A DNA stretch of 64,000 nt. Source: Candidatus Cloacimonadales bacterium (lineage in GTDB: Bacteria > Cloacimonadota > Cloacimonadia > Cloacimonadales > JAIOQZ01). Each line of letters starts with the position of its first letter. Position 1 is the first letter of the stretch. Location: assembly GCA_963665815.1 (NCBI GenBank), contig OY762463.1:3488001-3552000 (forward strand), read 5' to 3'. Shown here one piece after another: positions 1 through 64,000 of this stretch. Under the pieces are notes generated by a model, which had not been told where the DNA came from, did not search any database, and saw nothing but the letters and a program-made list of their open reading frames with translations. The position numbers were made by a program, and so were the translations under genes.

Positions 1-371
1 GCATTTTCAATATCTTTGGCAAAATCAATCCATTCTGAATCTGAAATGCAGTTTACACTGGCAATTACAGGGATTGTAAGTTCAGCTTTTGCATCTTTGA
101 TAAGTTTAAGATAATTTTCAACTATATGTTTTTTCTCAAAGTATGCAAGATAATCATCCATTTCGGCATGTGAATGGAAATGGTTTTCACTCATATTTTT
201 GTCGATTTCCATTTTAATCTGTTCTTCAAAAAGCGATTTAAGAACCACTGCGCCAATACCATTTGCTTCGAGTTCTTTAAGTGATTCAGCAGAATTTGTA
301 AGTCCGCTGGAGCCTGCAATAATTGGATTACGTAATGTAAGCCCCATATAATTAGTTGATAAATTGATCAT
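1..371 (-). CDS. Dihydroorotate dehydrogenase-like flavoprotein (5' part; runs off the window)
   Basis: Manual translation from ATG 371: MINLSTNYMGLTLRNPIIAGSSGLT...GIGAVVLKSLFEEQI...IPVIASVNC, typical DHOD-like N-terminus; GAGG RBS. Absent from the ORF track because truncated. Confidence 0.85.
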   Translation of the reverse strand, partial: MINLSTNYMGLTLRNPIIAGSSGLTNSAESLKELEANGIGAVVLKSLFEEQIKMEIDKNMSENHFHSHAEMDDYLAYFEKKHIVENYLKLIKDAKAELTIPVIASVNCISDSEWIDFAKDIEN

Positions 372-780
372 GTCAACCTCTCTTTATTTAATTTTAATTG
401 TATTTTTTTTTATTTTAACTACTTGAGACAATGTTAACTCCAATTAAGAAATAGTCATAACTCAGTCAAGAAAAATCGGTTTTTTAAGTATTTGAGAGCT
501 TTGCTCAATAATAAATCCATTCAGTTCTGACTTTATGATCTCGGTGAAACTCCTGATTTCATAAAGAATGTCTTTCAAATCCTGAATTGTTAAACTGAAT
601 CGGGCTGAATTCAAGAATTTCATCAACTTTTACAATTTTGCAAAGATTTTTACAAGTAAAGACGGGATAATAAAATCAGGTGATTTTATATGTTTCATTG
701 GCATTACTATCTCGTTTCCTTTACAGAAATAATTTGATAATTATAAAGGTTTACGGATATGGGAGATAGTCTGACAGACG

Positions 781-804
781 TGGAATTATCATGTGATAAT
801 TCCA
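781..804. repeat. Perfect 11-bp inverted repeat downstream of flgM
   Basis: TGGAATTATCA-TG-TGATAATTCCA. Confidence 0.6.
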
Positions 805-855
805 GTATAAGTATTAAACAAAATGTAACTATTTAAGGGAGTGAGAGTAGTTTTT

Positions 856-1374
856 TCAGGAAAAAAGACCAAGTAATTTATCTGCAGTCTTTTCTATTAT
901 TTCTTTGTCATTATAAAATCCTGACTCAGCTCTGTCTTTGATTGCAGTTAGAAGGGCTGAATTGTCAGCTTCTTCAGCATCTGCTTCTTTAAGCTTATTA
1001 ACATATTCTTTTACTCGAATCTGTTTTTCAATGGATTCTCTTATTACTCGATCTGAAAAAATATTTTCTGATACTTTATCAGAAACCTGATCATTAAAAT
1101 AATAGTTTGAATCTACTTTATTTTTAACATCTTCAAGCTTTTCATTTCTTACTTCATCAAACTGTTCAAGTCTTTCGAGAGCAAACCTCAGAATCTGTTC
1201 TGTTTCCTGAAGTTTCTTTGCTTTAGATGAAAAATTAACTTCATCTGTAGACTCTGAACCTGATGATACTTTATCAGTATTCTTGTCTTCAGTCTTTTTG
1301 TCTTTTGTTTTCTGTACTTTACTCTGAGTAATGGAATTAGTTCCAATAGAATTTATGATCTTATCTATTGCCAT
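856..1374 (-). CDS. flgM: FlgM-like anti-sigma28 factor, extended
   Basis: DEVNFSSKAK and EVRNEKLEDVKNKVDSNYY match FlgM patterns; low-complexity N-terminus; follows fliD-fliS. Confidence 0.7.
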   Translation of the reverse strand: MAIDKIINSIGTNSITQSKVQKTKDKKTEDKNTDKVSSGSESTDEVNFSSKAKKLQETEQILRFALERLEQFDEVRNEKLEDVKNKVDSNYYFNDQVSDKVSENIFSDRVIRESIEKQIRVKEYVNKLKEADAEEADNSALLTAIKDRAESGFYNDKEIIEKTADKLLGLFS

Positions 1375-1425
1375 TTCTCACCTCCAAGTTTATATGACGA
1401 TATATCCATATAAACGTCAAGAAAA

Positions 1426-1860
1426 TTAACCGAATTTCCTTATTGAATGCTGTGCCATTTCTCTTTTACTGACATTACGAGCATCCTGGTAATCCGGATT
1501 TTCAACTATTTCTGCAAAAGCATCCTTGAGGTTCTGGAGAATACCAATTGCTTTGTTTATCATTTCTACATCATTCTTTGAGTTTGCTTGATTAAGGTAT
1601 CTTGAAAGGAATATGTAAATTGATCTCAAGTTTTTTGCAATATCATTACCTTTATCCATATCCAAAGAATAATTAAGCTCGTCAATTATGTTCTGTGCTT
1701 TGTTCAGGAACTTACCTTTTTTGTAGAAATCTTTCTTTTCAGCATAAATTTTTGCTTTATTCAAGAAAGTGATAGCTCCGGAAAAAAGCATTACAACAAT
1801 CTTTCCACGATTCATCGTATTGACGTTTACTTGCTTATAGGTGTTAAACCTATTGTCCAT
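1426..1860 (-). CDS. fliS: Flagellin export chaperone FliS
   Basis: YKQVNVNT...KAQNIIDELNYSLDMDKGNDIAKNLRSIY. Confidence 0.95.
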   Translation of the reverse strand: MDNRFNTYKQVNVNTMNRGKIVVMLFSGAITFLNKAKIYAEKKDFYKKGKFLNKAQNIIDELNYSLDMDKGNDIAKNLRSIYIFLSRYLNQANSKNDVEMINKAIGILQNLKDAFAEIVENPDYQDARNVSKREMAQHSIRKFG

Positions 1861-1876
1861 AGAACCTCCAAACCTT

Positions 1877-4204
1877 TTATGACAATTTAGCCAGCTCTGA
1901 CTGAAGCCTTTCCATCTGAGAGTTATAATTCTGTATGGTTACTTCAAGTCTGGCATATCTAGCTTTTTCTCTCTTTTCGACCATATCGACTCTTCTTAAT
2001 TCACGTTCTATCTTAACATCGATGTTGTCCATTATATTCTCGTAGTTTTTTGTCAAAACTTTAAGAGTTCCTGACTCTGAATTAGAAATTTTTTCTTTCA
2101 GCTCTTCAAATTCCTTTGCTTTACCCTGTCTGATTCTTACTGTTCCTTCCAGAGTTGTGCTTACTCCTCCGGTGATTTGCAGGGCCATACCTTTTGCACT
2201 GCCGGAAGTTGCAGTCGCAAATTTTCCTGAAGAATCAATTTTCATAGTCCAACCATCAGCTTCTGTATCACCATCTTCCCAGTAGGTCGCAGATGTGGCT
2301 TCTCCACTGGCATCAACATTGACCTTATAATGGTAATATCCAGGATTCGTTGAACTGGTTCCACCTGCATAAGCAACATTTGCACCGGATACAACACCTA
2401 CATTTTCGTCACTGAAAAGAGATACTACTGCTTCAGGACTGTTATTCAATGCATCCATTAAAGCTTCTTCATCAACTTCAAGCTGACTGTCGTCTCCGGT
2501 TGATATTCCTATCTGTGGAAGAAGAATAAATTCATCAAGACCATCCTGGAATCCTTCAGCTCTTGAAGCAATAAAAAGCTTCATGTCACTCTCAACGGAA
2601 TATACTCCATAGTTACCAACCAACTCGCCTGATTCGTCAGTTTCTGCTTCGCCATCATCGTTTGTTACAACTTCTGTCAGCTCTTTTATGTATGACATAG
2701 TATCGTTATAAGCATCAACAAAATCCATAATCTTTGATTTCATTGCTTCAACATCGTTTGATATTGTAATATCTGTTGTGCCTGCCGACTTAATCGTAAT
2801 TGATGCACCGTCAATTACTTCATCAATCAGGTTTGTAGAGTTCTGAAGCCATTCCTCATTGGATGGATATGAATCCAGTTTGATCATTGAATTTGTAGCT
2901 GATTGAGTTTCATCAAAACTTCCGTTTTTGAAGACTCCTGCACTGAAACTTGAGTAATCAATATCTTCAATCTTGTTTGCAGCTCCTGTATTTTCTCCGG
3001 TCAAAACCATGTGGTAGGAGTTTGCTGTACCTGTTCCATCATTAATAATTGTTGCTCGTACTCCGGGATTATCCGGATCATCATTTATCAGATCAACTAA
3101 ATCCTGCAGTGTTGAGCCTGCTTCGACACTGATTGCCGGGACGCTTACACCGCCATAAGAAAAGCTGAAAGTGGCATCTGTGGTTGTTATTGCAGTCGTA
3201 TCTGCATCAGAAAAGCCGCTGTGAACCTCTTTCTCGGCCTGTGCCAGTCCCGAATCCTGTGCATGTTGGATATCAGGGTTAAATGCGTCTATAGCATAAG
3301 TTGCTCTTTTAGTAAAGTTCTGACCATCTGCAAAAGTAACCTGAACTCCCTGAGCAACATCGAATGTACCTCCGGCATTGACAGTTATTGTGCCTGATTT
3401 GTTTTCAACGGAATCCGTCCATTTTAGTGCAACAGTATCAGATCCGACTGTACCACCGTTTGTTACTTCAAAAATGAATCTTTTATTAACATGTCCTGTG
3501 TAATTGCCGGCTCCGCTGTTAGATGTAAATGTGTCACCACCTTTTGCATCTATAGCTTCCACATCATCAATACCTTCATCGAACAAACTTGTATTAGTCT
3601 GGGTGATATTGATAGTATATTCTGTTCCTGCATTTTCAGAAACAATTTTGAGTCTGGCAGAGTTGCTTGTGGAGTTGTCGGAAATTACTTCCGCACTTGC
3701 TTCGCTCATACCGGCATTAATTTCTCCGGCAATATCATCAAGAGTCTTTCCTCCGGTACCGTCAATAGTAAGGGTTTCGTGTACTGTGCCTGATTCAGGA
3801 TCTGCAATGCTTATTGTAAAGAATTCAGTTACATCGTTCAATGCAATATCAGAACCGCTGTCTAAACCTCTGCTTTCAACGATGTGTTGAGTATTTTCAG
3901 CTACAGTGAACCGGTATGAACCGGGAGTTGCAGTACTGTCCACTGCTATATCGGCAATGGTTGAATTTCCGATAGAGGATTGTCTGGTAATAAATCCGGT
4001 TTCAGACGATAAAATGTCCATTGCATTATATGCTGAAAGAAACTTTGTATTAAGTTCATTCAGTTTGTCAGTCTTAGACTGCCATTCTGCTTTCCATGTT
4101 TCAAGTTTTTTTGCCTGATACATCTCGGCTTCAACTAACTGATCTACCAGTGAGTTAAAGTCTATACCAGTAGCCAAACCAGAAAAATTTATTTCTCCGG
4201 ACAT
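1877..4204 (-). CDS. fliD: Flagellar filament cap protein FliD (775 aa)
   Basis: N-terminal FSGLATGIDFNSLVDQLVEAE; C-terminal coiled coil RYARLEVTIQNYNSQ; upstream of fliS. Confidence 0.95.
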   Translation of the reverse strand: MSGEINFSGLATGIDFNSLVDQLVEAEMYQAKKLETWKAEWQSKTDKLNELNTKFLSAYNAMDILSSETGFITRQSSIGNSTIADIAVDSTATPGSYRFTVAENTQHIVESRGLDSGSDIALNDVTEFFTISIADPESGTVHETLTIDGTGGKTLDDIAGEINAGMSEASAEVISDNSTSNSARLKIVSENAGTEYTINITQTNTSLFDEGIDDVEAIDAKGGDTFTSNSGAGNYTGHVNKRFIFEVTNGGTVGSDTVALKWTDSVENKSGTITVNAGGTFDVAQGVQVTFADGQNFTKRATYAIDAFNPDIQHAQDSGLAQAEKEVHSGFSDADTTAITTTDATFSFSYGGVSVPAISVEAGSTLQDLVDLINDDPDNPGVRATIINDGTGTANSYHMVLTGENTGAANKIEDIDYSSFSAGVFKNGSFDETQSATNSMIKLDSYPSNEEWLQNSTNLIDEVIDGASITIKSAGTTDITISNDVEAMKSKIMDFVDAYNDTMSYIKELTEVVTNDDGEAETDESGELVGNYGVYSVESDMKLFIASRAEGFQDGLDEFILLPQIGISTGDDSQLEVDEEALMDALNNSPEAVVSLFSDENVGVVSGANVAYAGGTSSTNPGYYHYKVNVDASGEATSATYWEDGDTEADGWTMKIDSSGKFATATSGSAKGMALQITGGVSTTLEGTVRIRQGKAKEFEELKEKISNSESGTLKVLTKNYENIMDNIDVKIERELRRVDMVEKREKARYARLEVTIQNYNSQMERLQSELAKLS

Positions 4205-4222
4205 GTATAACTCCTCATTTCA

Positions 4223-4249
4223 ATATCGTTAATTTTGTTGAAATCTTTA
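4223..4249 (-). promoter_or_regulatory. Sigma28 (FliA)-type promoter for fliD
   Basis: Minus strand TAAA-N15-AACGATAT versus consensus TAAA-N15-GCCGATAA. Confidence 0.65.
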
Positions 4250-4293
4250 ATGTTTTCTCAACTTTTTTACAGAATATTATTCATTAAATTACA

Positions 4294-4309
4294 TGCAATT
4301 GCAGTGCCA
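4294..4309 (-). promoter_or_regulatory. Sigma54 -24/-12 promoter for fliD-fliS-flgM
   Basis: Minus strand TGGCAC-TGCAA-TTGCA, consensus with correct spacing. Confidence 0.85.
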
Positions 4310-4406
4310 CAGATTTTTCCGTAAATATGGGCTTTTCAACAACAAAAATTGTCATTAATGGAAAATACTTCCTTTATGGTGTGATTTTTTTCTGAATCGA
4401 AATGAT

Positions 4407-4434
4407 TTGACTGTTTTTACTTATTGAATACAAT
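4407..4434 (+). promoter_or_regulatory. Sigma70-type promoter for the AMMECR1 gene
   Basis: TTGACT-N16-TACAAT. Confidence 0.6.
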
Positions 4435-4462
4435 TTAATCACTAAAGTACAATGAGGTTATA

Positions 4463-5017
4463 ATGATGAACTCTGATATAAAAAAAGATTTACTGAAACT
4501 TGCTCGATCAACAATTGAAAACTATCTGAGGACAGGTTCTAAATCTAATGCTGATTTTTCCGGAGATATTTTTAATGAACAACGTGCTGTTTTTGTGACT
4601 CTGACAAAGAATGATCAATTAAGAGGGTGTATTGGGCAGTTGGAAGCACGAACAACACTTAAGAGTGCAGTTATTGATATGGCAGTATCCGCAGCTTTTC
4701 ATGATACTAGATTTTCTCCGGTAACAATATCTGAACTTGCTGATATATCAATTGAAATTTCTGTTCTTACTCCAATGAAGAAGATCAAAGATTATAAAGA
4801 TGTCAGGTTGGGGATTGATGGTGTCGTAGTGCAGAACGGATATAGGGGAGGTGTATTTCTTCCTCAGGTTGCTACTGAGACTAACTGGGATCTTGATACT
4901 TTTTTGAAAGTGCTCTGTCAGCAGAAAGCAGGTTTGCATGCCGATGCTTATAAGGAAGATTCTACAGATATATTCGTTTTTCAAGTGGAGAAGTTTTCTG
5001 AGAAAGATTTTGCTTGA
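4463..5017 (+). CDS. AMMECR1-domain protein (AmmeMemoRadiSam protein A)
   Basis: VFVTL...LRGCIG, AAFHDTRF, IEISVLT, GVFLPQVATE. Confidence 0.92.
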   Translation: MMNSDIKKDLLKLARSTIENYLRTGSKSNADFSGDIFNEQRAVFVTLTKNDQLRGCIGQLEARTTLKSAVIDMAVSAAFHDTRFSPVTISELADISIEISVLTPMKKIKDYKDVRLGIDGVVVQNGYRGGVFLPQVATETNWDLDTFLKVLCQQKAGLHADAYKEDSTDIFVFQVEKFSEKDFA

Positions 5018-5232
5018 TTAGACTGATGGAGAATAACTAAGTTTCTATTTAACATTAATTTCTGGAAATTAGTTATCTGTTGATTGGTTATTGAGTACAT
5101 TTTAATTGCAAAAAAAATGATAAAATTGTTTGACATAAAAACGTAGTATCTTTTTTTTACACAACTGTAAGCGCAATCAAGTTATTTTATTACGCGGACC
5201 ATAGAGTGAAATTGTGATATTGTTTATAAATC

Positions 5233-5318
5233 GGAGGATTAGTTCTAATTGGTAAGACAGCGGTCTTGAAAACCGCCGGGCTTTGCCCTTGGGGGTTCGA
5301 GTCCCTCATCCTCCGCCA
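5233..5318 (+). tRNA. tRNA-Ser(TGA)
   Basis: GGAGGAT/ATCCTCC acceptor stem, anticodon arm GCGGT-CTTGAAA-ACCGC, long variable arm, GTTCGA, GCCA end. Confidence 0.95.
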
Positions 5319-5326
5319 TTTTATAG

Positions 5327-5418
5327 GGAGAGGTGGCCGAGTCGGCTTAAGGCGTACGCCTGCTAAGCGTATGAGGGTCAAAAGCTCTCCGTGGGTTCGA
5401 ATCCCACCCTCTCCGCCA
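5327..5418 (+). tRNA. tRNA-Ser(GCT)
   Basis: GGAGAGG/CCTCTCC acceptor stem, TACGC-CTGCTAA-GCGTA, long variable arm, GCCA end. Confidence 0.95.
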
Positions 5419-5454
5419 TAAAATTTTGTAAATAATAAATTATATATTATATAT

Positions 5455-5529
5455 TAGCCCGTAGCCAAGCGGTAAGGCAGCAGGTTTTGGTCCTGCCATT
5501 CAGGGGTTCGAATCCTCTCGGGCTAACCA
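5455..5529 (+). tRNA. tRNA-Gln(TTG)
   Basis: TAGCCCG/CGGGCTA acceptor stem (U1-A72), GCAGG-TTTTGGT-CCTGC, CCA end. Confidence 0.95.
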
Positions 5530-5536
5530 TACTTTT

Positions 5537-5562
5537 AACCAGCAGAAATGCTGGTTTTTTTT
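5537..5562 (+). terminator. Intrinsic terminator of the tRNA operon
   Basis: AACCAGCA-GAAA-TGCTGGTT followed by a T run. Confidence 0.9.
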
Positions 5563-5682
5563 ATGCTGTATAATGAGAATATTTCAATAAAAAGGTTTAA
5601 ATTACATAGAGTAAAATACTTGGCTTGAATATTATTTTGAAAAATGAATTAGCGCTTAAAACAAATTCAAAATGGAGTAAAA

Positions 5683-8139
5683 ATGACATTGAGGTTTACA
5701 TTTGTTGTGTTGTTAGCTATTCTCTGGAGTGGGGTTTCAGCGAGGAGTACGGGAACATTAACAGGTAAGGTCAAGGATGCTAAAAGTAACAAACCATTAC
5801 CCGGAGTAATTGTTTTTCTTGATGATGAGAAAGTTGCAGTTACGGAAAAAGAAGGCACATACATTATAAGGGATATTCCAATAGGTTCCCACAAGATTAC
5901 TTTTAAAAGAATGGGTTATAAAACAAGGGTAAAACCAAATATAGTTGTTAAGTCTGATTATACATTTGTGATAAACATTGAGATGGAAATTCAACCTATA
6001 GCTTTTCAGACGATTAATGTCAGTTCCAAGGAAGAATATTTTCGCGAAGTAAAATCTGCACCTGTGAGTTCCAAGACAATTGAGATAGAAGAAATAAGAT
6101 CACAACCATCAGGATCTTATGATGCACAGAGAGTTGTTCAGGCTTTGCCATCTGTACTGACTGTTACAGATCAGAGCAATGAGATCATAACAAGAGGTGG
6201 GGCAGCCGGAGAAAATCTTTTTGTTCTGGATAATCTTGAGATTATGAATCCTAACCATTTTGGTGAGACAAACAAAGGTGGTGGTCCAATCAGCATGATC
6301 GTCCCGGAATATATTAAAGAAATTGATTTTTATGCAGGAGCCTTTCCAGCCAAATATGGAGACAAGGCTTCCTCTGTAATGTCTGTAAAGACAAGAAACG
6401 GAAACAGGCATGAATATCAGACAAAACTGGATATGGGAAATGCAGGATATGGGGTTATGTCTGAAGGGCCTGTTCCCGGAGATAAAGGTTCATTTTTCCT
6501 TTCGTATCACAGGAGTTTTCTCAGTCTGATTAGTAAGAGCGTAGGATTGACATCTGTCCCTGAATATCAGTCATTTTTTGGTAAACAGATTATTAATATT
6601 GCACCTCGATACACTCTTACACTGCATCAATTGTGGGCAGATGATGAACAGGATGATGTAGAAGACAGAGATGAACTGGAAGAAGGAGACCAACCTGATG
6701 ATGAGGACTATGTAAGATGCGGCAGATATATATTTGGTGCTACACTCAAGAAGTCCTCAGACTGGGGATTGCAGAATTTTATTATCTCTTACAGTGATCA
6801 GCACTGGAAGGAAACTACAATAGATGTGGACTGGAAAGATGAAATAAACAGCAGAGATAACGAGAACTTTGTTTTTGAAAAAGAATCTGCAATGCATAAC
6901 AAAGAGAAGTTTTATAAAGCCAGGTATTCACTATATGTCCCTGACACAAAGATTGGAGATTGGGAAATTGGCTCTACTTTGAGTTTTGAAGATGTAAGTT
7001 CTGAGAAGTTTATGCGTCCGGAAACAAGTTATGTATATCATATGGAGGATGATCAAGTTGTTATTGATGATACATTGTATAACAATTATGGTGATGATAA
7101 TATCATGAAAGCAGAAGTGACCTCAAAGAAGCTTTCAGGTTATCTGCAATGGGAGAAAGCTGTTAAGTCTTTTGAACTGAATTGTGGATTGAGGGCAGAT
7201 TATTTTGAATACACCGGAGAAACTGTGTTTGCTCCAAGAATTGGTATAAAATGGCTCTACAGTGATATGACACAATTTTCCTTGGGCTATGGGAGACATT
7301 ATCAATTTCCCGGATACTACTATTTCACTGCTACATCATCAGAAGAAGATCCCATTGGTTATGAAACCAATAAAGATTTGAAAGCCAAATATACTGATCA
7401 GATAATAGCCGGAGTAAGCAGAACATTGATGGAAGATCTTAAACTATCATGTGAAGCATACTATAAGAAGTACGATAATGTTCCAATCAGGCACTCAGAT
7501 ACTACTACCGAACTCAAGGATCATGATTATTTCTTTCTGAATGAGGGTGAAGGATATGCCAGAGGTGTAGAGCTGTTTGTTCATAAGAAAGTTAAGAAAA
7601 ATTATTGGGGAACACTGAGCTATTCCTTATCAGAAGCAAAAGCCGTGGATCAGAGATATCCTGATGAAGATATTGAATATGATTGGGATTTTGATATAAG
7701 ACATTCTCTAACGTGTATACTTGGATATAAAATTGTCTCTATGGAGCATGAATGGTTCAATAATAATAGAAAATGGATGAAATATCTTTGGTGGACAGGT
7801 ATTATTCCCGGAGATGAAACAGAAATCTCGGCAAAGTTCAAATATTCCAGTGGAAGACCTTACACTAAGAAAGTATATGATAGTGTAAACAAGGAATGGG
7901 ATGTACCGGAAAACTTTGATTTTAATACAGAGAGATATCCCGACTATCAAAGACTGGATATTCACATTAAGAATATGTGGTTTTCAGGCAGATTCAATTT
8001 CAGTACATACTTTGAAATGGATAATGTCTTTGATCGCAAAAACATTTATCTATATAAGTATAAAGGTGAAACAGGTATCATCAAGAAGAAATACATGTTT
8101 TCAAGGACTATATTTGGAGGATTCATTATTGAATTTTAA
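5683..8139 (+). CDS. TonB-dependent receptor with N-terminal carboxypeptidase-regulatory-like domain
   Basis: Signal peptide; GTLTGKVKDAKSNKPLPG; plug motifs RGGAAGEN and GAFPAKYGDKASSV; NVFDRKN; C-terminal Phe. Confidence 0.9.
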   Translation: MTLRFTFVVLLAILWSGVSARSTGTLTGKVKDAKSNKPLPGVIVFLDDEKVAVTEKEGTYIIRDIPIGSHKITFKRMGYKTRVKPNIVVKSDYTFVINIEMEIQPIAFQTINVSSKEEYFREVKSAPVSSKTIEIEEIRSQPSGSYDAQRVVQALPSVLTVTDQSNEIITRGGAAGENLFVLDNLEIMNPNHFGETNKGGGPISMIVPEYIKEIDFYAGAFPAKYGDKASSVMSVKTRNGNRHEYQTKLDMGNAGYGVMSEGPVPGDKGSFFLSYHRSFLSLISKSVGLTSVPEYQSFFGKQIINIAPRYTLTLHQLWADDEQDDVEDRDELEEGDQPDDEDYVRCGRYIFGATLKKSSDWGLQNFIISYSDQHWKETTIDVDWKDEINSRDNENFVFEKESAMHNKEKFYKARYSLYVPDTKIGDWEIGSTLSFEDVSSEKFMRPETSYVYHMEDDQVVIDDTLYNNYGDDNIMKAEVTSKKLSGYLQWEKAVKSFELNCGLRADYFEYTGETVFAPRIGIKWLYSDMTQFSLGYGRHYQFPGYYYFTATSSEEDPIGYETNKDLKAKYTDQIIAGVSRTLMEDLKLSCEAYYKKYDNVPIRHSDTTTELKDHDYFFLNEGEGYARGVELFVHKKVKKNYWGTLSYSLSEAKAVDQRYPDEDIEYDWDFDIRHSLTCILGYKIVSMEHEWFNNNRKWMKYLWWTGIIPGDETEISAKFKYSSGRPYTKKVYDSVNKEWDVPENFDFNTERYPDYQRLDIHIKNMWFSGRFNFSTYFEMDNVFDRKNIYLYKYKGETGIIKKKYMFSRTIFGGFIIEF

Positions 8140-8187
8140 GCAGAGTACTTTTATAAGTGATACTGCTAATATGCATAGAATAACTGA

Positions 8188-8577
8188 TTATTTCAGTTTC
8201 TCATTAAAATACACAAAATTTTGAATGATTTCTTTAATCATGATAGTATTACAATTTGATATGCAGTGGGAGAGAGTGTGGTGTTCATCGCAATAACCCG
8301 GACATTCAGTTGTTTCTTTATTCGTTTGATTATTTAAATATTCTCTGTAAATGTCCAGAAATTTTTCTACAGGTAAATTTATAAAGCCTTTGCAGTTATG
8401 AGCAAAGAGGAATGTTCCTTTACAATAGTCTGTAAAATTTGCAATATAGCCTGCAATAGTAATGTCAGTATCTTTTAAAAAATCTTTTTTGGATTTCCAG
8501 ATCTTTGAGCATTCGGAGCATTCTGCGAAAGCTGCATTGGCAGCATAATTTTTCTGAATGTTAAACTCTTCAAGCAT
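8188..8577 (-). CDS. Cys-rich hypothetical protein, paralogue of 8582-8944
   Basis: CSECSKIW...GY...FLFAHNCKG...ECPGYC...CISNC. Confidence 0.75.
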   Translation of the reverse strand: MLEEFNIQKNYAANAAFAECSECSKIWKSKKDFLKDTDITIAGYIANFTDYCKGTFLFAHNCKGFINLPVEKFLDIYREYLNNQTNKETTECPGYCDEHHTLSHCISNCNTIMIKEIIQNFVYFNEKLK

Positions 8578-8581
8578 AAAC

Positions 8582-8944
8582 TCAACTCATTTCTTCTGGT
8601 TGCCAGTTTTTTATTACCTGAATAATTTCTCTTACCCATGAGCATTCACAGTCGTTTGGGCATCTGGACAGATCAGATTCATTCGAACATAACTGCTTGC
8701 ACTCACTTGTTCCAAAGAAGTTCCTTTTGTATTCTTTTTCAGGATATAAGTCCTGAAAAATTTCAGCTTTCATACCAAATGTACCTTTGCAGCTATGGTT
8801 AAAAAGCAGTATTCCTTTCTTCAAAGTTTTGAAATGCATTTGATAACCAACAATTAATACTTCCGGATCATTCAGTAAATCAGCTCTGCGTTCCCATATT
8901 TTACCACATAAAGGGCATGCTTTAAAATGTTTCTGTTTGTCCAT
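8582..8944 (-). CDS. Cys-rich hypothetical protein
   Basis: CPLCGKIW...GYQ...LLFNHSCKG...ECKQLC...CPNDCEC; GGAG RBS. Confidence 0.8.
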   Translation of the reverse strand: MDKQKHFKACPLCGKIWERRADLLNDPEVLIVGYQMHFKTLKKGILLFNHSCKGTFGMKAEIFQDLYPEKEYKRNFFGTSECKQLCSNESDLSRCPNDCECSWVREIIQVIKNWQPEEMS

Positions 8945-8956
8945 ATACTCTCCTGT

Positions 8957-11521
8957 TTATTCTTCGTCAAGAAGCTCTCGTACAATTTTCAGTAACTCAA
9001 TTACCTGATAAGGTTTTTGAATAAATCTGAAACCATGTTTATTTATTTCATCAATATTGATTTTACTGGCTGTATATCCGCTATTCAACAAAATTTTTAT
9101 TGCAGGATTTATTTTTCTTATGCGCTTCACAAGCTCTACACCACTGTCATCTGGTAAAACGACATCACTTATAATCAAATCCAGAGATTCCTTGTTATCC
9201 ATGAATAATTTTTCAGCTTCTGTCGAGTTTTCAGTCTGAATTACTGAATAACCGAAGTTAGTCAGGATGCTTACACCTACTTTCCTGACATTTTTTTCAT
9301 CTTCCACAAATAATATTTTTTCATTGTTACCCGAGTATGTACTGAAGTTCTCATGTGATATGGCGTCATCTATAACACTGTCAACAACGGCAGGCAGATA
9401 TATATGAAAAATTGTACCCTTATCCGGTTCACTGTAAACATTCAGCCAGCCTTCATGTTGTTTTACAATTCCAAAAACGACTGAAAGTCCCAGCCCTGTA
9501 CCGGAACCCGCTTTTTTGGTTGTAAAAAATGGTTCGAAAATTCTATCAATAGTCTCAGCAGTCATGCCTATTCCGGTATCTTCTACTGACAATACGACAT
9601 ACAATCCTGGCTCAGCTGTTTTACTGCCATGTAATTCCGGTTGAGTGAGAAAGATGCTTTTCCCGCGGATTTTTATTGTGCTTCCGGCAATTGTGGATGC
9701 ATCCCTTGCATTTATCACGAGATTCATTATTGCTTGCTCAATCTGCCCCGGATCTGCTTTTATCAGCCCGGTATCATCATTGATATCTATTTCCAGTTTA
9801 TAATCCTCTCCAATTAGTCTATTCAGCATTTTATGCAGATTCTCAACAAGCTTTTTCACATTGATAAGCTTGGGATCCATAACCTGTTTACGACTGAAGG
9901 CAAGTAACTGTCTGGTTAATGAAGAAGCTTTAGATCCTGCAACTGCAATCTCTGCCAGGTTTTCAAAAAGCTGATCATTTTCTGAAACCAATGACATAGA
10001 CATTTCACAATAACCGTTTATCACAGTAAGAATATTGTTAAAGTCATGTGCAATACCTCCGGCAAGAGCTCCGAAAGATTCCATTTTCTGGGATTGCAGT
10101 AGTTGCTTTTCAAGACTGTTTTTTCGAGCTTCATCCTTGACTTTGGATGATATATCCCTCAGTAAGATAAGGTATGCAGGCTTGTCCTCATATTCAATAC
10201 TCGATGCTCTGATTTCAACAATAGCTTCTTCATCATAGGAACGGATAATTGTCTTCTGCTGAACCTCGTTCACATTAACCTGAAAATCAAGAGTATCACC
10301 TATCATATCTATAGCCGGGCGTGAAAACAGTTTCTCAGCGGCATTGTTGGCAAAAGAAATAATCTTTGATTCGTTAAGTATCAGTATAGCATCCGGATTC
10401 TGAGATATAATCTGATAGAATCGTTTTTCATTATTCTTAATAATTTTCTCAAATTCTTTCTGCTGGGATACATCTTGAGCAAACTCCAATTTGACCAATT
10501 TTCCATTTGGCCACCTGATAAGTTTATCCGTGAGATGAAATGTTTTTCTTAAAACAGGATTGTAATGATCCCATTCTATAACTTGATTCTCTTCTTTCAG
10601 TTTAGGAATACTGCAAAAACCACATGGTGCAGGTAATCCTTGAAGGACATTATAACATTTTTTTCCTACTAAACTTGTGGCAAAGGTTTTATCAAGTGAG
10701 TAATTGGCAAATAGAATATCGTATGTGGCAGGATCGACAATATATATGTATTGAGGGAATGAATCCAGAATTGACAGAAAGCGATCATACTGTATCTTCA
10801 CTTGATCCAGCATTTTGTTTTTCTCCGATATCTGCATATCTATATGCTCAAACAGATTATTGAAGCTTGTGTACAGTGTCCCAATCTCATCATCCTGTGT
10901 TTTTTCCAGCCTGATTGAGTAGTCTTTATTTTCAGTAACTGTTACAACTGCATCTACAAGATTAAGGATAGGTTCAGAGATCACTTTCTGAGTGATTTGG
11001 GCTAAAAATAACACAAGAAGATACAATAGAAACAATATTACTATAAAAAATAAAAATCGTCGCAATACGTCTTGTTTAAGTCTATCAGTATTTACTTCAA
11101 GGTTAATATAGCCCAGTAGAGCTTCTTGATGATTTATATTTTCAACAATGTTCATATTTCTGTTTAAACTCAGAAAGTGCCAGAAACTCTTAGTTGAATC
11201 TTGCACATCTTTTTTGTTAGAATGATACAGTAATAGTTTACCCGATCTGTCATATATCGAAACTGTATTTATATAGTCCACTGTTTCTGATTTACTGACA
11301 ATTTCTTTCAATCCGTCAATGTCATCAAAAACTATTGGTGAAATGCAGTACTCTCCAATCAATTTAGCTTGTGCATGAGCTGTGTTCTCCAAATCTTGTT
11401 TCAACGAGTTTATTCTTTCTAATGAGTAAATAGTTAGTACTAACAGAAGAATAAATATATTTACACCTGAAATTATTACTGTGAGTTTCTTCTTTATTGG
11501 AAGTTGTTTAAAACTTTTCAT
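8957..11521 (-). CDS. Hybrid sensor histidine kinase (2 TM, HAMP, 2 PAS, HisKA/HATPase, REC; CckA-like)
   Basis: GGIAHDFNNIL H-box, NLVINARDA, DTGIGM, IFEPFFTTK, GTGLGL, receiver LIISDVVLP. Confidence 0.95.
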   Translation of the reverse strand: MKSFKQLPIKKKLTVIISGVNIFILLLVLTIYSLERINSLKQDLENTAHAQAKLIGEYCISPIVFDDIDGLKEIVSKSETVDYINTVSIYDRSGKLLLYHSNKKDVQDSTKSFWHFLSLNRNMNIVENINHQEALLGYINLEVNTDRLKQDVLRRFLFFIVILFLLYLLVLFLAQITQKVISEPILNLVDAVVTVTENKDYSIRLEKTQDDEIGTLYTSFNNLFEHIDMQISEKNKMLDQVKIQYDRFLSILDSFPQYIYIVDPATYDILFANYSLDKTFATSLVGKKCYNVLQGLPAPCGFCSIPKLKEENQVIEWDHYNPVLRKTFHLTDKLIRWPNGKLVKLEFAQDVSQQKEFEKIIKNNEKRFYQIISQNPDAILILNESKIISFANNAAEKLFSRPAIDMIGDTLDFQVNVNEVQQKTIIRSYDEEAIVEIRASSIEYEDKPAYLILLRDISSKVKDEARKNSLEKQLLQSQKMESFGALAGGIAHDFNNILTVINGYCEMSMSLVSENDQLFENLAEIAVAGSKASSLTRQLLAFSRKQVMDPKLINVKKLVENLHKMLNRLIGEDYKLEIDINDDTGLIKADPGQIEQAIMNLVINARDASTIAGSTIKIRGKSIFLTQPELHGSKTAEPGLYVVLSVEDTGIGMTAETIDRIFEPFFTTKKAGSGTGLGLSVVFGIVKQHEGWLNVYSEPDKGTIFHIYLPAVVDSVIDDAISHENFSTYSGNNEKILFVEDEKNVRKVGVSILTNFGYSVIQTENSTEAEKLFMDNKESLDLIISDVVLPDDSGVELVKRIRKINPAIKILLNSGYTASKINIDEINKHGFRFIQKPYQVIELLKIVRELLDEE

Positions 11522-11522
11522 A

Positions 11523-12038
11523 TCAATTATTTCTTACAATTCGAGAAAGTCTCAGTAAATGGTAGCTTACTTTCAGTCCGGACTCTCTGAAGGCTTTGGG
11601 GTTAGACTCAAATTTAAGTCGGTTATTTTCTATAAAGAAATTTAAATGAACATCATGATTATAAAAATCTGAGTGTGATATCAGCAGAATCTGGTTACTT
11701 CTACACTTTCGTATTACATTGTCAGCAAGATTGCATTTGCATTCCGGAAGATATATGATGTCACATCCTATTGTATCGCCTAAAGATTTAATCTGCTTGA
11801 ATGCAACCTTCTTATTCTTGATCTGATTGCTTGAGAAAAAATCAATCAGATTATCGGCAAATTCATCATTCAGGATATATCCTATTGTAAATTCATCATC
11901 AAGTTGATTATCCGGCCATTCAATGAATCGTGTGAACTTCTCAATATATGCAGATTTAAGCTCGTTAATTTCTACAGAAACCAGATTAAGAATCATGAGT
12001 TGGATTGCCAGAAGCATTAAGATTTTAATTGGTTTCAT
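11523..12038 (-). CDS. YfiR/DUF4154 family periplasmic protein
   Basis: LKSAYIEKFTRFIEWP...GLKVSYHLLRLS. Confidence 0.88.
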   Translation of the reverse strand: MKPIKILMLLAIQLMILNLVSVEINELKSAYIEKFTRFIEWPDNQLDDEFTIGYILNDEFADNLIDFFSSNQIKNKKVAFKQIKSLGDTIGCDIIYLPECKCNLADNVIRKCRSNQILLISHSDFYNHDVHLNFFIENNRLKFESNPKAFRESGLKVSYHLLRLSRIVRNN

Positions 12039-14348
12039 TTAAAATTTATACTCCAGTTTAAGCCCAATAGTCATAGGTTCTTCGATAAATCCACATTGTC
12101 TTGGAAACTGTTTAACATCACCTGTTTCCCAGAATTGAATGACATATCTAATATGATTATAAGAAATAAGGTTTTGAGAAAAAAGTTTTATTTTCAGATC
12201 AGATTTGCTGTTTGGTAAAGACCAGATGAATGCAAAATTGCTTGTAAAAGAGGGTTTACCATATCCATGCTCTTCAAGATCCTCTTCAATTTCTTTCATT
12301 GTCTGTTTTAGCACAGGATCATTCAGTTTATTATGAGCTGAGTTAAATTTATCAAGCATCTCAGATTGCTGAAAATTCCACATCAACTGACCATTCATAT
12401 GAAAACGCAAATTGTCTGAAATGTCATAATTAACTGTAGTCTTCAGAGTCTGAGCAGGAAGATTGTTGATTCTGTTTTCTCCACTGCCATCTATCATATA
12501 AGTTGTGCCTGTAGAATCAACAATCCAGGCATCAGTATTCAATTTCTGATCCCAGTTTATTTGATTGATAAAGGAATAGTTAGCATTCATTGACAACTTG
12601 TCCTTGCTGTAATTAATGCTTGTCTCAAATCCAAGAAGATCAAATGTACCTATTACATCTGTATACACGGAATCATTTATCCAGCTGATCTGATCAATAC
12701 TGTAATAATACAGGGAAGATTTCATGTTCAGATTTTTACTCCAGTTAAGAATATGTACAATCTCTGAACCTGTTCTTATTTCTGGTTTTGCATCATCAGC
12801 ACCGAGATAGTTTTGGGCATACATCTCTGTAAGCAGTGGGAGTCTGACTGATCTGTCAAAAATCAGCTCCAGGGTGTTGTTTTCAGTTATGTCTCCAATA
12901 AAAGCAATCCTTGGTGAAATTGCAAAATCAGAATATTCATTTTTATCTGCTCTGAATGAGAAAAGAGATTGGAAATAATCTGTAAAAGTGATATTTGCTT
13001 CTCCAAAAAAAGAATATTGATTACAGTCAATATCATCACTAATTACTGTTGTGAAACTGTCTCCATAGAACTGACGGAATTTGGAGTTTTCATTCAGAAC
13101 AGCAAATCTTATAGGAGCTTGCAGACTTAGTATGAATGATTCATCATCTTCTCCCCATTCAGGTCTGTAAAACTGATACATAAACTCACTGCCTAAAGCG
13201 AATTTGGCATTTTCAGAATGATTATAGTTAAATTGCATTGAATATGTTAGAGCATTTTCAGAGAATGAATTACTTAATTGTGCAATATGATCTTCAGCCA
13301 GACCGTCACGTTGCCACATGTTGACACTTCTGTAACTAATTGACTTGAAATTCAAACTACTCTTGAATTTAAGGTCATTCCACATTTTCTTCTTCCATTG
13401 CAATGATCCGAGAAATAATTTGCCGTGTTGTCCGTTGAAAGCGGGACCATCTGAAGAATAAGTCTGCTGAGTCATTAAAGTATGGTTATAGGTGGAGTAA
13501 TGGGTGGATAGTGATATGTTATCACTGAACTCTGCGTTCAGGTGAAACTTAACTTCCGGTTTTCCTTGATAATCAGAAAGGAAGTTCGGTGCAGGAGTTC
13601 CTCTCTCGAAATTTCCCCAGTCTGAACCCATGAAGCCCCATCCCCAAGGTTTGTTCTCATTAAAATTGTATGCTCTGTCAACATAGTAATACTTAGTATC
13701 ATCAAGTCCTTTGGATTCATTCATGCTTCCAAAAATGTAGTACTTTATTGTAGTGGAATTATCTTCAACAGAAAATGATTTACCTTCTGAATGATATCTC
13801 GGTATATTTAAGTAACCCAGATTCCTGGATTTATTATCGGGAGATTTAGTAATTATATTAATCATTCCGGCTGTAGCCCCAGGACCATACGTAGCAGATC
13901 CGCTACCGCTGATTATCTCAATTCTGTCTATGAATCCAAGTTCTTTATCGTGCAATTCGAACATAGCACCGTAAAATGAATTCATGTTTATATCTTTACC
14001 ATTAAGCAGAAGTTGGTATGAGTAATTTTGATCACTAAGACTACCTCTGATTCCAAGACGAAGTCCCTGGTAATGTGAAACATAAGTTGCCCCTGGAACA
14101 TAAGTTTCAATCAGATCATATATGTTTCTGGCTGGAGTATTGTATATTTGTTCTGATGTAATTACAGTTATAGTACCAGGATATCTGTTCTGCTCAATAC
14201 CTGTTAATGTACCGGAATCGATTTCAACATTCATCAGTTCTTCCAGAGTCATATTCATCAATAATTCCGAATTGGATTCAGTATAGCTGGAGGAAGTTAA
14301 TTTAAGCTGAATAATCAAAAAAATGATAAAAATTCTACCTATATTCAA
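12039..14348 (-). CDS. TonB-dependent receptor (YfiR-associated type), TTG start
   Basis: LMNMTLEELMNVEI, IDRIEIISGSGSATYG plug, C-terminal LEYKF; GGAGG RBS. Confidence 0.88.
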   Translation of the reverse strand: MNIGRIFIIFLIIQLKLTSSSYTESNSELLMNMTLEELMNVEIDSGTLTGIEQNRYPGTITVITSEQIYNTPARNIYDLIETYVPGATYVSHYQGLRLGIRGSLSDQNYSYQLLLNGKDINMNSFYGAMFELHDKELGFIDRIEIISGSGSATYGPGATAGMINIITKSPDNKSRNLGYLNIPRYHSEGKSFSVEDNSTTIKYYIFGSMNESKGLDDTKYYYVDRAYNFNENKPWGWGFMGSDWGNFERGTPAPNFLSDYQGKPEVKFHLNAEFSDNISLSTHYSTYNHTLMTQQTYSSDGPAFNGQHGKLFLGSLQWKKKMWNDLKFKSSLNFKSISYRSVNMWQRDGLAEDHIAQLSNSFSENALTYSMQFNYNHSENAKFALGSEFMYQFYRPEWGEDDESFILSLQAPIRFAVLNENSKFRQFYGDSFTTVISDDIDCNQYSFFGEANITFTDYFQSLFSFRADKNEYSDFAISPRIAFIGDITENNTLELIFDRSVRLPLLTEMYAQNYLGADDAKPEIRTGSEIVHILNWSKNLNMKSSLYYYSIDQISWINDSVYTDVIGTFDLLGFETSINYSKDKLSMNANYSFINQINWDQKLNTDAWIVDSTGTTYMIDGSGENRINNLPAQTLKTTVNYDISDNLRFHMNGQLMWNFQQSEMLDKFNSAHNKLNDPVLKQTMKEIEEDLEEHGYGKPSFTSNFAFIWSLPNSKSDLKIKLFSQNLISYNHIRYVIQFWETGDVKQFPRQCGFIEEPMTIGLKLEYKF

Positions 14349-14454
14349 TTTTGCCTACCTCCTTTAAGATTATTAAATTACAATTAGTTATAATTTAGAT
14401 AAAATATTGATTGAGGCAAAATAATTTTACACTGAGAACAAGCATTTTGTATAG

Positions 14455-14486
14455 AAAAAAAGATTCAGGCTTATCACCTGAATCTT
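14455..14486 (-). terminator. Intrinsic terminator after the lipoprotein cluster
   Basis: AAGATTCAGG/CCTGAATCTT stem with a T run on the minus strand. Confidence 0.8.
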
Positions 14487-14516
14487 GTAATCTAAAAATA
14501 CGACTGAGGATAGTTT

Positions 14517-15536
14517 TTAGAATAGATAGCTGTTCAGAAAATCATCAAATTCTTTCATGAATCCTTTTTTGATCTTCTTTGCCATTTCTCTATAAGCTCT
14601 TTCTACTGCTTCGTTCTTAGTAATATGAGCTTCTCTACCTTTTTCATCCATTGTAACAACAGATTTTCCCTGTTCATTAAGCATTCTTATTAAAAGGTTA
14701 TAACGCACAAAATACTTATCACCTTTACCGAGATCACTGTTTTCAACATTAACATCAGCTTCAACTTTAAGTTTACCATTGTTTTTTACCTGAAAACCAT
14801 ATTTGCCAAGAGCATTAGTAATCATGTTTTTAATCTGATTGCTGTTATCATTTTTAACATTTACTGCAAAAACAAGAGATCTTGCCGTGCTGTTTTTTTT
14901 ATCAAGAATATCTGCAAGATTGTACTCAGGATCAACAAAATCTTTCATTGTTGAAGAGATAACACCAAGTTGTTCAATCAAAGTCTGATTGTTAACACCA
15001 AAAATATGAGCAGCATTATACAGGGCATACTTCTTAAACAAATCCGGTGTTGAATTAGCCGTGCCAGAATACTCAATAATCTTTTCGGAGTTTTCGGAAA
15101 TTCTGCCTTCATAAATGTTTGCAGTCTTCATTCTGTCAATGTAAGCAATAATGTTGACTCTACCGCTGTTATCAGTATATGACTCACCAAATTGAACATT
15201 GATAAGTGATTGCTGAGACTGAATCTTCACATTTGTTGTAATGTCTGTTTGAGTTACTGAGATGCCTTCAGTCTGGCTGACAATTTCATTATATTTTTCA
15301 ATATAAGTTTCATCACTGGATACTTTTGCTTCAAAAATACGAGACATTTTGGACATTGCCGCATCTTCTGCCTGGCTGCGAGTATCACCGGTTCCAATGG
15401 CTGTCATATATAGTGCATTGGGGTAATCTGCTTCCGGATTGGTCATCCAGCGTGGTTTTGACGGAGTCTGTGTTTTTGGGTTTGATGCACAGACCGTTAG
15501 CATAATTGACATTAAAATTATTATTATTTTTTTCAT
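14517..15536 (-). CDS. LPP20-family lipoprotein
   Basis: Signal peptide with Cys, KPRWM, YMTAIGTG, AEDAAMSKMS. Confidence 0.75.
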   Translation of the reverse strand: MKKIIIILMSIMLTVCASNPKTQTPSKPRWMTNPEADYPNALYMTAIGTGDTRSQAEDAAMSKMSRIFEAKVSSDETYIEKYNEIVSQTEGISVTQTDITTNVKIQSQQSLINVQFGESYTDNSGRVNIIAYIDRMKTANIYEGRISENSEKIIEYSGTANSTPDLFKKYALYNAAHIFGVNNQTLIEQLGVISSTMKDFVDPEYNLADILDKKNSTARSLVFAVNVKNDNSNQIKNMITNALGKYGFQVKNNGKLKVEADVNVENSDLGKGDKYFVRYNLLIRMLNEQGKSVVTMDEKGREAHITKNEAVERAYREMAKKIKKGFMKEFDDFLNSYLF

Positions 15537-15544
15537 AATATCCT

Positions 15545-16978
15545 CTAATGAATGTAAAAAGTTTCTATCAGGTTAAGACCTTTTCTCGAAACTTCGAATT
15601 GTTTATATTCCTCGGTAATAAGTAAAGCTCCATTCTTATGATAATACTTAACAGCAATATCATGTTTCCCCGGATCTACCATAATTTCCGTAGTATAAGC
15701 AAACGCAGGGAAAAACCTGGAGATTCTAAGATCAGCGTTTTCTGTTGCATCGACCATTACATCTGTTGCCAGACGAAGCAGAGCGCCTCCAAGATCATTT
15801 GATTTGGCGTTATTCTGTTTGAATTTATGGGATGCAATACCTTTTGTAATTGATCTTATCAGGGTTTTGAAGAAAATAATAGGTTCTTTCACAGCAAAAG
15901 TTTTCTGTGCAATGTTCTCCATATCTTCAACCATCATCAGATTATGTTTATTACCATCAACAATCACTTCAATTCTGCCAACGTTCGATCCGAGTTTTTT
16001 GAATTCTATCACGGGCAGTTTGAAATGCATTCCCGGTTCAACACCTTCCCAGTATATGTCATCCATACCATTCAGTTTTATGTTGCCACCTTCCTGATAT
16101 TCAGATGTTGAAGCAAAGATGAATCTGTTTTTCTCTGAATGAACATAGAAAGTATGTTGTCTTTTATCAGGAGAGCGTCCGGTAAATGCCAGAATGTTGA
16201 GCTTTGCTTTACTCTTAACTTTAAGGGCTTTACTGAAATCAGGTTTAGGAAAATTGTACAGGTGAGCCTGCAGCTGCCATGCCTGATCAATCTTTTTGAG
16301 ATCAATTTCAGCTTCGTCCAGCCTGTCGGTTGCTCTGTACATGAGCATACTCAGGTAACGCCCTAGAATATCATTATGGAACTTGTTCTTTCCAGCCTGC
16401 ACCTGAGTTTTGGTTTTCCCCATAAGGTTGATTACTTTTGCTTGTTTCTTGTACTTATCTTCCAGTACATTCAGTTTATTGTTTATTCTACGGATTTCCA
16501 CAAAGGCATCATCGAAGAGACGAACTTTTTCTTTTCTGGTTTCGGCAGAATCAGATAATGCCAGATAGTTCAGGGCTTTGAAAATATTCAGATAGATATC
16601 TTCGTAATCCTCGCCTGAATACTCTTTAGCATTATCATTAAGCAGGTATGAGGCTGCTTCTCGGCTGATACTCCTTGTGAAAAGTTCTTCAATAGCGTCT
16701 TCTGCCTTCTGAAGATACTCATTACTGAGTCTGTAATTTCTATTAAAATGGTACAGCATGCCAATATCAAGATAATACAATACTTTCTCTTTCTGTGTAT
16801 AACCTGTTTCCTTAGCTGCTTCAATCTGGCGTATTGCAGTAGCATAATCTTTTCGCTGCAGCATGAGGTCTGTGCCTGCATACTGAAGTTTGGATGTAGC
16901 CATATTGGCACAACTGAACAAAAATACAGAAAAGACAATCAGTAGTATTAGTTTGATACTGTTACAGGCTTTTACCAT
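15545..16978 (-). CDS. COG3014-like TPR lipoprotein
   Basis: LFSC lipobox, LYYLDIGML, YSGEDYEDIYLNIFKALNY, ENADLR. Confidence 0.75.
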   Translation of the reverse strand: MVKACNSIKLILLIVFSVFLFSCANMATSKLQYAGTDLMLQRKDYATAIRQIEAAKETGYTQKEKVLYYLDIGMLYHFNRNYRLSNEYLQKAEDAIEELFTRSISREAASYLLNDNAKEYSGEDYEDIYLNIFKALNYLALSDSAETRKEKVRLFDDAFVEIRRINNKLNVLEDKYKKQAKVINLMGKTKTQVQAGKNKFHNDILGRYLSMLMYRATDRLDEAEIDLKKIDQAWQLQAHLYNFPKPDFSKALKVKSKAKLNILAFTGRSPDKRQHTFYVHSEKNRFIFASTSEYQEGGNIKLNGMDDIYWEGVEPGMHFKLPVIEFKKLGSNVGRIEVIVDGNKHNLMMVEDMENIAQKTFAVKEPIIFFKTLIRSITKGIASHKFKQNNAKSNDLGGALLRLATDVMVDATENADLRISRFFPAFAYTTEIMVDPGKHDIAVKYYHKNGALLITEEYKQFEVSRKGLNLIETFYIH

Positions 16979-17574
16979 TTATTTTTATCCCTTTGAACTA
17001 CTTTCTTAATCTCTTTTTTGTTCTGCCATACTATTGTATTTGATTCGAGGTTAATTAACTGTAGTGTAACATTGTAATATCTAAGCGTTTGAGCTCCACC
17101 TCTATCTTCTACAGTTGTAACATCACCTTTAAGCATGAAATCTGCAGCGTTTTCGGCAGCAAGTCTTTTAGCTGTTTCTTCGGATGAGTTTGACTGTTGA
17201 TCCATTCTTTCTGATCTTATTTCATCTCTCTGCTCACTACTGGCAACAAATTCAATCATACCACTGTTAATAAGCTCAGTCTGAAGATTGTTCACTAATG
17301 GTTTCAGTTCAATGTGTTCATCACTTTTGTTTCTGACAGTACCGATAATTACTCTTGGAGTTCTGCCTTCTGAAGTTTTGAAATTAGTTAACCATGGTCG
17401 ATTCATTACGTCCCGGATAAGTGTTTGAGCAACAAGCTGGATATCTGTGTCATTCCATCTTCCGCTATAATCGATTTGCTCATCAACAGCTACTCTCTGT
17501 ACTTTTGGTGCAGGAGTGCTTGCACATCCTATGATGCTTACAATAATTAATGCTATAAATAATATGTTTTTCAT
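16972..17574 (-). CDS. Penicillin-binding protein activator LpoB-like lipoprotein
   Basis: IIGC lipobox, SGRWNDTD, VRNKSDEHI, AADFMLKG, IVWQNKKEIKK. Confidence 0.82.
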   Translation of the reverse strand: MKNILFIALIIVSIIGCASTPAPKVQRVAVDEQIDYSGRWNDTDIQLVAQTLIRDVMNRPWLTNFKTSEGRTPRVIIGTVRNKSDEHIELKPLVNNLQTELINSGMIEFVASSEQRDEIRSERMDQQSNSSEETAKRLAAENAADFMLKGDVTTVEDRGGAQTLRYYNVTLQLINLESNTIVWQNKKEIKKVVQRDKNKW

Positions 17575-17587
17575 AGCTCCTCCAATA

Positions 17588-18352
17588 TTATATATTTTCT
17601 ATTGATTTTTCTGCGGTAATAGTATACCAATCTATGTTTTCTATGTCGGTTTCGTCGATATTTCCAAGTTTACAGATACGAATATGCTGATAGTTCATAC
17701 TTTCCAGTTTTTCGATTATCTTTGTATATGAGAACGGATAGTACTGAACATAAAATTGTCTTTTACTGACGATTCTGTTTTCGATTTCTTCAAAGATCAG
17801 AAAATTAAAGATCATTGATCCGTCTTTATCATAGTCCCAGACCTGAACATGATTAACTCTGCCTTTATCTCTTATAATAGGATTGAACAGGTAGAATCTT
17901 TGTTTCCTTTTCTGAATAATGTCCCAGTTGCGGGAATCAATGTAGATTGTACCTCCGGGTTTAAGAACAGAGTCCATTTGTTCGATCACCGTTTCAATTT
18001 CTTCGTTTTTTACATGACCCAGAGAATTCCCGGTTGACATTACAAGGTCGAACTCATTCTTAATCGACTTCTTCAGATTCCTGAAATCACAATTTACAAA
18101 ATCAGCAATCAAATTTCTTTCCAGAAAGTTCTGTTTGGCTTTCTTCAGCATGTGACGGTTAACATCGCAGGCTGTTACTGAGTATCCCAGCTCAGACAAC
18201 TGCATGGTCATTTGCCCTGATCCCGCTGAACAGTCCAGTGCTTCTCGAATTCTTTTATGTCCAAATAATTTATGATAAAACAATCTTGTTTCATCCCTGA
18301 AACCCTTGGTATAGAACATATCATAAGCATCAGGTACGTCGTAATAAAGCAT
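17588..18352 (-). CDS. Class I SAM-dependent methyltransferase
   Basis: LDCSAGSG motif I, GNSLGH, VLKPGG; start moved to ATG 18352, which has an AAAGGA RBS. Confidence 0.85.
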   Translation of the reverse strand: MLYYDVPDAYDMFYTKGFRDETRLFYHKLFGHKRIREALDCSAGSGQMTMQLSELGYSVTACDVNRHMLKKAKQNFLERNLIADFVNCDFRNLKKSIKNEFDLVMSTGNSLGHVKNEEIETVIEQMDSVLKPGGTIYIDSRNWDIIQKRKQRFYLFNPIIRDKGRVNHVQVWDYDKDGSMIFNFLIFEEIENRIVSKRQFYVQYYPFSYTKIIEKLESMNYQHIRICKLGNIDETDIENIDWYTITAEKSIENI

Positions 18353-18734
18353 ATTTATCCTTTCAAAATGAGAATTCGGTACATTAGTCAAATCTAATGC
18401 ATACAATATGTAATAGATTATTGATTCTTAACCTCTGTACAAAATGTACGGAATCTCAGAATATCATTTCAAGCTTCCACATATATAATATTGGTTTCAA
18501 CAATGTCAAGAAATCTTGTCTTGAACTGGTATTCTTTTTATTTTCCGAGAGCTTTGCATATTAGTAAATTTAAGAAGTTAATGCAAAAAAGTATCGAATC
18601 AAATCGAATATCCTGTGAAACATGAGAAAAGGACTTCTCCAATTATGTAAATGTCTCGGGAAATAAGTTAGAATTATCATAAAAACATTGTTGACAATTA
18701 TTATCTCACTCAATGAGTTTATGCAGAGGTAAGA

Positions 18735-20459
18735 ATGAACAGATTCAGTATTAATCATAAATGGATTGTTGAGCATCCAGATGAGTTCGATATAAAACAA
18801 GGTTTTTGTCGATTCTCAGGTGAATACATTTTAAAACCAAGTAAAGAAGAAAATCCGGGTCTGGTGAAGATATCTGATGGAACTGAAACAACCATCCACA
18901 GCTCGTATTATCCGGATAAAGAAGCAAAAAGATTTGCAGATAAAATAAGATCAGATAGAGATTGCATAATTCTTGGTGGTATGGGGCTGGGATATCACCT
19001 GAAACACGTTGTCGGCAGATTCCCTGAGAAGAAAATTATCCTTATTGAACCGGATAAGCATGTGTTTAATCTTGCACTACATTATATTGATTTAAGCGAA
19101 TTATCGGATGTCTGGTTTGTGATTGGTTTTGAAGATTTTGAACTACCGGAGTGGATTAATTTTAATTATGAGTACGATTATGTTAGTTTCACTCCTGCAA
19201 CAAGAGGAAATCCAGAGTATTTCGGTAACTTGGAAAAACTTGTAAAAAAGCAGAAAAGGTATTCACTCAGTGATGACTGGAAATACAGGAAGTTTACAAG
19301 TGAACAGTTAAGAATCGTTTATATAGACAGTGCTTATGTTTTGACAAAAGAATGTGTTACAGCTCTTCAACAACTAGGTCACAGAGTTCAGTATATCCAT
19401 ATTGACAGAGATAATTATGATTACAGAGAATTCATACGCAACTTCCTGAAGATGATCGCAGATTTCAGACCTGATTTTGTTCTTACTGTTAATCACCTGG
19501 GATTCGATAAAGAAGGGAGACTGACTGAGATGCTCTCCGAAATGGAGATACCTTATGCCTCCTGGTATGTAGACAGTCCTACTGTGGTTCTTTCTAACTA
19601 TACGGGTAACATCTCGGAATACTGCAATATATTCGTCTGGGACAGAGATTACATTGAAGACGTGAAAGACTACGGATATGAGAATGTGGATTATCTTCCG
19701 CTGGCAACATCTCCGGATATATTCTATCCGATGAACAAACCATTCAGTTATGATGTTTCTTTTGTTGGCAGCAGCATGGTGTACAGTACTCATAAAAACA
19801 CAAGGAGTTTCATTTTCAGACAGGACTTGCTGAATGCAATTGACATTGTAGCCATTGAATTTCTGAGTATGGATACAAGGTATGTAGATCATGCTATTGA
19901 CAGCGTCAGGAAGAAAGGCATTGTAATTAATTTTGAGTATGATGATCAGCAGGCAGATTTTGAAGCTGCGGTTCTATGGCGAGCGACTCAAATGTACAGG
20001 CTTTCCGGTATTATGAAACTGGCAGAGTTCTATCCGGCGGTGAATGGAGATCCTAACTGGGATCACATTCTTGATAACCGTTTCAGGATTGGTCGCGAAA
20101 TAATGTACTATGATAATTTGTGTGAACACTATAATGTAACGAAGATTAATTTTAATATGACTTCGCGACAGATGAAGAATGCTGTGAACCAGAGAGTGTT
20201 TGATGTTCCTGCCTGTGGAAAGTTCATAATTTCTGATTATAAATCTCAGCTGGATGAGATCTTTGATAAAGGTGAAGTTGTATTTTACAATGATATTGAA
20301 GAAATACCGGAGCTTGTCAGATTTTATCTGAATAATGATGAATCCAGAGAAGCTGTAACCGAAGCGTCCAGAAAGAAAATACTGGAAGCACATACTTACA
20401 AACACAGACTGGCTAAGATGATCAGCATATTGAGAAAAAGATATGAAGGAAATGTTTGA
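18735..20459 (+). CDS. Maf-like N-terminus fused to a CgeB-family (DUF3880/GT1-like) glycosyltransferase; probable flagellin glycosylation
   Basis: IHSSYYPDKEA, GMGLGYH, ILIEPD (Maf-like); SWYVDSP, YLPLA, DVSFVG, NQRVFDVPACG, HTYKHR (CgeB). Confidence 0.78.
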   Translation: MNRFSINHKWIVEHPDEFDIKQGFCRFSGEYILKPSKEENPGLVKISDGTETTIHSSYYPDKEAKRFADKIRSDRDCIILGGMGLGYHLKHVVGRFPEKKIILIEPDKHVFNLALHYIDLSELSDVWFVIGFEDFELPEWINFNYEYDYVSFTPATRGNPEYFGNLEKLVKKQKRYSLSDDWKYRKFTSEQLRIVYIDSAYVLTKECVTALQQLGHRVQYIHIDRDNYDYREFIRNFLKMIADFRPDFVLTVNHLGFDKEGRLTEMLSEMEIPYASWYVDSPTVVLSNYTGNISEYCNIFVWDRDYIEDVKDYGYENVDYLPLATSPDIFYPMNKPFSYDVSFVGSSMVYSTHKNTRSFIFRQDLLNAIDIVAIEFLSMDTRYVDHAIDSVRKKGIVINFEYDDQQADFEAAVLWRATQMYRLSGIMKLAEFYPAVNGDPNWDHILDNRFRIGREIMYYDNLCEHYNVTKINFNMTSRQMKNAVNQRVFDVPACGKFIISDYKSQLDEIFDKGEVVFYNDIEEIPELVRFYLNNDESREAVTEASRKKILEAHTYKHRLAKMISILRKRYEGNV

Positions 20460-21280
20460 TGAATTTAATAGATAAAATGAATGAACTTAGCAGACAAAAC
20501 ATATCGTTTGTGCTGGCAACTGTTGTTGAAGCAGTTAAAAGCACTCCCGGAAGAACCGGATTCAAAATGATCATCACAAGAGACGGAGAAAGCTGGGGAA
20601 CAGTTGGGGGGGGCAATGTTGAGCGTCAAGTGCAGAATAAAGCTGCAGAGATGTTCGATACAAGAGAAAACCAGTTGCTCAATTACAAGCTTACTGAGGA
20701 AGAAACCAGTCCTGGAATGATATGCGGGGGAGAGATCAGGATTTTTCTTGAGTACATTAAAGCTGAGACACGGATTATTCTGTTTGGAGCGGGGCACTTA
20801 TGCAGGAGCTTGGTTCCTGTGCTTAACCTGATGAACTACCAGACAGTTATTGTTGATGACAGAGACGGCTTTGCCAATAAGGAGCAAATTCCCCGGGGAG
20901 ATGAGTTTTATACTGTAGATTATACAGAGTTTATCAAAACATTCAAGTTTGCTGAAGAGGATTCAGTTGTAATTTTTACTCATGCCCATAAGAGTGACAG
21001 TGTGATTCTGGAAGCTCTGCTCGAAAAAGGAGTAGAACTGAAGTATTGCGGTATGATTGGATCAAAACATAAGGTTGCTGCTACTCTAAAACCATTGAAA
21101 GAAAGGTTTCCGAACAGTGAGCTGCTGAAAAATCTGTTTGCCCCTATAGGTCTTAACATAGCCAATAGAACAACAACAGAGATTGCTGTTTCCATAGCTG
21201 CTGAGATTCTTGGTGTCTTGAATGGTGTAGAAAAAGTTGATAATATGAGGAATAAGGAAACTAACTGCGAAAACAACTAA
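20459..21280 (+). CDS. XdhC/CoxI family molybdoenzyme maturation factor
   Basis: STPGRTGFKM, GTVGGGNVE, GMICGG, FGAGH, GMIGSKHK, APIGLNI, EIAVSIAAE; ATG overlaps the upstream TGA. Confidence 0.92.
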   Translation: MNLIDKMNELSRQNISFVLATVVEAVKSTPGRTGFKMIITRDGESWGTVGGGNVERQVQNKAAEMFDTRENQLLNYKLTEEETSPGMICGGEIRIFLEYIKAETRIILFGAGHLCRSLVPVLNLMNYQTVIVDDRDGFANKEQIPRGDEFYTVDYTEFIKTFKFAEEDSVVIFTHAHKSDSVILEALLEKGVELKYCGMIGSKHKVAATLKPLKERFPNSELLKNLFAPIGLNIANRTTTEIAVSIAAEILGVLNGVEKVDNMRNKETNCENN

Positions 21281-21315
21281 AAATACGAGATATAAAGAGA
21301 GATTTGTATGAATTT

Positions 21316-21368
21316 GGACTGCTTTGACTGAGTCAAAGCTCTTTACATCGACATAGTCGATGAACTCC
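21316..21368. repeat. REP doublet downstream of the RAYT
   Basis: GGACT-GCTTTGAC-TGA-GTCAAAGC plus CATCGAC-ATA-GTCGATG-AACTCC (GGAG-led on the minus strand). Confidence 0.8.
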
Positions 21369-21382
21369 TATAATTGATTTAA

Positions 21383-21925
21383 TCAGAAGCTATCATTGAT
21401 TTCGAGTTTATCTATTGGGTACAATTCTTTTACTTCTTCTATATCATTACCTTGATCTTCTAATCTATAAAAGTAACTGCCAAACTTCCAATTATCAGGT
21501 GTTGTAACATAACCGTGCTTTACCGGATTGTGCCAAATGTAATTTACTCTTGCATAATAAGATTTTTGATAAGATATACATTTATCCCAGTAATTATGAA
21601 AATATTTTTCTCTTTGTTTAACAATACAATTTCGAGAAAGCCAGTTTGCTGTAAACTTATGGAAATTATTCAATACATTTCTGAGAGTTTTAGCATTCTT
21701 TGGAGCATCAGCCATTAGATGAATATGATTATCAAGGATTACCCAATCCTCTAGTTCCCAACCAAAGTGCTCAAATGATTCTATAAGATATTTCAAAGCA
21801 GCTTCTTTTGCTGCATCTGTTTTCAAGTACTTGAATTTTCCTAAGGTTGAGGCAGTGATAAAATACTTTGAATCAGGAACAAACAAATGGGGAGGATTGT
21901 GCTTATATCTTCTAATTTTATTCAT
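21383..21925 (-). mobile_element. REP-associated tyrosine transposase (RAYT, Y1 HUH)
   Basis: YFITAST, WVILDNHIHL (HUH), NYIWHNPVKHG (catalytic Tyr); likely start ATG 21925 with TAAGGA RBS. Confidence 0.9.
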
Positions 21926-21963
21926 GATTGAATTCCTTAACAAATATGTTGTGTAAAACCCAG

Positions 21964-22030
21964 ACATCGACACAGTCGATGAACTCCTATAACTGATTTT
22001 ATCAGAAGCTATCATTGATTTCGAGTTTAT
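21964..22030. repeat. 67-bp direct repeat of 21345-21411 (REP plus RAYT 3' end)
   Basis: 64/67 identical by manual alignment. Confidence 0.9.
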
Positions 22031-22099
22031 AGTATTAGTACAGAATTGGAAGATTTCCTTTTCTATATAAAACTTTAAAGGTTTGATTTACAGTACTTC

Positions 22100-22152
22100 G
22101 GATTGCTTTAACTGTGTCAAAGCTCTTTACATCGACACAGTCGATGAACTCC
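22100..22152. repeat. REP doublet upstream of the RAYT
   Basis: GGATT-GCTTTAAC-TGT-GTCAAAGC plus CATCGAC-ACA-GTCGATG-AACTCC; near copy of 21316-21368. Confidence 0.85.
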
Positions 22153-22162
22153 CAACAAACTT

Positions 22163-22648
22163 CTACACTATTTTCTTATGAACTGCTTGGCGTTTAGCAA
22201 AGAAATTCCAGAAGAAGACTGTGCTTCCTGCAATAACCTTTGCCCAGATGTATTTCCTGATATTCAGTCCAATAGCTGAACTTAAGGTTATCAGAACGTT
22301 AAGATTAACAAACTCTGTCAGAGTGTACATGAGAACTTGATTGAGCCCCAGACCTATCATGCCGATAACCACGAAAATCTGAAACATGGTTGCTTCCCTC
22401 GTATGATTCTGCTTTGCAAAAACAAGTCGGGTTGTGACAAAATAGTTCATTAATGTACTTGCTATATATGATAATCCTGCTGAGAACCAGTAGTGCATAT
22501 GCAGGAACTCAGTTAATACAAAAAGAAGAATGAAATCAATAACAACTGCCAGAAATCCAGCACAGGCATATCGCAAAACCTGATAAGCAGTGTTATCATT
22601 TTCATTTTCCAGAACTTTTTCCTGATACTTAGAGACTATCTTTTTCAT
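22163..22648 (-). CDS. GtrA family membrane protein
   Basis: QVLRYACAGFLAVVIDF, NYFVTTRLVF, FFWNF. Confidence 0.88.
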   Translation of the reverse strand: MKKIVSKYQEKVLENENDNTAYQVLRYACAGFLAVVIDFILLFVLTEFLHMHYWFSAGLSYIASTLMNYFVTTRLVFAKQNHTREATMFQIFVVIGMIGLGLNQVLMYTLTEFVNLNVLITLSSAIGLNIRKYIWAKVIAGSTVFFWNFFAKRQAVHKKIV

Positions 22649-23914
22649 TTACTCAAAATAGAATATTGCCTTAATCGGATCAATTTTTGCGGCTTTCCAG
22701 GCAGGGTATAGTCCGAAGAGAATACCAACAGCCAAAGAAAATCCCAGTCCTAACATGACTCCATCGGATGGTATTGAAAAATCGATACTTGCTTTCTTTG
22801 AAAACTTATGAAGTATAATAAGTGCCAGGAGTATACCTGTTATTGCTCCCAGAATTGATAAGGTTACCGATTCAGCAATGAAGTACCCGAAAATATCTTT
22901 CTCATTTGCTCCACAACTTTTTCTTATTCCGATTTCAAGCATTTTTTCATTTATTGAAATCAGAAGAGTACTGAATAGTCCTATACCTCCGACAAATAAT
23001 GAAATTGAAGCAATCGAAATTAAAGTGATCTGCCACTTCATTATCATGTCTTTGAGTTCTTGAGTGTTTTTAAGCTCATCCTCTCCAATATCCTGAAACG
23101 CAAAGTCGTGAGTCATGTTATGTTTAGCAAGCATTAATTGGTATAGTTTTGTTTTCAGGTTCATGTATTGTTTTTCATCATGAGCCTGAACATGAATGCT
23201 TTGAACCTCTCTATTATTAGATATGTACTTAGCACCTGTTTCAACTGGTATATAGACTCCTTCCAGATCATACTGTCTCTCCCACTGATTACCTCCGAAC
23301 ATTCCCATTTCAATGTTCTCGGAAGCCAGAATTCCAATTACCCTAAGTCTAAATCTACCGATACTAACCATTTTGCCTAGAAAATCATCTGCTTTTGTTG
23401 TTGCTGTTGAAAAGGATGGACCTAATATGCAAACATTTTCACCATTTTTCTCTTCGAAACTGTTGAAAAGTCTTCCTTTTCCAATATTGTAAGATTTATT
23501 GCTGAAAAAATCATTACTCGTAGCACGAATCCTATGCCATTTCTGCATGTTTTGCGATACACTCACTTCCCATGTTTCGATGATTGCAAAAATATTCTTT
23601 GCATCAACTTTGCTTCTTATATAATTGTAATCATCTATAGTTATAGGCTTGTTTTCTCGATTTATTGTCATAAATCGTTGTCTTCCTCTACGATGGAAAT
23701 TCTGGTTCTGCTCGTTTCTAGTGATTACAATAGTATTGTTCAATCCCATTTTTTCCATATTTGCAGCAATTTTATTCTGTATACCGCTAACGGTCGCAAA
23801 CATACTTACGACAGCTGCAACACCAATAAGTATACCAAGAACTGTGAGAAATGATCGCATTTTATGTGACCAGATACTCTGAAGCGCATTCGCAAACGAG
23901 TTAGCTATATGCAT
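22649..23914 (-). CDS. MacB/FtsX-family ABC permease
   Basis: HKMRSFLTVLGILIGVAAVV, ISLFVGGIG, EIGIRKSCGA, GLYPAWKAAKIDPI. Confidence 0.92.
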   Translation of the reverse strand: MHIANSFANALQSIWSHKMRSFLTVLGILIGVAAVVSMFATVSGIQNKIAANMEKMGLNNTIVITRNEQNQNFHRRGRQRFMTINRENKPITIDDYNYIRSKVDAKNIFAIIETWEVSVSQNMQKWHRIRATSNDFFSNKSYNIGKGRLFNSFEEKNGENVCILGPSFSTATTKADDFLGKMVSIGRFRLRVIGILASENIEMGMFGGNQWERQYDLEGVYIPVETGAKYISNNREVQSIHVQAHDEKQYMNLKTKLYQLMLAKHNMTHDFAFQDIGEDELKNTQELKDMIMKWQITLISIASISLFVGGIGLFSTLLISINEKMLEIGIRKSCGANEKDIFGYFIAESVTLSILGAITGILLALIILHKFSKKASIDFSIPSDGVMLGLGFSLAVGILFGLYPAWKAAKIDPIKAIFYFE

Positions 23915-26133
23915 TAATGAATTTCCTGTTTACAGCTTGGGCAAACTTTTAATGTTTTACCGTTTTTGGTTACTTCTTCAACGTAAGGATGATTACATTC
24001 CGGACAAGACATGTTTACAGGTTTATTCCAGGTTGAAAATTTACATTCAGGATATCTGGAGCATGAGAAAAATGTTTTTTGTTTCTTGCTTTTCTTTTCC
24101 AGAATATCACCCTCTTTACATTCAGGGCATTTTATACCTGTTGTAAATGGTTTGGTAAACTTGCATTTAGGATAGTTTGAACAGGCAATGAACTTACCGA
24201 ATCTACCGTTTTTAATCAGTAGTGGATTACCGCATTCTGGGCAGTTTTCATCAAGTTTCGGTTCTTCCTTAATCTTGATTGTTCCGTCTTCGTCTCTAAT
24301 GAAATTCTTGATGTTGGAACACTCAGGGTAGTTGGGACATGCCAGAAACTCACCCTTACGTCCCCATTTAATCACCATTTTAGAGTGACATTTATCACAC
24401 TCAATATCAGTTTCCTGAATAAGTTTTTCTTTTGCTTTCTTGATATCAACTTTATCAATAAGATCTTTGATTGCTGAGTAGTATTTTCCGATCAACTCCT
24501 GCCAGTTGAATTTACCATATTCAATTTCATCAAGCCCGGATTCCATTTCTGCTGTAAATTCGCTATTGAAGAAGGAATCAAAATTGTTTACAAGGAATTT
24601 ATTTACGGTATCACCAAGGTTAGTGGGAGCAAGTCGTTTTGAGATAAGCTCTACGTAAGTTCTCTGGATAATCGTATTGAGTATTGCAGCGTAAGTTGAT
24701 GGTCTTCCAATACCTTTTGATTCCAGCTCTTTAATCAGAGAAGCCTCTGTAAAACGTGCAGGTGGTTTTGTGAAGTGCTGTTGAGGTTCCATTTTATCTG
24801 TATTGAGAGGATTACCTTCTTCATAGCCTGCATCAATTTCTTCGCCCATGGAAACGTTGTAGTGAGGATACACTTTAAGGAATCCCGGTGAAGCTATTGT
24901 TGATCCGCTGGTTTTGAACACTGCTTCTCCACCGTTAATGGAAAGCTGAAGGGAATCAACAATAATTGGAGCCATCTGAGTTGCAACAAATTTTTGCCAG
25001 ATCAGATTATAGAGTCTGTACTGATCGTTATCGAGAAAGTCTTTTACGTCTGCGGGAAGTCTTTTGCAGTCAGTAGGTCGGATAGCTTCGTGAGCATCCT
25101 GTGCTTTGCTTTTATTACTGAAGACACGTGGTTTACTGCTTAGATTAGCATTTCCAAGAGTTTTAGAAATCAGTTCCCGACAGCTTGATATTGCCTCATT
25201 GGAGATTCTTACTGAGTCTGTTCTCATATAGGAAATAAGACCGACATGTTCATTATTCACCTGAATACCTTCGTAAAGCTGCTGAGCAAGCATCATGGTT
25301 TTCTTTGGTGGAAAATTCAATACTCTTGAAGCATCCTGCTGCAATGTACTTGTAATATAGGCAGGACCGGGATGGATTTTTCTCTGTTTTTTCTCGATAT
25401 TGCTGAGATCGAACTGTTGCTTGTTTATTGTATTAAAAATCTCAAGAGCATCTTTTTCAGAACCAATATTTTTACTTACTGCTTTACCTTTCCAGGTTGC
25501 CAGACTTGCTTTGAATGGTTTCAGTTTATCTTTGGAAAAAAGAGCTTCTACTGACCAGAATTCTACAGGAACAAAGGCCTTTATTGAATCTTCTCTTTCA
25601 CATATAAGTCTGAGTGCTACAGATTGAACTCTACCTGCACTGAGGCTGGAAGTAATAACTTTCCAGAGAACAGGACTTATTGAATATCCCACAAGCCTGT
25701 CAAGAATTCTTCTTGCCTGCTGGGCATCGACTTTATCCATATCTATGTCGCCGGGGACATCCATTGCTTTCTGGATAGCTTTTTTCGTAATCTCGTTGAA
25801 TACGATTCTATATACTTCCTTACCCTTAGCTTCTGCCTTAAGAACCTGAAGTATATGCCAGGCAATGGCCTCTCCTTCACGATCATGGTCAGACGCAAGG
25901 TAGATTGCATCTGCTTCTTTAGCTTTTGCCTTGAGTTCTTTGATTATCTTGGATTTTGATCGATCTGTTACGTATTTTACTTTGAAACCATTTTCAATAT
26001 CAACACCGATTGTTTTCTTAGGCAGATCTCTGATATGACCTGCTGACGCTTTGACAACAAATTTATTGTTTAAAAATTTACTGATTGTTTTTGCTTTTGC
26101 CGGAGACTCGACGATTATTAAACTTTTTCCCAT
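23914..26133 (-). CDS. topA: DNA topoisomerase I
   Basis: IVESPAKAKTI, DHDREGE, SAGRVQS, ISYMRTDS, GIGRPSTYA, four C-terminal zinc ribbons. Confidence 0.98.
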   Translation of the reverse strand: MGKSLIIVESPAKAKTISKFLNNKFVVKASAGHIRDLPKKTIGVDIENGFKVKYVTDRSKSKIIKELKAKAKEADAIYLASDHDREGEAIAWHILQVLKAEAKGKEVYRIVFNEITKKAIQKAMDVPGDIDMDKVDAQQARRILDRLVGYSISPVLWKVITSSLSAGRVQSVALRLICEREDSIKAFVPVEFWSVEALFSKDKLKPFKASLATWKGKAVSKNIGSEKDALEIFNTINKQQFDLSNIEKKQRKIHPGPAYITSTLQQDASRVLNFPPKKTMMLAQQLYEGIQVNNEHVGLISYMRTDSVRISNEAISSCRELISKTLGNANLSSKPRVFSNKSKAQDAHEAIRPTDCKRLPADVKDFLDNDQYRLYNLIWQKFVATQMAPIIVDSLQLSINGGEAVFKTSGSTIASPGFLKVYPHYNVSMGEEIDAGYEEGNPLNTDKMEPQQHFTKPPARFTEASLIKELESKGIGRPSTYAAILNTIIQRTYVELISKRLAPTNLGDTVNKFLVNNFDSFFNSEFTAEMESGLDEIEYGKFNWQELIGKYYSAIKDLIDKVDIKKAKEKLIQETDIECDKCHSKMVIKWGRKGEFLACPNYPECSNIKNFIRDEDGTIKIKEEPKLDENCPECGNPLLIKNGRFGKFIACSNYPKCKFTKPFTTGIKCPECKEGDILEKKSKKQKTFFSCSRYPECKFSTWNKPVNMSCPECNHPYVEEVTKNGKTLKVCPSCKQEIH

Positions 26134-26146
26134 AATGTACCTGTTT

Positions 26147-26587
26147 TTAATTTATTATTGGTTTTTCACTTGCAGTATCAGAATCCATTACCCAGTCGAT
26201 TATTTCTTTAACCGTTACTGCATCAGGGTTAGTGAAAAACATAACGTTAGTAATTTTCTGAACTACATTTTTTGTTACTTCTTTATTCATTATCTGATAT
26301 ATACTCATAGATAGACTCACAATTTTCTCAAAAAGATATTCATCTATTGATTGCTTGTGAACAAGTTCAAGCAGATATCCGAATGCTTCACGACTCAAAA
26401 AAACTTTTTCATCTGTTGCTGCAATACGGTGATAACTGTTTTTGCTTTCTTCTTTGAAAATTTCTTTTAACAATCTGCTGATCGCAGGTTCGGTTTCCTC
26501 TCCGAAATTTTCAACCAGAGTTTCATCACTGCCGGTTTTCGATCCATCTATTTTCGAATCATATTTTGTCTTTTTTACTTGATTCAT
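26147..26587 (-). CDS. Smg/DUF494-like protein
   Basis: RIAATDEKVFLSREAFGYLLEL...LFEKIV resembles Smg; lies directly upstream of topA, as smg usually does. Confidence 0.55.
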   Translation of the reverse strand: MNQVKKTKYDSKIDGSKTGSDETLVENFGEETEPAISRLLKEIFKEESKNSYHRIAATDEKVFLSREAFGYLLELVHKQSIDEYLFEKIVSLSMSIYQIMNKEVTKNVVQKITNVMFFTNPDAVTVKEIIDWVMDSDTASEKPIIN

Positions 26588-26595
26588 AAATCCTC

Positions 26596-29500
26596 TTAAT
26601 CCTGACTACTCACTGCTCCACAGCATTTCTTGAATTTTTTGCCTGAACCGCATGGACAAGGATCGTTCCGACCCACTTTCTGATCGACTCTTCTTGGAGC
26701 AACCTTTGGTGGTGGATCAGACTGCTGATTAGTATGAGTTTCCTGAGCAGGTTGATCCAACGGTCTTGTTGAATATGCTGTTATGTTCGCATGAGATGTT
26801 GAAACACCTTTAAGAAGAGATTCAAGCTGTTCTCGAGATGATACAATATAAGTAGTATATACTTTTTTAGTAACATTTTCATATATTCTTGCAATCAATG
26901 TCTCGAACAGTTTAAAACTTTCTTTTTTGAACTCAATTAGCGGATCTTTGTTGGCGTAAGCTCTCATGCCTATGCCATCTTTAAGAAGATCCATTTCATG
27001 CAGGTGGTCTCTCCATTCGCTGTCAACTACATCAAGAAGGGATCTATGCTCTATTTTACGCATGATTTCGCTTGTCAGTTGTTCTTCCCGTTTATCATAT
27101 TCTGTAATCAGGAACTCCTGCATTTTATCCGATAGCCCTTCATGAGAAAGACCATCAGTAGATAGAGGGTCCATTGTCAGATTAAGGTTGTGATTAATCC
27201 ACTGGTAAAGCTTGGTAATATCCCATTCTTCTTCATAGGTGGTTTTTGCAGTGAGAGACATTGCGATATTATCAATTGTGTCTCGTATCATTTCCAAAAT
27301 GATATTCTTCAGGTCGTAACCTTTAAGAACATTTCTACGGAAATTATAAATAACTTCGCGTTGCTGGTTCATTACTTCATCGTATTTTATCAGTTGCTTA
27401 CGTATATTGAAGTTGTGACCTTCAACTCTTTTCTGAGCTTTTTCAACAGTGCTTGTCATCCAGGTGTGGGTTATTTTCTCACCTTCCTGAAAACCAAACT
27501 TTTTCAGCATAGGAGCAATCTTTTCTGAACCGAAAAGTCTCATAAGATCGTCTTCAAGTGACAGATAAAATCTGGATGTACCCGGGTCTCCCTGTCTACC
27601 TGCACGACCTCTTAACTGTCTGTCAATACGACGGGATTCGTGTCTTTCCGTACCAATAACATGCAGACCGTCAATAGGTTGTCCAAATGGAAATTCCTCA
27701 CTGATCTTGTCGGTTGCTTTCAGATAATCTTTCTTGTTCTGAGTTATCACGGTTTCACCAAGTTTAATATCTGTACCACGACCTGCCATATTAGTGGCAA
27801 TAGTTACAGCTCCCGGCTGTCCGGCATTCTTAACAACATCTGCTTCTTTTTCATGCTGCTTTGCATTAAGTACGTTATGTTTTATATTTTTTCTGGATAA
27901 AAGCCTGCTTAATGTTTCAGAAACATCAACAGATACTGTTCCGACCAGAACAGGTTTCTTTCTTTCGTGCCAGTATTCTATTTCTTCAATAATTGCTTTG
28001 TATTTTTCCAGCTTAGTCATTAGAATAACATCATTGTAATCTATTCTGGTAATTGGCAGATTTGTAGGTATAAGCATACATGGAAGATTATATATCTCAA
28101 CAAACTCAGCTTCTTCGGTAATAGCTGTACCGGTCATTCCTGCAAGTTTATCATACATTCTGAACAGATTCTGATATGTGATGGTAGCCAGAGTTTGAGT
28201 CGCACCTTCAATTTTAACTCCCTCTTTCGCTTCCAGAGCTTGATGGAGTCCTTCACTGAAACGTCTACCTGGCATAAGTCTTCCGGTAAACTCATCAACA
28301 ATCATTACCTTGTTGTCCTGAACAACATAATCAACGTCTTTTTCGAAGAGCGAATAACTTCTCAATAACTGAGATATATTATGCAGTTTTTCGCTTTTAT
28401 CGAGGAATCTCTGAGTAGCTTCTTCTTTCAACTCAGCTTTATCCTGATCAGGGAGATTTTCCTGTCTGTCAACTTCTTCAAGCATATCATCAAGTTGCTC
28501 AACAACAAAAAGATTCTGGTCATATCTGTGCAGTTCATTCTGACCTTTTTCACATAAATCTGCAGAATGAGCATGTTCATCTATTACATAAAACAGTTCT
28601 TCATCCAGGACGTGCATCTTTTTATCTCTGAGATAGTAGCCTTCAACATCCTGAATTGATTTTTTAACATCACTGTCTTTAGTCAGTTTCATCAGCTGTT
28701 TATTTTTGGGTGCAGCACGTTTTACTTTCAGGAGGATTTCTCCAACTTCCATCGGATCCCAGTCACCGGAGTCAATCAGCTTCTTTGCATCTGAGACAAA
28801 TCTGTTTGCCATCATATTCTGAGCGTTGACGAGTTTTGATATATATGGTTTGAGTTCAGGATAGAAGTTTTTACTTTCAGCCACAGGTCCACTGATAATA
28901 AGTGGAGTTCTGGCTTCATCAATAAGCACACTGTCAACCTCATCAATTATACAGAAAAAAAGGTCTCTTTGAACAAGCTCTTCTTTTGACCGAGCCATAT
29001 TGTCTCTGAGGTAGTCAAAACCGAATTCACTGTTTGTGCCATAAGTGATGTCACAATTATATGCTTCCTGTTTTACATCAACGCGCATTCCGTTAACAAT
29101 GCAGCCTACATTGATTCCATGAAACTCAAATATCGGTTTCATCCATTCCGAGTCACGCTGAGCAAGGTAATCATTCACCGTAATAAGGTGAACACCTCTG
29201 CCTGTAAGGGCATTCAGAAAAAGGGGAAATGTTGCCACCAGAGTTTTACCTTCACCTGTTGCCATTTCTGCTATGAAACCCTGATGAAGAGCAATTCCAC
29301 CAATTATTTGTACGTCAAATGGAACCATGTGCCAGGTTTCTTCGGAATCCCTGACTCTGTATTTATGTCCCACAAGTCTTCTACATGTATCTTTTACAAT
29401 TGCGTATACTTCAGGTAGGTAGTTATCCAGAGTATTCTGGATATGATCTTTCAGTTTCTTTTTCTGGTCATCCAGTTTATCTCCGATTGTTTCTTTTTTA

Positions 29501-29736
29501 TCTTCATCGGGTTCCTGAATATAATTTTTGTGAGTCTCTTCAATCTCTTCCTGATAAGGTTTTATACTGGACTGTATTTCTTCTTTTATATCAATTACTC
29601 TATTTCGGATTTCATCGTCTGATTTCGATGAAAGTGTTTTATAGACTGATAGAACCTGACTCAAGATTGGCTGAACCTTCTTTAATGCTCTATCATGCTG
29701 GTCTCCAAACACCTTGGTTAATATTTTCTTCAGCAT
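26596..29736 (-). CDS. secA: Preprotein translocase ATPase SecA
   Basis: [63 protein letters not shown]. Confidence 0.99.
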   Translation of the reverse strand: [1046 protein letters not shown]

Positions 29737-30158
29737 ATAATTTTTTCCTCTATTTCAAATACAAACCCAAATGAAGGTTGTATATCTTGTTGTCAATGAT
29801 TACCTGTTTTTTTTGTACTATATAATGTATAGATACAAAAAATAATCTGACCATATATTCATAGTGATCTATAAGTCATAATGCAGCATTTGTAAACAAA
29901 TTTGGATACCGTTATTTTCAGATATCTTTGCATATCCGTGACTTTTGATGAATTGCTGATTTATCATATCAACTTAGAACAACTAAGTTTGATGTCTTTG
30001 CATGATGATATCGGTAAATCCATCAGTGTTTCATTCAGCATTGCATGATTTTTGTGCTCTGCAAAATCTCTCTTTAAATAACGCTTTAAGATTGAATTGT
30101 TACATTTTCATAAGCTTATTAGGAGATTGCGGTGGCATGTATTTAACTTGTGAATTTA

Positions 30159-30509
30159 TCAGGAAATGCTGTTTATGAATTCCAGATACGCATCAAGGAG
30201 TTCGCGTCTATCAACAATAGAATAGCGCTTTCTTATACAGGATGAAATAAAATCATCTATTGCGTCATATGATAACCCTTTAACGAATTTTGTTTCATTT
30301 TCAAGTCCAATTACTCCGATAACTGTTTCCGGGAAAGTAAGTTTGATAGTATTGAAAAGGATATTGTCCGTATTATAGGAATCAGCAGATATCAGAATAA
30401 TACTATCCTGTTTAAGATAGTTCTTCAATTTTTCATTTGTATCGCAAAATACAGCACTCCAACTGAAATCAGCCGGAGTGTTAACATCTTTTATTAATAT
30501 TTGTGACAT
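30159..30509 (-). CDS. Hypothetical protein
   Basis: 116-aa ORF 6 bp after the kinase stop, same strand. Confidence 0.6.
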   Translation of the reverse strand: MSQILIKDVNTPADFSWSAVFCDTNEKLKNYLKQDSIILISADSYNTDNILFNTIKLTFPETVIGVIGLENETKFVKGLSYDAIDDFISSCIRKRYSIVDRRELLDAYLEFINSIS

Positions 30510-30515
30510 ATTTTT

Positions 30516-32171
30516 TTAATATTTGAATATTGATCCAAAAGCAAATTCTCTGACAATTGAGTTTGTTGGCACATAGAAATGGTCGGTAATCGGCTCGAAG
30601 TATCTTAACAAACGGAGGAGTCTTTGCGCTTCTGGATAAACCGGAGAATTTTTCCTTACTGCCTGAAGAAGTGGAGCAGCCTGATTTTTAAGGAACGCCA
30701 ATTCATAGGTAAGACTGCTGTTGAACATAATGTCAGCATTTTCCTGGAATGGGAATATGTTCTTCTCTTCACCTTTTCTGATTGAATCCCAGCGTAAAAG
30801 TGTATCTTCTGCATCATATCCTCTGTAACGAGCATCTCTGACTATTCTCCTGATTTTCCTGCTGTCAGTTGTCGGAATTCTGTTGTGGTAATCAATATTA
30901 AGCTGGTTAAGAGCACTGATATATACTCTGAACTTTGATGAGTCCGGGATTTTTGATGTCAGTATGTCATTCAATCCATGGATACCTTCCATAATAAGAA
31001 CATCATTCTTCTCCAGTTTCATGAATTCATTGCAGTATTCCGGTACACCAGATTTAAAATTGTACTTTGGTACATCAACCTCTTCGCCCTGCAGTAACGC
31101 ATTAAGATGTGAATTCAGAAGCTCAATATCAATTGCATAGATTGATTCAAAATCATATTCGCCTTCAGCTGTTCGAGGTGTTTTTGTTCTGGCAAGGAAA
31201 TAGTCATCCATTCCTATTATTTTAGGTACTAAACCGTTGACTCTTAACTGGATAGCCAGTCTTTTGGCGAACGTTGTCTTTCCAGATGAAGATGGCCCTG
31301 CAATAAGTATTATTTTTACGGATTCCTTTTCTTTAATCATATCAGCAATTCGTGCAATTTTCTTTTCCTGAAGAGCTTCTTCAACATGGATAATCTGTGG
31401 AATCTTGTAATCAGTGATATACTCGTTAAGTTCGAAAACGTTGTGCATTTTTAAAATTCTGAGCCATTTATCGTATTCCTGGTGAATTTCAAACAATTTT
31501 TGAGGGATAGAAAAATCAGAAAGCTCAGTTGATCCGTATTTCGGAATTCTTAAGATAAGCCCGGTCTTGTACGTTTCAACGCCAAATGCATTGATGAACG
31601 ATGTATTCTCTGCAAGTTGTCTTATGTAATAATCATAGTATTGACCGCATTTGTAAACAGTCATTTTGTTTTTGCGTCTGTATTTGAGGTTTCTCAGGAT
31701 ATCAATCCTTCCATGTTCTTTAAAGATATCTTCTGCATCTCTTAGGTTTATCTCGTGTTTTTCGATAGGCAGTTTGTTATTTATAACTTTATTCATCTCA
31801 TTTTGAATATCTTCAGCATCCTTATCGGTAATTTTGTGTTCACCGAATATTTCGCAGAAAACACCGTCAGATATTGAGTGCTCTACAACAAGTTTGGATT
31901 TTATACCATAGAGATTGTAGAAAGCTTTCATCATGATGAAGATTGCGGTATCCTGATATATTCGATATCCATCAAGAGAATTGAGTGTAAGACAGTCAAT
32001 TTTAGTGTTGTGATCAATAAGATAATCTGATGTGACATAGATGTTGTCAATCTTGTATATCATATACGGATTAAGTTCTTCCTCTTGGATTATCTCAGAA
32101 ATAGTCATTGGTCTTGGATAGACAACAGTTTTCTTTCTTACACTATCGATTTTTATTTTTATTGTAAACAC
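30516..32171 (-). CDS. Uridine/nucleoside kinase with ThrRS-like N-terminal region
   Basis: AGPSSSGKTT P-loop, MDDYF, EGIHGLN, RRIVRDARYRG, GEEKNIFPFQE. Confidence 0.9.
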   Translation of the reverse strand: MFTIKIKIDSVRKKTVVYPRPMTISEIIQEEELNPYMIYKIDNIYVTSDYLIDHNTKIDCLTLNSLDGYRIYQDTAIFIMMKAFYNLYGIKSKLVVEHSISDGVFCEIFGEHKITDKDAEDIQNEMNKVINNKLPIEKHEINLRDAEDIFKEHGRIDILRNLKYRRKNKMTVYKCGQYYDYYIRQLAENTSFINAFGVETYKTGLILRIPKYGSTELSDFSIPQKLFEIHQEYDKWLRILKMHNVFELNEYITDYKIPQIIHVEEALQEKKIARIADMIKEKESVKIILIAGPSSSGKTTFAKRLAIQLRVNGLVPKIIGMDDYFLARTKTPRTAEGEYDFESIYAIDIELLNSHLNALLQGEEVDVPKYNFKSGVPEYCNEFMKLEKNDVLIMEGIHGLNDILTSKIPDSSKFRVYISALNQLNIDYHNRIPTTDSRKIRRIVRDARYRGYDAEDTLLRWDSIRKGEEKNIFPFQENADIMFNSSLTYELAFLKNQAAPLLQAVRKNSPVYPEAQRLLRLLRYFEPITDHFYVPTNSIVREFAFGSIFKY

Positions 32172-32182
32172 ATTCCCTCCTG

Positions 32183-32794
32183 TTATTTTCTGCAGATTAC
32201 TGTGAAATCGTTTTCCAGGTAGTCATCAATTATTCTAATATCACTGAACTTTGATTTAATCAGATCTCTGATACTTTCAGGATCATTGTAGAAATATTTA
32301 TCTTCTTTTGCCGTAGATCTTTCATGTAAAAGATTGAATACTACAATGTCATTTGATATTCTGATAAATTTTTCAATTGCCTGCATGAAAAAAATGTGGT
32401 TGTTTTTAAGGTTAAGGTTAAAAATTCCTGATGTATATACGACATCAAATCCGGTATCCTCAAAGATGTTAGATTTGAAAATATCCGCTGTGACAAAAGT
32501 TGTATCAGGATGCTTTGCTTTTGCAGATTCAGTCATTTCATCCAATATATCCACTCCTGTATATTCAATGGATATTTTCAGGTTTTCGCAGTGAGTAAGA
32601 AAATCACCGAGACCTGAGCCTACATCAAGAAATCGTTTATTATCAAGACTCAAATTATCTGTTACAGCTTTAAATCTGAGAAACTGTGCGGATTTGTTTT
32701 CCCAGTCAAGAATAGCTGCATTTTCATTTTTATCAAAGCGCGGTACATAATGCTGCTGAAGTTTTTTATAGTGACTCATTGTTTTCCTTTTCAA
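32183..32794 (-). CDS. Class I SAM-dependent methyltransferase
   Basis: QFLRF, LDVGSGLG, YTGVDI, SGIFN; the true start may be the internal Met at 32779. Confidence 0.85.
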   Translation of the reverse strand: MKRKTMSHYKKLQQHYVPRFDKNENAAILDWENKSAQFLRFKAVTDNLSLDNKRFLDVGSGLGDFLTHCENLKISIEYTGVDILDEMTESAKAKHPDTTFVTADIFKSNIFEDTGFDVVYTSGIFNLNLKNNHIFFMQAIEKFIRISNDIVVFNLLHERSTAKEDKYFYNDPESIRDLIKSKFSDIRIIDDYLENDFTVICRK

Positions 32795-33680
32795 TATTTC
32801 TGGCTTTTGCAGCGCCTTTCCAGCGTTTATGCAGCCACAACCAGTATTGAGGATATTTTTTTATATATTCCTGAATTGTTTCTGATATCTCAGCAGAAAG
32901 CTTATATACAGCTTCATCTGAGAACTCAATATTATCTGTGTAAACCGGTTCAAGGAATATGAGTTTCATATTCTGCTTTTCGTTTCTGACTGTAAAACCA
33001 AACACAATTGGCGTTCCTGTTTTCAAAGCAATTCTGGCAGGTCCTGTATGCACTGATGCCGGTTTGCCGAAAACATCCATCAGAACTCCATCTTTCCCGG
33101 CGTTCTGATCAGCAACAATTGTAACGATTTTTTTTCTTCTGATTGCTGAAAGAATATTTCTCATGGATAACTTGTTGAAAATAATTTCAACACCACTACC
33201 GATTCTTCTTTTATTCATAAATTCATCAAACAGCCTGTTACGTTGTCTCTTTGCGATCGCACAAACCGGTAGTCCTTTAAAGGCAAGGTATCTTCCGGCA
33301 AGTTCCCAGTTCCCGAGATGTGCAGAAATGAGTATGACACCTTTGTTTTTGCTGTAAGCTTCCAGCATATTTTCAAATCCCTCAAGTTCTGTATTTTGGT
33401 AAAATTCATAAGGATCTGAGAAATATGTCTCGGCAGCAGTTCTGCCTACATGCTTGTAAACTTTTACAATCAGTTTATTCATTTCTTTTCTGGAATATTC
33501 AGGAAAAGCATAAGAGATGTGCTTCTTTGTATCTTTAAGTCTTATACGCAGAACAGTTCCGGTAAAAACAAGAATATTTTCAATAAGTGTACAGACTTTT
33601 TTATATGGGACTAATGATAATATAGCGTATAGTATTCTGAATCCTGTATATTCAATAATGTTCTTTTGCTTCTTATTCAT
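32766..33680 (-). CDS. Lipid A late acyltransferase (LpxL/HtrB family)
   Basis: SAHLGNWE, ADQNAG, PQYWLWLHKRWK. Confidence 0.92.
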   Translation of the reverse strand: MNKKQKNIIEYTGFRILYAILSLVPYKKVCTLIENILVFTGTVLRIRLKDTKKHISYAFPEYSRKEMNKLIVKVYKHVGRTAAETYFSDPYEFYQNTELEGFENMLEAYSKNKGVILISAHLGNWELAGRYLAFKGLPVCAIAKRQRNRLFDEFMNKRRIGSGVEIIFNKLSMRNILSAIRRKKIVTIVADQNAGKDGVLMDVFGKPASVHTGPARIALKTGTPIVFGFTVRNEKQNMKLIFLEPVYTDNIEFSDEAVYKLSAEISETIQEYIKKYPQYWLWLHKRWKGAAKARNIEKENNESL

Positions 33681-34381
33681 GGGTTAATCAGCTTTTTCAT
33701 TGTTGCCACTGCTTCATGCAAACCATAAAATACAGCTCTGCTGATAATACTGTGACCTATGTTGAATTCTTCTATTATACCCAGATCTTTAAGAGGAGTG
33801 ATATTTTTATAGTTAATTCCATGACCTGCAACAACACGCATTCTTGCTGATCTGATCATTTTACATGCTTTTTGAATTCTTTTAAGCTCGTCTTCAATTT
33901 CTTCCTGTTTCTTCAGGTTTGCATATTTACCAGTATGGATTTCTACAGCGTCACACTGATACTTGTCCGCCAGTTTTATCATGTCAGGATCAGCTTCGAT
34001 AAACACACTTACTTCTATTCCGGCAGATTTCAGTTCTTCTATTCTTGTCTGAAGATTAGAAATATTCAGTCCACCTTCGGTAGTGAGTTCCTGTCTTCTT
34101 TCCGGAACGAGAGTCACGATGTCCGGTTTTAAAACTTTTGCAATTGTAATCATTTCAGGAGATGCAGCCATTTCAAGATTGAGCTTTGTTTGAACTACGT
34201 GTCTTAGAAGCTCGACGTCTCTCTGCTGTATATGTCTTCTGTCTTCACGCAGATGAACGGTTATCTGGTCTGCTCCGGCCTGCTCTGCAATCAGTGCTGC
34301 CTGTACAGGTTCGGGTTCAATTCCCATTCGAGCTTGTCTCAGTGTTGCAACATGATCTATATTTACTCCCAGAGTTATCAT
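33677..34381 (-). CDS. pdxJ: Pyridoxine 5'-phosphate synthase
   Basis: LGVNIDHVATLRQAR, HLREDRRHI, TTEGGL, EFNIGHSII. Confidence 0.98.
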   Translation of the reverse strand: MITLGVNIDHVATLRQARMGIEPEPVQAALIAEQAGADQITVHLREDRRHIQQRDVELLRHVVQTKLNLEMAASPEMITIAKVLKPDIVTLVPERRQELTTEGGLNISNLQTRIEELKSAGIEVSVFIEADPDMIKLADKYQCDAVEIHTGKYANLKKQEEIEDELKRIQKACKMIRSARMRVVAGHGINYKNITPLKDLGIIEEFNIGHSIISRAVFYGLHEAVATMKKLINP

Positions 34382-34399
34382 AATTTCTCCTTTTATCTG

Positions 34400-35260
34400 C
34401 TAATTGAAAATAGCTTCCGATTCTATTTCTATATTTGCATCAACTCTGAGTTGTTTCAAGTGATTTAACAGATTTAGTTCTGAATCAATCTGGTGAAGTC
34501 TTTTTCTGAGAGCATCTTTAATATTTTCGAATTCAGCAATTCTGCTCTGCTTTTTATCTGTTACCATTATAATGTGATATCCAAAAGATGTTTTAATAGG
34601 TTCACTTATTTCATTAATATTCATGCTGAATGCAGCATCTTCAATTTCTTTTACCATTTTGCCTCTGGCAAAATAACCCAGATCCCCCGCCTGATCGCAG
34701 GAAGGACAGTCAGAGATTGATATGGCATAGTTATTGAAATCTTCCTTATCATGGAGTTGATTTCTGATTTTGTTTGCTTTTTCTTCTGCATCATCAGATT
34801 CATTTCTTACCAGAATATGAGAAGCTTTGACCATTTCTTTAGTAGTGAATTTCTCTTTGTTTTTTTCGTAGAAGTCTTTCAGTATTTCATCAGTATATGA
34901 TTCATTACTTTCTTTAAATTTTTCATAAATATATTTTTCGATGATTATATTGTCTCTTATTCTCTTGCGGAGAGTAACTTCATTAAGCTGTTGTTGTTCC
35001 AGGATATAATGAAACTCATCTTCAGAATCAAATGTCATCATTAAATCGAGAAGTTCGTTATCTATTTCATCCTGAGATACTGATATATCTGCTTTTCTGG
35101 CTTCAGAAAGAAGAAGCACGCCGTCAATCAGGCATTCAAGGGCTCTTTTCCTGCACTCTTGACTGGGCTGCTCAAGCTGCATATTTTTCATCATTCGTAT
35201 CAATTCTACTTTGTATTCCTTATCAGTAATCTCATAGCTGTTCACACTTGCAATTATCAT
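34400..35260 (-). CDS. SurA/PrsA-like parvulin peptidyl-prolyl isomerase
   Basis: VKASHILV, GDLGYFARGKMVKE, PIKTSFGYHII; SurA-N-like helical region; no signal peptide. Confidence 0.88.
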   Translation of the reverse strand: MIIASVNSYEITDKEYKVELIRMMKNMQLEQPSQECRKRALECLIDGVLLLSEARKADISVSQDEIDNELLDLMMTFDSEDEFHYILEQQQLNEVTLRKRIRDNIIIEKYIYEKFKESNESYTDEILKDFYEKNKEKFTTKEMVKASHILVRNESDDAEEKANKIRNQLHDKEDFNNYAISISDCPSCDQAGDLGYFARGKMVKEIEDAAFSMNINEISEPIKTSFGYHIIMVTDKKQSRIAEFENIKDALRKRLHQIDSELNLLNHLKQLRVDANIEIESEAIFN

Positions 35261-35269
35261 TGAGTACTC

Positions 35270-36208
35270 CTAAATGTTCTGTTTTGTAACGAACGATTTT
35301 ACTTGTTCCAATATAGAATAAAAATTATAATCTTCAGATAAAATTGTCAAATCAAAATCCAGTTTTCTAAACCATGTTAACTGTCTTTTTGCATAGTTTC
35401 TTGTGTGCTGACATGCCAGTTCAACACAATCATTCAGTTCAGCTTCGCCTTTTAAGTAAGGAATAAACTCTTTATATCCAATTGAGGAAAATCCCGGGCA
35501 GTTATAGCTGAACCCCATATTTAGTATTTTTTTGATTTCTTTTATCAATCCATCATTAAGCATCTGAGTGATTCGAGTATTGATCCTTGAGTATAATTTT
35601 TCACGGTCAATATTAATGAAAATATCAAAAGAATCCGATTTAGATTGGGATTTCTGATTTTCCCAGTGTTCAGTCTGAGTTACTCCTGTTGATTTCCATA
35701 TATACAGGGAACGTAAAACTCTGTATGTGTCATTCGGGTGGATTCTTCCTGCTGCATCCGGATCAGCCTGTTCTAAAAGCTTGTAGATGAAATCGGATCC
35801 CTTGTCATTCAAAATCTCATCGTAATAAGAAACTACATCCGGAGGTATTTCAGGTGAATCGAACAAGCCTTCCTTAAGTGACTTGATATAAAAACCGGTA
35901 CCTCCAACAATAATAGGTATGACTCCTTCTGCATTCAGGGAAGAAATAATTTTCTCAGCGTCCTGATAATATCTACCTGCATTATAAACCTCATCAGGAT
36001 TGACAATATCAATCATGTGATGTTGTACTGCTTTCATTTCTTCTGTTGATGGTTTGGCTGTTCCAATATTCATATACCTGTATATCTGTCTTGAATCTGC
36101 AGATATAATATCTGTTGATAGTGTTTGAGCCAGCTCCATCGCTAATGATGATTTACCGGAGGCAGTAGGTCCCTGAATCGTAATGAATTTTAATTTGTTC
36201 ATCTTCAC
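35270..36208 (-). CDS. miaA: tRNA dimethylallyltransferase
   Basis: GPTASGKS, DSRQIYR, IGTAKP, VGGTGFY, TRNYAKRQLTW. Confidence 0.98.
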   Translation of the reverse strand: MKMNKLKFITIQGPTASGKSSLAMELAQTLSTDIISADSRQIYRYMNIGTAKPSTEEMKAVQHHMIDIVNPDEVYNAGRYYQDAEKIISSLNAEGVIPIIVGGTGFYIKSLKEGLFDSPEIPPDVVSYYDEILNDKGSDFIYKLLEQADPDAAGRIHPNDTYRVLRSLYIWKSTGVTQTEHWENQKSQSKSDSFDIFINIDREKLYSRINTRITQMLNDGLIKEIKKILNMGFSYNCPGFSSIGYKEFIPYLKGEAELNDCVELACQHTRNYAKRQLTWFRKLDFDLTILSEDYNFYSILEQVKSFVTKQNI

Positions 36209-36325
36209 CTTTCATTTTCATTCTTGAACTCCATTTATAACATTAATACAGACAAGTCCACTTTTTTTTAAAAAAGCGTTGCTAAATTAACACTATATAG
36301 ATGATCAATATAGGAGAGATCGAAT

Positions 36326-36588
36326 TTGAATGAATTAACTGTTCAAAACCTAAGTAAAATTTGTAACGAAACTCTTATCCTCGGGATTTTTTTAATCTTA
36401 AACATGGAACGCTTTACCCTATTCTGCACAGACTTGAAAAAGAAAGTGCAATAAAAGGTGTATGGAACAGGATCGGACAGGTTAAGAAGAAAATTTATAA
36501 GATTACCGAGAAGGGAGTTAAACTGTTTGACTCCTATAAACAACAATGGGAAACCTTCATGAAAATTATGAAATTATTCTGGAGTTAA
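36326..36588 (+). pseudogene. PadR-family regulator pseudogene
   Basis: TTG start after AGGAGA gives MNELTVQNLSKICNETLILGIF; a second frame continues FNLKHGTLYPILHRLEKE...KKIYKITEKG...QW; the HGYEI helix is missing and the frame shifts at a T7 run. Confidence 0.8.
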
Positions 36589-36589
36589 A

Positions 36590-36835
36590 ATGAAAACACA
36601 ACTTCTTAACAGACTTAGGGAAATAGATGAAGCAATAAATTTAAAGCAGTCTGTGAAAGCAAGAATTCTGATGGAGATTTACTATGATATGGAGAACTTA
36701 TACGAAGTGTACAGAAATAATCCGTATTATGAAGATCCCGTGGAGAGGGTGCTGGATTAGTTTTCCATAGATTCTATTGATATTGAAAGTTTACAGAGGT
36801 TATATTTATCTCCAGTAGACAGGCTTTTTTAATTG
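36590..36835 (+). pseudogene. Decayed PadR-partner membrane protein gene (HAAS/permease-prefix-like N-terminus)
   Basis: MKTQLLNRLREIDEAINLKQSVKARILMEIYYDMENLYE...VLD* then in-frame FSIDSIDIESLQRLY after the TAG at 36758; ATG one base after the padR stop. Confidence 0.55.
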
Positions 36836-37135
36836 ATTTCTCCGAATGATCTAAATAAATGGTAGAAATTTCTGGTTCTGGTTTTCCTGATGATACTGTC
36901 AGGTGGATCAATGCAATTGTCTGGTTAGTTCTCAGGCATGGATGTAACAATATTATTGCTCGGAAATAAAGTTTACAATTTTTGTTAAGTAATGTAAACA
37001 TATGATGCTGCTGATCATTTCAGCAGCATTTTCTGCTTGGCTCAGAAAACGATCAGGAAGTAAAAAAAGTTTTCAGCTTGACGGAATATCATTAAAAACT
37101 ATTGTTATGGTAAAATAAACAGAACTGGAGAGATT

Positions 37136-37561
37136 ATGAGAATAACAAGTATTATTGTTCTTTTGCTGGCAGCAATTATGATAACATCCTGTATGGGAAG
37201 TCTAAGAGGGAACCTGAAAGGAATATGGTATATCGAAGAAGATGTATCCGGAATTCTTGCAGGTGTAGACTCTGAGAATGCGGAAATTGAGTTTATTACA
37301 GGTGGTGGTTTGTCACTTTCAACACAAATTCGAGAAAACGTATCAAATGGTTATGGTATGGTTCTGGCGAGAGCGCACTGGAAAATTGAAAAAGGAATTT
37401 TGATTATTAACGTCAAAGGCGATGGTGAATTCATGGAGTCAGGAACTCCTACAGAATTAAGATTCAGAGCTTCTTCTGTATCTGCAACTAGAATTGAATT
37501 AGAAGCTGAAGTTAAAGGTGAATTTAACGGAGATTATATTACTTTAAGAAAAAATAAATAG
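37136..37561 (+). CDS. Lipoprotein, lipocalin-like beta fold
   Basis: ITSC lipobox, LKGIWY, HWKIEKGILII; GGAG RBS; upstream TTGACG-N16-TATTGT. Confidence 0.75.
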   Translation: MRITSIIVLLLAAIMITSCMGSLRGNLKGIWYIEEDVSGILAGVDSENAEIEFITGGGLSLSTQIRENVSNGYGMVLARAHWKIEKGILIINVKGDGEFMESGTPTELRFRASSVSATRIELEAEVKGEFNGDYITLRKNK

Positions 37562-37564
37562 TTT

Positions 37565-37580
37565 TGGCACGCTATTTGCA
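37565..37580 (+). promoter_or_regulatory. Sigma54 -24/-12 promoter
   Basis: TGGCAC-GCTAT-TTGCA. Confidence 0.85.
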
Positions 37581-37590
37581 TATTATATTG

Positions 37591-37656
37591 CTGAAACTAG
37601 TTATTTACATACTTTCCTTGCTTCTTGGGACGCCGCCCGGTGTCCCATTTTTTTTT
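37591..37656 (+). ncRNA. Candidate sigma54-dependent small RNA (~66 nt)
   Basis: Lies between the sigma54 promoter and a strong terminator; no ORF; contains CAUACUUUCCUU. Confidence 0.65.
37626..37656 (+). terminator. Intrinsic terminator
   Basis: TGGGACGCC-GCCC-GGTGTCCCA followed by T9. Confidence 0.9.
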
Positions 37657-37991
37657 ACCCATTAATAATAGTAATTTTTCCATTAACATAATATGCTGTT
37701 CAGTATCTTAAATCCTTATTTGATAGCTAAAATTAGTCAGGAATGCGGGATATGCTGTTAATGGGGGATTGAACTGAACAGTAATACTGTGAAAACTTAT
37801 CCCTTACTTGAGATGTAGTGGTTGAACCACATATGTAATGTGTAGAATATCACTGAAAATGATTTGTGTGAAACAAGTGTAAACAAGGTATCCTTTTTTG
37901 AAGAGGTGTATACAATGTTAACATTGTAGTCTGTGTGTATACGAAGGTGACAGTGTTTCGGCTGTTTACATGGGTTAAATCACGTTTTATA

Positions 37992-38681
37992 CTATATTAA
38001 TCCGGCACCGACAAAAGAATAGTATTCATTGTTACTTATAATGAGATGATCAAGTAGGTGTACATTAATCATATTTATTGCCATTTTAATCTTTTCGGTG
38101 ATTAGAATGTCTTCTTTTGACGGTTGAGTAGTACCACCCGGATGATTATGTACAATAACTATTGATGCTGCATTACATAGAATGATATGTTCAATAATTA
38201 CTCTCAAGTAAATCTTTGCTTCGTTTACAGTACCTTTAAACAGGGTTTCCTCGAACAGGATAGTGTTTTTAACACTGAGGTATATGATCTTGAATTCCTC
38301 ATTCTTGAGCCCCTTGTAATATGAGTGTACATAATTGAAAATATCATCTGAAGACTTGAAGAAATCTTTACCAATAATATGTTCCTGCAAACGGAATACA
38401 TTTACATCTCTGAATAATTTGATAAGAGAAGCTGTTCTCTCACCAACTCCTTCAATTTCAGTCAGTAATTGAGGAGGAGCCTGAAAAACATTATTAAGTG
38501 TATGAAACTTACTTAAAAGTCTTTTAGCTATTGGTTTTGTATCTTTACGTATAATTGAATAGGAGAGAATAATCTCCAGTACTTCATAATCATGAAATCC
38601 TGCCAACCCGTCTTTAAGATATCTTTCTCTCAACCTTACTTTATGCTTTGAGTTCTCATTCCCGTTTATTTCAGAAGCCAT
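37992..38681 (-). CDS. radC: RadC family JAB-domain protein
   Basis: HKVRLRERY, DYEVLEIIL, HhH IEGVG, VHNHPGG...SKEDI, LLDHLII. Confidence 0.93.
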   Translation of the reverse strand: MASEINGNENSKHKVRLRERYLKDGLAGFHDYEVLEIILSYSIIRKDTKPIAKRLLSKFHTLNNVFQAPPQLLTEIEGVGERTASLIKLFRDVNVFRLQEHIIGKDFFKSSDDIFNYVHSYYKGLKNEEFKIIYLSVKNTILFEETLFKGTVNEAKIYLRVIIEHIILCNAASIVIVHNHPGGTTQPSKEDILITEKIKMAINMINVHLLDHLIISNNEYYSFVGAGLI

Positions 38682-39097
38682 TCCAGGTAGTTATCCTTTT
38701 TCACCAGTGAAAAGTAGTTGTACTTTTTCCTGCTTATTTTGTTTTCATCAAATATATCATCAAAGAGAGTAATCACTCTCCTGTGAGACGTAAAGCTTTT
38801 TATAATCAATGCGAATTTTTCCAGCCTAGAACTGAATAACATTTTTTTGTATTCATTTATTACGTTATGCAGTTCCATTAAATTCGAGGTATCTGTTTTA
38901 AGGAATTTAGCATTAAAAACAATGAAGTATCTTGCACTTCGTTTCGCATCATTTTGTACGAACTCAAGACATTGCTTCAATACTTTAGATTCATTACTGA
39001 TTCTTACATTATATAGAAATACTTTCTTTTTTTTATATATTACAATTTCTCTGGATACGGATTCTTCTGCTTGTTCAAACTTATCCCAGATAGGCAT
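38666..39097 (-). CDS. Hypothetical protein
   Basis: 143-aa ORF coupled between asd and radC; AAGGA RBS. Confidence 0.65.
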   Translation of the reverse strand: MPIWDKFEQAEESVSREIVIYKKKKVFLYNVRISNESKVLKQCLEFVQNDAKRSARYFIVFNAKFLKTDTSNLMELHNVINEYKKMLFSSRLEKFALIIKSFTSHRRVITLFDDIFDENKISRKKYNYFSLVKKDNYLEWLLK

Positions 39098-39100
39098 AAT

Positions 39101-40093
39101 TTATCCTTTATTTATTTTATTATGTTTGATCATTATTCGTACGGCATTGGTCGCAGCTCCTACGAATACATTATGTGCAATGTTTACAAAACTTAATGAA
39201 TAATCATCAAGCCCTTTCCTCAGTCTGCATACATGAGAATACTCTCGTTCAGTGCTACTCTCAATAGATTTCGGAGTAATGGTATTCTTGTGAAGTTTAA
39301 CATGCTCTGTCATAGATAGAATATATTCTGCTTTGGAAATATCAACTTTTTTCTTGAATTTTGTGTGTATTGCTATAGTGTGTCCATATATAACAGGAAC
39401 TCTGATTGTTGTAGCGGATACATTTATCTCCTGACAATCAAATATCTTTTGAGTCTCTGTTAACATTTTCAATTCTTCACTGCAATATCCGTTATCTGTA
39501 ATATCACCGATTTGAGGGATTACATTATTACGTATTGGGGCACTGAAGCATGATTCCGTATTGATATTCTTTTCTTCATTTATCAAACTCATTATCCCAT
39601 TATTACCTGCACCTGATACAGACTGATAAGTACTTGTAACAATCTCATCAATGGAGTATTCGTTATGCAGATCTGCCAATGCAATAACCATTTGGATTGT
39701 AGAACAATTCGGATTGGCAATAATACCTTGATAGTCCTTTAAAGTATGGCTGTTTAATTCCGGTACGACAAGAGGGATGTTCTTATCGGATCTGAAAGCT
39801 GATGAGTTATCAATAATAATGCTGCCTGCCTGTGCTGCTATTGGAGAGAAATGTTTTGAGATTGATCCACCGGATGAAAAAAGCAGATAGTCAAATTTCT
39901 CTTTCATGGATTCTTCTGTGAGAGTCTCAACAGAGATTTCTTTATCCCTGAATTTCAATATCTGTCCGGCAGATTTTCGGGAGGCGAAAAGATGCAGATC
40001 AATTTCACTAAAACTGCTGTCTTTGATTGAACTAACCTGTTCAATCATAGCTCTACCTACTGCCCCTGTTGCTCCGACAATACCTATTTTCAT
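39101..40093 (-). CDS. asd: Aspartate-semialdehyde dehydrogenase
   Basis: IGIVGATGAVG, IDNSSAFR, IANPNCSTIQ, STYQSVSGAG; start moved to ATG 40093 (GGAG RBS). Confidence 0.96.
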   Translation of the reverse strand: MKIGIVGATGAVGRAMIEQVSSIKDSSFSEIDLHLFASRKSAGQILKFRDKEISVETLTEESMKEKFDYLLFSSGGSISKHFSPIAAQAGSIIIDNSSAFRSDKNIPLVVPELNSHTLKDYQGIIANPNCSTIQMVIALADLHNEYSIDEIVTSTYQSVSGAGNNGIMSLINEEKNINTESCFSAPIRNNVIPQIGDITDNGYCSEELKMLTETQKIFDCQEINVSATTIRVPVIYGHTIAIHTKFKKKVDISKAEYILSMTEHVKLHKNTITPKSIESSTEREYSHVCRLRKGLDDYSLSFVNIAHNVFVGAATNAVRIMIKHNKINKG

Positions 40094-40173
40094 ATTTTTT
40101 CTCCGATATTCTGGAAAATGAGATTGGGACACTTTTTGTCAAATTATTATGCGAAACAATATAATCTTGCAGG

Positions 40174-41895
40174 TCAATCTTGTTTCTGAACGACAAAAAA
40201 AAGTCTGGAGTATGTTTTGTCCAGTTGCCCCGGATTATTATTAATCAGGTTTCTTGCAGTAGTCATTGAATGTATTCCATGCAGTTGAAGACCTGATTCT
40301 CCCAGCAATCGCATAATAGTTTCTACCGGGAATATAGTCTGCTGATGTAATTCTTCGTGTAACTCGTATCCATAAAACTCACGTCGGAATATTCTCAAAT
40401 GATTTTCCTGAACGTTTTCATCTCTGAAATAATCGCTCATGTGTACAAACAGATCATCTCCGTGCTGTTCTACATTCACAAATCCATCGAAATGCTCAGT
40501 ACAATTGAATACAGTAGAAATATCAAATATGAATAAGCCGTTGTCCTCCAAGGATTCATATACATTGAAGAAGAGCTTAAGAACTTCAAACTCACTCTCA
40601 AGGTAGTTTATACTGTCGAAGAGCAAAAGAATCAGATCATAATCGGTACGGGGGAGTGGTGCTGTCATGTCCTGAAGGAACAGTTCCGGATGGTTTCTCT
40701 TTTTTCTTGCAATCCGCAGCATTCCCGCAGAATTATCAGAAGCATGACACTCGATTCCTTTATTAACAAGTAAGGATGCTACATTACATGTACCGCATGC
40801 CAACTCGTGAACCAGCTTTGGACTTCTCTTCAAAATCTTATTAAATTTCCCGAGAACAAATTTTACCCATTTATCATAGTCAACATGTTCCATATATTTA
40901 TCATAGATATCAGAAAAAGTCTGATAGGAGGAAGGATGTACTTCAGTTTGATATCCGGTAAGCATTTCAGCTTTGTTCAAGGCAGAGATCAAACTCATTT
41001 CTGAGGCTGTTCCTTTACCTGCTATATCAAAAGCAGTTCCATGATCTACTGATGTTCTCACATAGGGAAGACCAAGTGTAACATTAACACCGGAGTTTTT
41101 ATGCAGCATTTTGAAAGGGATTAATCCCTGATCGTGATAGGGAGAGATTACAACATCATAATCATCTGCATGATATGCAAAGAATGTATCTGCCGGGAAT
41201 GGTCCATCAATAGCAATACCTTTCTTTTTAAAATCCTGGATAATAATTTTCATTTCTGAATCTATTGTGCCGAAAGCACCATTTTCTCCAGCATGCGGAT
41301 TTACTGCCAGAAGGGCATATCTCATTCCTGCATAAACAGAATTTATAATGTTACAGGCTGTTGTGATTTTAGTCTTTATTTTTCCAGAAGTAAGCTGCTC
41401 ATATAGTTTTGTGATTTCCACATGAGTAGTCAACAAGGTCAGAATGAACTTGTCTCCCCAGAAACTCATCACAGGATCTTCTACATTGGAATGTTGGGCA
41501 AGATATTCTGTATGACCGATGAAGTCAGGATTGCTTTTTTGTATTTCATGTTTTGATACAGGGCAGGTCACAATTGCCTGGACTTTACCTGAATCTATAT
41601 CTACCAGGATTTTATCCAGAATTCTTAAAGAATATGCACCACTTTGCTCGGATGGTTCTCCCGGTTCAAACTTAGTTTCGGAAATAATGTTAAGCAGATA
41701 AACATCTGCGGGATCAACTGCTTCATCAATGCTGGCAATGATTTTGAATCTGTGGTTGTATTTTTCAAAAACCTGTGCTGAACCGTATACTACATAGATT
41801 GTGTTGCGTGCATGTTTATAGAATTCTAAAGCTTTGGCAGTAATTTCCGGACCTATACCACATGGATCACCTGTACTGATAGCTATTCTCTTCAT
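40174..41895 (-). CDS. pdxA: PdxA fused to a C-terminal class I SAM methyltransferase
   Basis: GDPCGIGPE, GHTEYL, NPHAGE, YHDQGLIP, RTSVDHGTAFDIAG; then YDKYMEHVDY, ELACGT, FDSINYL, GLFIFD. Confidence 0.9.
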   Translation of the reverse strand: MKRIAISTGDPCGIGPEITAKALEFYKHARNTIYVVYGSAQVFEKYNHRFKIIASIDEAVDPADVYLLNIISETKFEPGEPSEQSGAYSLRILDKILVDIDSGKVQAIVTCPVSKHEIQKSNPDFIGHTEYLAQHSNVEDPVMSFWGDKFILTLLTTHVEITKLYEQLTSGKIKTKITTACNIINSVYAGMRYALLAVNPHAGENGAFGTIDSEMKIIIQDFKKKGIAIDGPFPADTFFAYHADDYDVVISPYHDQGLIPFKMLHKNSGVNVTLGLPYVRTSVDHGTAFDIAGKGTASEMSLISALNKAEMLTGYQTEVHPSSYQTFSDIYDKYMEHVDYDKWVKFVLGKFNKILKRSPKLVHELACGTCNVASLLVNKGIECHASDNSAGMLRIARKKRNHPELFLQDMTAPLPRTDYDLILLLFDSINYLESEFEVLKLFFNVYESLEDNGLFIFDISTVFNCTEHFDGFVNVEQHGDDLFVHMSDYFRDENVQENHLRIFRREFYGYELHEELHQQTIFPVETIMRLLGESGLQLHGIHSMTTARNLINNNPGQLDKTYSRLFFVVQKQD

Positions 41896-41954
41896 CGAAA
41901 AGCTCCTGATTATTAATAAGAATCAAACAAAATACAGGTATATAAATTGTAAAT

Positions 41955-41988
41955 AAAAAAGAAAAGGGCTATCATTTAAAGATAGCCC
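41955..41988 (-). terminator. Intrinsic terminator after add-pyrE
   Basis: GGGCTATC/GATAGCCC stem, T-rich tail on the minus strand. Confidence 0.85.
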
Positions 41989-42011
41989 ATATACAATATG
42001 ATATTGTTGAA

Positions 42012-42584
42012 TTACTTCTTATCGCTTGATCCCGGAGTTGTGATAGGATCTCCTGCTTTGCATTGAGGACATTCTTCCGGTAAGTAAGACTGGATATCTA
42101 CAGTATGCAGGGCATAGGTAGGATGTCCGAAATCTGTTTTACCGCCGGATCTGTCTACAATCAGCCCTATAGCAGTTACATTTATTTCTCTTTTCTTGAG
42201 TGCTTCGAGTACTTCAAAAACAGATCCACCTGTTGTAACGATGTCTTCAATGATTATTGCTTTATCACCGGCACTGATTGGGAAACCGTTTCGGATAGTC
42301 ATTTCACCGTCTTTACGCTGTGTAAAAACAAACTTTTTACCAAGTTTCTTTGCTACTTCATAAGCGAGTACAATTCCACCCATTGCAGGACCAACAATTA
42401 TGTCCGCTTCAATATCTTTCAGTTTATCGGCAAGAAGTTCACATAATTGTGATACTTTTTCCGGATCATGTATCAATTTGATTTTCTCAATGTAAGTATC
42501 GGAATGTCTTCCTGAAGTAAGTTTAAAGTGACCTTTAAGTAATGCTTTTGCTTCTATCAGCAATTTTTCAACAGTGCTCATCAA
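42012..42584 (-). CDS. pyrE: Orotate phosphoribosyltransferase
   Basis: GHFKLTSGRHS, GPAMGGI, IIEDIVTTGGS. Confidence 0.96.
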   Translation of the reverse strand: MMSTVEKLLIEAKALLKGHFKLTSGRHSDTYIEKIKLIHDPEKVSQLCELLADKLKDIEADIIVGPAMGGIVLAYEVAKKLGKKFVFTQRKDGEMTIRNGFPISAGDKAIIIEDIVTTGGSVFEVLEALKKREINVTAIGLIVDRSGGKTDFGHPTYALHTVDIQSYLPEECPQCKAGDPITTPGSSDKK

Positions 42585-42591
42585 TCCTCCG

Positions 42592-43665
42592 TTAGATTTT
42601 TTCTTCCAGAATTATTGGTTTTTTCATGTTTTGTTCTTCCAGAACTGACATTTCTGCCAACGCTTCATTCAGTATTCTTACTTTTTCATTGTAAGGATAG
42701 AATGATGATTTGAAGCCGTTAATTATTAGCAACTTGAGTTCCGGATAACTAATTCCGAGTTCATTGATTGCAAGCATGTATTCATCTGTCAAGGTTGTAT
42801 CTGAAATTAATCTGTTATCTGTGTTAAGAGTCACTCTTAAACCATACTCAAGATAGAATGAAAGTGGGTGCTCTTTGATTGATGGTACGGCTTTTGTGTG
42901 CATATTGCTTTTTACGCAGATTTCCAGCGGGATTCTATGGTCATTCACAAAGTTAAGCAGATCGCCGTCTTCTTTCAGTCTGGTACCATGACCGATTCTA
43001 TGGGTTCCACAATATTGCAGAGCCTGATGAATACTGGCAGGACCATAAGCTTCTCCGGCATGTATTGTTACATTCAGGTTATTCTTAAGAGCCAGATCGA
43101 ATGCTTCTTTATGGTCAAGAGCAGGATTATCATATTCAGCTCCGGCAAGATCGAATCCCAGTACACCATTATGCTTGTAGGCAACAGCCAGTTCAGCAAG
43201 TTTAATCGATATCTTCGGATCCATATTTCTGATACCACAGATAATAACACCGGTTTTGATATTGTATTTTCTCTCAGCTTTTCTCAGTCCTCTGATTACA
43301 GCGTCGGAAATCTGAGTAAGTTTAAGACCTTTATCTGTGTGCAGGATTGGAGAATATCTTACTTCCATATATCTGATATTTTCTGCGGCGGCATCTTCAG
43401 CAAGTTCAAAAGCAGTTCTTTCGAGGGCCGCTTCTGTCTGAAGCACGGAAAGCGTAACACCGAAACCTCTCAGGTATTCGTTAAGGCTTTTACATTCTTT
43501 ATCACAGCAGACAATTTTCTTTAAGCTTTTTTCATCGTTAGCAGGGAGTTTGACTTTCTGCTCTTTTGCCAGTTCAAAAATCGTCGGAATTCTCAGAGAG
43601 CCGTCAAGGTGTACATGAAGATCTACTTTAGGCAGCTTGTGAATGAATTCTCTTGTCAATTTCAT
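42592..43665 (-). CDS. add: Adenosine deaminase
   Basis: PKVDLHVHLDGS, TIHAGE, RIGHG, NTDN. Confidence 0.95.
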   Translation of the reverse strand: MKLTREFIHKLPKVDLHVHLDGSLRIPTIFELAKEQKVKLPANDEKSLKKIVCCDKECKSLNEYLRGFGVTLSVLQTEAALERTAFELAEDAAAENIRYMEVRYSPILHTDKGLKLTQISDAVIRGLRKAERKYNIKTGVIICGIRNMDPKISIKLAELAVAYKHNGVLGFDLAGAEYDNPALDHKEAFDLALKNNLNVTIHAGEAYGPASIHQALQYCGTHRIGHGTRLKEDGDLLNFVNDHRIPLEICVKSNMHTKAVPSIKEHPLSFYLEYGLRVTLNTDNRLISDTTLTDEYMLAINELGISYPELKLLIINGFKSSFYPYNEKVRILNEALAEMSVLEEQNMKKPIILEEKI

Positions 43666-44118
43666 ATATTCCTCCTTAAATATTTTATATTTTAATGTTG
43701 TATTTCAGGTTGTCAGAACTGAAGTTCTGTAACTCATAATAAGATAACTATTACGCTGAGAATGCAAAATATTTAGTTCATACTGCAAAGTCAGCTTAAC
43801 ATGCAATTTTACTATTTTGTTCAGAAGCTTGTCAATAAATATGTTGAAATTCAGTTGAGGGGTATTCTTGTAAATCACAGTTCATGCATTTATTGAGACA
43901 ACCGTCCGATTGCCTCTACGCGAGTGGTAGAATTTCTCAAGTTTGTACCTACACTTAGCAAGTCGTTTATGGAACACTGTCAAACTTTATGCACACCCAA
44001 ACAGTACAAGTTCCTCCTTGTGGGAGGAAAGATATCCGAAAGAAAATAAAGGAGGTTAATTACATAGTATAAACCGAAGACATGGTTGGATGGAGTGTGT
44101 ACAACGCTATATCAAAAT

Positions 44119-44865
44119 TTACTCAACCCTCGTAATCGTTCCCGAGTAAAACGGCTGGATCATTCTGTTCTGTAACTCAAGCAGGATAGCACCATCGGAA
44201 TTTATTCCTTTAACTATACCTGAGAAATCCTGAAACTCAGTAGAGATTGTTATCTGCTTCCCTGTGAGATAGGCATTATTGTTGAAGTTCTCAATATATT
44301 TCTTGAAGCCAGATTCAATGAAATGTGGAAACTCCTGATATAGTTTGTCAAAGAAAATCCTGAGTAATTCGCTGTGATCAGTTGTTTTACCTGTAATGCT
44401 CAAAAGTGAATCTGGATTATTTCCATCTATTTCCGGGAAATCGGAGACATTAGTATTCAAACCAATTCCTATAAGATAGTACTTGTGATAAGTAAGTTGA
44501 GTAACCAGAATTCCTGCAATTTTTCTATCATTATAGTAAATATCATTAGGCCATTTCAATTTGAGAAAAGGGGCAAGTCCAGGATAATATTCCGCAATGG
44601 AATCACGCATCAGGCAACCCATAAACAGAGTTAGGTTAGAGTTAAGCGAAACGTTGCTGAGGCAGAGTGTAAACCAAAGTCCACCTTCGGGGGAAAACCA
44701 GGAGTTACCGGTTCTGCCTTTTCCTGATGTCTGTTTTTCAGCGACAATAAGTGTATTACCTGAGATTTCTTTTTTCTTAATCAGATCGGTTGCTTTCTGC
44801 ATAGTGCTGTTAACACGGACAAAGCTCAGTACGTCATCCAGAAAAGGGTGTTCAAAGTTCTTCAT
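44119..44865 (-). CDS. birA: Biotin protein ligase (group I, no HTH)
   Basis: QTSGKGRTGNSWFSP, LKWPND, KIAGIL, GIGLN. Confidence 0.95.
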   Translation of the reverse strand: MKNFEHPFLDDVLSFVRVNSTMQKATDLIKKKEISGNTLIVAEKQTSGKGRTGNSWFSPEGGLWFTLCLSNVSLNSNLTLFMGCLMRDSIAEYYPGLAPFLKLKWPNDIYYNDRKIAGILVTQLTYHKYYLIGIGLNTNVSDFPEIDGNNPDSLLSITGKTTDHSELLRIFFDKLYQEFPHFIESGFKKYIENFNNNAYLTGKQITISTEFQDFSGIVKGINSDGAILLELQNRMIQPFYSGTITRVE

Positions 44866-44872
44866 GGGAGTC

Positions 44873-45907
44873 CTAAATAATTATCATAGAGTCACCATAG
44901 CTGAAAAAACGATATTTCTCTGCTACAGCTTCATTGTATGCTTTCATAGTGCTTTCATATCCGCCAAAGGCAGAGACAAGCATCAGTAAAGTTGATTCCG
45001 GCATGTGGAAGTTAGTAATAAGACCATCAATAATCTGGAAGCTTTTACCGGGGTAAATAAACAGGTTGGTCCATTTCTCACCGTGAGTGAGTTGTCCGGA
45101 TTCTGCAAAGCTTTCCAGTGTTCTACAGGTTGTTGTACCCACCGCAATGATTCTGCGTCCTTCTTTTTTTGCCAGATTAATCTTATCTGCTGTTTCCTGG
45201 CTGATTGTGCAGAATTCTGAATGCATTGAGTGATTCTGAATGTTATCATTCTTTACAGGTCGGAATGTTCCGAGTCCAACATGAAGAAGAACATCAATTA
45301 TTTCAATTCCCATGTCCTGAATTGATGCCAGGATTTCATCCGTAAAATGCAAGCCGGCTGTTGGGGCTGCAACAGATCCCGGAATTCTCGAATATACAGT
45401 CTGATAAGTCTCTTTATCTTTTTGTTCAGCTGCTCTTCTGATGTATGGAGGAAGAGGGGTTTTACCAATTTTATCAATTTCATTAAACAAGTCCGTGGCA
45501 GGCTTGAAACAAATTTTTCTCATTCCCTCATCAGCCATGTCAATGATTTCAGCTTTCAAGGAATCAGAGAATACTACCTGCGCACCGGGCATTAATCTTC
45601 TTCCTGGTTTCACAAGACAATTCCAGATGTTAGTCTCGATCTCATCAACAAGGAATATCTCAACATCTGCACCGGTTGTCTTCTTACCGAACAGCCTTGC
45701 CGGTATTACTTTTGTGTGGTTCCTTACAAGAATATCTCCCGGTTTGAAGAATGATGTAATATCTGAAAAATTCTTATGTGTAACTGTACCGTCATTCTTA
45801 TCAAGATGAAGAAGTCTGGAACCTGATCTGTTTTCAACGGGATATTGAGCGATTTGTTCTACAGGTAAGTTATAAAAATAACTGCTTCTAAGTAAGAGCT
45901 TATTCAT
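44873..45907 (-). CDS. queA: SAM:tRNA ribosyltransferase-isomerase
   Basis: TKVIPARL, PLPPYI, GSVAAPTAGLHF, TNFH, YRFFSYGD. Confidence 0.98.
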   Translation of the reverse strand: MNKLLLRSSYFYNLPVEQIAQYPVENRSGSRLLHLDKNDGTVTHKNFSDITSFFKPGDILVRNHTKVIPARLFGKKTTGADVEIFLVDEIETNIWNCLVKPGRRLMPGAQVVFSDSLKAEIIDMADEGMRKICFKPATDLFNEIDKIGKTPLPPYIRRAAEQKDKETYQTVYSRIPGSVAAPTAGLHFTDEILASIQDMGIEIIDVLLHVGLGTFRPVKNDNIQNHSMHSEFCTISQETADKINLAKKEGRRIIAVGTTTCRTLESFAESGQLTHGEKWTNLFIYPGKSFQIIDGLITNFHMPESTLLMLVSAFGGYESTMKAYNEAVAEKYRFFSYGDSMIII

Positions 45908-46676
45908 TTATGTCCTTTCTGTTTTTCTCAATTTTCTCAAGTATTGCATAGAAACTGCCGAAAGCGAACTTTGATCTGAGTTTAACAGGGATTTTCTTTT
46001 CATCGTTTGTTATCCATATGAATATTTTTCCAGTCTGCTTGAAGATTGCTTCACCTTTCAGTATAGGTTCGATCAAAAAACATTCTTTTTCACCAAGCGG
46101 AGTGTCTATTGTCTCAATCTTGTGAACTTTAACTTCCGCGTTATAGTTGACACCATCTGCTGTAACATTCACAAATTCGCTTTTACCAACTTCAAGATCT
46201 CTTTGTCTGATCCAGTAGAAAGCACTGAGGATATCCTGAGTATCTCCGGCAATGTCCATGCGGCTTTCTTTCATTTTTCTTTTTTTGAAATCGTACTTCT
46301 TATAGAATGTAAATCCCTGTTCCGGATAGTATGAATGAATTCTCAGTTGTCTGTAAGAGCCTTCATGCAGTCTTTTGGTAAACTGACGAGATGAAAGTTT
46401 TTTCTTGTCCCAGATAGAAGTAATATTGTCTCGCACTTTATAAACTTTGTCAAAAAAAGAATTGGTTTTAGCAAGAGATGTTATTCTGTATACTGCAGTT
46501 GAATCTCCATAGACTTCTTCTTGTATCTGTAATGCTGCTTCTCCAGCGGAAACAACTCCGAATTTCACTTTAAAAGTGAGTTTTTCACCCTGAGAGAAAT
46601 ATTCATGTATGTTTTCATCTGCCAAGATAATTGTTGATGTCAGGCATATTAATACGCACAATACAAAGTTTTTCAT
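45900..46676 (-). CDS. DUF3108-like exported protein
   Basis: Signal peptide, GEKLTFKVKFG, YKVRD, QDILSAFY, IWITNDEKKIPVK. Confidence 0.78.
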   Translation of the reverse strand: MKNFVLCVLICLTSTIILADENIHEYFSQGEKLTFKVKFGVVSAGEAALQIQEEVYGDSTAVYRITSLAKTNSFFDKVYKVRDNITSIWDKKKLSSRQFTKRLHEGSYRQLRIHSYYPEQGFTFYKKYDFKKRKMKESRMDIAGDTQDILSAFYWIRQRDLEVGKSEFVNVTADGVNYNAEVKVHKIETIDTPLGEKECFLIEPILKGEAIFKQTGKIFIWITNDEKKIPVKLRSKFAFGSFYAILEKIEKNRKDINE

Positions 46677-47407
46677 CAGTGTTTCCCTCCGGTCAGGAAG
46701 AATTCTTCTCCGGTAATATATGAATTTTGATCAGAGATCAGGTAGCTGCACAAACCGAAAAGATCTTCCGGCCTGGCAAGTCTCTGAACAGGTATGTTTT
46801 CAAGCTGTTTCTTATAATATTCTTTTCTGAATTCTCTGTATTCCTGACTGAAATGTGAATCGTCTATCTCAACCGGTCCGGGAGATACAACGTTGATAAG
46901 TATATTTTTTTCTTCTTGAGCAACTGATTTTGCAATAGAACTGATAACCGCTTTTGAAGCCGCATAGGATGATCCGTTTTTTAAACCTGATCTACTGACA
47001 TTAGATCCGAACAGAACAACTCGCCCCGGTTTATTTTCTCTCAAAACCGGCAGCATTATTTTCAGTATGTTGAACGTGCAGAGAGAATTTGTCATTAGTA
47101 CATTTTCCCATCTTTCAACACTTGAGTCAGCCAGAGATTTAAAATCATCTGATCTAAGTGAAGCTGTATGAATAAGGCAGTCCGGTCTATGCTCTTTAAG
47201 TACCGGAACCAGAACATCTTCAGCCTGAGCAAGATTGGTTAAATCAGCTTTGACTATAATTACAGAGCTGTTGTTTTTCAACGTATCAATCCTGAAAGAT
47301 GATTTGTTATACAGAAGGACTAACTTATGATCATGATGCAAAAATCTTCTTGCCAGATCAAAACCAATGTTTCCATTACTGCCTGTAATCAGTATAGTTT
47401 TACCCAT
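46676..47407 (-). CDS. SDR family oxidoreductase
   Basis: ITGSNGNIG, YAASK, NVVSPG. Confidence 0.92.
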   Translation of the reverse strand: MGKTILITGSNGNIGFDLARRFLHHDHKLVLLYNKSSFRIDTLKNNSSVIIVKADLTNLAQAEDVLVPVLKEHRPDCLIHTASLRSDDFKSLADSSVERWENVLMTNSLCTFNILKIMLPVLRENKPGRVVLFGSNVSRSGLKNGSSYAASKAVISSIAKSVAQEEKNILINVVSPGPVEIDDSHFSQEYREFRKEYYKKQLENIPVQRLARPEDLFGLCSYLISDQNSYITGEEFFLTGGKH

Positions 47408-47408
47408 T

Positions 47409-48575
47409 TTATTTCCTGTTAATCATTTCAATTATGTTATCAAGTATTGCGTTAGCAACCTGATCTTTTGAGCCTACTGCTTTGTTTTCATTTTCTTCAG
47501 TAACAATAACAATTTCCGTATTGTCTGAACCAGATACCGAAATTTTATTTGCTACAATCATATCAAGATTTTTACTCAATAATTTCTTGCGAGCATTTTT
47601 CGTTATGTTCTCAGATTCTGCTGCGAAACCAACGAGAAATCTGTTACCCTTGTGCTCTCCGAGATACTTCAGAATATCCTTGGTTCTAACAAGATTTAGT
47701 GTCATATCTCCTGTCTTTTTTATCTTTTCTTCTGAATAACGCTCAAATGTATAATCTGTTACAGCTGCGCTTTTGATAGCAATGTCATAGTCTATATTTT
47801 TCACCGCTTCAAACATCTCGCTTGCAGTTTCTGCTTTTCGAGAGTATACATATTCCGGAATGTTTTCACTAACATCAGCATGGATGAGTGTAACTTCAGC
47901 ACCACGAGCATATAATGCTCTGGCAAGTGCCAGTCCCATTTTCCCTGATGAATGATTTGTAAGGAATCTCATAGGGTCAATATGTTCTCTGCATGCTCCG
48001 GCTGTCACGAGGACTTTCTTTCCTGCAAAATCGTGATTTGTTGTATGAAGCTTGTTAATAATGAATTTAAGCATTTCTTCTGTTTTTGGAAGTCTGCCTT
48101 TTCCTTTATATCCGCAGGCAAGAGTACCTGATTCGGGAGGAAGAATATGGAAGCCGTATGCCTTCAGCGTATCTATATTAGATTGAACGGCTATATTTTC
48201 ATACATATGAACATTCATTGCCGGAAATACTATTTTGGGTGTGGTAACGGCCAGCAGAGTAGAAGTGAGCAAGTCGTCAGCAATGCCATGAGCGGCTTTT
48301 GCCAGAAAGTTTGCAGTTGCAGGGGCTATTACCATTATATCGCACCAGTCGGCAAGATCTATGTGCTTAATGGGATCAGTATGGTCAAATCCATCAATAT
48401 GAACATTATTATGTATAATTGAACTGAATGTTAAGGGTGAAACGAACTTCGCAGCATTTTCTGTCATAACAACTTTCACATCAAAGTTCTTCTTCATGAG
48501 TTGACTTGCAAGGTCAACAGTTTTATAAACAGCTATTCCACCGGTTACCGCCAGTAATACTTTAGTTTTTTTCAT
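47409..48575 (-). CDS. coaBC: Phosphopantothenoylcysteine decarboxylase/ligase
   Basis: TGGIAVYK, APATAN, PAMNVHM, LACG, NHSSGKMG, GFAAES. Confidence 0.97.
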   Translation of the reverse strand: MKKTKVLLAVTGGIAVYKTVDLASQLMKKNFDVKVVMTENAAKFVSPLTFSSIIHNNVHIDGFDHTDPIKHIDLADWCDIMVIAPATANFLAKAAHGIADDLLTSTLLAVTTPKIVFPAMNVHMYENIAVQSNIDTLKAYGFHILPPESGTLACGYKGKGRLPKTEEMLKFIINKLHTTNHDFAGKKVLVTAGACREHIDPMRFLTNHSSGKMGLALARALYARGAEVTLIHADVSENIPEYVYSRKAETASEMFEAVKNIDYDIAIKSAAVTDYTFERYSEEKIKKTGDMTLNLVRTKDILKYLGEHKGNRFLVGFAAESENITKNARKKLLSKNLDMIVANKISVSGSDNTEIVIVTEENENKAVGSKDQVANAILDNIIEMINRK

Positions 48576-48824
48576 AAGAATCTTCCTTTATGGAAACAAT
48601 TAAAATCTTAGATACATTGTATTTTGAAGTAATGCAAATTTAAGTCTGAATAATGTCAATATGAAGTTTTTTTTTACACGAAGCGCTGTCAATCTGTTCA
48701 TTGTATAATTCTTTTAATTGCATAGATATATAGACTTAAGTATATTTGTATTTAATCCTTGACAAGGAAACAGAGTTGTTTTTTTTTGCAATGATAGTAG
48801 AAGAATATTGGAAAAAGATTTTTT

Positions 48825-48851
48825 ACTGACTCTGTCGGGTCAGTTTTTTTT
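48825..48851 (+). promoter_or_regulatory. Terminator-like hairpin (attenuator) in the rimP leader
   Basis: ACTGACTC-TGTC-GGGTCAGT plus T run, between TTGACA (48759) and rimP. Confidence 0.7.
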
Positions 48852-48910
48852 ACACTATACCACTGTTTCATTTCTGATCCGCAGTGGTATTCTAATTTAC
48901 AGGAAATACG

Positions 48911-49399
48911 ATGAGTTTTCAAAATAAAATTTTAGACAGACTGGAAAATATCGCCGAAGAAATCTGTGATTCTTTAGGATTATCGGTATATGATATTGAA
49001 CATAAAAATACTCAGAAGGGTAAAGTAATAATTGTATACATTACCAGAATAGGTGGTGTTTCAATCTCTGATTGTGAATCAGTAAGCAGGAATATGTCTG
49101 ATGTGCTTGATGCAGAAGACTTTATTCCCGGTACTTTTTTTCTGGAAGTATCTTCAATGGGGCTTGAGCGTACATTGAAATACAAGAAGCATTATAAAAG
49201 TGCTATAAATGAATCAATAAAAGTTACATATAAAGATGAAAATAATAAGACAATAACAGTAAAAGGAATTCTTGCTGAAGTTCTTCCTGACAGTATCAAG
49301 ATGTTAAGCAAGGATGAAGAAATACTGCTAAGCCTGAACAGCATTAAAAAAGCTAAGACAGTATTTGATATTAAAAAAGATATGAAACTCAAGGAGTAA
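48911..49399 (+). CDS. rimP: Ribosome maturation factor RimP
   Basis: [25 protein letters not shown]. Confidence 0.95.
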
Positions 49400-49401
49400 C
49401 A

Positions 49402-50634
49402 ATGTCATCGAATTTACTGAGTTCTCTGAATGAACTTGCTAATTTAAAGCAGCTTAATAGAAACGAAATAATTGAAATTGTGAAATCAAGTCTGTATCAG
49501 GCAATATCAAAAAAGTTGATTGAAGATAATGAACTGGAAATTGAAGCTGAATTCGCTACAAATACAATCAAAGCAAGATTTAAGAAGATTGTTGCTGAAT
49601 TTGACAGTTCACTTGGTGAAATAACACTGGAAGAGGCTAAAAAAATCAGGCCTGGTGTTGAGCTTGGTGATAAAATTGAAGTTGCACTTCAAATCCATGA
49701 GTTTGAACCAAAAGTGATTAAAAATGCAAGAAAATCTATTCAGGAGAAAATCAAAGCTCTCGAAGAACAGAGAATTATGTTTGATTATGAAAAGCAGAAG
49801 AAACAGATTGTAAACGGTAAAATAAGAAAGATTGATTTTAACGGTTATACCATTGATATAGGTTATGCTGATGCACTTCTACCTGGTGAAGAGCAGATTG
49901 AAGATGAATTTTACAAAGTTGGCGACATTATCAAATGTTATGTTGTTAACATCAGAAAATCAAAGAATACTGTGAAAGTTATTGTTTCCAGAACTCATCC
50001 TGAATTTGTTAAGAAATTATTTGAAAGTGAAGTTCCGGAAGTGTTCTCCGGTGATATAGAAGTTAAGAAAATAGTTCGTGAACCGGGCTTGAGAACAAAA
50101 GTATGCGTATACTCTCAAGATCCTAATATAGATGCTGCCGGAAGTTGCCTGGGACCAAAAGGAATCAGGATTGAGCAAATCAGAAAAGAGCTTCACGGAG
50201 AACAGATTGATATCGTTGTATGGGACGAGTCTCCTGAACAGTTTATTGCTAATGCAATAGGTTTCGATCTTGTTGATAGAGTTTATCTTGCAAACAGAGG
50301 TAAATTTGCGAGAGTAATTGTATCTGAAAAGAACAAGAACCTTGCAATAGGTAAAAAGGGTAAGAATGTCAAACTTGCTGCAAAACTTACAGAATATAAA
50401 CTTGACATTTACACTGATGAAGAATTTGAAGAAAAGATTTCTGAAGAACGAAGAATTACCAGTCACATTGTTGAACTTGACGGTATGACTTCCAAAGTAG
50501 AAGAAATCTTGAAACAATATGGTTATACATCTGTGCAGGATATTCATCTCGCATCCGTAGAGGAGTTATGTCTTCTTGAAGGTGTTGGTGAAAAAACTGC
50601 AATCAGAATAAAAGAATCTGCGAAGCATTTCTAA
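49402..50634 (+). CDS. nusA: Transcription factor NusA
   Basis: VSRTHP, REPGLRTKV, IDIVVW, AIGKKGKNVKLAAKLT, C-terminal HhH. Confidence 0.97.
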   Translation: MSSNLLSSLNELANLKQLNRNEIIEIVKSSLYQAISKKLIEDNELEIEAEFATNTIKARFKKIVAEFDSSLGEITLEEAKKIRPGVELGDKIEVALQIHEFEPKVIKNARKSIQEKIKALEEQRIMFDYEKQKKQIVNGKIRKIDFNGYTIDIGYADALLPGEEQIEDEFYKVGDIIKCYVVNIRKSKNTVKVIVSRTHPEFVKKLFESEVPEVFSGDIEVKKIVREPGLRTKVCVYSQDPNIDAAGSCLGPKGIRIEQIRKELHGEQIDIVVWDESPEQFIANAIGFDLVDRVYLANRGKFARVIVSEKNKNLAIGKKGKNVKLAAKLTEYKLDIYTDEEFEEKISEERRITSHIVELDGMTSKVEEILKQYGYTSVQDIHLASVEELCLLEGVGEKTAIRIKESAKHF

Positions 50635-50888
50635 TGCCTTCCAGAGCGTCTCATGTAGGTCATATTGCCGAAAGGACATGTGTTGCCTGCAGAAATAAAG
50701 GAACAATGCCTGAGATGCTGAAGTTTTCAGTAATTTCAGGAGAAATAGTATTTGATCTTTACAGGAAATTACCTGAAAAAGGTATGTATATTTGCAGAAA
50801 AGAGTCTTGCTTATCTGTACTTGAGTCTAAATGGCTGAAGAAATTTCTTAAGAAACTGAATCGCAATGAAAAATCTTCAAAAAATTAA
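50634..50888 (+). CDS. ylxR: YlxR/DUF448 protein
   Basis: RTCVACR...GMYIC...C after nusA. Confidence 0.85.
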   Translation: MPSRASHVGHIAERTCVACRNKGTMPEMLKFSVISGEIVFDLYRKLPEKGMYICRKESCLSVLESKWLKKFLKKLNRNEKSSKN

Positions 50889-51180
50889 AACTTTATTACA
50901 GTTTGCTCTTAAAGCAGGTAGATTGTCTATAGGAATTACTTCTGTAACAAAATCTGTGCTTTACAAGAAAGCAAGGCTTATAATCATTGCGTCAGACTGT
51001 GGAACTAACATTGATAAGAAACTGAATACGGTGCTAAAAAACGGCAAGGTAGATGTTTACCGGTCGAGTTCAGATAAAGACAGTCTGGGAAGTATATTGA
51101 ATTATAATGAAGTCAGTGTAGTTTCAGTTAATGATGAAAACTTTGCAAAAGGAATTTTGAAGAAAATTAAGAATGAATGA
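50866..51180 (+). CDS. L7Ae family RNA-binding protein (YlxQ-like)
   Basis: LLQFALKAGRLSIG, LIIIASD, position before infB. Confidence 0.88.
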   Translation: MKNLQKIKTLLQFALKAGRLSIGITSVTKSVLYKKARLIIIASDCGTNIDKKLNTVLKNGKVDVYRSSSDKDSLGSILNYNEVSVVSVNDENFAKGILKKIKNE

Positions 51181-51202
51181 ACGGAAGTGAATTGGAGGAA
51201 AA

Positions 51203-53830
51203 TTGCCACTCAGAGTACATGAATTAGCTAAAGAACTGAAAATATCAACAGCAGCATTAAGATCTCATTTACAGGACTTGAATGTGAAAGTAAAAAGTCA
51301 CATGAGTTTTGTTGATGATGATGTTGTATCTAAAATACGAAGAATGTATGCGGATCAAGTTGCTGCGATTAAGAAAATGGAGTCTTCCAGAAGACAATAT
51401 CATCATGGGCAAAAGCAGTCCAGATCAGGGCAATCTCCAAGAAATAGAAAACCTAAAGATCCCTTTCATAAACAATTGGACTCAATTGAGAAGGATATTA
51501 AAAGAGAGCCTTCCAATCAACCTTACAAACAGTATAATGATAATAGAAGACCTGATAACAGAAATGACAGACAGAAGAGTGATGGCGAGCAGATCAGAAC
51601 TTTTGTAGAAAAACCAATCAAGAAAAAAACAGGTCAAAGAGATTCAGGATTTCAGAAAAAAACTTACAATAATGATAGAGGCCCTCGTTCTAATCAGGGT
51701 TACTCAGGTAGAAATACAGGTGGTTCAGGCAGACCTCAATCATCACGTCCGAAACCAGATGGATTTAAGAAACCTTTTACTCCAAAACCTGTTCCAAAAA
51801 CAAGTTTTGAAAAAGTTACACCACCTGAAACGGATCTTTCCAGAAAGTTCGGTAAAGGTAAAAAAGTAGATACAAAAGAGCTTGGAAACAAAAGTAAACA
51901 CCTGCAGGCAAAAATCAAGCATACTACATCTAAAGGAAAGAGAAAGAAGAAATTCGTTCCTACTGAACTTGAAGCTGCAGAAATTACAAAAAATATCCGT
52001 CAAACTTTAAAACTGTCATCTTCTAAGAAGAAAAAATATAAGAAAGACGATAAAAAAACTTCAGATCAAAACATCTCGAAAGAAATCGTAATCAGTGATT
52101 TCACATCAGTTAGTGAATTGGCTAAGATAATGAATATTCAACCAACTGAAATTATTGCAAAATTCTTTTCACTCGGTCAAATGGTTACAATTAATCAGAG
52201 ACTGGACAAAGAATCTCTTGAGATGATCTGTGATGAATTTGAGTTTGAAGTATCATTCCAGGAAGAATATGGTACTGAATTGCTTGAAAAACAGATTGAT
52301 CTATTCGAAGATGTAGATGAAGAGGAAAGACCTCCTATCGTAACCATTATGGGTCACGTTGACCATGGTAAAACATCTATTCTTGACTATATCAGAAATG
52401 AAAATGTTATAGCCGGTGAGTCCGGTGGTATCACTCAGCACATTGGAGCATACCAGGTAGAATATAACGGAAAGAAGATTTCCTTTATTGATACTCCCGG
52501 TCACGAAGCTTTCACAGCAATGAGAGCTCGTGGAGCAAATATTACCGATATCGCGATCATTGTTGTAGCGGCAAATGATGGTGTTATGCCTCAGACAATT
52601 GAAGCAATTGACCATGCTAAAGCTGCAGGAGTAACTTTGATCATTGCTATCAACAAAGTAGATCTTCCAGATGCGAATGTGGATAGAACAATTGCCAACC
52701 TTGCAGAACAGAAACTTTTCCTTGAAGGATATGGTGGTGAGGTACTCTGGTGTCAAACTTCAGCTGTAACAGGCGAAGGTATAAATGATCTGCTTGATAC
52801 TATATTGCTTGCCTCTGAAGTTGAAGAACTTAAAGCAAAAGTGGATGTTCCCGGAAAAGGTGTTGTTATAGAATCAAGACTCGACTCCAGAATGGGTGTC
52901 ATAATGACTATTCTTCTTCAGGAAGGTATGCTGAAACGCGGAGACAGTGTTGTCTGTGGTGCTACTTTCGGAAAAGTAAGAAGAATGGAGAATGAACGTG
53001 GTTCTCAGATTAAAGAGATTGGACCATCTTCAGTTGCCGTTATTTATGGAATGAACTCTGTTCCTAAAGCTGGTGATATAATAAACAAAGTAGAAAATGA
53101 AAAAACTGCACGTTCTATCAGTTCTGAAAGAAAGCTGATTAGAAGTGAAAGAGAAAAATACAAGTCTAAAACAAGTCTGGATAACCTGTTCCAGAAAATT
53201 AAAGAACATAAGATGTCCGAAATTAAGCTTATTGTTAAAGCCGATACTGATGGATCTATGGAGGCTCTATGTGATTCGTTCCAGAAGCTTTCAAATGAGG
53301 AAGTGATGATTCAGATTATTCACAGATCAGTTGGTGCTGTAATTGAAGCAGATGTTAACCTTGCTGCTGCCTCTGATGCTATTATCATTGGTTTCCACGT
53401 GAGAGCAAACAGTCAGTCTATTAAGCTTGCTGAAGAGAACGGTATAGAAATCAAGACATATCAGATTATTTATGATGCGATCCAGGACCTGAAACATGCT
53501 ATAGAAGGTATGCTTTCCCCGGATATCGTTACTGAACATATTGGTACTGCAGAAGTAAAACAGATTTTCAAAATTAAGAAAATTGGTGTTATTGCAGGTT
53601 GTGCTATAACGAAAGGTCATATTACAAGTGAAGCTGATCTTAAGTTATTCAGAAATGATGCACTTGTCTATGAAGGTGATATTTCATCTCTCAAACACTA
53701 TAATGCGGACGTTAAAGAAGTTAAATCAGGTACTGAATGCGGTATTGGTATTCAGAATTTCAATGATATTAAAGAAGGCGATATAATAGAAGCTTATGTT
53801 TCAAAAGAAGTTCAGAGAACTCTTAGTTAG
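51203..53830 (+). CDS. infB: Translation initiation factor IF-2 (TTG start)
   Basis: RVHELAKEL, MGHVDHGKT, GGITQHIGAY, DTPGHEAF, NKVD. Confidence 0.99.
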   Translation: MPLRVHELAKELKISTAALRSHLQDLNVKVKSHMSFVDDDVVSKIRRMYADQVAAIKKMESSRRQYHHGQKQSRSGQSPRNRKPKDPFHKQLDSIEKDIKREPSNQPYKQYNDNRRPDNRNDRQKSDGEQIRTFVEKPIKKKTGQRDSGFQKKTYNNDRGPRSNQGYSGRNTGGSGRPQSSRPKPDGFKKPFTPKPVPKTSFEKVTPPETDLSRKFGKGKKVDTKELGNKSKHLQAKIKHTTSKGKRKKKFVPTELEAAEITKNIRQTLKLSSSKKKKYKKDDKKTSDQNISKEIVISDFTSVSELAKIMNIQPTEIIAKFFSLGQMVTINQRLDKESLEMICDEFEFEVSFQEEYGTELLEKQIDLFEDVDEEERPPIVTIMGHVDHGKTSILDYIRNENVIAGESGGITQHIGAYQVEYNGKKISFIDTPGHEAFTAMRARGANITDIAIIVVAANDGVMPQTIEAIDHAKAAGVTLIIAINKVDLPDANVDRTIANLAEQKLFLEGYGGEVLWCQTSAVTGEGINDLLDTILLASEVEELKAKVDVPGKGVVIESRLDSRMGVIMTILLQEGMLKRGDSVVCGATFGKVRRMENERGSQIKEIGPSSVAVIYGMNSVPKAGDIINKVENEKTARSISSERKLIRSEREKYKSKTSLDNLFQKIKEHKMSEIKLIVKADTDGSMEALCDSFQKLSNEEVMIQIIHRSVGAVIEADVNLAAASDAIIIGFHVRANSQSIKLAEENGIEIKTYQIIYDAIQDLKHAIEGMLSPDIVTEHIGTAEVKQIFKIKKIGVIAGCAITKGHITSEADLKLFRNDALVYEGDISSLKHYNADVKEVKSGTECGIGIQNFNDIKEGDIIEAYVSKEVQRTLS

Positions 53831-53848
53831 ACGGCACATTTGTGCCGT
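53831..53848 (+). other. Hairpin immediately after the infB stop
   Basis: ACGGCACA-TT-TGTGCCGT. Confidence 0.5.
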
Positions 53849-53910
53849 TTAACGGCTTTTGATACTTCCCTTTTCTATGTCACAACTATTGCCTGTATAG
53901 AAGGTTTATT

Positions 53911-54288
53911 ATGCCAAGTATCAGAATACAGAGACTCCAGAGTGAGTTAAAAAAACTGTTTAATATTACAATTAACGAAACTATCAGAGATGAGCGACTT
54001 TCCTGGGTAACGGTCACAGAAGTTGCAATGTCAAAAGATCTGCATTATGCAAGAGTAAGTTTCAGTACAATGGAAGATGATGAAAAAACTAATGCAAGAG
54101 TTTGTAGATTATTAACTTCTGCTTCAGGAGTTTTCAAGAAAGCAATTGGGAGTGCTCATATTATGCGTACTATACCTGAGCTTACATTTGTGTACGATCA
54201 AACCGGTGCCAGAGCAAGAAAAGTTGAAGAGCTTCTTGATAGAATTAAAAGAGAAAGAGAAGAAAGAGAAGACAATGATTCTGAATAA
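53911..54288 (+). CDS. rbfA: Ribosome-binding factor A
   Basis: IRDERL, VTVTEVAMSKDL, RTIPELTFVYD. Confidence 0.95.
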   Translation: MPSIRIQRLQSELKKLFNITINETIRDERLSWVTVTEVAMSKDLHYARVSFSTMEDDEKTNARVCRLLTSASGVFKKAIGSAHIMRTIPELTFVYDQTGARARKVEELLDRIKREREEREDNDSE

Positions 54289-55258
54289 TATAAGTGACCT
54301 TAAAGCAAAATTTGTTCAGGCAATTGAAGAACATGAGTCAATTGGTATTGTAACACATATAAATCCTGATGGTGATGGTTTTGCTGCTTGTCTTGCTTTA
54401 AAAAAACTGCTTAAAGACTTTAATAAAAAAACAGATATTATACTTGAAAAAGAGATTACCGAGCAATACGATTTTATTGATGGTAATAAAGAATCTATTA
54501 CAATGAATGATAGTTTAAGCTATACACTGCTTATATTGCTTGATTGTCATGAATCCAAAAGAATTGGAATCTGCTCTCCGCTTGTAGACAAGGCAGAGGC
54601 AGTTTTTGCAATTGATCATCACCCATTGCGTGAAGAAATAGCCAATAGCTATACTTATATAGATACTGATTCTGCCAGTGTTGGTGTTATTGTCTGGAAT
54701 TTATTCAGGGAGAAGATTGCGGAATCTGAAAATGCTGTCTATATTGCTAAAGCAATTTATACAACAATATTGAATGATACAGATAACTTTCTTAATGCTA
54801 ATACTGATTCTGCCGTGTTTAATATTTGCAGTGATTTGTGTAAGTTTGATATTAAACCGGGGGAAATAACCAGACATTTCATTATGGGAAAAAAACCGAT
54901 GGAATTGAAATTCATTGGTAAAGTAATGAATACAATTGAGATGCATAATAAAAACAGAATAATGTTTCTGGTTTCAACCAGGCATGACCTTGATGAACTG
55001 GATCTTGATTCTCATGCGACATCCAAGATAACAAGATGGGTTAAAGGTGCCAGAGATGTAATTGCAGTTGTTTATTTTAGAGAAATTGCAGAAGATACAT
55101 ACCGACTAAGTCTCAGAACAGAAACTCTGAATGTGAATAAAATTGCAGTTTCATATGGTGGTGGAGGTCATGTAAGAGCTTCCGGCTGTGAGATTAAAGG
55201 TAAACTCGAAGATGTTAAAAAAGACATTTTGAAGTCTTTGAACGAACAGATAGACTAA
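54275..55258 (+). CDS. nrnA: DHH/DHHA1 nanoRNase/pAp phosphatase
   Basis: HINPDGD, IDHH, DT, SLR, GGGGHVRASG; start moved to ATG 54275. Confidence 0.88.
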   Translation: MILNNISDLKAKFVQAIEEHESIGIVTHINPDGDGFAACLALKKLLKDFNKKTDIILEKEITEQYDFIDGNKESITMNDSLSYTLLILLDCHESKRIGICSPLVDKAEAVFAIDHHPLREEIANSYTYIDTDSASVGVIVWNLFREKIAESENAVYIAKAIYTTILNDTDNFLNANTDSAVFNICSDLCKFDIKPGEITRHFIMGKKPMELKFIGKVMNTIEMHNKNRIMFLVSTRHDLDELDLDSHATSKITRWVKGARDVIAVVYFREIAEDTYRLSLRTETLNVNKIAVSYGGGGHVRASGCEIKGKLEDVKKDILKSLNEQID

Positions 55259-55259
55259 G

Positions 55260-56123
55260 ATGAAAGCAGGATTTATTGTTATAGATAAACCGGAAGGTAT
55301 ATCTTCGTTTGATGTAATACGCAAAATCAGAAGAATTACCGGAATTAGAAAATTTGGGCATACAGGGACTCTTGATCCATTTGCAACCGGGATTTTACCA
55401 TTACTTTTCGGAAAGTATACCAGACTTGCTCAATTCATTTCACATCTTGATAAAAGCTATGAAGTTACTATGAAGCTGGGGATTAAAACGGATACTGCTG
55501 ACATAACAGGAAATATAATTGTAAGCTGTGACGATCCTATAGAAGCAATTGATGCGCAGGCTTTAACAGAATTTGTTGAAGGCATCAAAAAGCAAATTCC
55601 ACCAAAGTATTCTGCGATTAAAATCGATGGCAAAGCAGCTTACAAATATGCCCGAGAAAATAAAGAGATAGATATTCCTGAACGTGATATAACAGTATAC
55701 AATTTTACATTAGTAGATTATCATTATCCATACCTTAAATACGTTGCTTCGGTTAGCAAAGGAACCTATATAAGAACATTGTCTGAATCGATTGGTGAGT
55801 TTCTTGGTGTACCTGCAACAACATCTGGTCTCAGAAGAATTGTTGTTGGAGACATCGGTATCGAAGCAGCTGTCAGACTTGAGGATCTTGATGAAGAAAC
55901 CTGGGAGAAGTATCTGATGAATCCTGTTGAGTATATGTCTGATCTGGAAAAAATCATTGTCTCTGATGCTGAACTGGAAAAACTTAAGTATGGGCAGAAG
56001 ATTCAAATAAGTGCACTTGACAAAAATAACTGCAAGTATGCAGTTTTGGATAAAAATAATCAGGTATGTGCTATTGGAGTTGTAAAAGACTCTTTTTTTA
56101 AGCCGGAAATGGTTTTTATATGA
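55260..56123 (+). CDS. truB: tRNA pseudouridine(55) synthase
   Basis: GHTGTLDPFATG, QIPPKYSAIK, SKGTYIRTL. Confidence 0.97.
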   Translation: MKAGFIVIDKPEGISSFDVIRKIRRITGIRKFGHTGTLDPFATGILPLLFGKYTRLAQFISHLDKSYEVTMKLGIKTDTADITGNIIVSCDDPIEAIDAQALTEFVEGIKKQIPPKYSAIKIDGKAAYKYARENKEIDIPERDITVYNFTLVDYHYPYLKYVASVSKGTYIRTLSESIGEFLGVPATTSGLRRIVVGDIGIEAAVRLEDLDEETWEKYLMNPVEYMSDLEKIIVSDAELEKLKYGQKIQISALDKNNCKYAVLDKNNQVCAIGVVKDSFFKPEMVFI

Positions 56124-57055
56124 TTCAGGATATCTATAAACATGAATTTCATAATCCCGTTGTGACTATGGGGACATTTGATGGTGTTCATAAAGGACAT
56201 CAACATCTTCTTGAACAGGTAAAAATGCATGCTGACAAAATTAACGGAAATTCTATTGCAATTACTTATTATCATCATCCTCTTGAAACACTTAATAAAG
56301 TTACATTTCCTTATCTGCTCACAGAAAAATCCAGAAAAGAAGCACTACTGAAGTCCTATGGAATTGATAAAGTGTTTTTCCTTAACTTCACAAAAGAAAT
56401 GGCTGGAATGACTGCATATGACTTCCTGAGGGATATCCTGATCAAACATATTAATCCAAAAGTTATTGTTGCAGGTTATGACACTCACTTTGGATTGAAC
56501 AGAGAAGGCAATTACGATTTTTTGAAAAAACATGAAGCTGACTTTAACTACAATGCTGAAATAGTAGAACAGTTTTGTGTGAATAAGGAAGTCGCAAGCA
56601 GCAGTAATATAAGAGAGCATATAAGAACAGGGGATATGGAATCTGCCAAAGCTTTACTCGGACGTTACTATACTCTTGACGGTATTGTTGTTCATGGCAT
56701 GAGTCTGGGGCGTGAGCTTGGTTTCCCAACAATCAATATTCATCCTGAAGATGACATGAAACTGATCCCGCATACAGGTATCTATTTTACCAAAGTGAGA
56801 TTCTCAGATAAGGAATTCTTTGCTCTGGCAAACATTGGCTATTCTCCAACAATTAAACATACCGGAATAGTTGAACTCGAAGCTTATCTTCTTGATTTTT
56901 CAGGAGATCTTTATGATAAAAATGTTGAGATAAGTTTTTTGAAAAGACTCAGAGATGAAATTGAGTTTAAAAACCAGGATGAATTAATTGACCAGATTAA
57001 ACTTGATGTTGTTGAAGCAAGAAAGTTAATTGCTGAGATTAATCGTCATAACTGA
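56120..57055 (+). CDS. ribF: Riboflavin kinase/FAD synthetase
   Basis: GTFDGVHKGH, SSSNIR, GRELGFPTIN, DLYDK, LRDEIEF. Confidence 0.97.
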   Translation: MIQDIYKHEFHNPVVTMGTFDGVHKGHQHLLEQVKMHADKINGNSIAITYYHHPLETLNKVTFPYLLTEKSRKEALLKSYGIDKVFFLNFTKEMAGMTAYDFLRDILIKHINPKVIVAGYDTHFGLNREGNYDFLKKHEADFNYNAEIVEQFCVNKEVASSSNIREHIRTGDMESAKALLGRYYTLDGIVVHGMSLGRELGFPTINIHPEDDMKLIPHTGIYFTKVRFSDKEFFALANIGYSPTIKHTGIVELEAYLLDFSGDLYDKNVEISFLKRLRDEIEFKNQDELIDQIKLDVVEARKLIAEINRHN

Positions 57056-57347
57056 AAAAGAAAAGTACAGCTCCCCATAAACATTGCAGAAACGAATATT
57101 TTCTTCTACAATCTTTAAACATTCTATACATACCCCGAGGTGAATAAATATTCACATTGTTTTGTCTCTCAAGATTTATTTTACGCTGATAAATCTCTGT
57201 TCTCGTAGACCACTCAATAGCTCCATCTTCTCCATGTTTATAGGGAATATAACCTTGGTCAATATACGCTTTTTTTTCTGCCGGATTCATTCTTACATCT
57301 TTGGGGTCAAGAATAATTATATCATCATGTTTCTTCTGAGGAGACAT
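57039..57347 (-). CDS. Hypothetical protein
   Basis: 102-aa ORF with GGAG RBS and upstream TTGACA-N16-TACATT; 3' end overlaps ribF convergently. Confidence 0.6.
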   Translation of the reverse strand: MSPQKKHDDIIILDPKDVRMNPAEKKAYIDQGYIPYKHGEDGAIEWSTRTEIYQRKINLERQNNVNIYSPRGMYRMFKDCRRKYSFLQCLWGAVLFFFSYDD

Positions 57348-57496
57348 GTATACTCCATGTTAAGTATTTTGATCATAATGTATACTTTCATGTAAAATTG
57401 TCAAACAATAAATATCATCCAGAATGCGATTAGGTCAGAAATGTCTCAAAATCAACACACATATTGATTAAGTTGTAAATAGTAAATCCTTAATTA

Positions 57497-57526
57497 CAAA
57501 GAGTCCATCAAAATTCGATGGACTCT
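57497..57526 (-). terminator. Hairpin terminator after trxA
   Basis: AGAGTCCATC/GATGGACTCT 10-bp stem. Confidence 0.7.
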
Positions 57527-57553
57527 GTTGTAAAGTGATTGCAAACTATGAGT

Positions 57554-57901
57554 TTATAACAGTATGCTATCTATTGATGATTTTAGCTGTTCCTTAGGTA
57601 ACGCACCCATTGCCATCTGAGGTTTCCCTTCTTTAGGAATGAACAACAAAGATGGGATACTTCTTATTCCAAAAGCCCCGGCAAGTTCCTGCTGTTCCTC
57701 AGTATTTACCTTAAATATGTCGATTTTACCTTCATACTCCTGAGATAATTCCTCAAGTACAGGAGCTATCATTTTGCAAGGTCCGCACCAGTCTGCATAA
57801 AAATCGATTAAACATGGTTTTTCACCAATGAATTTCCAGTCTTCGCTATTCTCATAATCAAATATCTTTTTGATGAATGTTTCTTTTGTTAAGTGTTCCA
57901 T
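57554..57901 (-). CDS. trxA: Thioredoxin
   Basis: DFYADWCGPCK, IRSIP; no signal peptide. Confidence 0.95.
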   Translation of the reverse strand: MEHLTKETFIKKIFDYENSEDWKFIGEKPCLIDFYADWCGPCKMIAPVLEELSQEYEGKIDIFKVNTEEQQELAGAFGIRSIPSLLFIPKEGKPQMAMGALPKEQLKSSIDSILL

Positions 57902-57929
57902 GATTTCTCCTTAAATATCCTTTTTAAAG

Positions 57930-57957
57930 ATTATAACTCTAAACTTGATAATGTCAA
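57930..57957 (-). promoter_or_regulatory. Sigma70 promoter of trxA
   Basis: TTGACA-N16-TATAAT. Confidence 0.8.
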
Positions 57958-57989
57958 ATATTATTTTTAATAATTATAACTATTATTAA

Positions 57990-58979
57990 TTATCTGTCAC
58001 CTGTAAATCGAAAGAGTGCGCCGGATGTCTCTTCATTAATACCAAAAGCATATTTGTTTAACTGCTGTTGCACTGCTTCCAGCGGGAATCCTTTTTTCAC
58101 TGCAATAATAAATGAAGTACTGTTTAATTCTTCAATAACTACATCTTCTAAGGTTGACTCTGTGAATATAATAGAGTTTTCTAAATCCTTGAAGCTCACA
58201 GTGTCATTTATTGTTTTTATTTCGATGTTTCTACCAGTCTCTGCACTGAGCATTTTTTGCAGTTCCTTGAAATACCCCTGATTATCCTCAGCATATACAA
58301 GTATGTTTCGTTTCGTTTCAAAAACGCTGATTTGCTCAATATAATTCATAGGTGGAGCAGGATTAAAGTATTTCACAAGTCCTGTGATACCAAGAATTGT
58401 ATATATTACAGCAACGAGCAATGCGGCATATCTGGCGTATTTTTTGATAATGTGAATTTTGGTTAGTACGTTAACAAATGCGAGTGGGAGCAGGAAAAGT
58501 GATGTACTGATGAAAAATCCAAAGAAAAGAAGCATTCCATTAATCACACCTCCGATATCAAGTACACGTGAAAGAGCTATAAGGAATGACGGGCAGAAAT
58601 TTATCCCGGTCAGAATACCTAACAGAAAAGCGCTTTTGGAAATTTTGGCAATTTTCGGTACAGCACATTTTTTATGTTCATTGTGAGTTCTGTATGTTGT
58701 CAGCAAGAGATATGCAGAGAGCAATATGTAGGCTATTGACGTATACAATGATCTGTTTGTTCCGGAAATAACAGATCCGGTAAAACCTGCTAATGCTCCA
58801 AAAGTAAGGTATGAGAAAAATCTACCGGCGGAGATTTCTACAACAGCCATTATACTGCTGCTTATCTTTCTGTCTTCTGTCAGAAGGTAGGGAAGGTAAA
58901 TCGGTGCACAGGATGCAAGGCATGTTGCTCCTGTTGCAAAGCCGAAGAACAGTCCTTCAAATAATATTCCGAACTGCAT
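57990..58979 (-). CDS. DsbD_2/CcdA-like (TauE-superfamily) polytopic membrane protein with soluble C-terminal domain
   Basis: About six hydrophobic segments; TCLASCAP and GINFCP Cys motifs; GRFFSYLTFGALAG. Confidence 0.72.
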   Translation of the reverse strand: MQFGILFEGLFFGFATGATCLASCAPIYLPYLLTEDRKISSSIMAVVEISAGRFFSYLTFGALAGFTGSVISGTNRSLYTSIAYILLSAYLLLTTYRTHNEHKKCAVPKIAKISKSAFLLGILTGINFCPSFLIALSRVLDIGGVINGMLLFFGFFISTSLFLLPLAFVNVLTKIHIIKKYARYAALLVAVIYTILGITGLVKYFNPAPPMNYIEQISVFETKRNILVYAEDNQGYFKELQKMLSAETGRNIEIKTINDTVSFKDLENSIIFTESTLEDVVIEELNSTSFIIAVKKGFPLEAVQQQLNKYAFGINEETSGALFRFTGDR

Positions 58980-58984
58980 AATTT

Positions 58985-60115
58985 TTACCAGATATACAAG
59001 ATACTTACAGTATGAGTTTGTGTATCATCCAATTCAGAATAATTTTCCATACTGAAATTGTAGTTAAGGTAAGTGGAATTATTCAGAAATTTAAATCTTA
59101 AACCACCATGAAGCTCATTTTCAGTTTCAATGTTTACACCATAAAAGTATCTGTATTCAGTGTGAAGCGTTAGTAATGTTATGGGGTACTCAACTTTAAG
59201 CTTAATGTATCCCTGCTCATCTACAGTATAATACTTAGTACCTGCCTGAATAAGTGCCAGATCATTATCATCTGTATAGAACAGGTTTCGCTGCAGGATT
59301 GTTTCGATAAATGATGTTCCCCAGAGCAGTTCATCATCTTCCTTAATCATGCGAGTCTGGAATCTGTTTACGGAAAGCCAGTCCTGACTGAGCTTAAACA
59401 GATGTCTCACATTAAAATATCCATGGATTCTATTGTTTTCATAGCCATCTGAAACATCGTATATCGCCGAGACAGTGCTCTTGAGAAAATGCTGATGATT
59501 GAAGCTCAAGAAAAGCTCTGCTCCAAGCTCGTTCATAATATAGTTATAATCTGAGTTGTCATTTAAATCATTGAATGACTGAATACGGAAAAAAGGTTTC
59601 AGTTTCTCATGTTTAATGTACTGCATCTTCATGTCGATAAGCTGATCACTTTCTATATGTTCATCATTCTCAAGTGCAAGACGACGCATATCTAAGTTCA
59701 TATCCAAGCTGACAGTTTCTCTGAAATTACTGCTCAAGCTGAATCCGCCATACAATTGATTTTCCTGTTTCATTGCTTCAGGAATACCGCTGATATGGAT
59801 TTCCTTGTTATTATCAAAATAACCTTCTGCACCCACATAAGCGCTGAAAGAAAATATTTTGGAATATCTGGACAAAGCAACTGTGTTTTTCAGATAGTTA
59901 TTATAGTATGATCCATTAAATTCATCATTAGCATTGTATTTCAATAATGTAACATTACTAATATTAATGGATTTATATTTTAATTTTGCATAATTCTCAA
60001 CTCTCATGATAGAATCATCATTGTCAGAGGAGTTATATTCAATTTTCACCTGATTCTGAAACCCTGAAAGAAGGAATGGCATAATGATGATCAGTATTAT
60101 AAGTATTTTTCTCAT
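58985..60115 (-). CDS. Putative outer-membrane beta-barrel protein
   Basis: Signal peptide, alternating amphipathic strands rich in Tyr/Phe/Asn, C-terminal THTVSILYIW (BAM-type terminal aromatic). Confidence 0.7.
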   Translation of the reverse strand: MRKILIILIIIMPFLLSGFQNQVKIEYNSSDNDDSIMRVENYAKLKYKSINISNVTLLKYNANDEFNGSYYNNYLKNTVALSRYSKIFSFSAYVGAEGYFDNNKEIHISGIPEAMKQENQLYGGFSLSSNFRETVSLDMNLDMRRLALENDEHIESDQLIDMKMQYIKHEKLKPFFRIQSFNDLNDNSDYNYIMNELGAELFLSFNHQHFLKSTVSAIYDVSDGYENNRIHGYFNVRHLFKLSQDWLSVNRFQTRMIKEDDELLWGTSFIETILQRNLFYTDDNDLALIQAGTKYYTVDEQGYIKLKVEYPITLLTLHTEYRYFYGVNIETENELHGGLRFKFLNNSTYLNYNFSMENYSELDDTQTHTVSILYIW

Positions 60116-60357
60116 CTTATAGCCTCCTCAGGACATTTTGTCACACAATCACCGCATTGCTTGCATTTCGACTGGATTATTGAAGCTTTCCCGTTTGTAA
60201 TTACAATTGCATCATGGGGACAGGCATCTCTGCACTTTCCACAGGATATACATGCATCCTTGTCTATGGAATATTCAAATGATGTTGCTTTTTTACAACC
60301 TGCAAAAACAGCGAACACGAATGAAAGAGCTAAGAATATATAGAGGGCTTTTCTCAT
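60112..60357 (-). CDS. Lipoprotein 2x[4Fe-4S] ferredoxin
   Basis: MRKALYIFLALSFVFAVFAG-C lipobox; CISCGKCRDACP and CKQCGDCVTKCP; ATGA overlaps on both sides support start 60357. Confidence 0.88.
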   Translation of the reverse strand: MRKALYIFLALSFVFAVFAGCKKATSFEYSIDKDACISCGKCRDACPHDAIVITNGKASIIQSKCKQCGDCVTKCPEEAIR

Positions 60358-60599
60358 TTTATTGCTCCGAATGTACATGTTGTAAGACAGAGTTTACAGT
60401 TGATGCATTTCTCTGTGTCAATCACAGCTTTGCCTTCTGATACTGTTATTGCCTTTACCGGGCATACTGTCTGGCAGTCTCCACATCCGGCACAGTCTGA
60501 CTGTATAACGATCGGTTTTTTATCTTCAGATTTCGCATTACCTGCAAAAACGATGAAAACCAGAGAGAGTAAAAATATTATTATAAATGTTTTCTTCAT
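60354..60599 (-). CDS. Signal-peptide-bearing 2x[4Fe-4S] ferredoxin
   Basis: MKKTFIIIFLLSLVFIVFAGNA; CAGCGDCQTVCP and CINCKLCLTTC. Confidence 0.88.
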   Translation of the reverse strand: MKKTFIIIFLLSLVFIVFAGNAKSEDKKPIVIQSDCAGCGDCQTVCPVKAITVSEGKAVIDTEKCINCKLCLTTCTFGAIK

Positions 60600-60608
60600 A
60601 TTCCCTTC

Positions 60609-62819
60609 CTAATATACGTGAACACCAAGGTGAATAGCATTCCAGCCGCATCTGTTATAGCATGTACCACAAGCATCACATGCTGCCGTATCAATTGTCT
60701 TATAGTTTCCTACATCCGATATTGCATCTTCAGGGCAGAACCTGAGACAGCTGTTACAATCAGCACATTGATTCGGGTTTATGATGTATACAATCTTACC
60801 GGAAACAATATTTGATATTGATCCGTAATTGTTGCTGTCATCTATTGCTTTGATAGCTATGTAATAACGAGTTCCGTTTGAAATTCCATTTACATCGCAG
60901 GTTTGAGTTGTTCCTGCCGCACCTGGTGCCGGAGAACTGGAAAACGGACTTGCATTATCCCAGTTTGCATCTGTTATAGGTGATTGAGAATATCGAATAT
61001 CATAGCTTGCTGCAGTTCCTATATCAGCATCATCTCCGGGGGCAGTCCATGTAACACGTAATCTCCCGTTCAATGCAGCGGATGCCACGATTTGGAGATC
61101 GGTAATGGCTGACGGAGGAGTATCATCGGCTGTTAACTGACCTGATACAATGTTGGATATTCCACTGTAGTTTCCAGCTTCATCAAAAGCTTTAATACCG
61201 AAATAATACAGTGTTCCAACTTCTATGTCAGTTATCTCAAAACTTTCTTGATTACCATTTGCCTGCGGAGTCAAACTGCAGCTGACAGGATCGGCAGAAT
61301 CCCAGTTGGTAGAGTTCAGTTCTGTTGTAGATTTTTTTATCTCATATCCTTCACTTGTTCCAGTGTTACCATCATCACCTGTTGAAGTCCATGTGAGTTC
61401 CATGGAAGCAGGGAGCAGGCTCAGTTGCAAGTCAGTAATATCTGCAGGAGCAAGAGTGTCTGCCACTGTATCCGTAGTGAAAGATACAATATTAGATAAT
61501 CCGGATATGTTATCGGAGTCATCAATTGATTTGATACCTATATAGTATTCAGTATCTGATGTAAGATTTGTAATAAGAAGACTTTCATCAGATCCTGATT
61601 GTGATGGAACATAGTTATGGGGAAACTCTGTCAGGGAATCCCAGTTTTGATCGGTAATATCAGCTTCACTGACTTTTATGATGTATTCCGTAGCTGTCCC
61701 TGTATCACCATTATCTCCCGGAGCAGTCCAGATTATTCTGGCACTGGAAGCTGTAACCAATTCTGTTGCGAGGTCACTGACAGTTGACGGTGGAGTTACA
61801 TCTCCTGTGATAGATGCAACAGCAATATTGGATAGTTCAGATTCATTATCAGACTCATCTACAGCTTTTATGGCAAATTCAAAGCTGATTCCTACTTCAA
61901 GATCATCAATAACGAGGTTTTCAGATATTCCAGCGGTTTGTGGTGAAATAGAATTATTATATTCCTCAGCCAGATCCCAGTCAAAGGGGCTTGTTTGGGA
62001 ATATTTAATAATGTAATGATCCGCTGTTCCTGTCATATCATCATCACCGACAGCAGACCAACTCAGTTCTATTGATTCTTCATTTGATACAGCAGCAAGA
62101 TCGGATATAGCTGCAGGTGCTGTTTCATCAGTGATCAGTCCTGCTATGATGGTAGATCTTTCAACTTCTGTATTTTTATTGCCTGCTTCATCTTCAACTT
62201 GAAGTCTAACGGTTAAAAGGTAATCTGAATTAAGACTGTCAACAACCCATTCGACATGGGTGCCGCCCTGATAATAAGCGTATTCTGCACATGGAATTTC
62301 AACTTCTTCCATATCATCATATTCATCGTCATCAACGTCATCAACGTCATCATCATTGGCCCTTGTATCGGTCATATCATCGAGGTAGGCTGACAGTTTA
62401 TATTTATATGCATAACCTGTCATTCCATCATCTCCCGGAGCAGTAAAAGATATAACTGCTTCGTATGGATTTTCTGAAACAACTTTGAAGTCATTGATAT
62501 CTGCCGGTGCATTAATATCTTTTGCTGTTGTAAAAGCAACTGTACCATCACGACCTTCACAGTCAGCGAAGAGATCAATACATTTCATGCAGCTAATACA
62601 TTTGTCTTTATCAATGTAATATGCTCCGTTTTCATCATCGAGAAGAATGGCATTCTCCGGACATTCAAACATCGTTGTACAATTACCACATTGAGTACAA
62701 TCGGAATATTCAATTCTTGGCTGATTGTTATTTCCGGTGTTTTTATTCACTTTATCAGCACAGAAAAACAGCAGGAATGATACAGCAAGAATTGCTATTA
62801 TCTTAATAGTTTTGATCAT
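60609..62819 (-). CDS. Exported (probable lipoprotein) ferredoxin-(FN3-like)x5-ferredoxin protein
   Basis: Signal peptide ending FFC; N-terminal CTQCGNC/CISCMKC; five repeats with (T/A)P..I.DL...WTAPGDDG..GTA..Y.IK...IKA.D...N.S..SN; C-terminal CADCNSCLRFCP/CDACGTCYNRC. Confidence 0.85.
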   Translation of the reverse strand: MIKTIKIIAILAVSFLLFFCADKVNKNTGNNNQPRIEYSDCTQCGNCTTMFECPENAILLDDENGAYYIDKDKCISCMKCIDLFADCEGRDGTVAFTTAKDINAPADINDFKVVSENPYEAVISFTAPGDDGMTGYAYKYKLSAYLDDMTDTRANDDDVDDVDDDEYDDMEEVEIPCAEYAYYQGGTHVEWVVDSLNSDYLLTVRLQVEDEAGNKNTEVERSTIIAGLITDETAPAAISDLAAVSNEESIELSWSAVGDDDMTGTADHYIIKYSQTSPFDWDLAEEYNNSISPQTAGISENLVIDDLEVGISFEFAIKAVDESDNESELSNIAVASITGDVTPPSTVSDLATELVTASSARIIWTAPGDNGDTGTATEYIIKVSEADITDQNWDSLTEFPHNYVPSQSGSDESLLITNLTSDTEYYIGIKSIDDSDNISGLSNIVSFTTDTVADTLAPADITDLQLSLLPASMELTWTSTGDDGNTGTSEGYEIKKSTTELNSTNWDSADPVSCSLTPQANGNQESFEITDIEVGTLYYFGIKAFDEAGNYSGISNIVSGQLTADDTPPSAITDLQIVASAALNGRLRVTWTAPGDDADIGTAASYDIRYSQSPITDANWDNASPFSSSPAPGAAGTTQTCDVNGISNGTRYYIAIKAIDDSNNYGSISNIVSGKIVYIINPNQCADCNSCLRFCPEDAISDVGNYKTIDTAACDACGTCYNRCGWNAIHLGVHVY

Positions 62820-62831
62820 GAAATAACCTTA

Positions 62832-63542
62832 TTATTTATTTTCTTTTTTCTCAATAACTTTCACAGGACATGCTTTTTCACAAATTCCGCAATCAATGCA
62901 TTTTTCCTGGTCAATTACAGCTTTGCCTTTTTTCATTTCAATGGCACCAACAGGGCATTTTTTTACACAAATTTTACATCCAATACATTCTTTAGCATTT
63001 ACAGAATAGACAATCTTGTCTTTGGGATTTGCAACTTTTGCTTCAGCTTTATCAGCTTCCGGTGCATTCTGGCATGGATGGGTTCCACATGGTGTGTGTT
63101 GTGGTTTATGTGCATCTTTAACTGCTTTGTATTTTTCAGATCGTTTTTTTTGTTTTTCTGTTTCTTCATTGAAAGTTTTTACTTTTGGTTTAATTTTTTT
63201 TGCTTCCAGAAGTTTGTCTGTTGTAAATTCCTTAGATTTATGAGTCGTAACAGTTGCTTTGTCTTCAGTTATTTTTTTGAGGTCAACTGCTTCGGATTTT
63301 GCTTTTGATTTAACAATAGCATTTATGGGGCATTTATTAACACAAATTCCGCATCCAATACATTTATCTTTGTCTATAACAGCTTTCCCGTCTACCATTT
63401 TAATTGCATCAACAGGACAATCTTTTATGCAAAGTTTACATCCTATACAGTCATCTTTCTTCACTTCATATTTGGTTTTTACAGTTGCGAAAACTGCAAA
63501 TGTCAGTACTAACATTAAAGCAATGGTAAGTAGTTTCTTCAT
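62832..63542 (-). CDS. Signal-peptide-bearing protein with two 2x[4Fe-4S] ferredoxin domains and a Lys-rich linker
   Basis: Start ATG 63542 (AGGAG RBS) MKKLLTIALMLVLTFAVFA; four CxxCxxCxxxCP motifs. Confidence 0.88.
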   Translation of the reverse strand: MKKLLTIALMLVLTFAVFATVKTKYEVKKDDCIGCKLCIKDCPVDAIKMVDGKAVIDKDKCIGCGICVNKCPINAIVKSKAKSEAVDLKKITEDKATVTTHKSKEFTTDKLLEAKKIKPKVKTFNEETEKQKKRSEKYKAVKDAHKPQHTPCGTHPCQNAPEADKAEAKVANPKDKIVYSVNAKECIGCKICVKKCPVGAIEMKKGKAVIDQEKCIDCGICEKACPVKVIEKKENK

Positions 63543-63571
63543 TTTTTTTATCTCCTGAAAAAATATATTAT

Positions 63572-63596
63572 TTATGTTTGTCAAAAACAAGCATAA
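63572..63596. promoter_or_regulatory. Inverted repeat (candidate operator) in the divergent promoter region
   Basis: TTATGTTTGT-CAAAA-ACAAGCATAA (9/10 arm match) overlapping a minus-strand TTGACA at 63579-63584. Confidence 0.5.
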
Positions 63597-63640
63597 TATT
63601 AAATAATGGCAAGTAAAAGTTAGAGTAAATGGAGTGCGAA

Positions 63641-64000
63641 ATGAAAAAGCATAAATCACGTTATATCATTCAGTTTTTGTTTCTTGCTGTCTCAATGTTT
63701 ATCAATGTACTAATGATCACTGAGAAGCTTGGAGTAGCTCATGAATTCTGCCCGTTTTCTGCTGTCTGTTTCGGGTTATTTGTTTTACATCCTGCAGTAA
63801 CAGACTGGATTTTCGGAGTTTCAATTACAGTTTCTATTATAATTATTTTATCTGCAATTCCTTTCAGAAGGGTTTTCTGTGGATATGTATGCCCAATAGG
63901 CACAATACAGGAATATGTGTTTGCTTTTTTCAAGTTTAATAAGAAATGTGGAAGAAGGATTCCGGAAAAAATGCATAAAGCATTGTTATGGTTGAAGTAT
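63641..64000 (+). CDS. NapH/YccM-like membrane-bound 4Fe-4S binding protein (5' part; runs off the window)
   Basis: Manual translation MKKHKSRYIIQFLFLAV...HEFCPFSAVC...RRVFCGYVCPIGTIQE...LLWLKY, open to the window end; GGAG RBS. Confidence 0.88.
   Translation, partial: MKKHKSRYIIQFLFLAVSMFINVLMITEKLGVAHEFCPFSAVCFGLFVLHPAVTDWIFGVSITVSIIIILSAIPFRRVFCGYVCPIGTIQEYVFAFFKFNKKCGRRIPEKMHKALLWLKY

Follow-up and report, generated by a model that had tools for sequence, protein, structure and literature searches.

The Qrr RNAs of Vibrio depend on sigma-54 and on LuxO, are transcribed from their own promoter, and consist of a fully conserved single-stranded pairing region and an intrinsic terminator, acting at the starts of mRNAs. 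GlmY/GlmZ and NrsZ are longer and structured RNAs for which activator-binding sites are known, GlmY serving as a protein decoy and NrsZ being processed. DapZ and MicL are small RNAs (sRNAs) of 3' untranslated regions (3' UTRs), with a promoter inside the coding sequence that is read by other sigma factors, and the icaR mRNA of Staphylococcus aureus carries in its 3' UTR a pyrimidine-rich motif that pairs with the ribosome-binding site of the same mRNA. Control by sigma-54 is described for Qrr (PMC10162802, PMC3352281) and for GlmY/GlmZ and NrsZ (PMC3045617, PMC4253122, PMC3162934). In Campylobacter jejuni the RpoN-dependent CJnc230/FlmE lies directly 3' of a protein gene and represses through the ribosome-binding sites of its targets; it is transcribed together with flgE, starting at the sigma-54 promoter of that gene, and is released by RNase III, and it has an RpoD promoter as well (PMC11187230). 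The sRNAs under sigma-54 are known mainly from Proteobacteria and Campylobacterota, where they occupy key points of decision in quorum sensing, the supply of cell-envelope sugars, nitrogen use and flagella.

Here we analysed a stretch of 64 kb of DNA from a member of the Cloacimonadales (64,000 nucleotides, about 2% of the source genome, called the window hereafter) and describe in it a unit of about 95 nt, from promoter to terminator, that is placed between the stop codon of a lipoprotein gene and that gene's terminator (Table 1). Cloacimonadota is a phylum without cultivated members that is often met with in anaerobic digesters and other anoxic settings, and a search of the literature found no report of a small RNA in it. 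The comparison was made with one relative, L001, which is a 20-kb locus of a Candidatus Cloacimonadales MAG found in a scan of genome contigs and carrying a 74% relative of the lipoprotein. We favour, with somewhat better than even confidence and on the strength of sequence, a reading in which the unit would give a small RNA of about 63-67 nt, driven by sigma-54 and ending at the terminator that the lipoprotein mRNA uses as well. Such a unit would offer a tangible way into sigma-54 signalling in the Cloacimonadota lineage studied here, and it is easily tested because it is so compact. It would also be a clear-cut example of a sigma-54 promoter lodged in a 3' UTR where an enhancer has no obvious place.

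The unit as predicted is like Qrr in being a short RNA with its own sigma-54 promoter, a fully conserved open region and an intrinsic terminator, action at start regions being here a proposal. Unlike Qrr it has no Rfam match, no second copy in the 84 kb of window and L001 together and no activator gene alongside, and it belongs to a different phylum. With FlmE it has in common that an RpoN-type RNA stands immediately downstream of a protein-coding gene, but the unit has its sigma-54 promoter after the stop codon and ahead of the RNA, and its upstream neighbour is non-flagellar; FlmE is, by this analogy, a functional and not a structural analogue. The Campylobacter precedent invoked in a preliminary description of this DNA owes its dependence on RpoN to co-transcription with flgE and to processing (PMC11187230), and it lends that description no support. 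GlmY/GlmZ and NrsZ resemble the unit as small RNAs from sigma-54 promoters, but no activator-binding site is evident at the unit. As in DapZ and MicL, the terminator is common with the upstream mRNA and a separate promoter is found near the end of the gene; here, however, that promoter is of the sigma-54 type and is found immediately beyond the stop codon. The likeness to icaR is a 3' UTR pyrimidine-rich motif complementary, by our prediction, to the start of the same mRNA, whereas the pairing is only marginally above shuffles and is weak in L001.

Table 1. Positions of the features in the window and their identity to the relative L001.
Feature	Position	Strand	Description	Identity to L001
Second exact sigma-54 site	4294-4309	-	about 90 nt 5' of the fliD start (4204)	
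miaA	35270-36208	-	one flank of the lipoprotein/unit locus	
Lipoprotein start region	37121-37150	+	GGAGAG, AUG and first codons; rank 1 of 80 start regions, -18.6 kcal/mol	
Lipoprotein gene	37136-37561	+	ORF, 141 aa; stop codon 37559-37561	
Lipoprotein coding sequence	37136-37558			329/423 (77.8%)
Third codon positions of the lipoprotein coding sequence	37136-37558			86/141 (61%)
Stop codon to end of T-run	37559-37656			96/98
Promoter zone	37562-37590			29/29
TTG frame, 33 codons	37564-37665	+	overlaps the unit; begins upstream of the predicted RNA start	
Sigma-54-type promoter TGGCACGCTATTTGCA	37565-37580	+	TGGCAC-N5-TTGCA, exact consensus match	
Predicted small RNA, about 63-67 nt	37591-37656	+	start placed by the usual spacing after the -12 element	
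Open, pyrimidine-rich 5' region	37591-37625	+	candidate pairing surface, unpaired in the centroid fold; holds the seed	35/35
Seed CATACTTTCCTT	37608-37619	+	inside the open 5' region	
Intrinsic terminator	37626-37656	+	hairpin 37626-37647, T9 37648-37656	29/31
DNA after the T-run	37657-37895		unalignable	42.7% of columns
radC	37992-38681	-	other flank of the lipoprotein/unit locus	

Promoter, predicted RNA and terminator

The promoter begins 3 bases past the lipoprotein stop codon, with the GG of its -24 element (37566-37567) and the GC of its -12 element (37578-37579) at the canonical spacing (TGGCAC-N5-TTGCW), and it also fits TGGCACG-N4-TTGCA, which we take to be a longer form of the same consensus. 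Exact matches to TGGCACNNNNNTTGCW on both strands of the 64-kb window number 2 against 0.05 expected, none of 100 shuffles reached two or more, and both sites are intergenic, all of which bears out the consensus promoter claimed in the preliminary description. When one mismatch is allowed the window gives 2 matches against 1.69 expected, which is chance level, and a degenerate pattern gives 9 against 7.92 expected and thus no signal; since both looser motifs are at chance, it is the exact match alone that is informative.

The second exact site precedes fliD (1877-4204, minus strand), the start of which is itself preceded by a GAGGAG ribosome-binding site. Its place before fliD-fliS suggests that sigma-54 may read at least the late flagellar genes in this Cloacimonadales lineage, and it would lend indirect support to the use of sigma-54 by the organism. 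The flagellar genes of the window, taken with its match to L001, make the source organism a flagellated member of Cloacimonadales; flagellar genes are reported from 5 Cloacimonadota genomes in a study whose set comprised 22 public genomes and 24 others (bioRxiv 10.1101/2021.10.08.463351). The suggestion that the small RNA itself belongs to the flagellar regulon found nothing in its favour beyond the promoter type that is common with fliD. No sigma-54 or activator domain was detected among the 56 window proteins and 3 extra L001 proteins scanned, no inverted repeat common to both genomes, as a sign of an enhancer, was seen within about 265 nt upstream of the promoter, and within the unit nothing resembling a sigma-70 promoter was flagged. 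Some sigma-54 activators work without DNA binding. Nothing usable on rpoN or sigma-54 in Cloacimonadota was found in the literature.

Downstream of the promoter come roughly 35 nt rich in A/U and C/U and then a strong terminator, placed 46 nt past the predicted RNA start, whose hairpin has 9 pairs (6 of them G-C) and a 4-nt loop. The predicted RNA folds at -16.8 kcal/mol (z = -3.73), a value equalled by 0 of 200 shuffles, and its centroid consists of the terminator hairpin alone, leaving the first 35 nt open, in agreement with the single-stranded-looking stretch, the GC-rich 9-bp stem and the run of nine Ts that had been described. The terminator is the sole one downstream of the lipoprotein gene, as had been surmised when it was proposed that it may serve that gene too, and because it is shared the lipoprotein mRNA would have the unit as its 3' UTR. 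There is, on the other side, nothing else for the promoter to drive, because the next plus-strand ORF of at least 90 aa beyond the unit begins at 48911 and the DNA that follows the T-run cannot be aligned with L001.

In the mechanism that we propose for the sigma-54-driven small RNA, RNA polymerase with sigma-54 would bind the -24/-12 promoter, an activator protein would fire it, and transcription would run from about 37591 to the hairpin-T9 end at 37656. The product would be an unstructured, pyrimidine-rich 5' arm of 35 nt followed by the terminator hairpin, and the lipoprotein mRNA would carry the same sequence at its 3' end. The free arm would most likely pair with ribosome-binding and start-codon regions of mRNAs, lowering their translation.

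Across bacterial RNA biology the unit is an expected kind of element, and it is in no Rfam family. At the gathering thresholds of Rfam 15 only 3 tRNAs pass in the whole window, and the unit falls in none of the families, Qrr and GlmY/GlmZ included; with E allowed up to 10, the best match at the locus is to sRNA71, whose threshold of 50 bits it misses with a score of 20.8 (E = 1.6). This cmscan-type search agrees with the unit having been called unannotated. Paralogous promoter-seed-terminator units, for which a search had been recommended, were not found in the window and L001: the 20-nt core with up to 3 mismatches retrieves in each of them the unit itself only, and blastn-short with the 95-nt unit against both returns itself and its L001 counterpart, the remainder being exact chance words of 10-11 nt. 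The unit is also without a match in plasmid and phage collections.

Conservation between the two genomes

The L001 locus is syntenic with window positions 26430-43857 (SecA, miaA, lipoprotein, radC, asd, pdxA, add), with a mean identity of 81.8% over 16,113 aligned positions, and the unit stands there in the same place with an identical promoter (L001 10430-10445). The identity values (Table 1) rise at the unit above those of the lipoprotein gene before it and fall again after the T-run; in the predicted RNA 64 of 66 positions are identical, and the probability of at least 96 identical positions among 98 at an identity of 61% is 1.8e-18. The conserved block begins in the last codons of the lipoprotein gene, 16 nt before TGGCAC, and ends at the last T of the terminator, so that the pattern of identity between window and L001 gives it sharp edges. 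The two L001 differences are on opposite arms of the hairpin, where C-G becomes U-G and G-U becomes G-C, and all 9 pairs are kept; these stem changes are one-sided and, with one relative, are no true two-sided covariation. As measured by this comparison of sequences, the whole unit is under strong purifying selection and its edges coincide with the promoter and the terminator; the conservation from stop codon to T-run, set against the diverged coding sequence and the diverged flank, indicates a selected and discrete unit. Conservation of promoter and seed in relatives had been set beforehand as a refutation test of the preliminary description, and in L001 both are identical throughout whereas the flanks have diverged.

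The exact run of 82 nt at the unit is exceeded by two others in the comparison of the loci, one of 135 nt at 42511, over the add/hpt-like gene junction, and one of 89 nt at 35286, inside miaA. In genomes that are 82% identical overall, such runs (42511-42645, 135 nt; 35286-35374, 89 nt; 35232-35280, 49 nt) cover an add/hpt-like gene junction, the 3' end of miaA and the start of the next gene, and they could be embedded regulatory signals or the result of recent recombination. The region 41850-43300 is unusually similar to L001 throughout, from which it follows that these genomes undergo local recombination. It is unlikely, however, that a recombined tract of about 108 nt should coincide exactly with promoter and terminator.

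Candidate targets and competing readings

To the 80 start regions scanned, which were taken from crude gene calls, the RNA pairs no better than its shuffled versions: the best start region reached -18.6 kcal/mol, and 60.5% of 200 shuffled RNAs had a best that was as good or better. Among these regions no target stood above the shuffles. The mean pairing energy over the 80 regions is -10.07, against -10.22 for shuffles, and with the two being equal the RNA has no general anti-ribosome-binding-site property. When the window and L001 were scanned on both strands for duplexes, only the unit's own antisense rose above background. The seed had been described as the complement of a ribosome-binding site plus start codon; it is indeed there, within the fully conserved open region, but its complement, with up to 2 mismatches, is found 11 times in the window (10.02 expected) and 5 times in L001 (3.26 expected), counts that each include the unit's own minus strand and are at chance level. 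The start of a ferredoxin frame at 60599 (81 codons, 60354-60599, minus strand), formerly put forward as a candidate target, took rank 5 of 80 at -14.6 kcal/mol and was rejected as unremarkable against shuffles.

The first rank is held by the start region of the neighbouring lipoprotein. Positions 6-35 of the RNA form with it 25 pairs in five helices, covering the GGAGAG, the AUG and the first codons, and the corresponding duplex of L001 has 21 pairs and -13.5 kcal/mol. Among 2000 shuffled RNAs 2.75% were as good at this duplex in the window and 9.2% in L001; among 2000 shuffled start regions the shares were 1.6% and 6.2%, and 0.85% of the shuffled RNAs satisfied both duplex conditions jointly. 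When the reverse complement of the RNA is aligned without gaps to the 5' end of the lipoprotein gene, the likeness is only modest. The modelled duplex would make the lipoprotein mRNA the best candidate target in view for the free arm, in a manner that is suggestive only.

The same pairing may be placed in a different scenario, to which we give a rather low but appreciable probability, in which the unit would be a cis-acting element in the 3' UTR of the lipoprotein mRNA and there would be no separate RNA. Its pyrimidine-rich stretch would fold onto the ribosome-binding site and start codon of its own mRNA, limiting translation or setting stability, and the sigma-54 match would be incidental or secondary. 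Conservation extends over the whole sequence between stop codon and terminator and takes in positions that a sigma-54 promoter does not need; because these non-core positions of the promoter zone are also identical throughout, the promoter alone is no explanation and the stretch may also act as RNA in the mRNA 3' UTR. In the 541-nt mRNA fold 16 nt of the open region pair with the start region at probabilities of 0.83-1.00 each in the window, with core pairs at 0.62-0.81 in L001, and the summed pair probability of the two regions in the window, 21.05, is matched by only 2 of 84 shuffles. In both genomes the minimum-energy fold of the read-through mRNA includes a helix of 9 bp in which 37559-37567 (stop codon and -24 element) pairs with 37591-37599 (the first 9 nt of the predicted RNA), and which cannot form in the short transcript. 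Shuffled 3' UTRs, however, show considerable pairing with the start region too (means of 9.8 in the window and 4.9 in L001), the L001 sum of 9.55 is reached by 16 of 89 shuffles, and in L001 two changes on the side of the start region break pairs. It is, moreover, very unlikely that an exact sigma-54 consensus of 11 positions, at 0.05 expected per 64 kb, should fall by chance at the 5' edge of a conserved block of about 100 nt.

The sigma-54-driven small RNA that we favour and the cis role of the 3' UTR are not mutually exclusive. A reading that unites them, and that we consider doubtful, would have the unit as the first riboregulator in the candidate phylum Cloacimonadota, switched by sigma-54 and mirroring the start region of its own neighbour. 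It would work in two modes, damping in cis as the 3' UTR and shutting down in trans the lipocalin-like lipoprotein and probably other envelope mRNAs; given that the RNA mirrors the lipoprotein start region, it may under this two-mode reading have arisen by inverted duplication of the 5' end of the gene.

It is improbable that the site acts as a roadblock, with the sigma-54 holoenzyme bound to it without productive transcription and its stable closed complex braking the lipoprotein transcript. Non-productive and intragenic sigma-54 sites are reported in enterobacteria, the binding site 3 nt past the stop codon is perfect and no conserved upstream enhancer is evident, as such a roadblock would have it, but the complete conservation between site and terminator (35/35) would be left unexplained. 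We strongly disfavour an ordinary lipoprotein terminator accompanied by a chance sigma-54-like motif and a functionless spacer: although the gene has no other terminator behind it and sigma-54-like motifs with one mismatch are at chance level, spacer and motif are identical at 64 of 64 positions as compared with 61% at the neighbouring third positions, and identity collapses past the T-run. Least credible of all is that the 33-codon TTG frame encodes a small hydrophobic membrane peptide, since, although both genomes keep the frame open and it would give a hydrophobic product, no ribosome-binding site was seen by eye before the TTG, the C-terminus and the length differ between genomes (33 codons in the window, 42 in L001), identity is complete at every codon position, unlike in the lipoprotein gene alongside, the FFF tail is the terminator T-run, and the 42-aa L001 form has no similar predicted protein, which shows only that no gene caller reported such a peptide. 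The earlier statement that the unit holds no ORF has to be amended for this overlapping frame and otherwise stands, as the frame has no visible ribosome-binding site and no conserved end.

The lipoprotein gene and other features of the window

The window is low in G+C (0.32-0.41), and its proteins include FliD, FliS, TonB-dependent receptors, a lipid A acyltransferase, SecA, a NusA/IF-2 cluster and many ferredoxin-like proteins. The signal peptide of the lipoprotein ends in ITSC, which is a lipoprotein signature. Besides the protein itself, its relatives among 5.8 billion clustered proteins are two, one at 82% (P0002) and the other, at 74%, in L001; it has no Pfam or NCBIfam family even with E up to 1, and its AlphaFold model, made from 3 sequences, is unusable (mean pLDDT 34.4). 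The lipoprotein is an orphan, for which a protein atlas provides a lead to Bacteroidota lipocalin-like lipoproteins (score 0.92).

Between miaA and the lipoprotein gene lies a PadR-family regulator in truncated form, its 73-codon frame (36367-36588, plus strand) lacking a start codon and matching positions 25-71 of 75 of PF03551 (E = 1.9e-11). Its N-terminal part is apparently in another frame, 36314-36454, and the stretch 36270-37063 that holds the fragment is absent from L001. Elsewhere in the window two frames of 88 and 81 aa (60112-60378 and 60354-60599, both on the minus strand) have, as judged by eye, cysteine-rich 4Fe-4S-like motifs, together with N-terminal leaders that look like signal peptides. 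They adjoin a 736-aa protein (60609-62819, minus strand) with ferredoxin domains and fibronectin type III repeats, an association that might mean that iron-sulfur proteins are exported.

A second conserved non-coding block, 37903-37972, corresponds to about 10744-10813 of L001, where 60 of 70 positions are identical in otherwise unalignable DNA; it lies 20-90 nt past the radC stop codon and contains a perfect 18-nt palindrome, TACAATGTTAACATTGTA, at 37911-37928, with a single mismatch in the L001 copy. Neither strand of the block folds better than shuffles (z = -0.43 and -0.12) and further copies of the palindrome were not found in our search; the block may be a protein-binding site.

Follow-up and report, generated by a model that had tools for sequence, protein, structure and literature searches.

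The window, the whole 64,000-nucleotide stretch analysed here, comes from the complete genome of a fermenting Cloacimonadota anaerobe and ends in a run of minus-strand genes. In the order in which they are read, these encode a 237-aa tetra-motif ferredoxin, Fd4 (62832–63545 from its MKKLL start, in an ORF extending to 63659); a 736-aa ferredoxin-FN3-ferredoxin protein, FdFN3 (60609–62819); an 81-aa ferredoxin, FdS (60354–60599); a lipoprotein ferredoxin, FdL (60112–60378 as an ORF); a 376-aa barrel protein (58985–60115); and a 329-aa protein of the DsbD_2 family (57990–58979). A thioredoxin gene (57554–57901, minus strand) is set off from the DsbD_2 gene by an 88-nt gap, and a NapH-like ORF, divergent from Fd4, starts on the plus strand at 63629 and continues beyond the window end (64000). 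The ORF listing and direct reading of the sequence confirmed the gene run and spacings given in an earlier, sequence-only reading of this DNA: from Fd4 to the DsbD_2 gene these are 12 nt, 9 nt, ATGA, ATGA and 5 nt. Our motif count also agreed with its 12 CxxCxxC motifs across the four ferredoxin proteins and its lack of CxxCH, which was absent from all nine proteins checked at the cluster.

Conservation of the cluster and its neighbours

We fetched 80 Cloacimonadota loci with a DsbD_2 profile. The core order FdS, FdL, barrel, DsbD_2 was kept in 54 of these, with the DsbD_2 gene directly 3' of the barrel gene (54/80), and an iterated barrel profile matched all 54 core loci, indicating one barrel family. 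The co-conservation on which the sequence-only reading depended is therefore present, and conservation across genomes excludes chance ORFs and establishes that the genes are real. The DsbD_2 protein is encoded in single copy in 93 of 232 phylum genomes; a profile search did not find the system in the other 139/232, so it is accessory. More variable is the slot upstream of FdS, which holds an FN3-stalk lipoprotein ferredoxin (the FdFN3 orthologue) in 29/54 loci, a ferredoxin with a type IX secretion tail in 12/54 and no ferredoxin gene in 7/54. The presence of either kind of ferredoxin in this slot suggests surface display, and the host genome also encodes one type IX-tailed ferredoxin elsewhere, together with the SprA translocon. 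A homologue of Fd4 occupies the same position in six of eight relatives' loci. No inner-membrane electron donor other than the DsbD_2 protein was obvious in most clusters.

A catalytic subunit was found neither within 13 kb beyond the window nor as a recurrent neighbour of the cluster in the other loci, in keeping with the earlier view that none lies nearby. The neighbourhood thus gives no support to a known complex with a catalytic subunit, and brings no other explanation of that kind into view. Our literature search found no description of such a system in print.

Both flanking genes named in the sequence-only reading are present, but the thioredoxin gene is not a conserved part of the system. 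The thioredoxin (Pfam Thioredoxin, 96.1 bits; NCBIfam TIGR01068, 112.8 bits, cut-off 96.8) has a WCGPC motif and no signal peptide. Its gene adjoins the DsbD_2 gene in only 1/54 core loci, is preceded in the 88-nt gap by a 12-of-12 sigma-70-like site (57957–57930) and is followed by a terminator-like hairpin, and is probably a bystander in a separate transcription unit. The NapH-like gene (full length 266 aa, host genome 3551629–3552429) adjoins the core in 14/54 loci and is not specific to the system, being found in 176/232 phylum genomes versus 93/232 for the DsbD_2 protein; in genera that gave no DsbD_2-profile match it was present in 17/21, 17/23 and 19/24 genomes. Its product scored 60.3 bits over two stretches with Pfam Fer4_5 and 17.5 bits against the NCBIfam NapH model TIGR02163 (cut-off 213). 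Fourteen cysteines are kept in all 24–25 aligned orthologues; among them are those of two CX3CP motifs and of a ferredoxin domain at the C-terminus, as well as three in loops with a predicted outward orientation. MenA was not found in the host genome, which makes a role as quinol dehydrogenase unlikely for this protein. An exported DUF1573-rhodanese protein is encoded next to the NapH-like gene in the host and a sister genome, an arrangement retained in only 1/8 relatives' loci.

The exported ferredoxins, the barrel and the DsbD_2-family protein

Pfam assigned Fer4 families to all four ferredoxin proteins, which contain 8 to 20 cysteines each. Among solved structures, the closest in sequence to the ferredoxin modules, FdL included, belong to FwdF (5t5i_F, E 6e-26) and MvhB, both polyferredoxins, and to RnfB; 9sw6_G, from this same group, gave E 1.7e-24. 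In Fd4 a Lys/Glu-rich linker connects two ferredoxin domains of the 2x[4Fe-4S] type, with four CxxCxxCxxxCP motifs (CxxCxxC at residues 33, 62, 187 and 216; Fer4, 105 bits over four stretches), and its N-terminus (MKKLLTIALMLVLTFAVFA/T) is a Sec-type signal without RR. It is a candidate electron carrier in the periplasm, where it would be the NapG-like counterpart to the product of the divergent NapH-like gene.

FdFN3 has a lipobox-like cysteine (Cys20), absent from the earlier description. Behind it comes a dicluster ferredoxin domain of variant type, then an insert rich in Asp and Glu and a series of five FN3-like repeats (first residues 104, 234, 343, 457 and 568), and the C-terminus is a canonical dicluster ferredoxin; Pfam gave 92 bits for fn3 and Fer4 families at both termini. 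Of 29 orthologous ORFs, 25 have a cysteine after the hydrophobic stretch, in most orthologues within a C-[TSA]-D-type motif, and the remaining four have cut or uncaptured N-termini. Orthologues not cut by contig ends range from 595 to 1720 aa. This lipoprotein is a candidate for a tethered terminal ferredoxin displayed at the cell surface. The FN3 stalk itself cannot conduct electrons, and five or more FN3 units stand between the two ferredoxin domains, which rules out wiring one to the other.

In the two small ferredoxins the paired cluster motifs are strictly kept. In FdS, a 2x[4Fe-4S] protein with Pfam Fer4 families, all eight cluster cysteines are invariant among 54 sequences, and the signal is of Sec type, with RR in the first 15 residues of only 3/54 orthologues; this exported soluble protein is a candidate periplasmic shuttle. 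FdL likely starts at 60357 (MRKAL..., giving 60112–60357), which yields an 81-aa 2x[4Fe-4S] protein; its lipobox cysteine is invariant in 55/55 sequences, as are seven cluster cysteines, the eighth being kept in at least 90% of the 55, and RR occurs in 4/54 signals. The FdL stop overlaps the start of the barrel gene (ATGA, read directly), and FdL is a candidate partner of the barrel. Taken with the type IX tails, the Sec or lipoprotein signals on all of these proteins bear out the proposal that the ferredoxin domains face outward.

The 376-aa protein had been read as an outer-membrane barrel, and structure prediction upheld this. The AlphaFold2 model (pLDDT 88.6, pTM 0.77) is all-beta, with about 20 long strands and no plug domain; the protein is cysteine-free and ends in ...ILYIW. 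A Pfam search returned no family, and no plug, TonB-related or Lpt family. Foldseek matched the model to OccK/OprD porins, TonB-dependent transporter barrels and MtrB, and the best matches were TonB-dependent transporter barrels; in VIA-align, FptA reached Z 17.0 over 336 residues, BtuB Z 16.7 and MtrB (6r2q_B) Z 15.5 over 327 residues. The family is small, with 24 representatives at E<=0.001 among 1.84 billion.

The DsbD_2 protein (Pfam DsbD_2, 69.2 bits, cut-off 24.9; AlphaFold2 pLDDT 83.1) is an inner-membrane protein with six predicted helices. Four of its cysteines are invariant across 59 sequences: two in helix 1 (C20, C24), one in a loop rich in Lys (C105) and one in helix 4 (C129, followed by P130). 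Its C-terminal domain (213–329) is alpha/beta, cysteine-free and predicted to face the periplasm. In the ESM Atlas the protein falls in a 248-protein cluster, in which Cloacimonadota is the most frequent known phylum. In four loci (L041, L044, L060 and L085) its gene accompanies NapH-like and polyferredoxin genes without a barrel, which ties the protein to exported ferredoxins rather than to the barrel. We found no multihaem cytochrome in the complete genome, where no ORF has more than two CxxCH motifs, so the protein cannot serve cytochrome c maturation.

A possible haem-free electron path and its alternatives

The cluster looks like an undescribed haem-free electron path over the cell envelope. 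We infer a [4Fe-4S] path across the envelope in which the DsbD_2 protein supports cluster loading outside the cytoplasm, and we rate this reading as somewhat short of an even chance. Electrons from a cytoplasmic reductant would enter at the NapH-like membrane polyferredoxin, the candidate inner-membrane entry point, by loading its C-terminal Fe-S domain, and from there would pass to periplasmic Fd4 and soluble FdS. FdL, translationally coupled to the plug-less barrel of about 20 strands, may be next, and would be seated within the barrel or cap it. Exit would be via the surface ferredoxin, here the FN3-stalk lipoprotein with its distal ferredoxin as a tethered shuttle, and in other lineages a ferredoxin secreted through the type IX system. 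The electrons would probably go to sulfur, iron or humic compounds outside the cell, or to partner cells. The DsbD_2 protein would be a dedicated support factor keeping cysteines reduced, as CcdA does with apocytochromes c; alternatively, it might carry electrons itself.

The conserved core, the export signals and surface-display devices, the barrel fold and the kinship of the ferredoxin modules with electron-wire polyferredoxins count for such a path, as does the NapH-like partner in some core loci. Counting against it are the limited number of those loci, the frequency of the NapH-like gene in genera with no DsbD_2-profile match, the loci with no slot ferredoxin, the unwired domains of FdFN3 and the many phylum genomes in which the system was not found. 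A further point against it is that in most clusters the DsbD_2 protein is the only obvious inner-membrane donor, and its family works by thiol-disulfide exchange, at a higher potential than such ferredoxins have.

Export without Tat is the main biochemical problem, and one that the sequence-only reading overlooked. To our knowledge, every Fe-S protein whose export has been studied leaves the cytoplasm already folded, via Tat. TatC was not found in the host genome, and was found in only 9/232 phylum genomes. With Sec-type signals, the ferredoxins must pass through the inner membrane in unfolded form and would receive their clusters only beyond it; with TatC so rarely found, the conduit model needs an undescribed route of extracytoplasmic cluster loading.

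One alternative, which we consider unlikely, would confine the electrons to the periplasm. The NapH-like protein and exported ferredoxins would form a chain of NapGH type acting on a small substrate, for example polysulfide, elemental sulfur or a metalloid; the barrel would only let that substrate in, with no electrons crossing the outer membrane. The porin-like, plug-less barrel model and the rhodanese neighbour in the host and sister genome speak for it, and the NapH-like gene is widespread without barrel or DsbD_2 genes, paired with a signal-bearing polyferredoxin gene in all three loci inspected (L099–L101). However, a surface-display device (type IX tail or FN3 lipoprotein) is encoded in 41/54 loci and would have no role there, no reductase is encoded near the cluster, FdL is translationally coupled to the barrel, and the rhodanese neighbour is seldom kept.

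Export as apo-proteins, which the Sec signals and the failure to find TatC would require, speaks for a second alternative that we nevertheless judge quite unlikely. Here apo-ferredoxins at the surface and in the periplasm would capture Fe-S clusters or metal ions from sulfidic surroundings and hand them on inward through the barrel, with the DsbD_2 protein as inner-membrane importer. The DsbD_2 family shares a Pfam clan with metal transporters, the protein's four invariant cysteines lie within or near the membrane, and a heavy-metal P-type ATPase is encoded upstream of the cluster in one locus (L076). Yet clostridial-type dicluster ferredoxins grip their clusters tightly, and we know of none that acts as a cluster donor. 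There is a precedent for uptake in the ferredoxin-based iron uptake system (Fus) of Pectobacterium (PMC6793856). The cluster here, however, contains no TonB-box, plug, protease or ABC importer, its ferredoxins are closest to electron-wire polyferredoxins, and a NapH-like membrane polyferredoxin accompanies it in a subset of loci.

Very unlikely, finally, is an envelope thiol/redox buffer or oxygen/oxidant trap, reduced by the DsbD_2 protein and protecting a strict anaerobe with no directed path: a DsbD/CcdA-type reductant exporter is the sole inner-membrane component always present, the ferredoxins are rich in cysteine and the host has a cytoplasmic thioredoxin gene alongside, but the CxxCxxCxxxC(P) pairs are strictly kept and specific to [4Fe-4S] binding rather than generic thiols, such a buffer has no need of a dedicated barrel and surface-display devices, and the thioredoxin gene is adjacent in only 1/54 core loci.

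Comparison with known systems

The proposed electron path shares parts with several characterized systems. As in NapGH, MauMN and NosGH, an exported ferredoxin with four clusters is paired with a membrane protein of four helices that carries two CX3CP motifs and ends in a ferredoxin domain. Tat signals are the rule for NapG-type proteins, whereas Fd4 has a Sec signal; TIGR02163 remained below its cut-off, and no MenA, nitrate reductase or cytochrome partner was found here. The DsbD_2 protein resembles CcdA and DsbD in its six helices, in the conserved cysteines of helices 1 and 4 and in being encoded with exported proteins whose many cysteines need reduction before they receive a cofactor. It differs from them in its extra invariant cysteines (C24, C105) and its cysteine-free C-terminal domain, in a genome where no c-type cytochromes were found and a cluster that has no periplasmic thioredoxin-like acceptor. 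FwdF and MvhB of methanogens and RnfB, the closest solved relatives by sequence, likewise use [4Fe-4S] chains as electron wires, but these are cytoplasmic subunits belonging to enzyme complexes, whereas the domains here are single or paired, bear export, lipid-anchor or secretion signals and have no enzyme partner.

The size of the barrel recalls TonB-dependent transporters, its best matches (FptA, BtuB) having 22 strands, and the coupling of its gene to a small lipoprotein gene recalls LptD-LptE, in which LptE plugs LptD. Unlike in those systems, Pfam detected no plug, TonB-related or Lpt family at this locus, and the placement of FdL in the barrel is our proposal. MtrB has 26 strands, whereas the barrel here has about 20 and belongs to no sequence family, although its model aligns with MtrB.

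Porin-cytochrome conduits (MtrCAB of Shewanella, PDB 6R2Q; PioAB/MtoAB; Geobacter Pcc) differ in carrying haem, where the cofactors here would be [4Fe-4S] and their loading route would be unprecedented for Fe-S proteins, and in having inner-membrane partners of CymA or Cbc type instead of NapH-like and DsbD_2-like proteins. The present cluster nevertheless shares with these conduits a redox-protein gene directly upstream of a large barrel gene, together with a carrier in the periplasm and a redox protein on a lipid anchor, for which we propose a surface location.

Gene content and conservation of the cluster

The genome that holds the window at bases 3,488,001-3,552,000 (G000), a single contig of 3,963,599 bases rated 98.66% complete, was treated as that of a member of Cloacimonadota. 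Four sequencing runs, all from one study, contain this DNA, and no RNA run was found. The sequence-only reading had described six closely packed minus-strand genes, and an ORF listing recovered them at the positions it had assigned, while direct reading of the sequence gave the same intergenic spacings of 12 nt, 9 nt, ATGA, ATGA and 5 nt. They encode an exported tetra-cluster ferredoxin (Fd4, 237 aa), a lipoprotein with ferredoxin domains at either end of an FN3 stalk (FdFN3, 736 aa), a soluble exported ferredoxin (FdS, 81 aa), a lipoprotein ferredoxin (FdL), a 376-aa putative barrel and a 329-aa DsbD_2 protein, whose gene is separated by 88 nt from that of a thioredoxin. Our motif count agreed with the earlier one, with 12 CxxCxxC motifs over the four ferredoxin proteins and no CxxCH motif in the nine proteins checked. 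In Pfam, all four ferredoxin proteins matched Fer4-type families, FdFN3 also matched fn3, and the divergent NapH-like ORF matched Fer4_5. Two CxxCxxCxxxC(P) motifs within ~55 residues, as in clostridial-type 2x[4Fe-4S] ferredoxins, are present, with cysteines kept across 54-55 orthologues, and FdS, FdL, Fd4 and FdFN3 are predicted to consist of or contain such modules. Five FN3-like repeats, every one opening with an (A/P)P(A/S)x(I/V)xD(L/F)-type motif, are flanked in FdFN3 by a variant and a canonical dicluster ferredoxin domain. Among solved structures, the ferredoxin modules were closest by sequence to RnfB and to FwdF and MvhB, polyferredoxins that act as electron wires.

No catalytic subunit had been seen within the window, and none was found within 13 kb beyond it, where the next genes are the NapH-like ORF (266 aa when complete), an exported DUF1573-rhodanese protein, a B12-type radical SAM protein, a nucleotidyl transferase, a transporter and a chemoreceptor. 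The DUF1573-rhodanese gene (G000 3552510-3553307, or L001:7511-8308, minus strand) adjoins the NapH-like gene just beyond the window end; it is kept in the sister genome G001 and absent from the loci of the other seven relatives. Such an exported sulfurtransferase could have a bearing on the sulfur supply for clusters.

The sister genome carries the same cluster at protein identities of 72-92%. Across the loci of eight relatives, FdFN3, FdS, FdL and the barrel were each found in 8/8, a separate Fd4-like gene in 6/8, and an adjacent DsbD_2, NapH-like or thioredoxin gene in 5/8, 3/8 and 1/8, respectively. For a wider set we used the DsbD_2 alignment (A2) to scan a single genome from each species, obtaining 99 relatives and keeping 80 loci, of which 76 had Cloacimonadota-type titles (Tenebribacter and Zophobacter counted in), two were titled "uncultured bacterium", and one each bore an Armatimonadota and a Delongbacteria label. 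The genes were indeed co-conserved, the order FdS, FdL, barrel-size ORF and DsbD_2 being intact in 54/80 loci; some of the other 26 were cut by contig ends and some had other arrangements. A barrel profile matched 40 ORFs in the first round and 64 after three iterations, by which point none of the 54 core loci was left without one. The DsbD_2 profile had matches in 93 of the 232 Cloacimonadota genomes (61 of 151 high-quality ones; 38 of 66 genera), in single copy save for one split match, and had no match in the 21, 23 and 24 genomes of three large genera with small genomes. The system is therefore a widespread yet accessory trait.

Predicted export and surface display of the ferredoxins

The N-termini of Fd4 and FdS are Lys-rich, Sec-type signals, that of Fd4 (MKKLL...) being without RR; FdL has a FAG/C lipobox, FdFN3 has a lipobox-like Cys at position 20 after a hydrophobic stretch, and the thioredoxin is without a signal. 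The lipobox cysteine and 7/8 cluster cysteines of FdL were invariant over 55 aligned sequences, with the eighth kept in at least 90%, and all eight cluster cysteines of FdS were invariant in 54 sequences. Twin arginines within the first 15 residues occurred in 3/54 FdS and 4/54 FdL sequences and were not conserved. TatC was not found in G000 by a search that matched 11/14 control genomes; it was found in 9/232 Cloacimonadota genomes (8 above the family cut-off), with matches scattered over 7 genera, and the phylum seems to be largely without the Tat pathway. TatC and the DsbD_2 marker occurred together in only 3 of the 93 marker genomes (G146, G174 and, weakly, G171). Because the signals are of Sec or lipoprotein type and both twin arginines and TatC are rare, the ferredoxin domains are predicted to be exported through Sec, which moves unfolded chains. 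To our knowledge, the rule is that Fe-S proteins leave the cytoplasm only folded, via Tat, and we know of no precedent for the loading of Fe-S clusters outside the cytoplasm.

The gene position just upstream of FdS, which we call the slot, is occupied in 29/54 core loci by a lipoprotein ferredoxin on an FN3 stalk (595-1720 aa where uncut by contig ends) and in 12/54 by a ferredoxin of ~180 aa with a type IX secretion sorting domain; another ferredoxin stands there in 5/54 and a protein that is not a ferredoxin in 7/54, and the slot is lost at a contig end in 1/54. The sorting domain (Por_Secre_tail, Pfam cut-off 27) scored 58 bits in the slot ferredoxin L022:7844-8380 and 28.9 bits in L076:7750-8286. 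In the FN3 proteins, an Asp conserved at the second position past the lipobox cysteine resembles what we take to be the Bacteroidota lipoprotein export signal. With either the lipobox-like Cys or the type IX tail, the slot ferredoxin is predicted to be displayed at the surface. What most persuades us that the chain is meant to extend to the outside is that two different surface devices alternate in one slot.

In G000 itself, the type IX feature lies outside the window's cluster. The genome encodes the SprA translocon (SprA_N) and a second exported ferredoxin (G000:C1:2718600-2719379, plus strand; L098:8600-9379) with a signal, a dicluster ferredoxin domain, CarboxypepD_reg and a type IX sorting domain, the last scoring 28.5 bits against the cut-off of 27; its neighbours are two small type IX-tailed proteins and an ECF sigma/anti-sigma pair. 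A word-index search for secreted ferredoxins returned 9 proteins at E<=1e-5, the best three of which (G000's own among them) combine a ferredoxin with a type IX tail, and no ferredoxin family was found in the other six. At one locus of the wider set, a heavy-metal P-type ATPase with two HMA domains (L076:4312-6774, plus strand) is encoded just upstream of the ferredoxin cluster, and ORFs of 728-824 aa lie at the equivalent place in L079, L080 and L088.

The barrel and the membrane proteins

The 376-aa protein had been proposed as an outer-membrane barrel, and AlphaFold2, given 22 of the 24 family representatives aligned, modelled it as one: all-beta, with ~20 long strands (mean pLDDT 88.6, pTM 0.77). 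The family has few members: a full HMMER search gave 24 representatives (E<=0.001) out of 1.84 billion, and a word-index search just 3 close proteins; no Pfam family was found on the barrel, and the ESM Atlas placed it in unnamed clusters. It has no cysteine and ends in ...ILYIW, an end of a kind that outer-membrane proteins often have. Foldseek aligned the model with OccK/OprD porins, TonB-dependent transporter barrels and MtrB (E 7e-8 to 5e-6), and VIA-align (48,161 chains) with FptA (Z 17.0 over 336 residues), BtuB (Z 16.7) and MtrB (6r2q_B; Z 15.5 over 327 residues).

The likeliest alternative to an electron path across the envelope is a redox module confined to the periplasm, with the barrel a porin. 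The porin matches are consistent with it; the alternating surface devices of the slot point the other way. When the barrel (residues 19-376, alignment A1) and mature FdL (residues 21-81, alignment A3) were modelled as a complex, the score was 0.01, the mark being 0.32; FdL's own fold was uncertain in this prediction, which speaks neither for nor against binding. The ATGA overlap of the FdL and barrel genes is only suggestive of FdL standing in the barrel lumen. A system for capturing Fe-S species or metals is a further alternative. TonB-dependent transporters have a plug domain and a TonB box in a 22-strand barrel, whereas the alignment covers only their barrel portion, and the barrel here occupies the full length of the 376-aa protein and leaves no room for a plug; neither Plug nor TonB_dep_Rec was found on it with Pfam.

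The DsbD_2 protein scored 69.2 bits against Pfam DsbD_2 (cut-off 24.9), and its model shows six long helices and an alpha/beta C-terminal domain (pLDDT 83.1). Four cysteines (C20, C24, C105 and C129, the last with P130) were invariant in 59 sequences, so that, as in DsbD/CcdA, a DsbD-type transmembrane domain has conserved cysteines in helices 1 and 4. By the positive-inside rule, the many Lys residues in the loop spanning 96-117 suggest that C105 would face the cytoplasm and the cysteine-free C-terminal domain the periplasm. DsbD/CcdA thiol-disulfide transporters work with a thioredoxin-fold donor or acceptor and with cytochrome c or Dsb substrates; here a cytoplasmic thioredoxin gene is adjacent, though in only 1/54 loci, no periplasmic thioredoxin-like gene was found in the cluster, and the genome showed no cytochromes c. 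A thiol or oxidant buffer, to which a DsbD-type protein would be suited, is the weakest alternative. In four loci (L041, L044, L060 and L085) the DsbD_2 gene follows NapH-like and/or polyferredoxin genes where there is no barrel, which links the protein to exported ferredoxins.

Foldseek found no match for the fold of the DsbD_2 protein at E<=0.001, and its profile gave only noise against solved structures by sequence. VIA-align paired it over 155 residues with RnfA (8ahx_A, Z 8.1) and NqrE (7xk3_E, Z 7.8), a range common for helical bundles, and its C-terminal domain with CheY-like or NAD-kinase-like folds in the same common range (Z 7.2-7.8); these matches give no more than the idea of an intramembrane Fe-S centre such as Rnf/Nqr have. 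The ESM Atlas placed the protein in a cluster of 248, in which the commonest known phylum is Cloacimonadota. One family has a longer form of 426-458 aa (six copies; loci L016:11029-12405, L015:11006-12286 in alignment A2, L035, L037 and L091), with the C-terminal domain duplicated and extra cysteines in the linker (GCP...C..C). Three of these genomes carry it at a distance from the ferredoxin-barrel cluster, beside a 1786-1788-aa gene, of which the one copy scanned (L035) encodes a NosD/beta-helix protein.

The NapH-like protein scored 60.3 bits against Fer4_5 (Pfam cut-off 22) and only 17.5 bits against the NCBIfam NapH model TIGR02163 (cut-off 213.05), and had no match among solved structures by sequence. 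Its 14 cysteines were kept in all 24-25 aligned orthologues, with conserved CX3CP motifs and C-terminal ferredoxin domain. Homologues occur in 176/232 genomes, including genera without a DsbD_2 profile match, where 3/3 inspected loci had the NapH-like gene followed by that of a polyferredoxin of ~185-224 aa with an N-terminal hydrophobic segment. The NapGH quinol dehydrogenase differs in having a Tat-exported NapG and a quinol donor, whereas the signal of Fd4 is without RR and neither TatC nor MenA was found in G000. It is the MenA result (TIGR00751, a search covering this one quinone route) that makes us doubt that the NapH-like protein is a quinol dehydrogenase. G000 has one more Fer4_5 membrane domain, likewise NapH-like, in a 515-aa fusion protein (G000:C1:2292048-2293595, minus strand; L102:4049-5596) together with a ferredoxin domain and the FAD- and NAD-binding domains FAD_binding_6 and NAD_binding_1; this protein would be a membrane module that draws on NAD(P)H from the cytoplasmic side. 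Given this fusion and the failure to find MenA, we expect the donor to be a cytoplasmic reductant and not quinol.

The thioredoxin (115 aa, Pfam 96.1 bits) also passes the NCBIfam thioredoxin model. We rejected it as a member of the system because of its rare adjacency and its own signals, a perfect TTGACA-16-TATAAT sigma-70-like site in the gap before the gene (window 57930-57957, minus strand) and a 12-pair terminator-like hairpin after it (57500-57526). Downstream lies a 102-aa ORF (MSPQKKHDD...; window 57039-57347, minus strand) with a counterpart in the sister genome (L010:12857-13240).

A candidate electron path and its relation to porin-cytochrome conduits

We favour an electron path of [4Fe-4S] clusters across the envelope, with clusters loaded outside the cytoplasm with DsbD_2 support, because the ferredoxin modules are nearest to FwdF, MvhB and RnfB; we put its probability somewhat below even. 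In a fuller version, the ferredoxins would be exported unfolded via Sec and would acquire their [4Fe-4S] clusters once outside the cytoplasm, a membrane protein of the DsbD_2 type would be dedicated to aiding the loading, and a ferredoxin-filled outer-membrane barrel would form part of a low-potential, haem-free wire to surface-displayed ferredoxins. This version we offer tentatively, as a proposal that is rather doubtful as a whole. An FN3 stalk cannot conduct, and the distal ferredoxin would therefore have to be a tethered shuttle. Most clusters encode nothing, beyond the DsbD_2 protein, that would obviously serve as electron donor in the inner membrane.

If true, the proposal would add a class to the known kinds of extracellular electron transfer and give the first case of Fe-S protein maturation outside the cytoplasm, and would break the rule of Tat-only folded export for these proteins in a phylum where TatC occurs in 9/232 genomes and the DsbD_2 marker in 93/232. 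Cytochromes would not be needed for extracellular or interspecies electron transfer, and uncultured fermenters that are now credited with no capacity to respire minerals or to feed partners directly would need to be re-examined. The path could run close to the potential of ferredoxin, which is relevant to syntrophy with methanogens. A full-text literature search returned no account of ferredoxins, whether Sec-exported or at the surface, together with a barrel, and the passages available from two Cloacimonadota genomics papers (PMC7382037, PMC8542988) make no mention of the cluster. Even if its function differs, this is a conserved envelope system without a described counterpart.

The MtrCAB/Pcc conduits are built on multihaem c-type cytochromes with several CxxCH motifs, which the cluster lacks. 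No multihaem cytochrome was found in G000, where no more than 2 ORF segments (80 aa or longer) reach 2 CxxCH motifs, and the DsbD_2 protein thus cannot serve cytochrome c maturation. A feature shared with these conduits is a large outer-membrane beta-barrel encoded beside redox proteins. As a lipid-anchored or surface terminal redox protein, the candidates would be FdFN3, with its lipobox-like Cys, and the type IX-tailed ferredoxins found in the slot in 12/54 loci. The analogy drawn in the sequence-only reading stands as far as the layout is concerned, but does not extend to descent, as no component is homologous to theirs. Because haem, the defining feature of the porin-cytochrome family, is absent, the cluster does not belong to that family, even if it should work alike.

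Follow-up and report, generated by a model that had tools for sequence, protein, structure and literature searches.

The window analysed here is the whole 64,000-nucleotide stretch taken from a Candidatus Cloacimonadota genome, which is assembled as a single contig and is 98.66% complete. The ORF listing places four tandem ferredoxin ORFs on the minus strand at 60112-63542, in the order FdA-FdB-FdC-FdD (Table 1). Together with the genes for a barrel protein, a DsbD_2-family protein and a thioredoxin, they are predicted to form an operon, with a NapH-like gene on the opposite strand. The stop codon of the FdD gene and the start of the barrel gene overlap (ATGA), and a consensus scan also found a sigma-70-like promoter match belonging to the thioredoxin gene itself (12/12, at 57930-57957). 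Family searches revealed no catalytic subunit of the molybdopterin, haem or dehalogenase type among the genes of the cluster.

Table 1. Features of the predicted ferredoxin-barrel cluster, with positions given in the window
Feature	Position	Strand	Domains or basis
NapH/MauN-like polytopic membrane Fe-S protein, 266 aa	63629..64000, continues beyond the window to contig position 3552430	+	Fer4_5 x2
FdA, 236 aa from the MKKLL start	62832..63542	-	leader and two predicted 2x[4Fe-4S] dicluster domains
FdB, 736 aa, putative lipoprotein	60609..62819	-	dicluster domain, Fn3 stalk, dicluster domain
FdC, 81 aa, predicted signal-peptidase-I type leader	60354..60599	-	8-Cys dicluster ferredoxin
FdD, 81 aa from the MRKAL start, predicted lipoprotein	60112..60357	-	8-Cys dicluster ferredoxin
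Predicted outer-membrane beta-barrel, 376 aa	58985..60115	-	AF2 model, Sec-type leader
DsbD_2-family six-helix membrane protein	57990..58979	-	PF13386
Leaderless thioredoxin (WCGPC), final gene of the cluster	57554..57901	-	TIGR01068
Terminator-like hairpin, 12-bp stem, end of the cluster	57500..57526	-	consensus scan only

All four proteins pass the family cut-off for the clostridial-type 2x[4Fe-4S] fold (Pfam Fer4 / Fer4_7), with Fer4 E-values of 8e-31, 2e-11, 6e-13 and 8e-16 that are all far over the cut-offs. FdA contains the CxxCxxCxxxC motif four times, its two dicluster domains are linked by a Lys-rich stretch, and the mature protein has a net charge of +18. FdB, with a net charge of -93, has an N-terminal and a C-terminal dicluster domain separated by an Fn3 stalk, in which Pfam recognizes four fn3 stretches and in which five repeats of the W-x-A-x-G-D-D type can be counted by eye; a homologue search found no full-length relatives of FdB outside Cloacimonadota. 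Among orthologues, all 8 Cys of FdC are invariant (17/17), as are the 8 cluster Cys of FdD together with its lipobox Cys (18/18), and the CP..AI residues of the fold are also invariant in both. From these sequences we infer the cluster content, the export and the electron flow of the ferredoxins that are discussed below.

A sequence-only reading of this locus had quoted the four N-termini and attributed them to Sec or lipoprotein leaders rather than Tat leaders. The quoted N-termini match those of the ORFs exactly, in letters and in position, and the attribution stands: the leaders are short and very hydrophobic, and each opens with M-(K/R)-K, continues with 15-18 uncharged residues and lacks the twin arginine. 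None of the four n-regions (MKK, MIKTIK, MKK and MRK) agrees with the Tat motif S/T-R-R-x-F-L-K. Shine-Dalgarno-like sequences lie upstream of the starts chosen for FdA, FdC and FdD, as for example AGGAG at 9 nt before the ATG of FdA. These signal-peptide calls are heuristic, made by our own reading of hydropathy and charge, and by this manual reading the leaders of FdA and FdC fit the signal peptidase I type. Those of FdD and FdB end in FAGC and LFFC, respectively. The lipobox Cys of FdD is Cys21 in this genome, and in FdB-type orthologues the hydrophobic region is closed by a Cys in 13/13 sequences, 12 of which have an acidic residue at +2 or +3. LspA is encoded in the genome (E 4e-39), and the leaders of FdD and FdB both end in an invariant lipobox Cys, as those of bacterial lipoproteins do. 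The barrel protein also has a leader of the same build as those of the ferredoxins.

We also looked at how common such leaders are among candidate Fe-S proteins of this genome. The four-Cys motif is found in 40 ORFs, 8 of which were flagged as leader-like by a crude test; five of these 8 read as leaders on otherwise soluble proteins, namely FdA-FdD and one DUF362 protein. A similar, liberal leader test is passed by about 24% of the approximately 3126 ORFs of the genome. The leaders on the four ferredoxins exceed chance, and they are conserved among orthologues.

The same reading had proposed checking the genome for Tat, and had taken Tat-dependent export as one of the results that would speak against it. 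Neither TatA nor TatC was matched in the genome by Pfam models, in a search whose control recovered them from 11 of 14 genomes, and tblastn queries with the TatA and TatC proteins of phylum members gave no match either. This strengthens the Sec premise and leaves Tat-dependent export without machinery to rest on. TatC was detected in 3/151 genomes of the phylum. In these three genomes the best ferredoxin matches have neither a leader nor an RR pair, and therefore they offer no informative contrast; one of the three TatC genes is on a short contig that, judging by eye from the amino-acid composition of its ORFs, seems to be GC-rich.

As for other export and maturation functions, Omp85/BamA is present, a leaderless IscU-like protein is the one scaffold that we found, SufBD is absent, and no periplasmic Fe-S assembly factor was identified in the genome. 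One UbiA-family prenyltransferase was found. We found two reductive DsbD-type proteins in the genome and neither DsbB nor VKOR; for this reason disulfide formation, which the sequence-only reading had offered as one option, is disfavoured. Its other suggestion, that clusters are assembled after export, is the one that we favour, and its premise about the leaders is upheld. The barrel, DsbD_2, the NapH-like partner and the Tat-type homologues of other bacteria, from which the observation takes its meaning, had not been noticed in that reading.

FdD has homologues in other bacteria, where it aligns with lipoprotein polyferredoxins of Tat type in register, including the lipobox (hhalign probability 99.4%, E 2.4e-21). 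The first ferredoxin unit of those proteins is the counterpart of FdD, and they carry 6-11 ferredoxin motifs per chain. Their leaders are canonical RRxF leaders (RR in 9/9), longer and less hydrophobic than those of FdD: the lipid Cys is found at residue 28-49, compared to residue 19-23 in FdD (n=18), and the maximum 10-residue hydropathy is 1.76-2.57, compared to 2.69-4.27 in FdD leaders (n=18), so that the two ranges are disjoint. An RR pair does occur in 1/18 FdD leaders, right after Met1 and outside the consensus motif. In 6/6 informative metagenome loci, the Tat-type gene is adjacent to a Fer4_5 NapH-like gene and to a barrel-sized ORF of 391-487 aa that has a leader by ORF scan and an outer-membrane-type C-terminal motif. 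No homology was detected between the Cloacimonadota barrels and those of the Tat-type modules (hhalign probability 0.9%), and the parallel is therefore one of gene content only. No DsbD_2 gene was found near the Tat-type polyferredoxin genes. These polyferredoxins are annotated merely as "4Fe-4S binding protein" or "ferredoxin", and their modules also appear to be undescribed.

The barrel protein gave no Pfam or NCBIfam family match and fell only into unnamed clusters in the ESM Atlas. Its AF2 model (pLDDT 86.2, pTM 0.74) is a barrel of 20-22 strands with short loops and no plug, and in the fold search it came closest to TonB-dependent receptor barrels of 22 strands (TMq 0.55-0.57, 8% identity). 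The C-terminal residue is F, Y or W in 14/19 family members; four of the remaining ones have Phe at -2 or -3, and one (L019) has neither. The predicted closed barrel, the Sec leader and the C-terminal aromatic residue are all consistent with an outer-membrane barrel.

The divergently encoded NapH-like protein matches Pfam Fer4_5 twice (E 1.7e-16). It aligns over nearly its full length with TIGR02163 (NapH/MauN; 3.1e-14) and with NF007013 (NapH), at 53.1 and 50.4 bits where the cut-offs are 213 and 234, respectively. As these scores are far under the cut-offs, we take the protein as NapH-like and outside the NapH/MauN family proper. In all the loci where a NapH-like gene was found (10/10), a gene for a leader-bearing ferredoxin adjoins it.

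The DsbD_2 protein matches PF13386 at 5.8e-19 and 69.2 bits (cut-off 24.9), and C20, C24, P26, C105 and C129-P130 are invariant in 13/13 sequences. Passing this family cut-off, and with Cys in helices 1 and 4, it has the features of the DsbD/CcdA superfamily, its topology being a manual positive-inside reading. The C-terminal alpha/beta domain of about 125 aa is without Cys. The structural model is of moderate confidence (pLDDT 73.9) and Foldseek returned nothing for it in the PDB at E <= 0.001; by VIA-align, it matched RnfA (Z 8.4) and CcdA (Z 6.3), within the noise range of helical bundles, while the C-terminal domain matched P-loop-kinase-like alpha/beta folds (Z 6-7). These matches are too weak for us to assign a function from them. 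In the ESM Atlas the protein belongs to a Cloacimonadota cluster of its own, with 248 members. A role in cytochrome c biogenesis, at which the Pfam name hints, was ruled out, since the genome has no PF01578 match and the protein would have no cytochrome c maturation to serve. The thioredoxin passes the cut-off of TIGR01068 (7e-33). It was also considered as a conserved member of the cluster and rejected, because it adjoins the cluster in this genus only.

Across the phylum, the trio of a small ferredoxin, a lipoprotein ferredoxin and the barrel recurs throughout Cloacimonadota, and the gene order FdC-FdD-barrel was found in 20 loci. DsbD_2 adjoins the barrel gene in 32/35 genomes that hold both; in two genomes (G003 and G006) it is unlinked. 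Among the 50 barrel-bearing genomes, 15 have no DsbD_2 match, and in one genome (G025) a complete ferredoxin-barrel cluster is found without it. None of the loci examined has a linked gene for a catalytic subunit. At one locus (L023), the barrel gene is followed by genes that we read by eye as Fur and FeoB, and at two others (L022 and L028) genes read by eye as an HMA-type P-type ATPase lie upstream.

Considering these data together, our preferred reading places the four ferredoxins outside the cytoplasm, in a haem-free electron-transfer chain through the envelope; they would be exported unfolded by Sec and Lol and loaded with clusters after export. We would give this proposal an even chance of being right. 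The very hydrophobic leaders would route the unfolded apoproteins via Sec; FdA and FdC would then remain soluble in the periplasm, FdD would be lipid-anchored and sorted to the outer membrane, and FdB would probably be displayed at the cell surface. Insertion of the [4Fe-4S] clusters would follow export, in a reducing, anoxic periplasm rich in Fe(II) and sulfide, where DsbD_2, fed by thioredoxin, may hold the 8-18 Cys of each ferredoxin reduced or may itself carry electrons. Electrons from the NapH-like protein could first reach FdA and FdC and then FdD, which would be located at the wide, plug-less barrel or within it. From there they could go to the two-headed FdB, which would deliver them to an outside acceptor or a partner cell; the flow could also run in the reverse direction. 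If the Fn3 stalk is extended, the two heads of FdB would be too far apart for direct electron transfer. A point against an electron chain is that low-potential clusters would be fragile outside the cytoplasm.

More tentatively, and with a greater chance of being wrong than right, the cluster may represent an all-ferredoxin trans-envelope conduit of Cloacimonadota that lack cytochromes c and Tat. Apo-ferredoxins would be exported by Sec and loaded in the periplasm, a route of biogenesis that no Fe-S protein is known to follow. One or two small ferredoxins would sit in the barrel as a porin-ferredoxin complex, and FdB, two-headed on its acidic Fn3 stalk, would pass low-potential electrons to partner cells or minerals. 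This Sec-type system would be derived from a wider module, likewise undescribed, that depends on Tat and combines a polyferredoxin with a NapH-like protein and a barrel.

We also considered that the proteins may be exported without being an electron wire, and that their role in the periplasm and at the surface is instead to bind Fe, sulfide, preformed FeS or another thiophilic metal, or to scavenge these, whether for nutrient acquisition, for storage, for detoxification or for sensing, with the barrel as a channel for uptake or release. The metal-related neighbours read by eye in L023 (Fur, FeoB) and in L022 and L028 (HMA-type P-type ATPase) are in line with this, as is the failure to find periplasmic Fe-S assembly machinery, and the Pfam family of DsbD_2 belongs to a wider clan that includes metal transporters. 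However, metal genes are neighbours in just 3 of about 20 loci, whereas the NapH-like redox protein stands beside a leader-bearing ferredoxin wherever it was found, and the non-Cys residues of the fold are conserved as in redox ferredoxins. Moreover, the Tat-type homologues must leave the cytoplasm folded and loaded, which points to a function that depends on the cofactor. We therefore regard metal binding as an unlikely explanation.

Improbable, in our view, is that the cluster encodes a periplasmic NapGH-like module that feeds a periplasmic or surface enzyme encoded elsewhere, in which case the barrel would admit the substrate and no electrons would cross the outer membrane. The pairing of the NapH-like protein with the four-cluster FdA does mirror that of NapH with NapG, and the UbiA-family prenyltransferase makes a quinone possible. 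Against this, no catalytic subunit is linked in the loci examined, the FdD gene is translationally coupled to that of the barrel, and FdB is built like a stalked surface lipoprotein.

A quite improbable route is cytoplasmic loading of the ferredoxins followed by export in folded form through an unrecognised system other than Tat. A Sec-type leader is also found on the DUF362 protein, which is unrelated and has two Fer4 motifs, suggesting that the organism has some general solution for Fe-S export. However, the cluster has no linked candidate for such a system, and the leaders are of the classical, highly hydrophobic Sec type. Clostridial-type apoferredoxins are also unfolded without their clusters, so they are compatible with Sec.

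Very improbably, the hydrophobic N-termini are uncleaved anchors of cytoplasmic ferredoxin domains loaded as usual by IscS/IscU, a reading that needs no new biochemistry and is helped by Lys-rich residues directly past the hydrophobic segment in FdA, FdC and FdD, which weaken a simple positive-inside argument, but that has against it the lipobox Cys in 18/18 FdD and 13/13 FdB sequences in a genome with LspA, the Fn3 repeats separating the ferredoxin domains of FdB, the outer-membrane barrel of the same predicted operon, the homology, in register at the lipobox, between FdD and lipoproteins that Tat exports, and leaders that are short (19-23 residues) and built like that of the barrel protein.

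According to the textbook rule, Fe-S proteins exit the cytoplasm only once folded, via Tat. If export after loading by Tat is indeed replaced here by Sec export and later loading, a Tat-less phylum with exported canonical ferredoxins would break this rule, and clusters would have to be inserted outside the cytoplasm. A trans-envelope electron route would also become available to cytochrome-free fermenters and syntrophs of anaerobic digesters and sediments, which bears on how they get rid of reducing power, direct interspecies electron transfer included. Current surveys of the latter, in the passages of PMC7382037 consulted, target multihaem cytochromes and pili only. A full-text search, subscription journals aside, returned no paper on Sec-exported ferredoxins, on exported ferredoxins of Cloacimonadota or on a porin-polyferredoxin module, and the portions of PMC8542988, PMC7382037, PMC4600277 and PMC7327174 at hand do not mention exported ferredoxins or a porin-polyferredoxin module. 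As Sec-type and Tat-type homologues occur in like clusters, the question is testable with a few small proteins.

Among known systems, the reductive CcdA/DsbD pathways (CcdA-ResA, DsbD-CcmG) resemble the cluster in having six helices with Cys-Pro in helices 1 and 4, and in the adjacency of a cytoplasmic thioredoxin and of exported Cys-rich apoproteins that need to be kept reduced until the cofactor arrives. They differ in that the protein here is of the DsbD_2 branch (PF13386) and not DsbD_TM, with four invariant Cys instead of two, a periplasmic domain without Cys and no cytochromes c to serve.

NapGH, NosGH and MauMN also combine a polytopic Fer4_5 protein that has C-terminal Cys clusters with an exported four-cluster ferredoxin. 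According to the portion of PMC5449189 consulted, NapH has cytoplasmic clusters, NapG is periplasmic, depends on Tat and carries four [4Fe-4S] clusters, and the two together form a quinol dehydrogenase. While NapG depends on Tat, FdA has a Sec-type leader in a Tat-less genome; FdA is also made of two clostridial-type dicluster domains, and no NapG model is found in the best 25 of its 104 NCBIfam matches. Moreover, we found no linked enzyme for nitrate, N2O or methylamine here.

The gene logic proposed for the conduit is that of the porin-cytochrome systems (Shewanella MtrCAB, Geobacter Pcc, PioAB/MtoAB), with a periplasmic redox protein, a barrel, a redox lipoprotein and an inner-membrane donor. 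Outer-membrane conduits of this type are treated in the parts of PMC4245776 and PMC4282303 on which we draw. As in those systems, the barrel gene lies beside the redox genes, whereas multihaem cytochromes and their maturation system are missing; the redox units here are 2x[4Fe-4S] ferredoxin folds, and electron crossing is a proposal here. The barrel would have about 20-22 strands, compared to the 26 of MtrB.

In Shewanella, the extracellular DMSO reductase DmsEFAB provides a precedent for a ferredoxin-type Fe-S protein that works outside the cytoplasm beside a barrel, its Fe-S subunit DmsB being located outside the outer membrane (as presented in the part of PMC9048795 consulted). Its electrons arrive via a decahaem cytochrome, whereas the ferredoxin cluster described here is without haem. 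DmsAB exits the cytoplasm folded via Tat and is then exported by type II secretion.

We looked at the leaders of the four tandem ferredoxins FdA to FdD, whose ORFs are consecutive and whose N-termini match exactly those quoted in the sequence-only reading. Shine-Dalgarno-like sequences lie 5' of the starts chosen for FdA, FdC, FdD, the next gene and the thioredoxin gene further on. Each of the four leaders opens with M-(K/R)-K and continues with 15-18 uncharged residues, none of them contains a twin arginine, and those of FdD and FdB end with FAGC and LFFC, respectively. Mature net charges are +18 (FdA), +1 (FdC), +2 (FdD) and -93 (FdB), unlike the acidic cytoplasmic ferredoxins.

Coordinates of the ferredoxin genes and of other features and loci discussed in the text
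Feature	Location	Strand	Description
FdA	window 62832-63542	minus	236 aa; strong Fer4 match; two dicluster domains (four motifs), Lys-rich linker
FdB	window 60609-62819	minus	736 aa; strong Fer4 match; Fn3 stalk with a dicluster domain at either end
FdC	window 60354-60599	minus	81 aa; strong Fer4 match; minimal 8-Cys clostridial-type ferredoxin
FdD	window 60112-60357	minus	81 aa from MRKAL start; strong Fer4 match; minimal 8-Cys clostridial-type ferredoxin
102-aa ORF	window 57039-57347	minus	3' of terminator; no Pfam match
Secreted DUF1573 + rhodanese-like protein	L015:9511-10308 (G000:C1:3552510-3553307)	minus	just beyond window end, directly after NapH-like gene
DUF362 protein with inserted 2x Fer4 unit	G000:C1:2205257-2206348 (L036:7258-8349)	minus	outside window; unrelated to window ferredoxins
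IscU-like protein	G000, 605655		206 aa, leaderless
Sister-genus locus L045	G003:C1:3408000-3420000		DsbD_2 in longer frame
Iron or metal gene neighbourhoods (by eye)	L023:11710-14431; L022:5118-7592; L028:9874-12326		cluster abuts Fur + FeoB or HMA-domain P-type ATPase
TatC locus L058	G109:C3:6500-9352		holds a TatC hit, of three in the phylum

The four-Cys motif was found in 40 ORFs genome-wide, 8 of which were flagged by a crude leader test, and manual reading left 5 of these 8 in which a leader precedes an otherwise soluble protein, namely the four window ferredoxins and a DUF362-Fer4 protein. A comparably liberal leader test was passed by about 24% of the ~3126 ORFs. Conservation is a stronger argument for the leader pattern than these genome-wide motif and leader counts. 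We fetched 20-kb stretches around ferredoxin matches from 19 relatives together with one public MAG locus, and every small ferredoxin in the relatives' clusters carries a leader of the same kind. Both alignments omit L021 as a near-duplicate genus, and that of FdC also omits L035, which has an unclear start; the 8 cluster cysteines are invariant in 18/18 FdD and 17/17 FdC sequences, as is the lipobox Cys of FdD (18/18). FdB-type proteins range from 321 to 1058 aa with a varying number of Fn3 units; a Cys closes the hydrophobic region in 13/13, followed at +2 or +3 by an acidic residue in 12/13, which may resemble the surface-export signal of Bacteroidota lipoproteins. The view that the four Fe-S proteins have Sec/lipoprotein-type rather than Tat-type leaders was borne out by a hydropathy and charge reading of the leaders, the lack of RR in all four and the conservation in relatives. 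Separately, the leader of the DUF362-Fer4 protein, which starts MKKYITYLILILSAFAIYAG, is of Sec type in this Tat-less genome; DUF362 proteins elsewhere commonly have Tat signals.

The window's genome, G000, is one contig of 3.96 Mb (98.66% complete), and its nearest public relatives are Candidatus Cloacimonadales and Cloacimonadota MAGs. A search for tat genes had been proposed in the sequence-only reading, and neither TatA nor TatC was found in G000 with Pfam models (same searches positive in 11 of 14 control genomes) or by tblastn with queries from two phylum members. TatC occurs in 3/151 phylum genomes (all at least 90% complete). One of these three genes lies on a 9.3-kb contig of G109 with ORFs that look GC-rich by eye from their amino-acid make-up, unlike the roughly 36% GC of the lineage, and the contig may be an assembly contamination.

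G000 encodes LspA and has five Omp85-family matches, therefore indicating a diderm cell with a lipoprotein pathway. No cytochrome c maturation protein was found in this genome, nor was DsbB or VKOR, and one canonical DsbD_TM protein is encoded away from the cluster. Because DsbD-type proteins are present and DsbB/VKOR absent, the envelope has pathways for reducing thiols but none recognised for oxidising them. SufBD, present in 14/14 control genomes, had no match in G000, and the sole Fe-S scaffold found there is the IscU-like protein, whose gene adjoins, by eye, a putative cysteine desulfurase gene. These searches point to an envelope that lacks haem c, Tat and any recognisable periplasmic Fe-S assembly factor.

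We then considered the genes around the ferredoxins. The operon continues after FdD on the minus strand, with no gap above 12 nt, with a gene for a 376-aa protein (hereafter the barrel) that has no family match and whose start codon overlaps the FdD stop (ATGA), and then with a gene for a 329-aa membrane protein of PF13386 (DsbD_2). A short gap with a promoter-like match (12/12) follows, then a leaderless thioredoxin gene with a 12-bp terminator-like hairpin at its 3' side; the 102-aa ORF beyond has 87% identity in the sister genome. Upstream and divergent is the gene of a 266-aa polytopic Fer4_5 protein, called here NapH-like, which aligns end to end with NapH/MauN models at scores far under their cut-offs. 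The DUF1573-rhodanese protein encoded behind it seemingly misses the catalytic Cys of the rhodanese part (by eye); a B12-binding radical SAM/DUF4080 gene comes next, and the trio is kept in the sister genome.

The order FdC, FdD and a protein of about 400 aa was found in 20 loci (L010, L015-L024, L027-L032, L034, L035 and L040). The latter protein is an outer-membrane barrel as judged from its AF2 model, built from 18 sequences (pLDDT 86.2, pTM 0.74), which has 20-22 long strands and very short loops. Its top structural matches are 22-strand TonB-dependent receptor barrels (TMq 0.55-0.57, 8% identity); in those receptors, however, the barrel encloses a plug domain, whereas the Cloacimonadota model is plug-less. 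The C-terminal residue is aromatic in 14 of 19 members, 4 more have Phe at -2 or -3 and 1 has neither. The lumen, estimated at ~25 Å from the strand count, would be about as wide as a 6-kDa ferredoxin.

Among 101 phylum genomes, profiles matched the barrel in 50, DsbD_2 in 41 and both in 35, with the two genes adjacent in 32 of these 35; the exceptions are G003 and G006, where they are unlinked, and G081, where they lie on separate contigs. The 15 genomes with a barrel and no DsbD_2 have mostly weaker barrel matches and belong mostly to one family of small genomes, in which L040 holds the FdC-FdD-barrel trio without DsbD_2. DsbD_2 was found without a barrel match in 6 genomes, and in one of them (G015) it comes immediately after a NapH-like gene and a gene for a leader-bearing four-cluster ferredoxin. 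At each of the 10 loci where it was found (the window's own is one of these; L009, a duplicate, is not), the NapH-like gene stands beside a leader-bearing ferredoxin gene. A thioredoxin gene next to the cluster is seen in the window's genus only. In one sister genus (G003, G005, G006), DsbD_2 lies in a longer frame of 454-461 aa and is far from the ferredoxin-barrel cluster in 2/3 genomes. In L024, L025 and L032 the NapH-like and leader-bearing ferredoxin pair lies apart from the barrel cluster, by eye after a 482-aa response-regulator-like gene and two ~550-aa genes, which suggests two-component control.

Invariant residues of 13 DsbD_2 sequences lie in helix 1 (C20, C24, P26), a Lys-rich loop (C105) and helix 4 (C129-P130), an arrangement that recalls the Cys-Pro helices of CcdA/DsbD. 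Applied by hand, the positive-inside rule predicts a periplasmic N-terminus, a periplasmic C-terminal domain (~125 aa, no Cys) and a cytoplasmic C105. The structure model reached moderate confidence, and searches by fold were indecisive; in a VIA-align of the model the best row was RnfA (Z 8.4), with CcdA at Z 6.3. In the RnfA/RnfE and NqrD/NqrE pairs, helix Cys residues bind a [2Fe-2S] cluster within the membrane. Because RnfA is the best fold row and such pairs hold this cluster, DsbD_2 could be, as a lead, an electron carrier itself and not a thiol reductant exporter.

We searched the FdD alignment profile against 1.84 billion representative proteins and grouped the best 150 matches. Sec-like leaders were found in 40 of them, many FdA-like with four motifs and 150-255 aa. 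Another 20 of the best 150 have a canonical RRxF(L/I/F) twin-arginine motif, a lipobox Cys ~20-30 residues on and then 5-10 ferredoxin motifs, under database names such as "4Fe-4S binding protein" or "ferredoxin" only. In a profile-profile comparison FdD aligned with the N-terminal part of these Tat-type lipoproteins (probability 99.4%, E 2.4e-21), staying in register across the lipobox Cys, from the last part of the hydrophobic region up to and including the first dicluster domain. The lipid Cys is at position 19-23 in FdD (n=18) and at 28-49 in Tat-type proteins (n=9), the maximum 10-residue hydropathy is 2.69-4.27 against 1.76-2.57, and RR is in the leader of 1/18 against 9/9. Read from sequence, the two leaders thus appear to differ as expected of Sec versus Tat leaders.

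Scanning metagenomes with three of the Tat-type proteins gave 80 loci, and among the best ten, 3 were too short to judge, 1 held a different, leaderless protein and 6 were informative. All six have, next to the polyferredoxin gene, a Fer4_5 NapH-like gene, which matched the window's protein in tblastn at E 2e-6 to 2e-16 and was confirmed with Pfam in two loci, and, by ORF scan, a 391-487-aa ORF with a leader and a C-terminal motif like R-(I/V)-x-F; 5/6 also encode a small leader-bearing protein with three Cys. In L062, L066, L067 and L068 this three-Cys protein has 118-130 aa and no Pfam family, and one locus encodes a DUF4405 membrane protein. DsbD_2 had no match in the 80 loci, most of them short, and the barrels of Cloacimonadota and of the Tat-type modules have no detectable homology (hhalign probability 0.9%).

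We propose that the strongly hydrophobic leaders send unfolded apoproteins through Sec, possibly co-translationally, that sorting would bring FdD to the outer membrane and FdB to the cell surface, and that the proteins would receive their clusters once exported. It is long established that clostridial apoferredoxin can be reconstituted chemically with Fe(II), sulfide and a thiol, and an anoxic, sulfidic habitat and a thiol-reducing DsbD_2 might between them supply these. Electrons could pass from the NapH-like protein to FdA and FdC, then to an FdD located at the barrel or within it, and finally to FdB. Export through Sec, taken on its own, is very probable, and real cluster binding by the exported ferredoxins is somewhat favoured; on the composite of Sec export, post-export clusters and envelope electron flow our judgment is evenly divided. 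Post-export assembly as such, already put forward from the sequence as one option, gained partial support and can now be set within a conserved system, while export, cofactor content and electron flow are still inferred.

The exported proteins might instead scavenge Fe, sulfide or FeS, or handle metal, which agrees with the Fur and FeoB or P-type ATPase neighbours seen by eye in 3 loci and which we consider unlikely. We give slightly less credit to a NapGH-like periplasmic module feeding an unlinked enzyme, with the barrel as substrate channel; no catalytic subunit was found in any of these clusters. Export of folded ferredoxins by an unknown route is quite improbable. Leaders acting as uncleaved anchors of cytoplasmic ferredoxin domains are the least credible, as the invariant lipobox, the Fn3 stalk, the outer-membrane barrel and the Tat-exported homologues all speak against them.

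In conclusion, neither Sec-exported ferredoxins nor these Cloacimonadota proteins nor a NapH-barrel-polyferredoxin module turned up in a search of full-text literature with few subscription journals, and the conserved ferredoxin-barrel system is undescribed as far as we searched. It calls into question the rule that Tat is required for the export of Fe-S proteins. With Sec export and post-export assembly as the preferred reading, the cluster would work like a porin-cytochrome conduit, but without a haem system, and like NapGH, but with a NapH-like protein under the family cut-offs and with an FdA that is neither NapG-like nor a Tat substrate. By the defining tests of these two systems, it belongs to neither.
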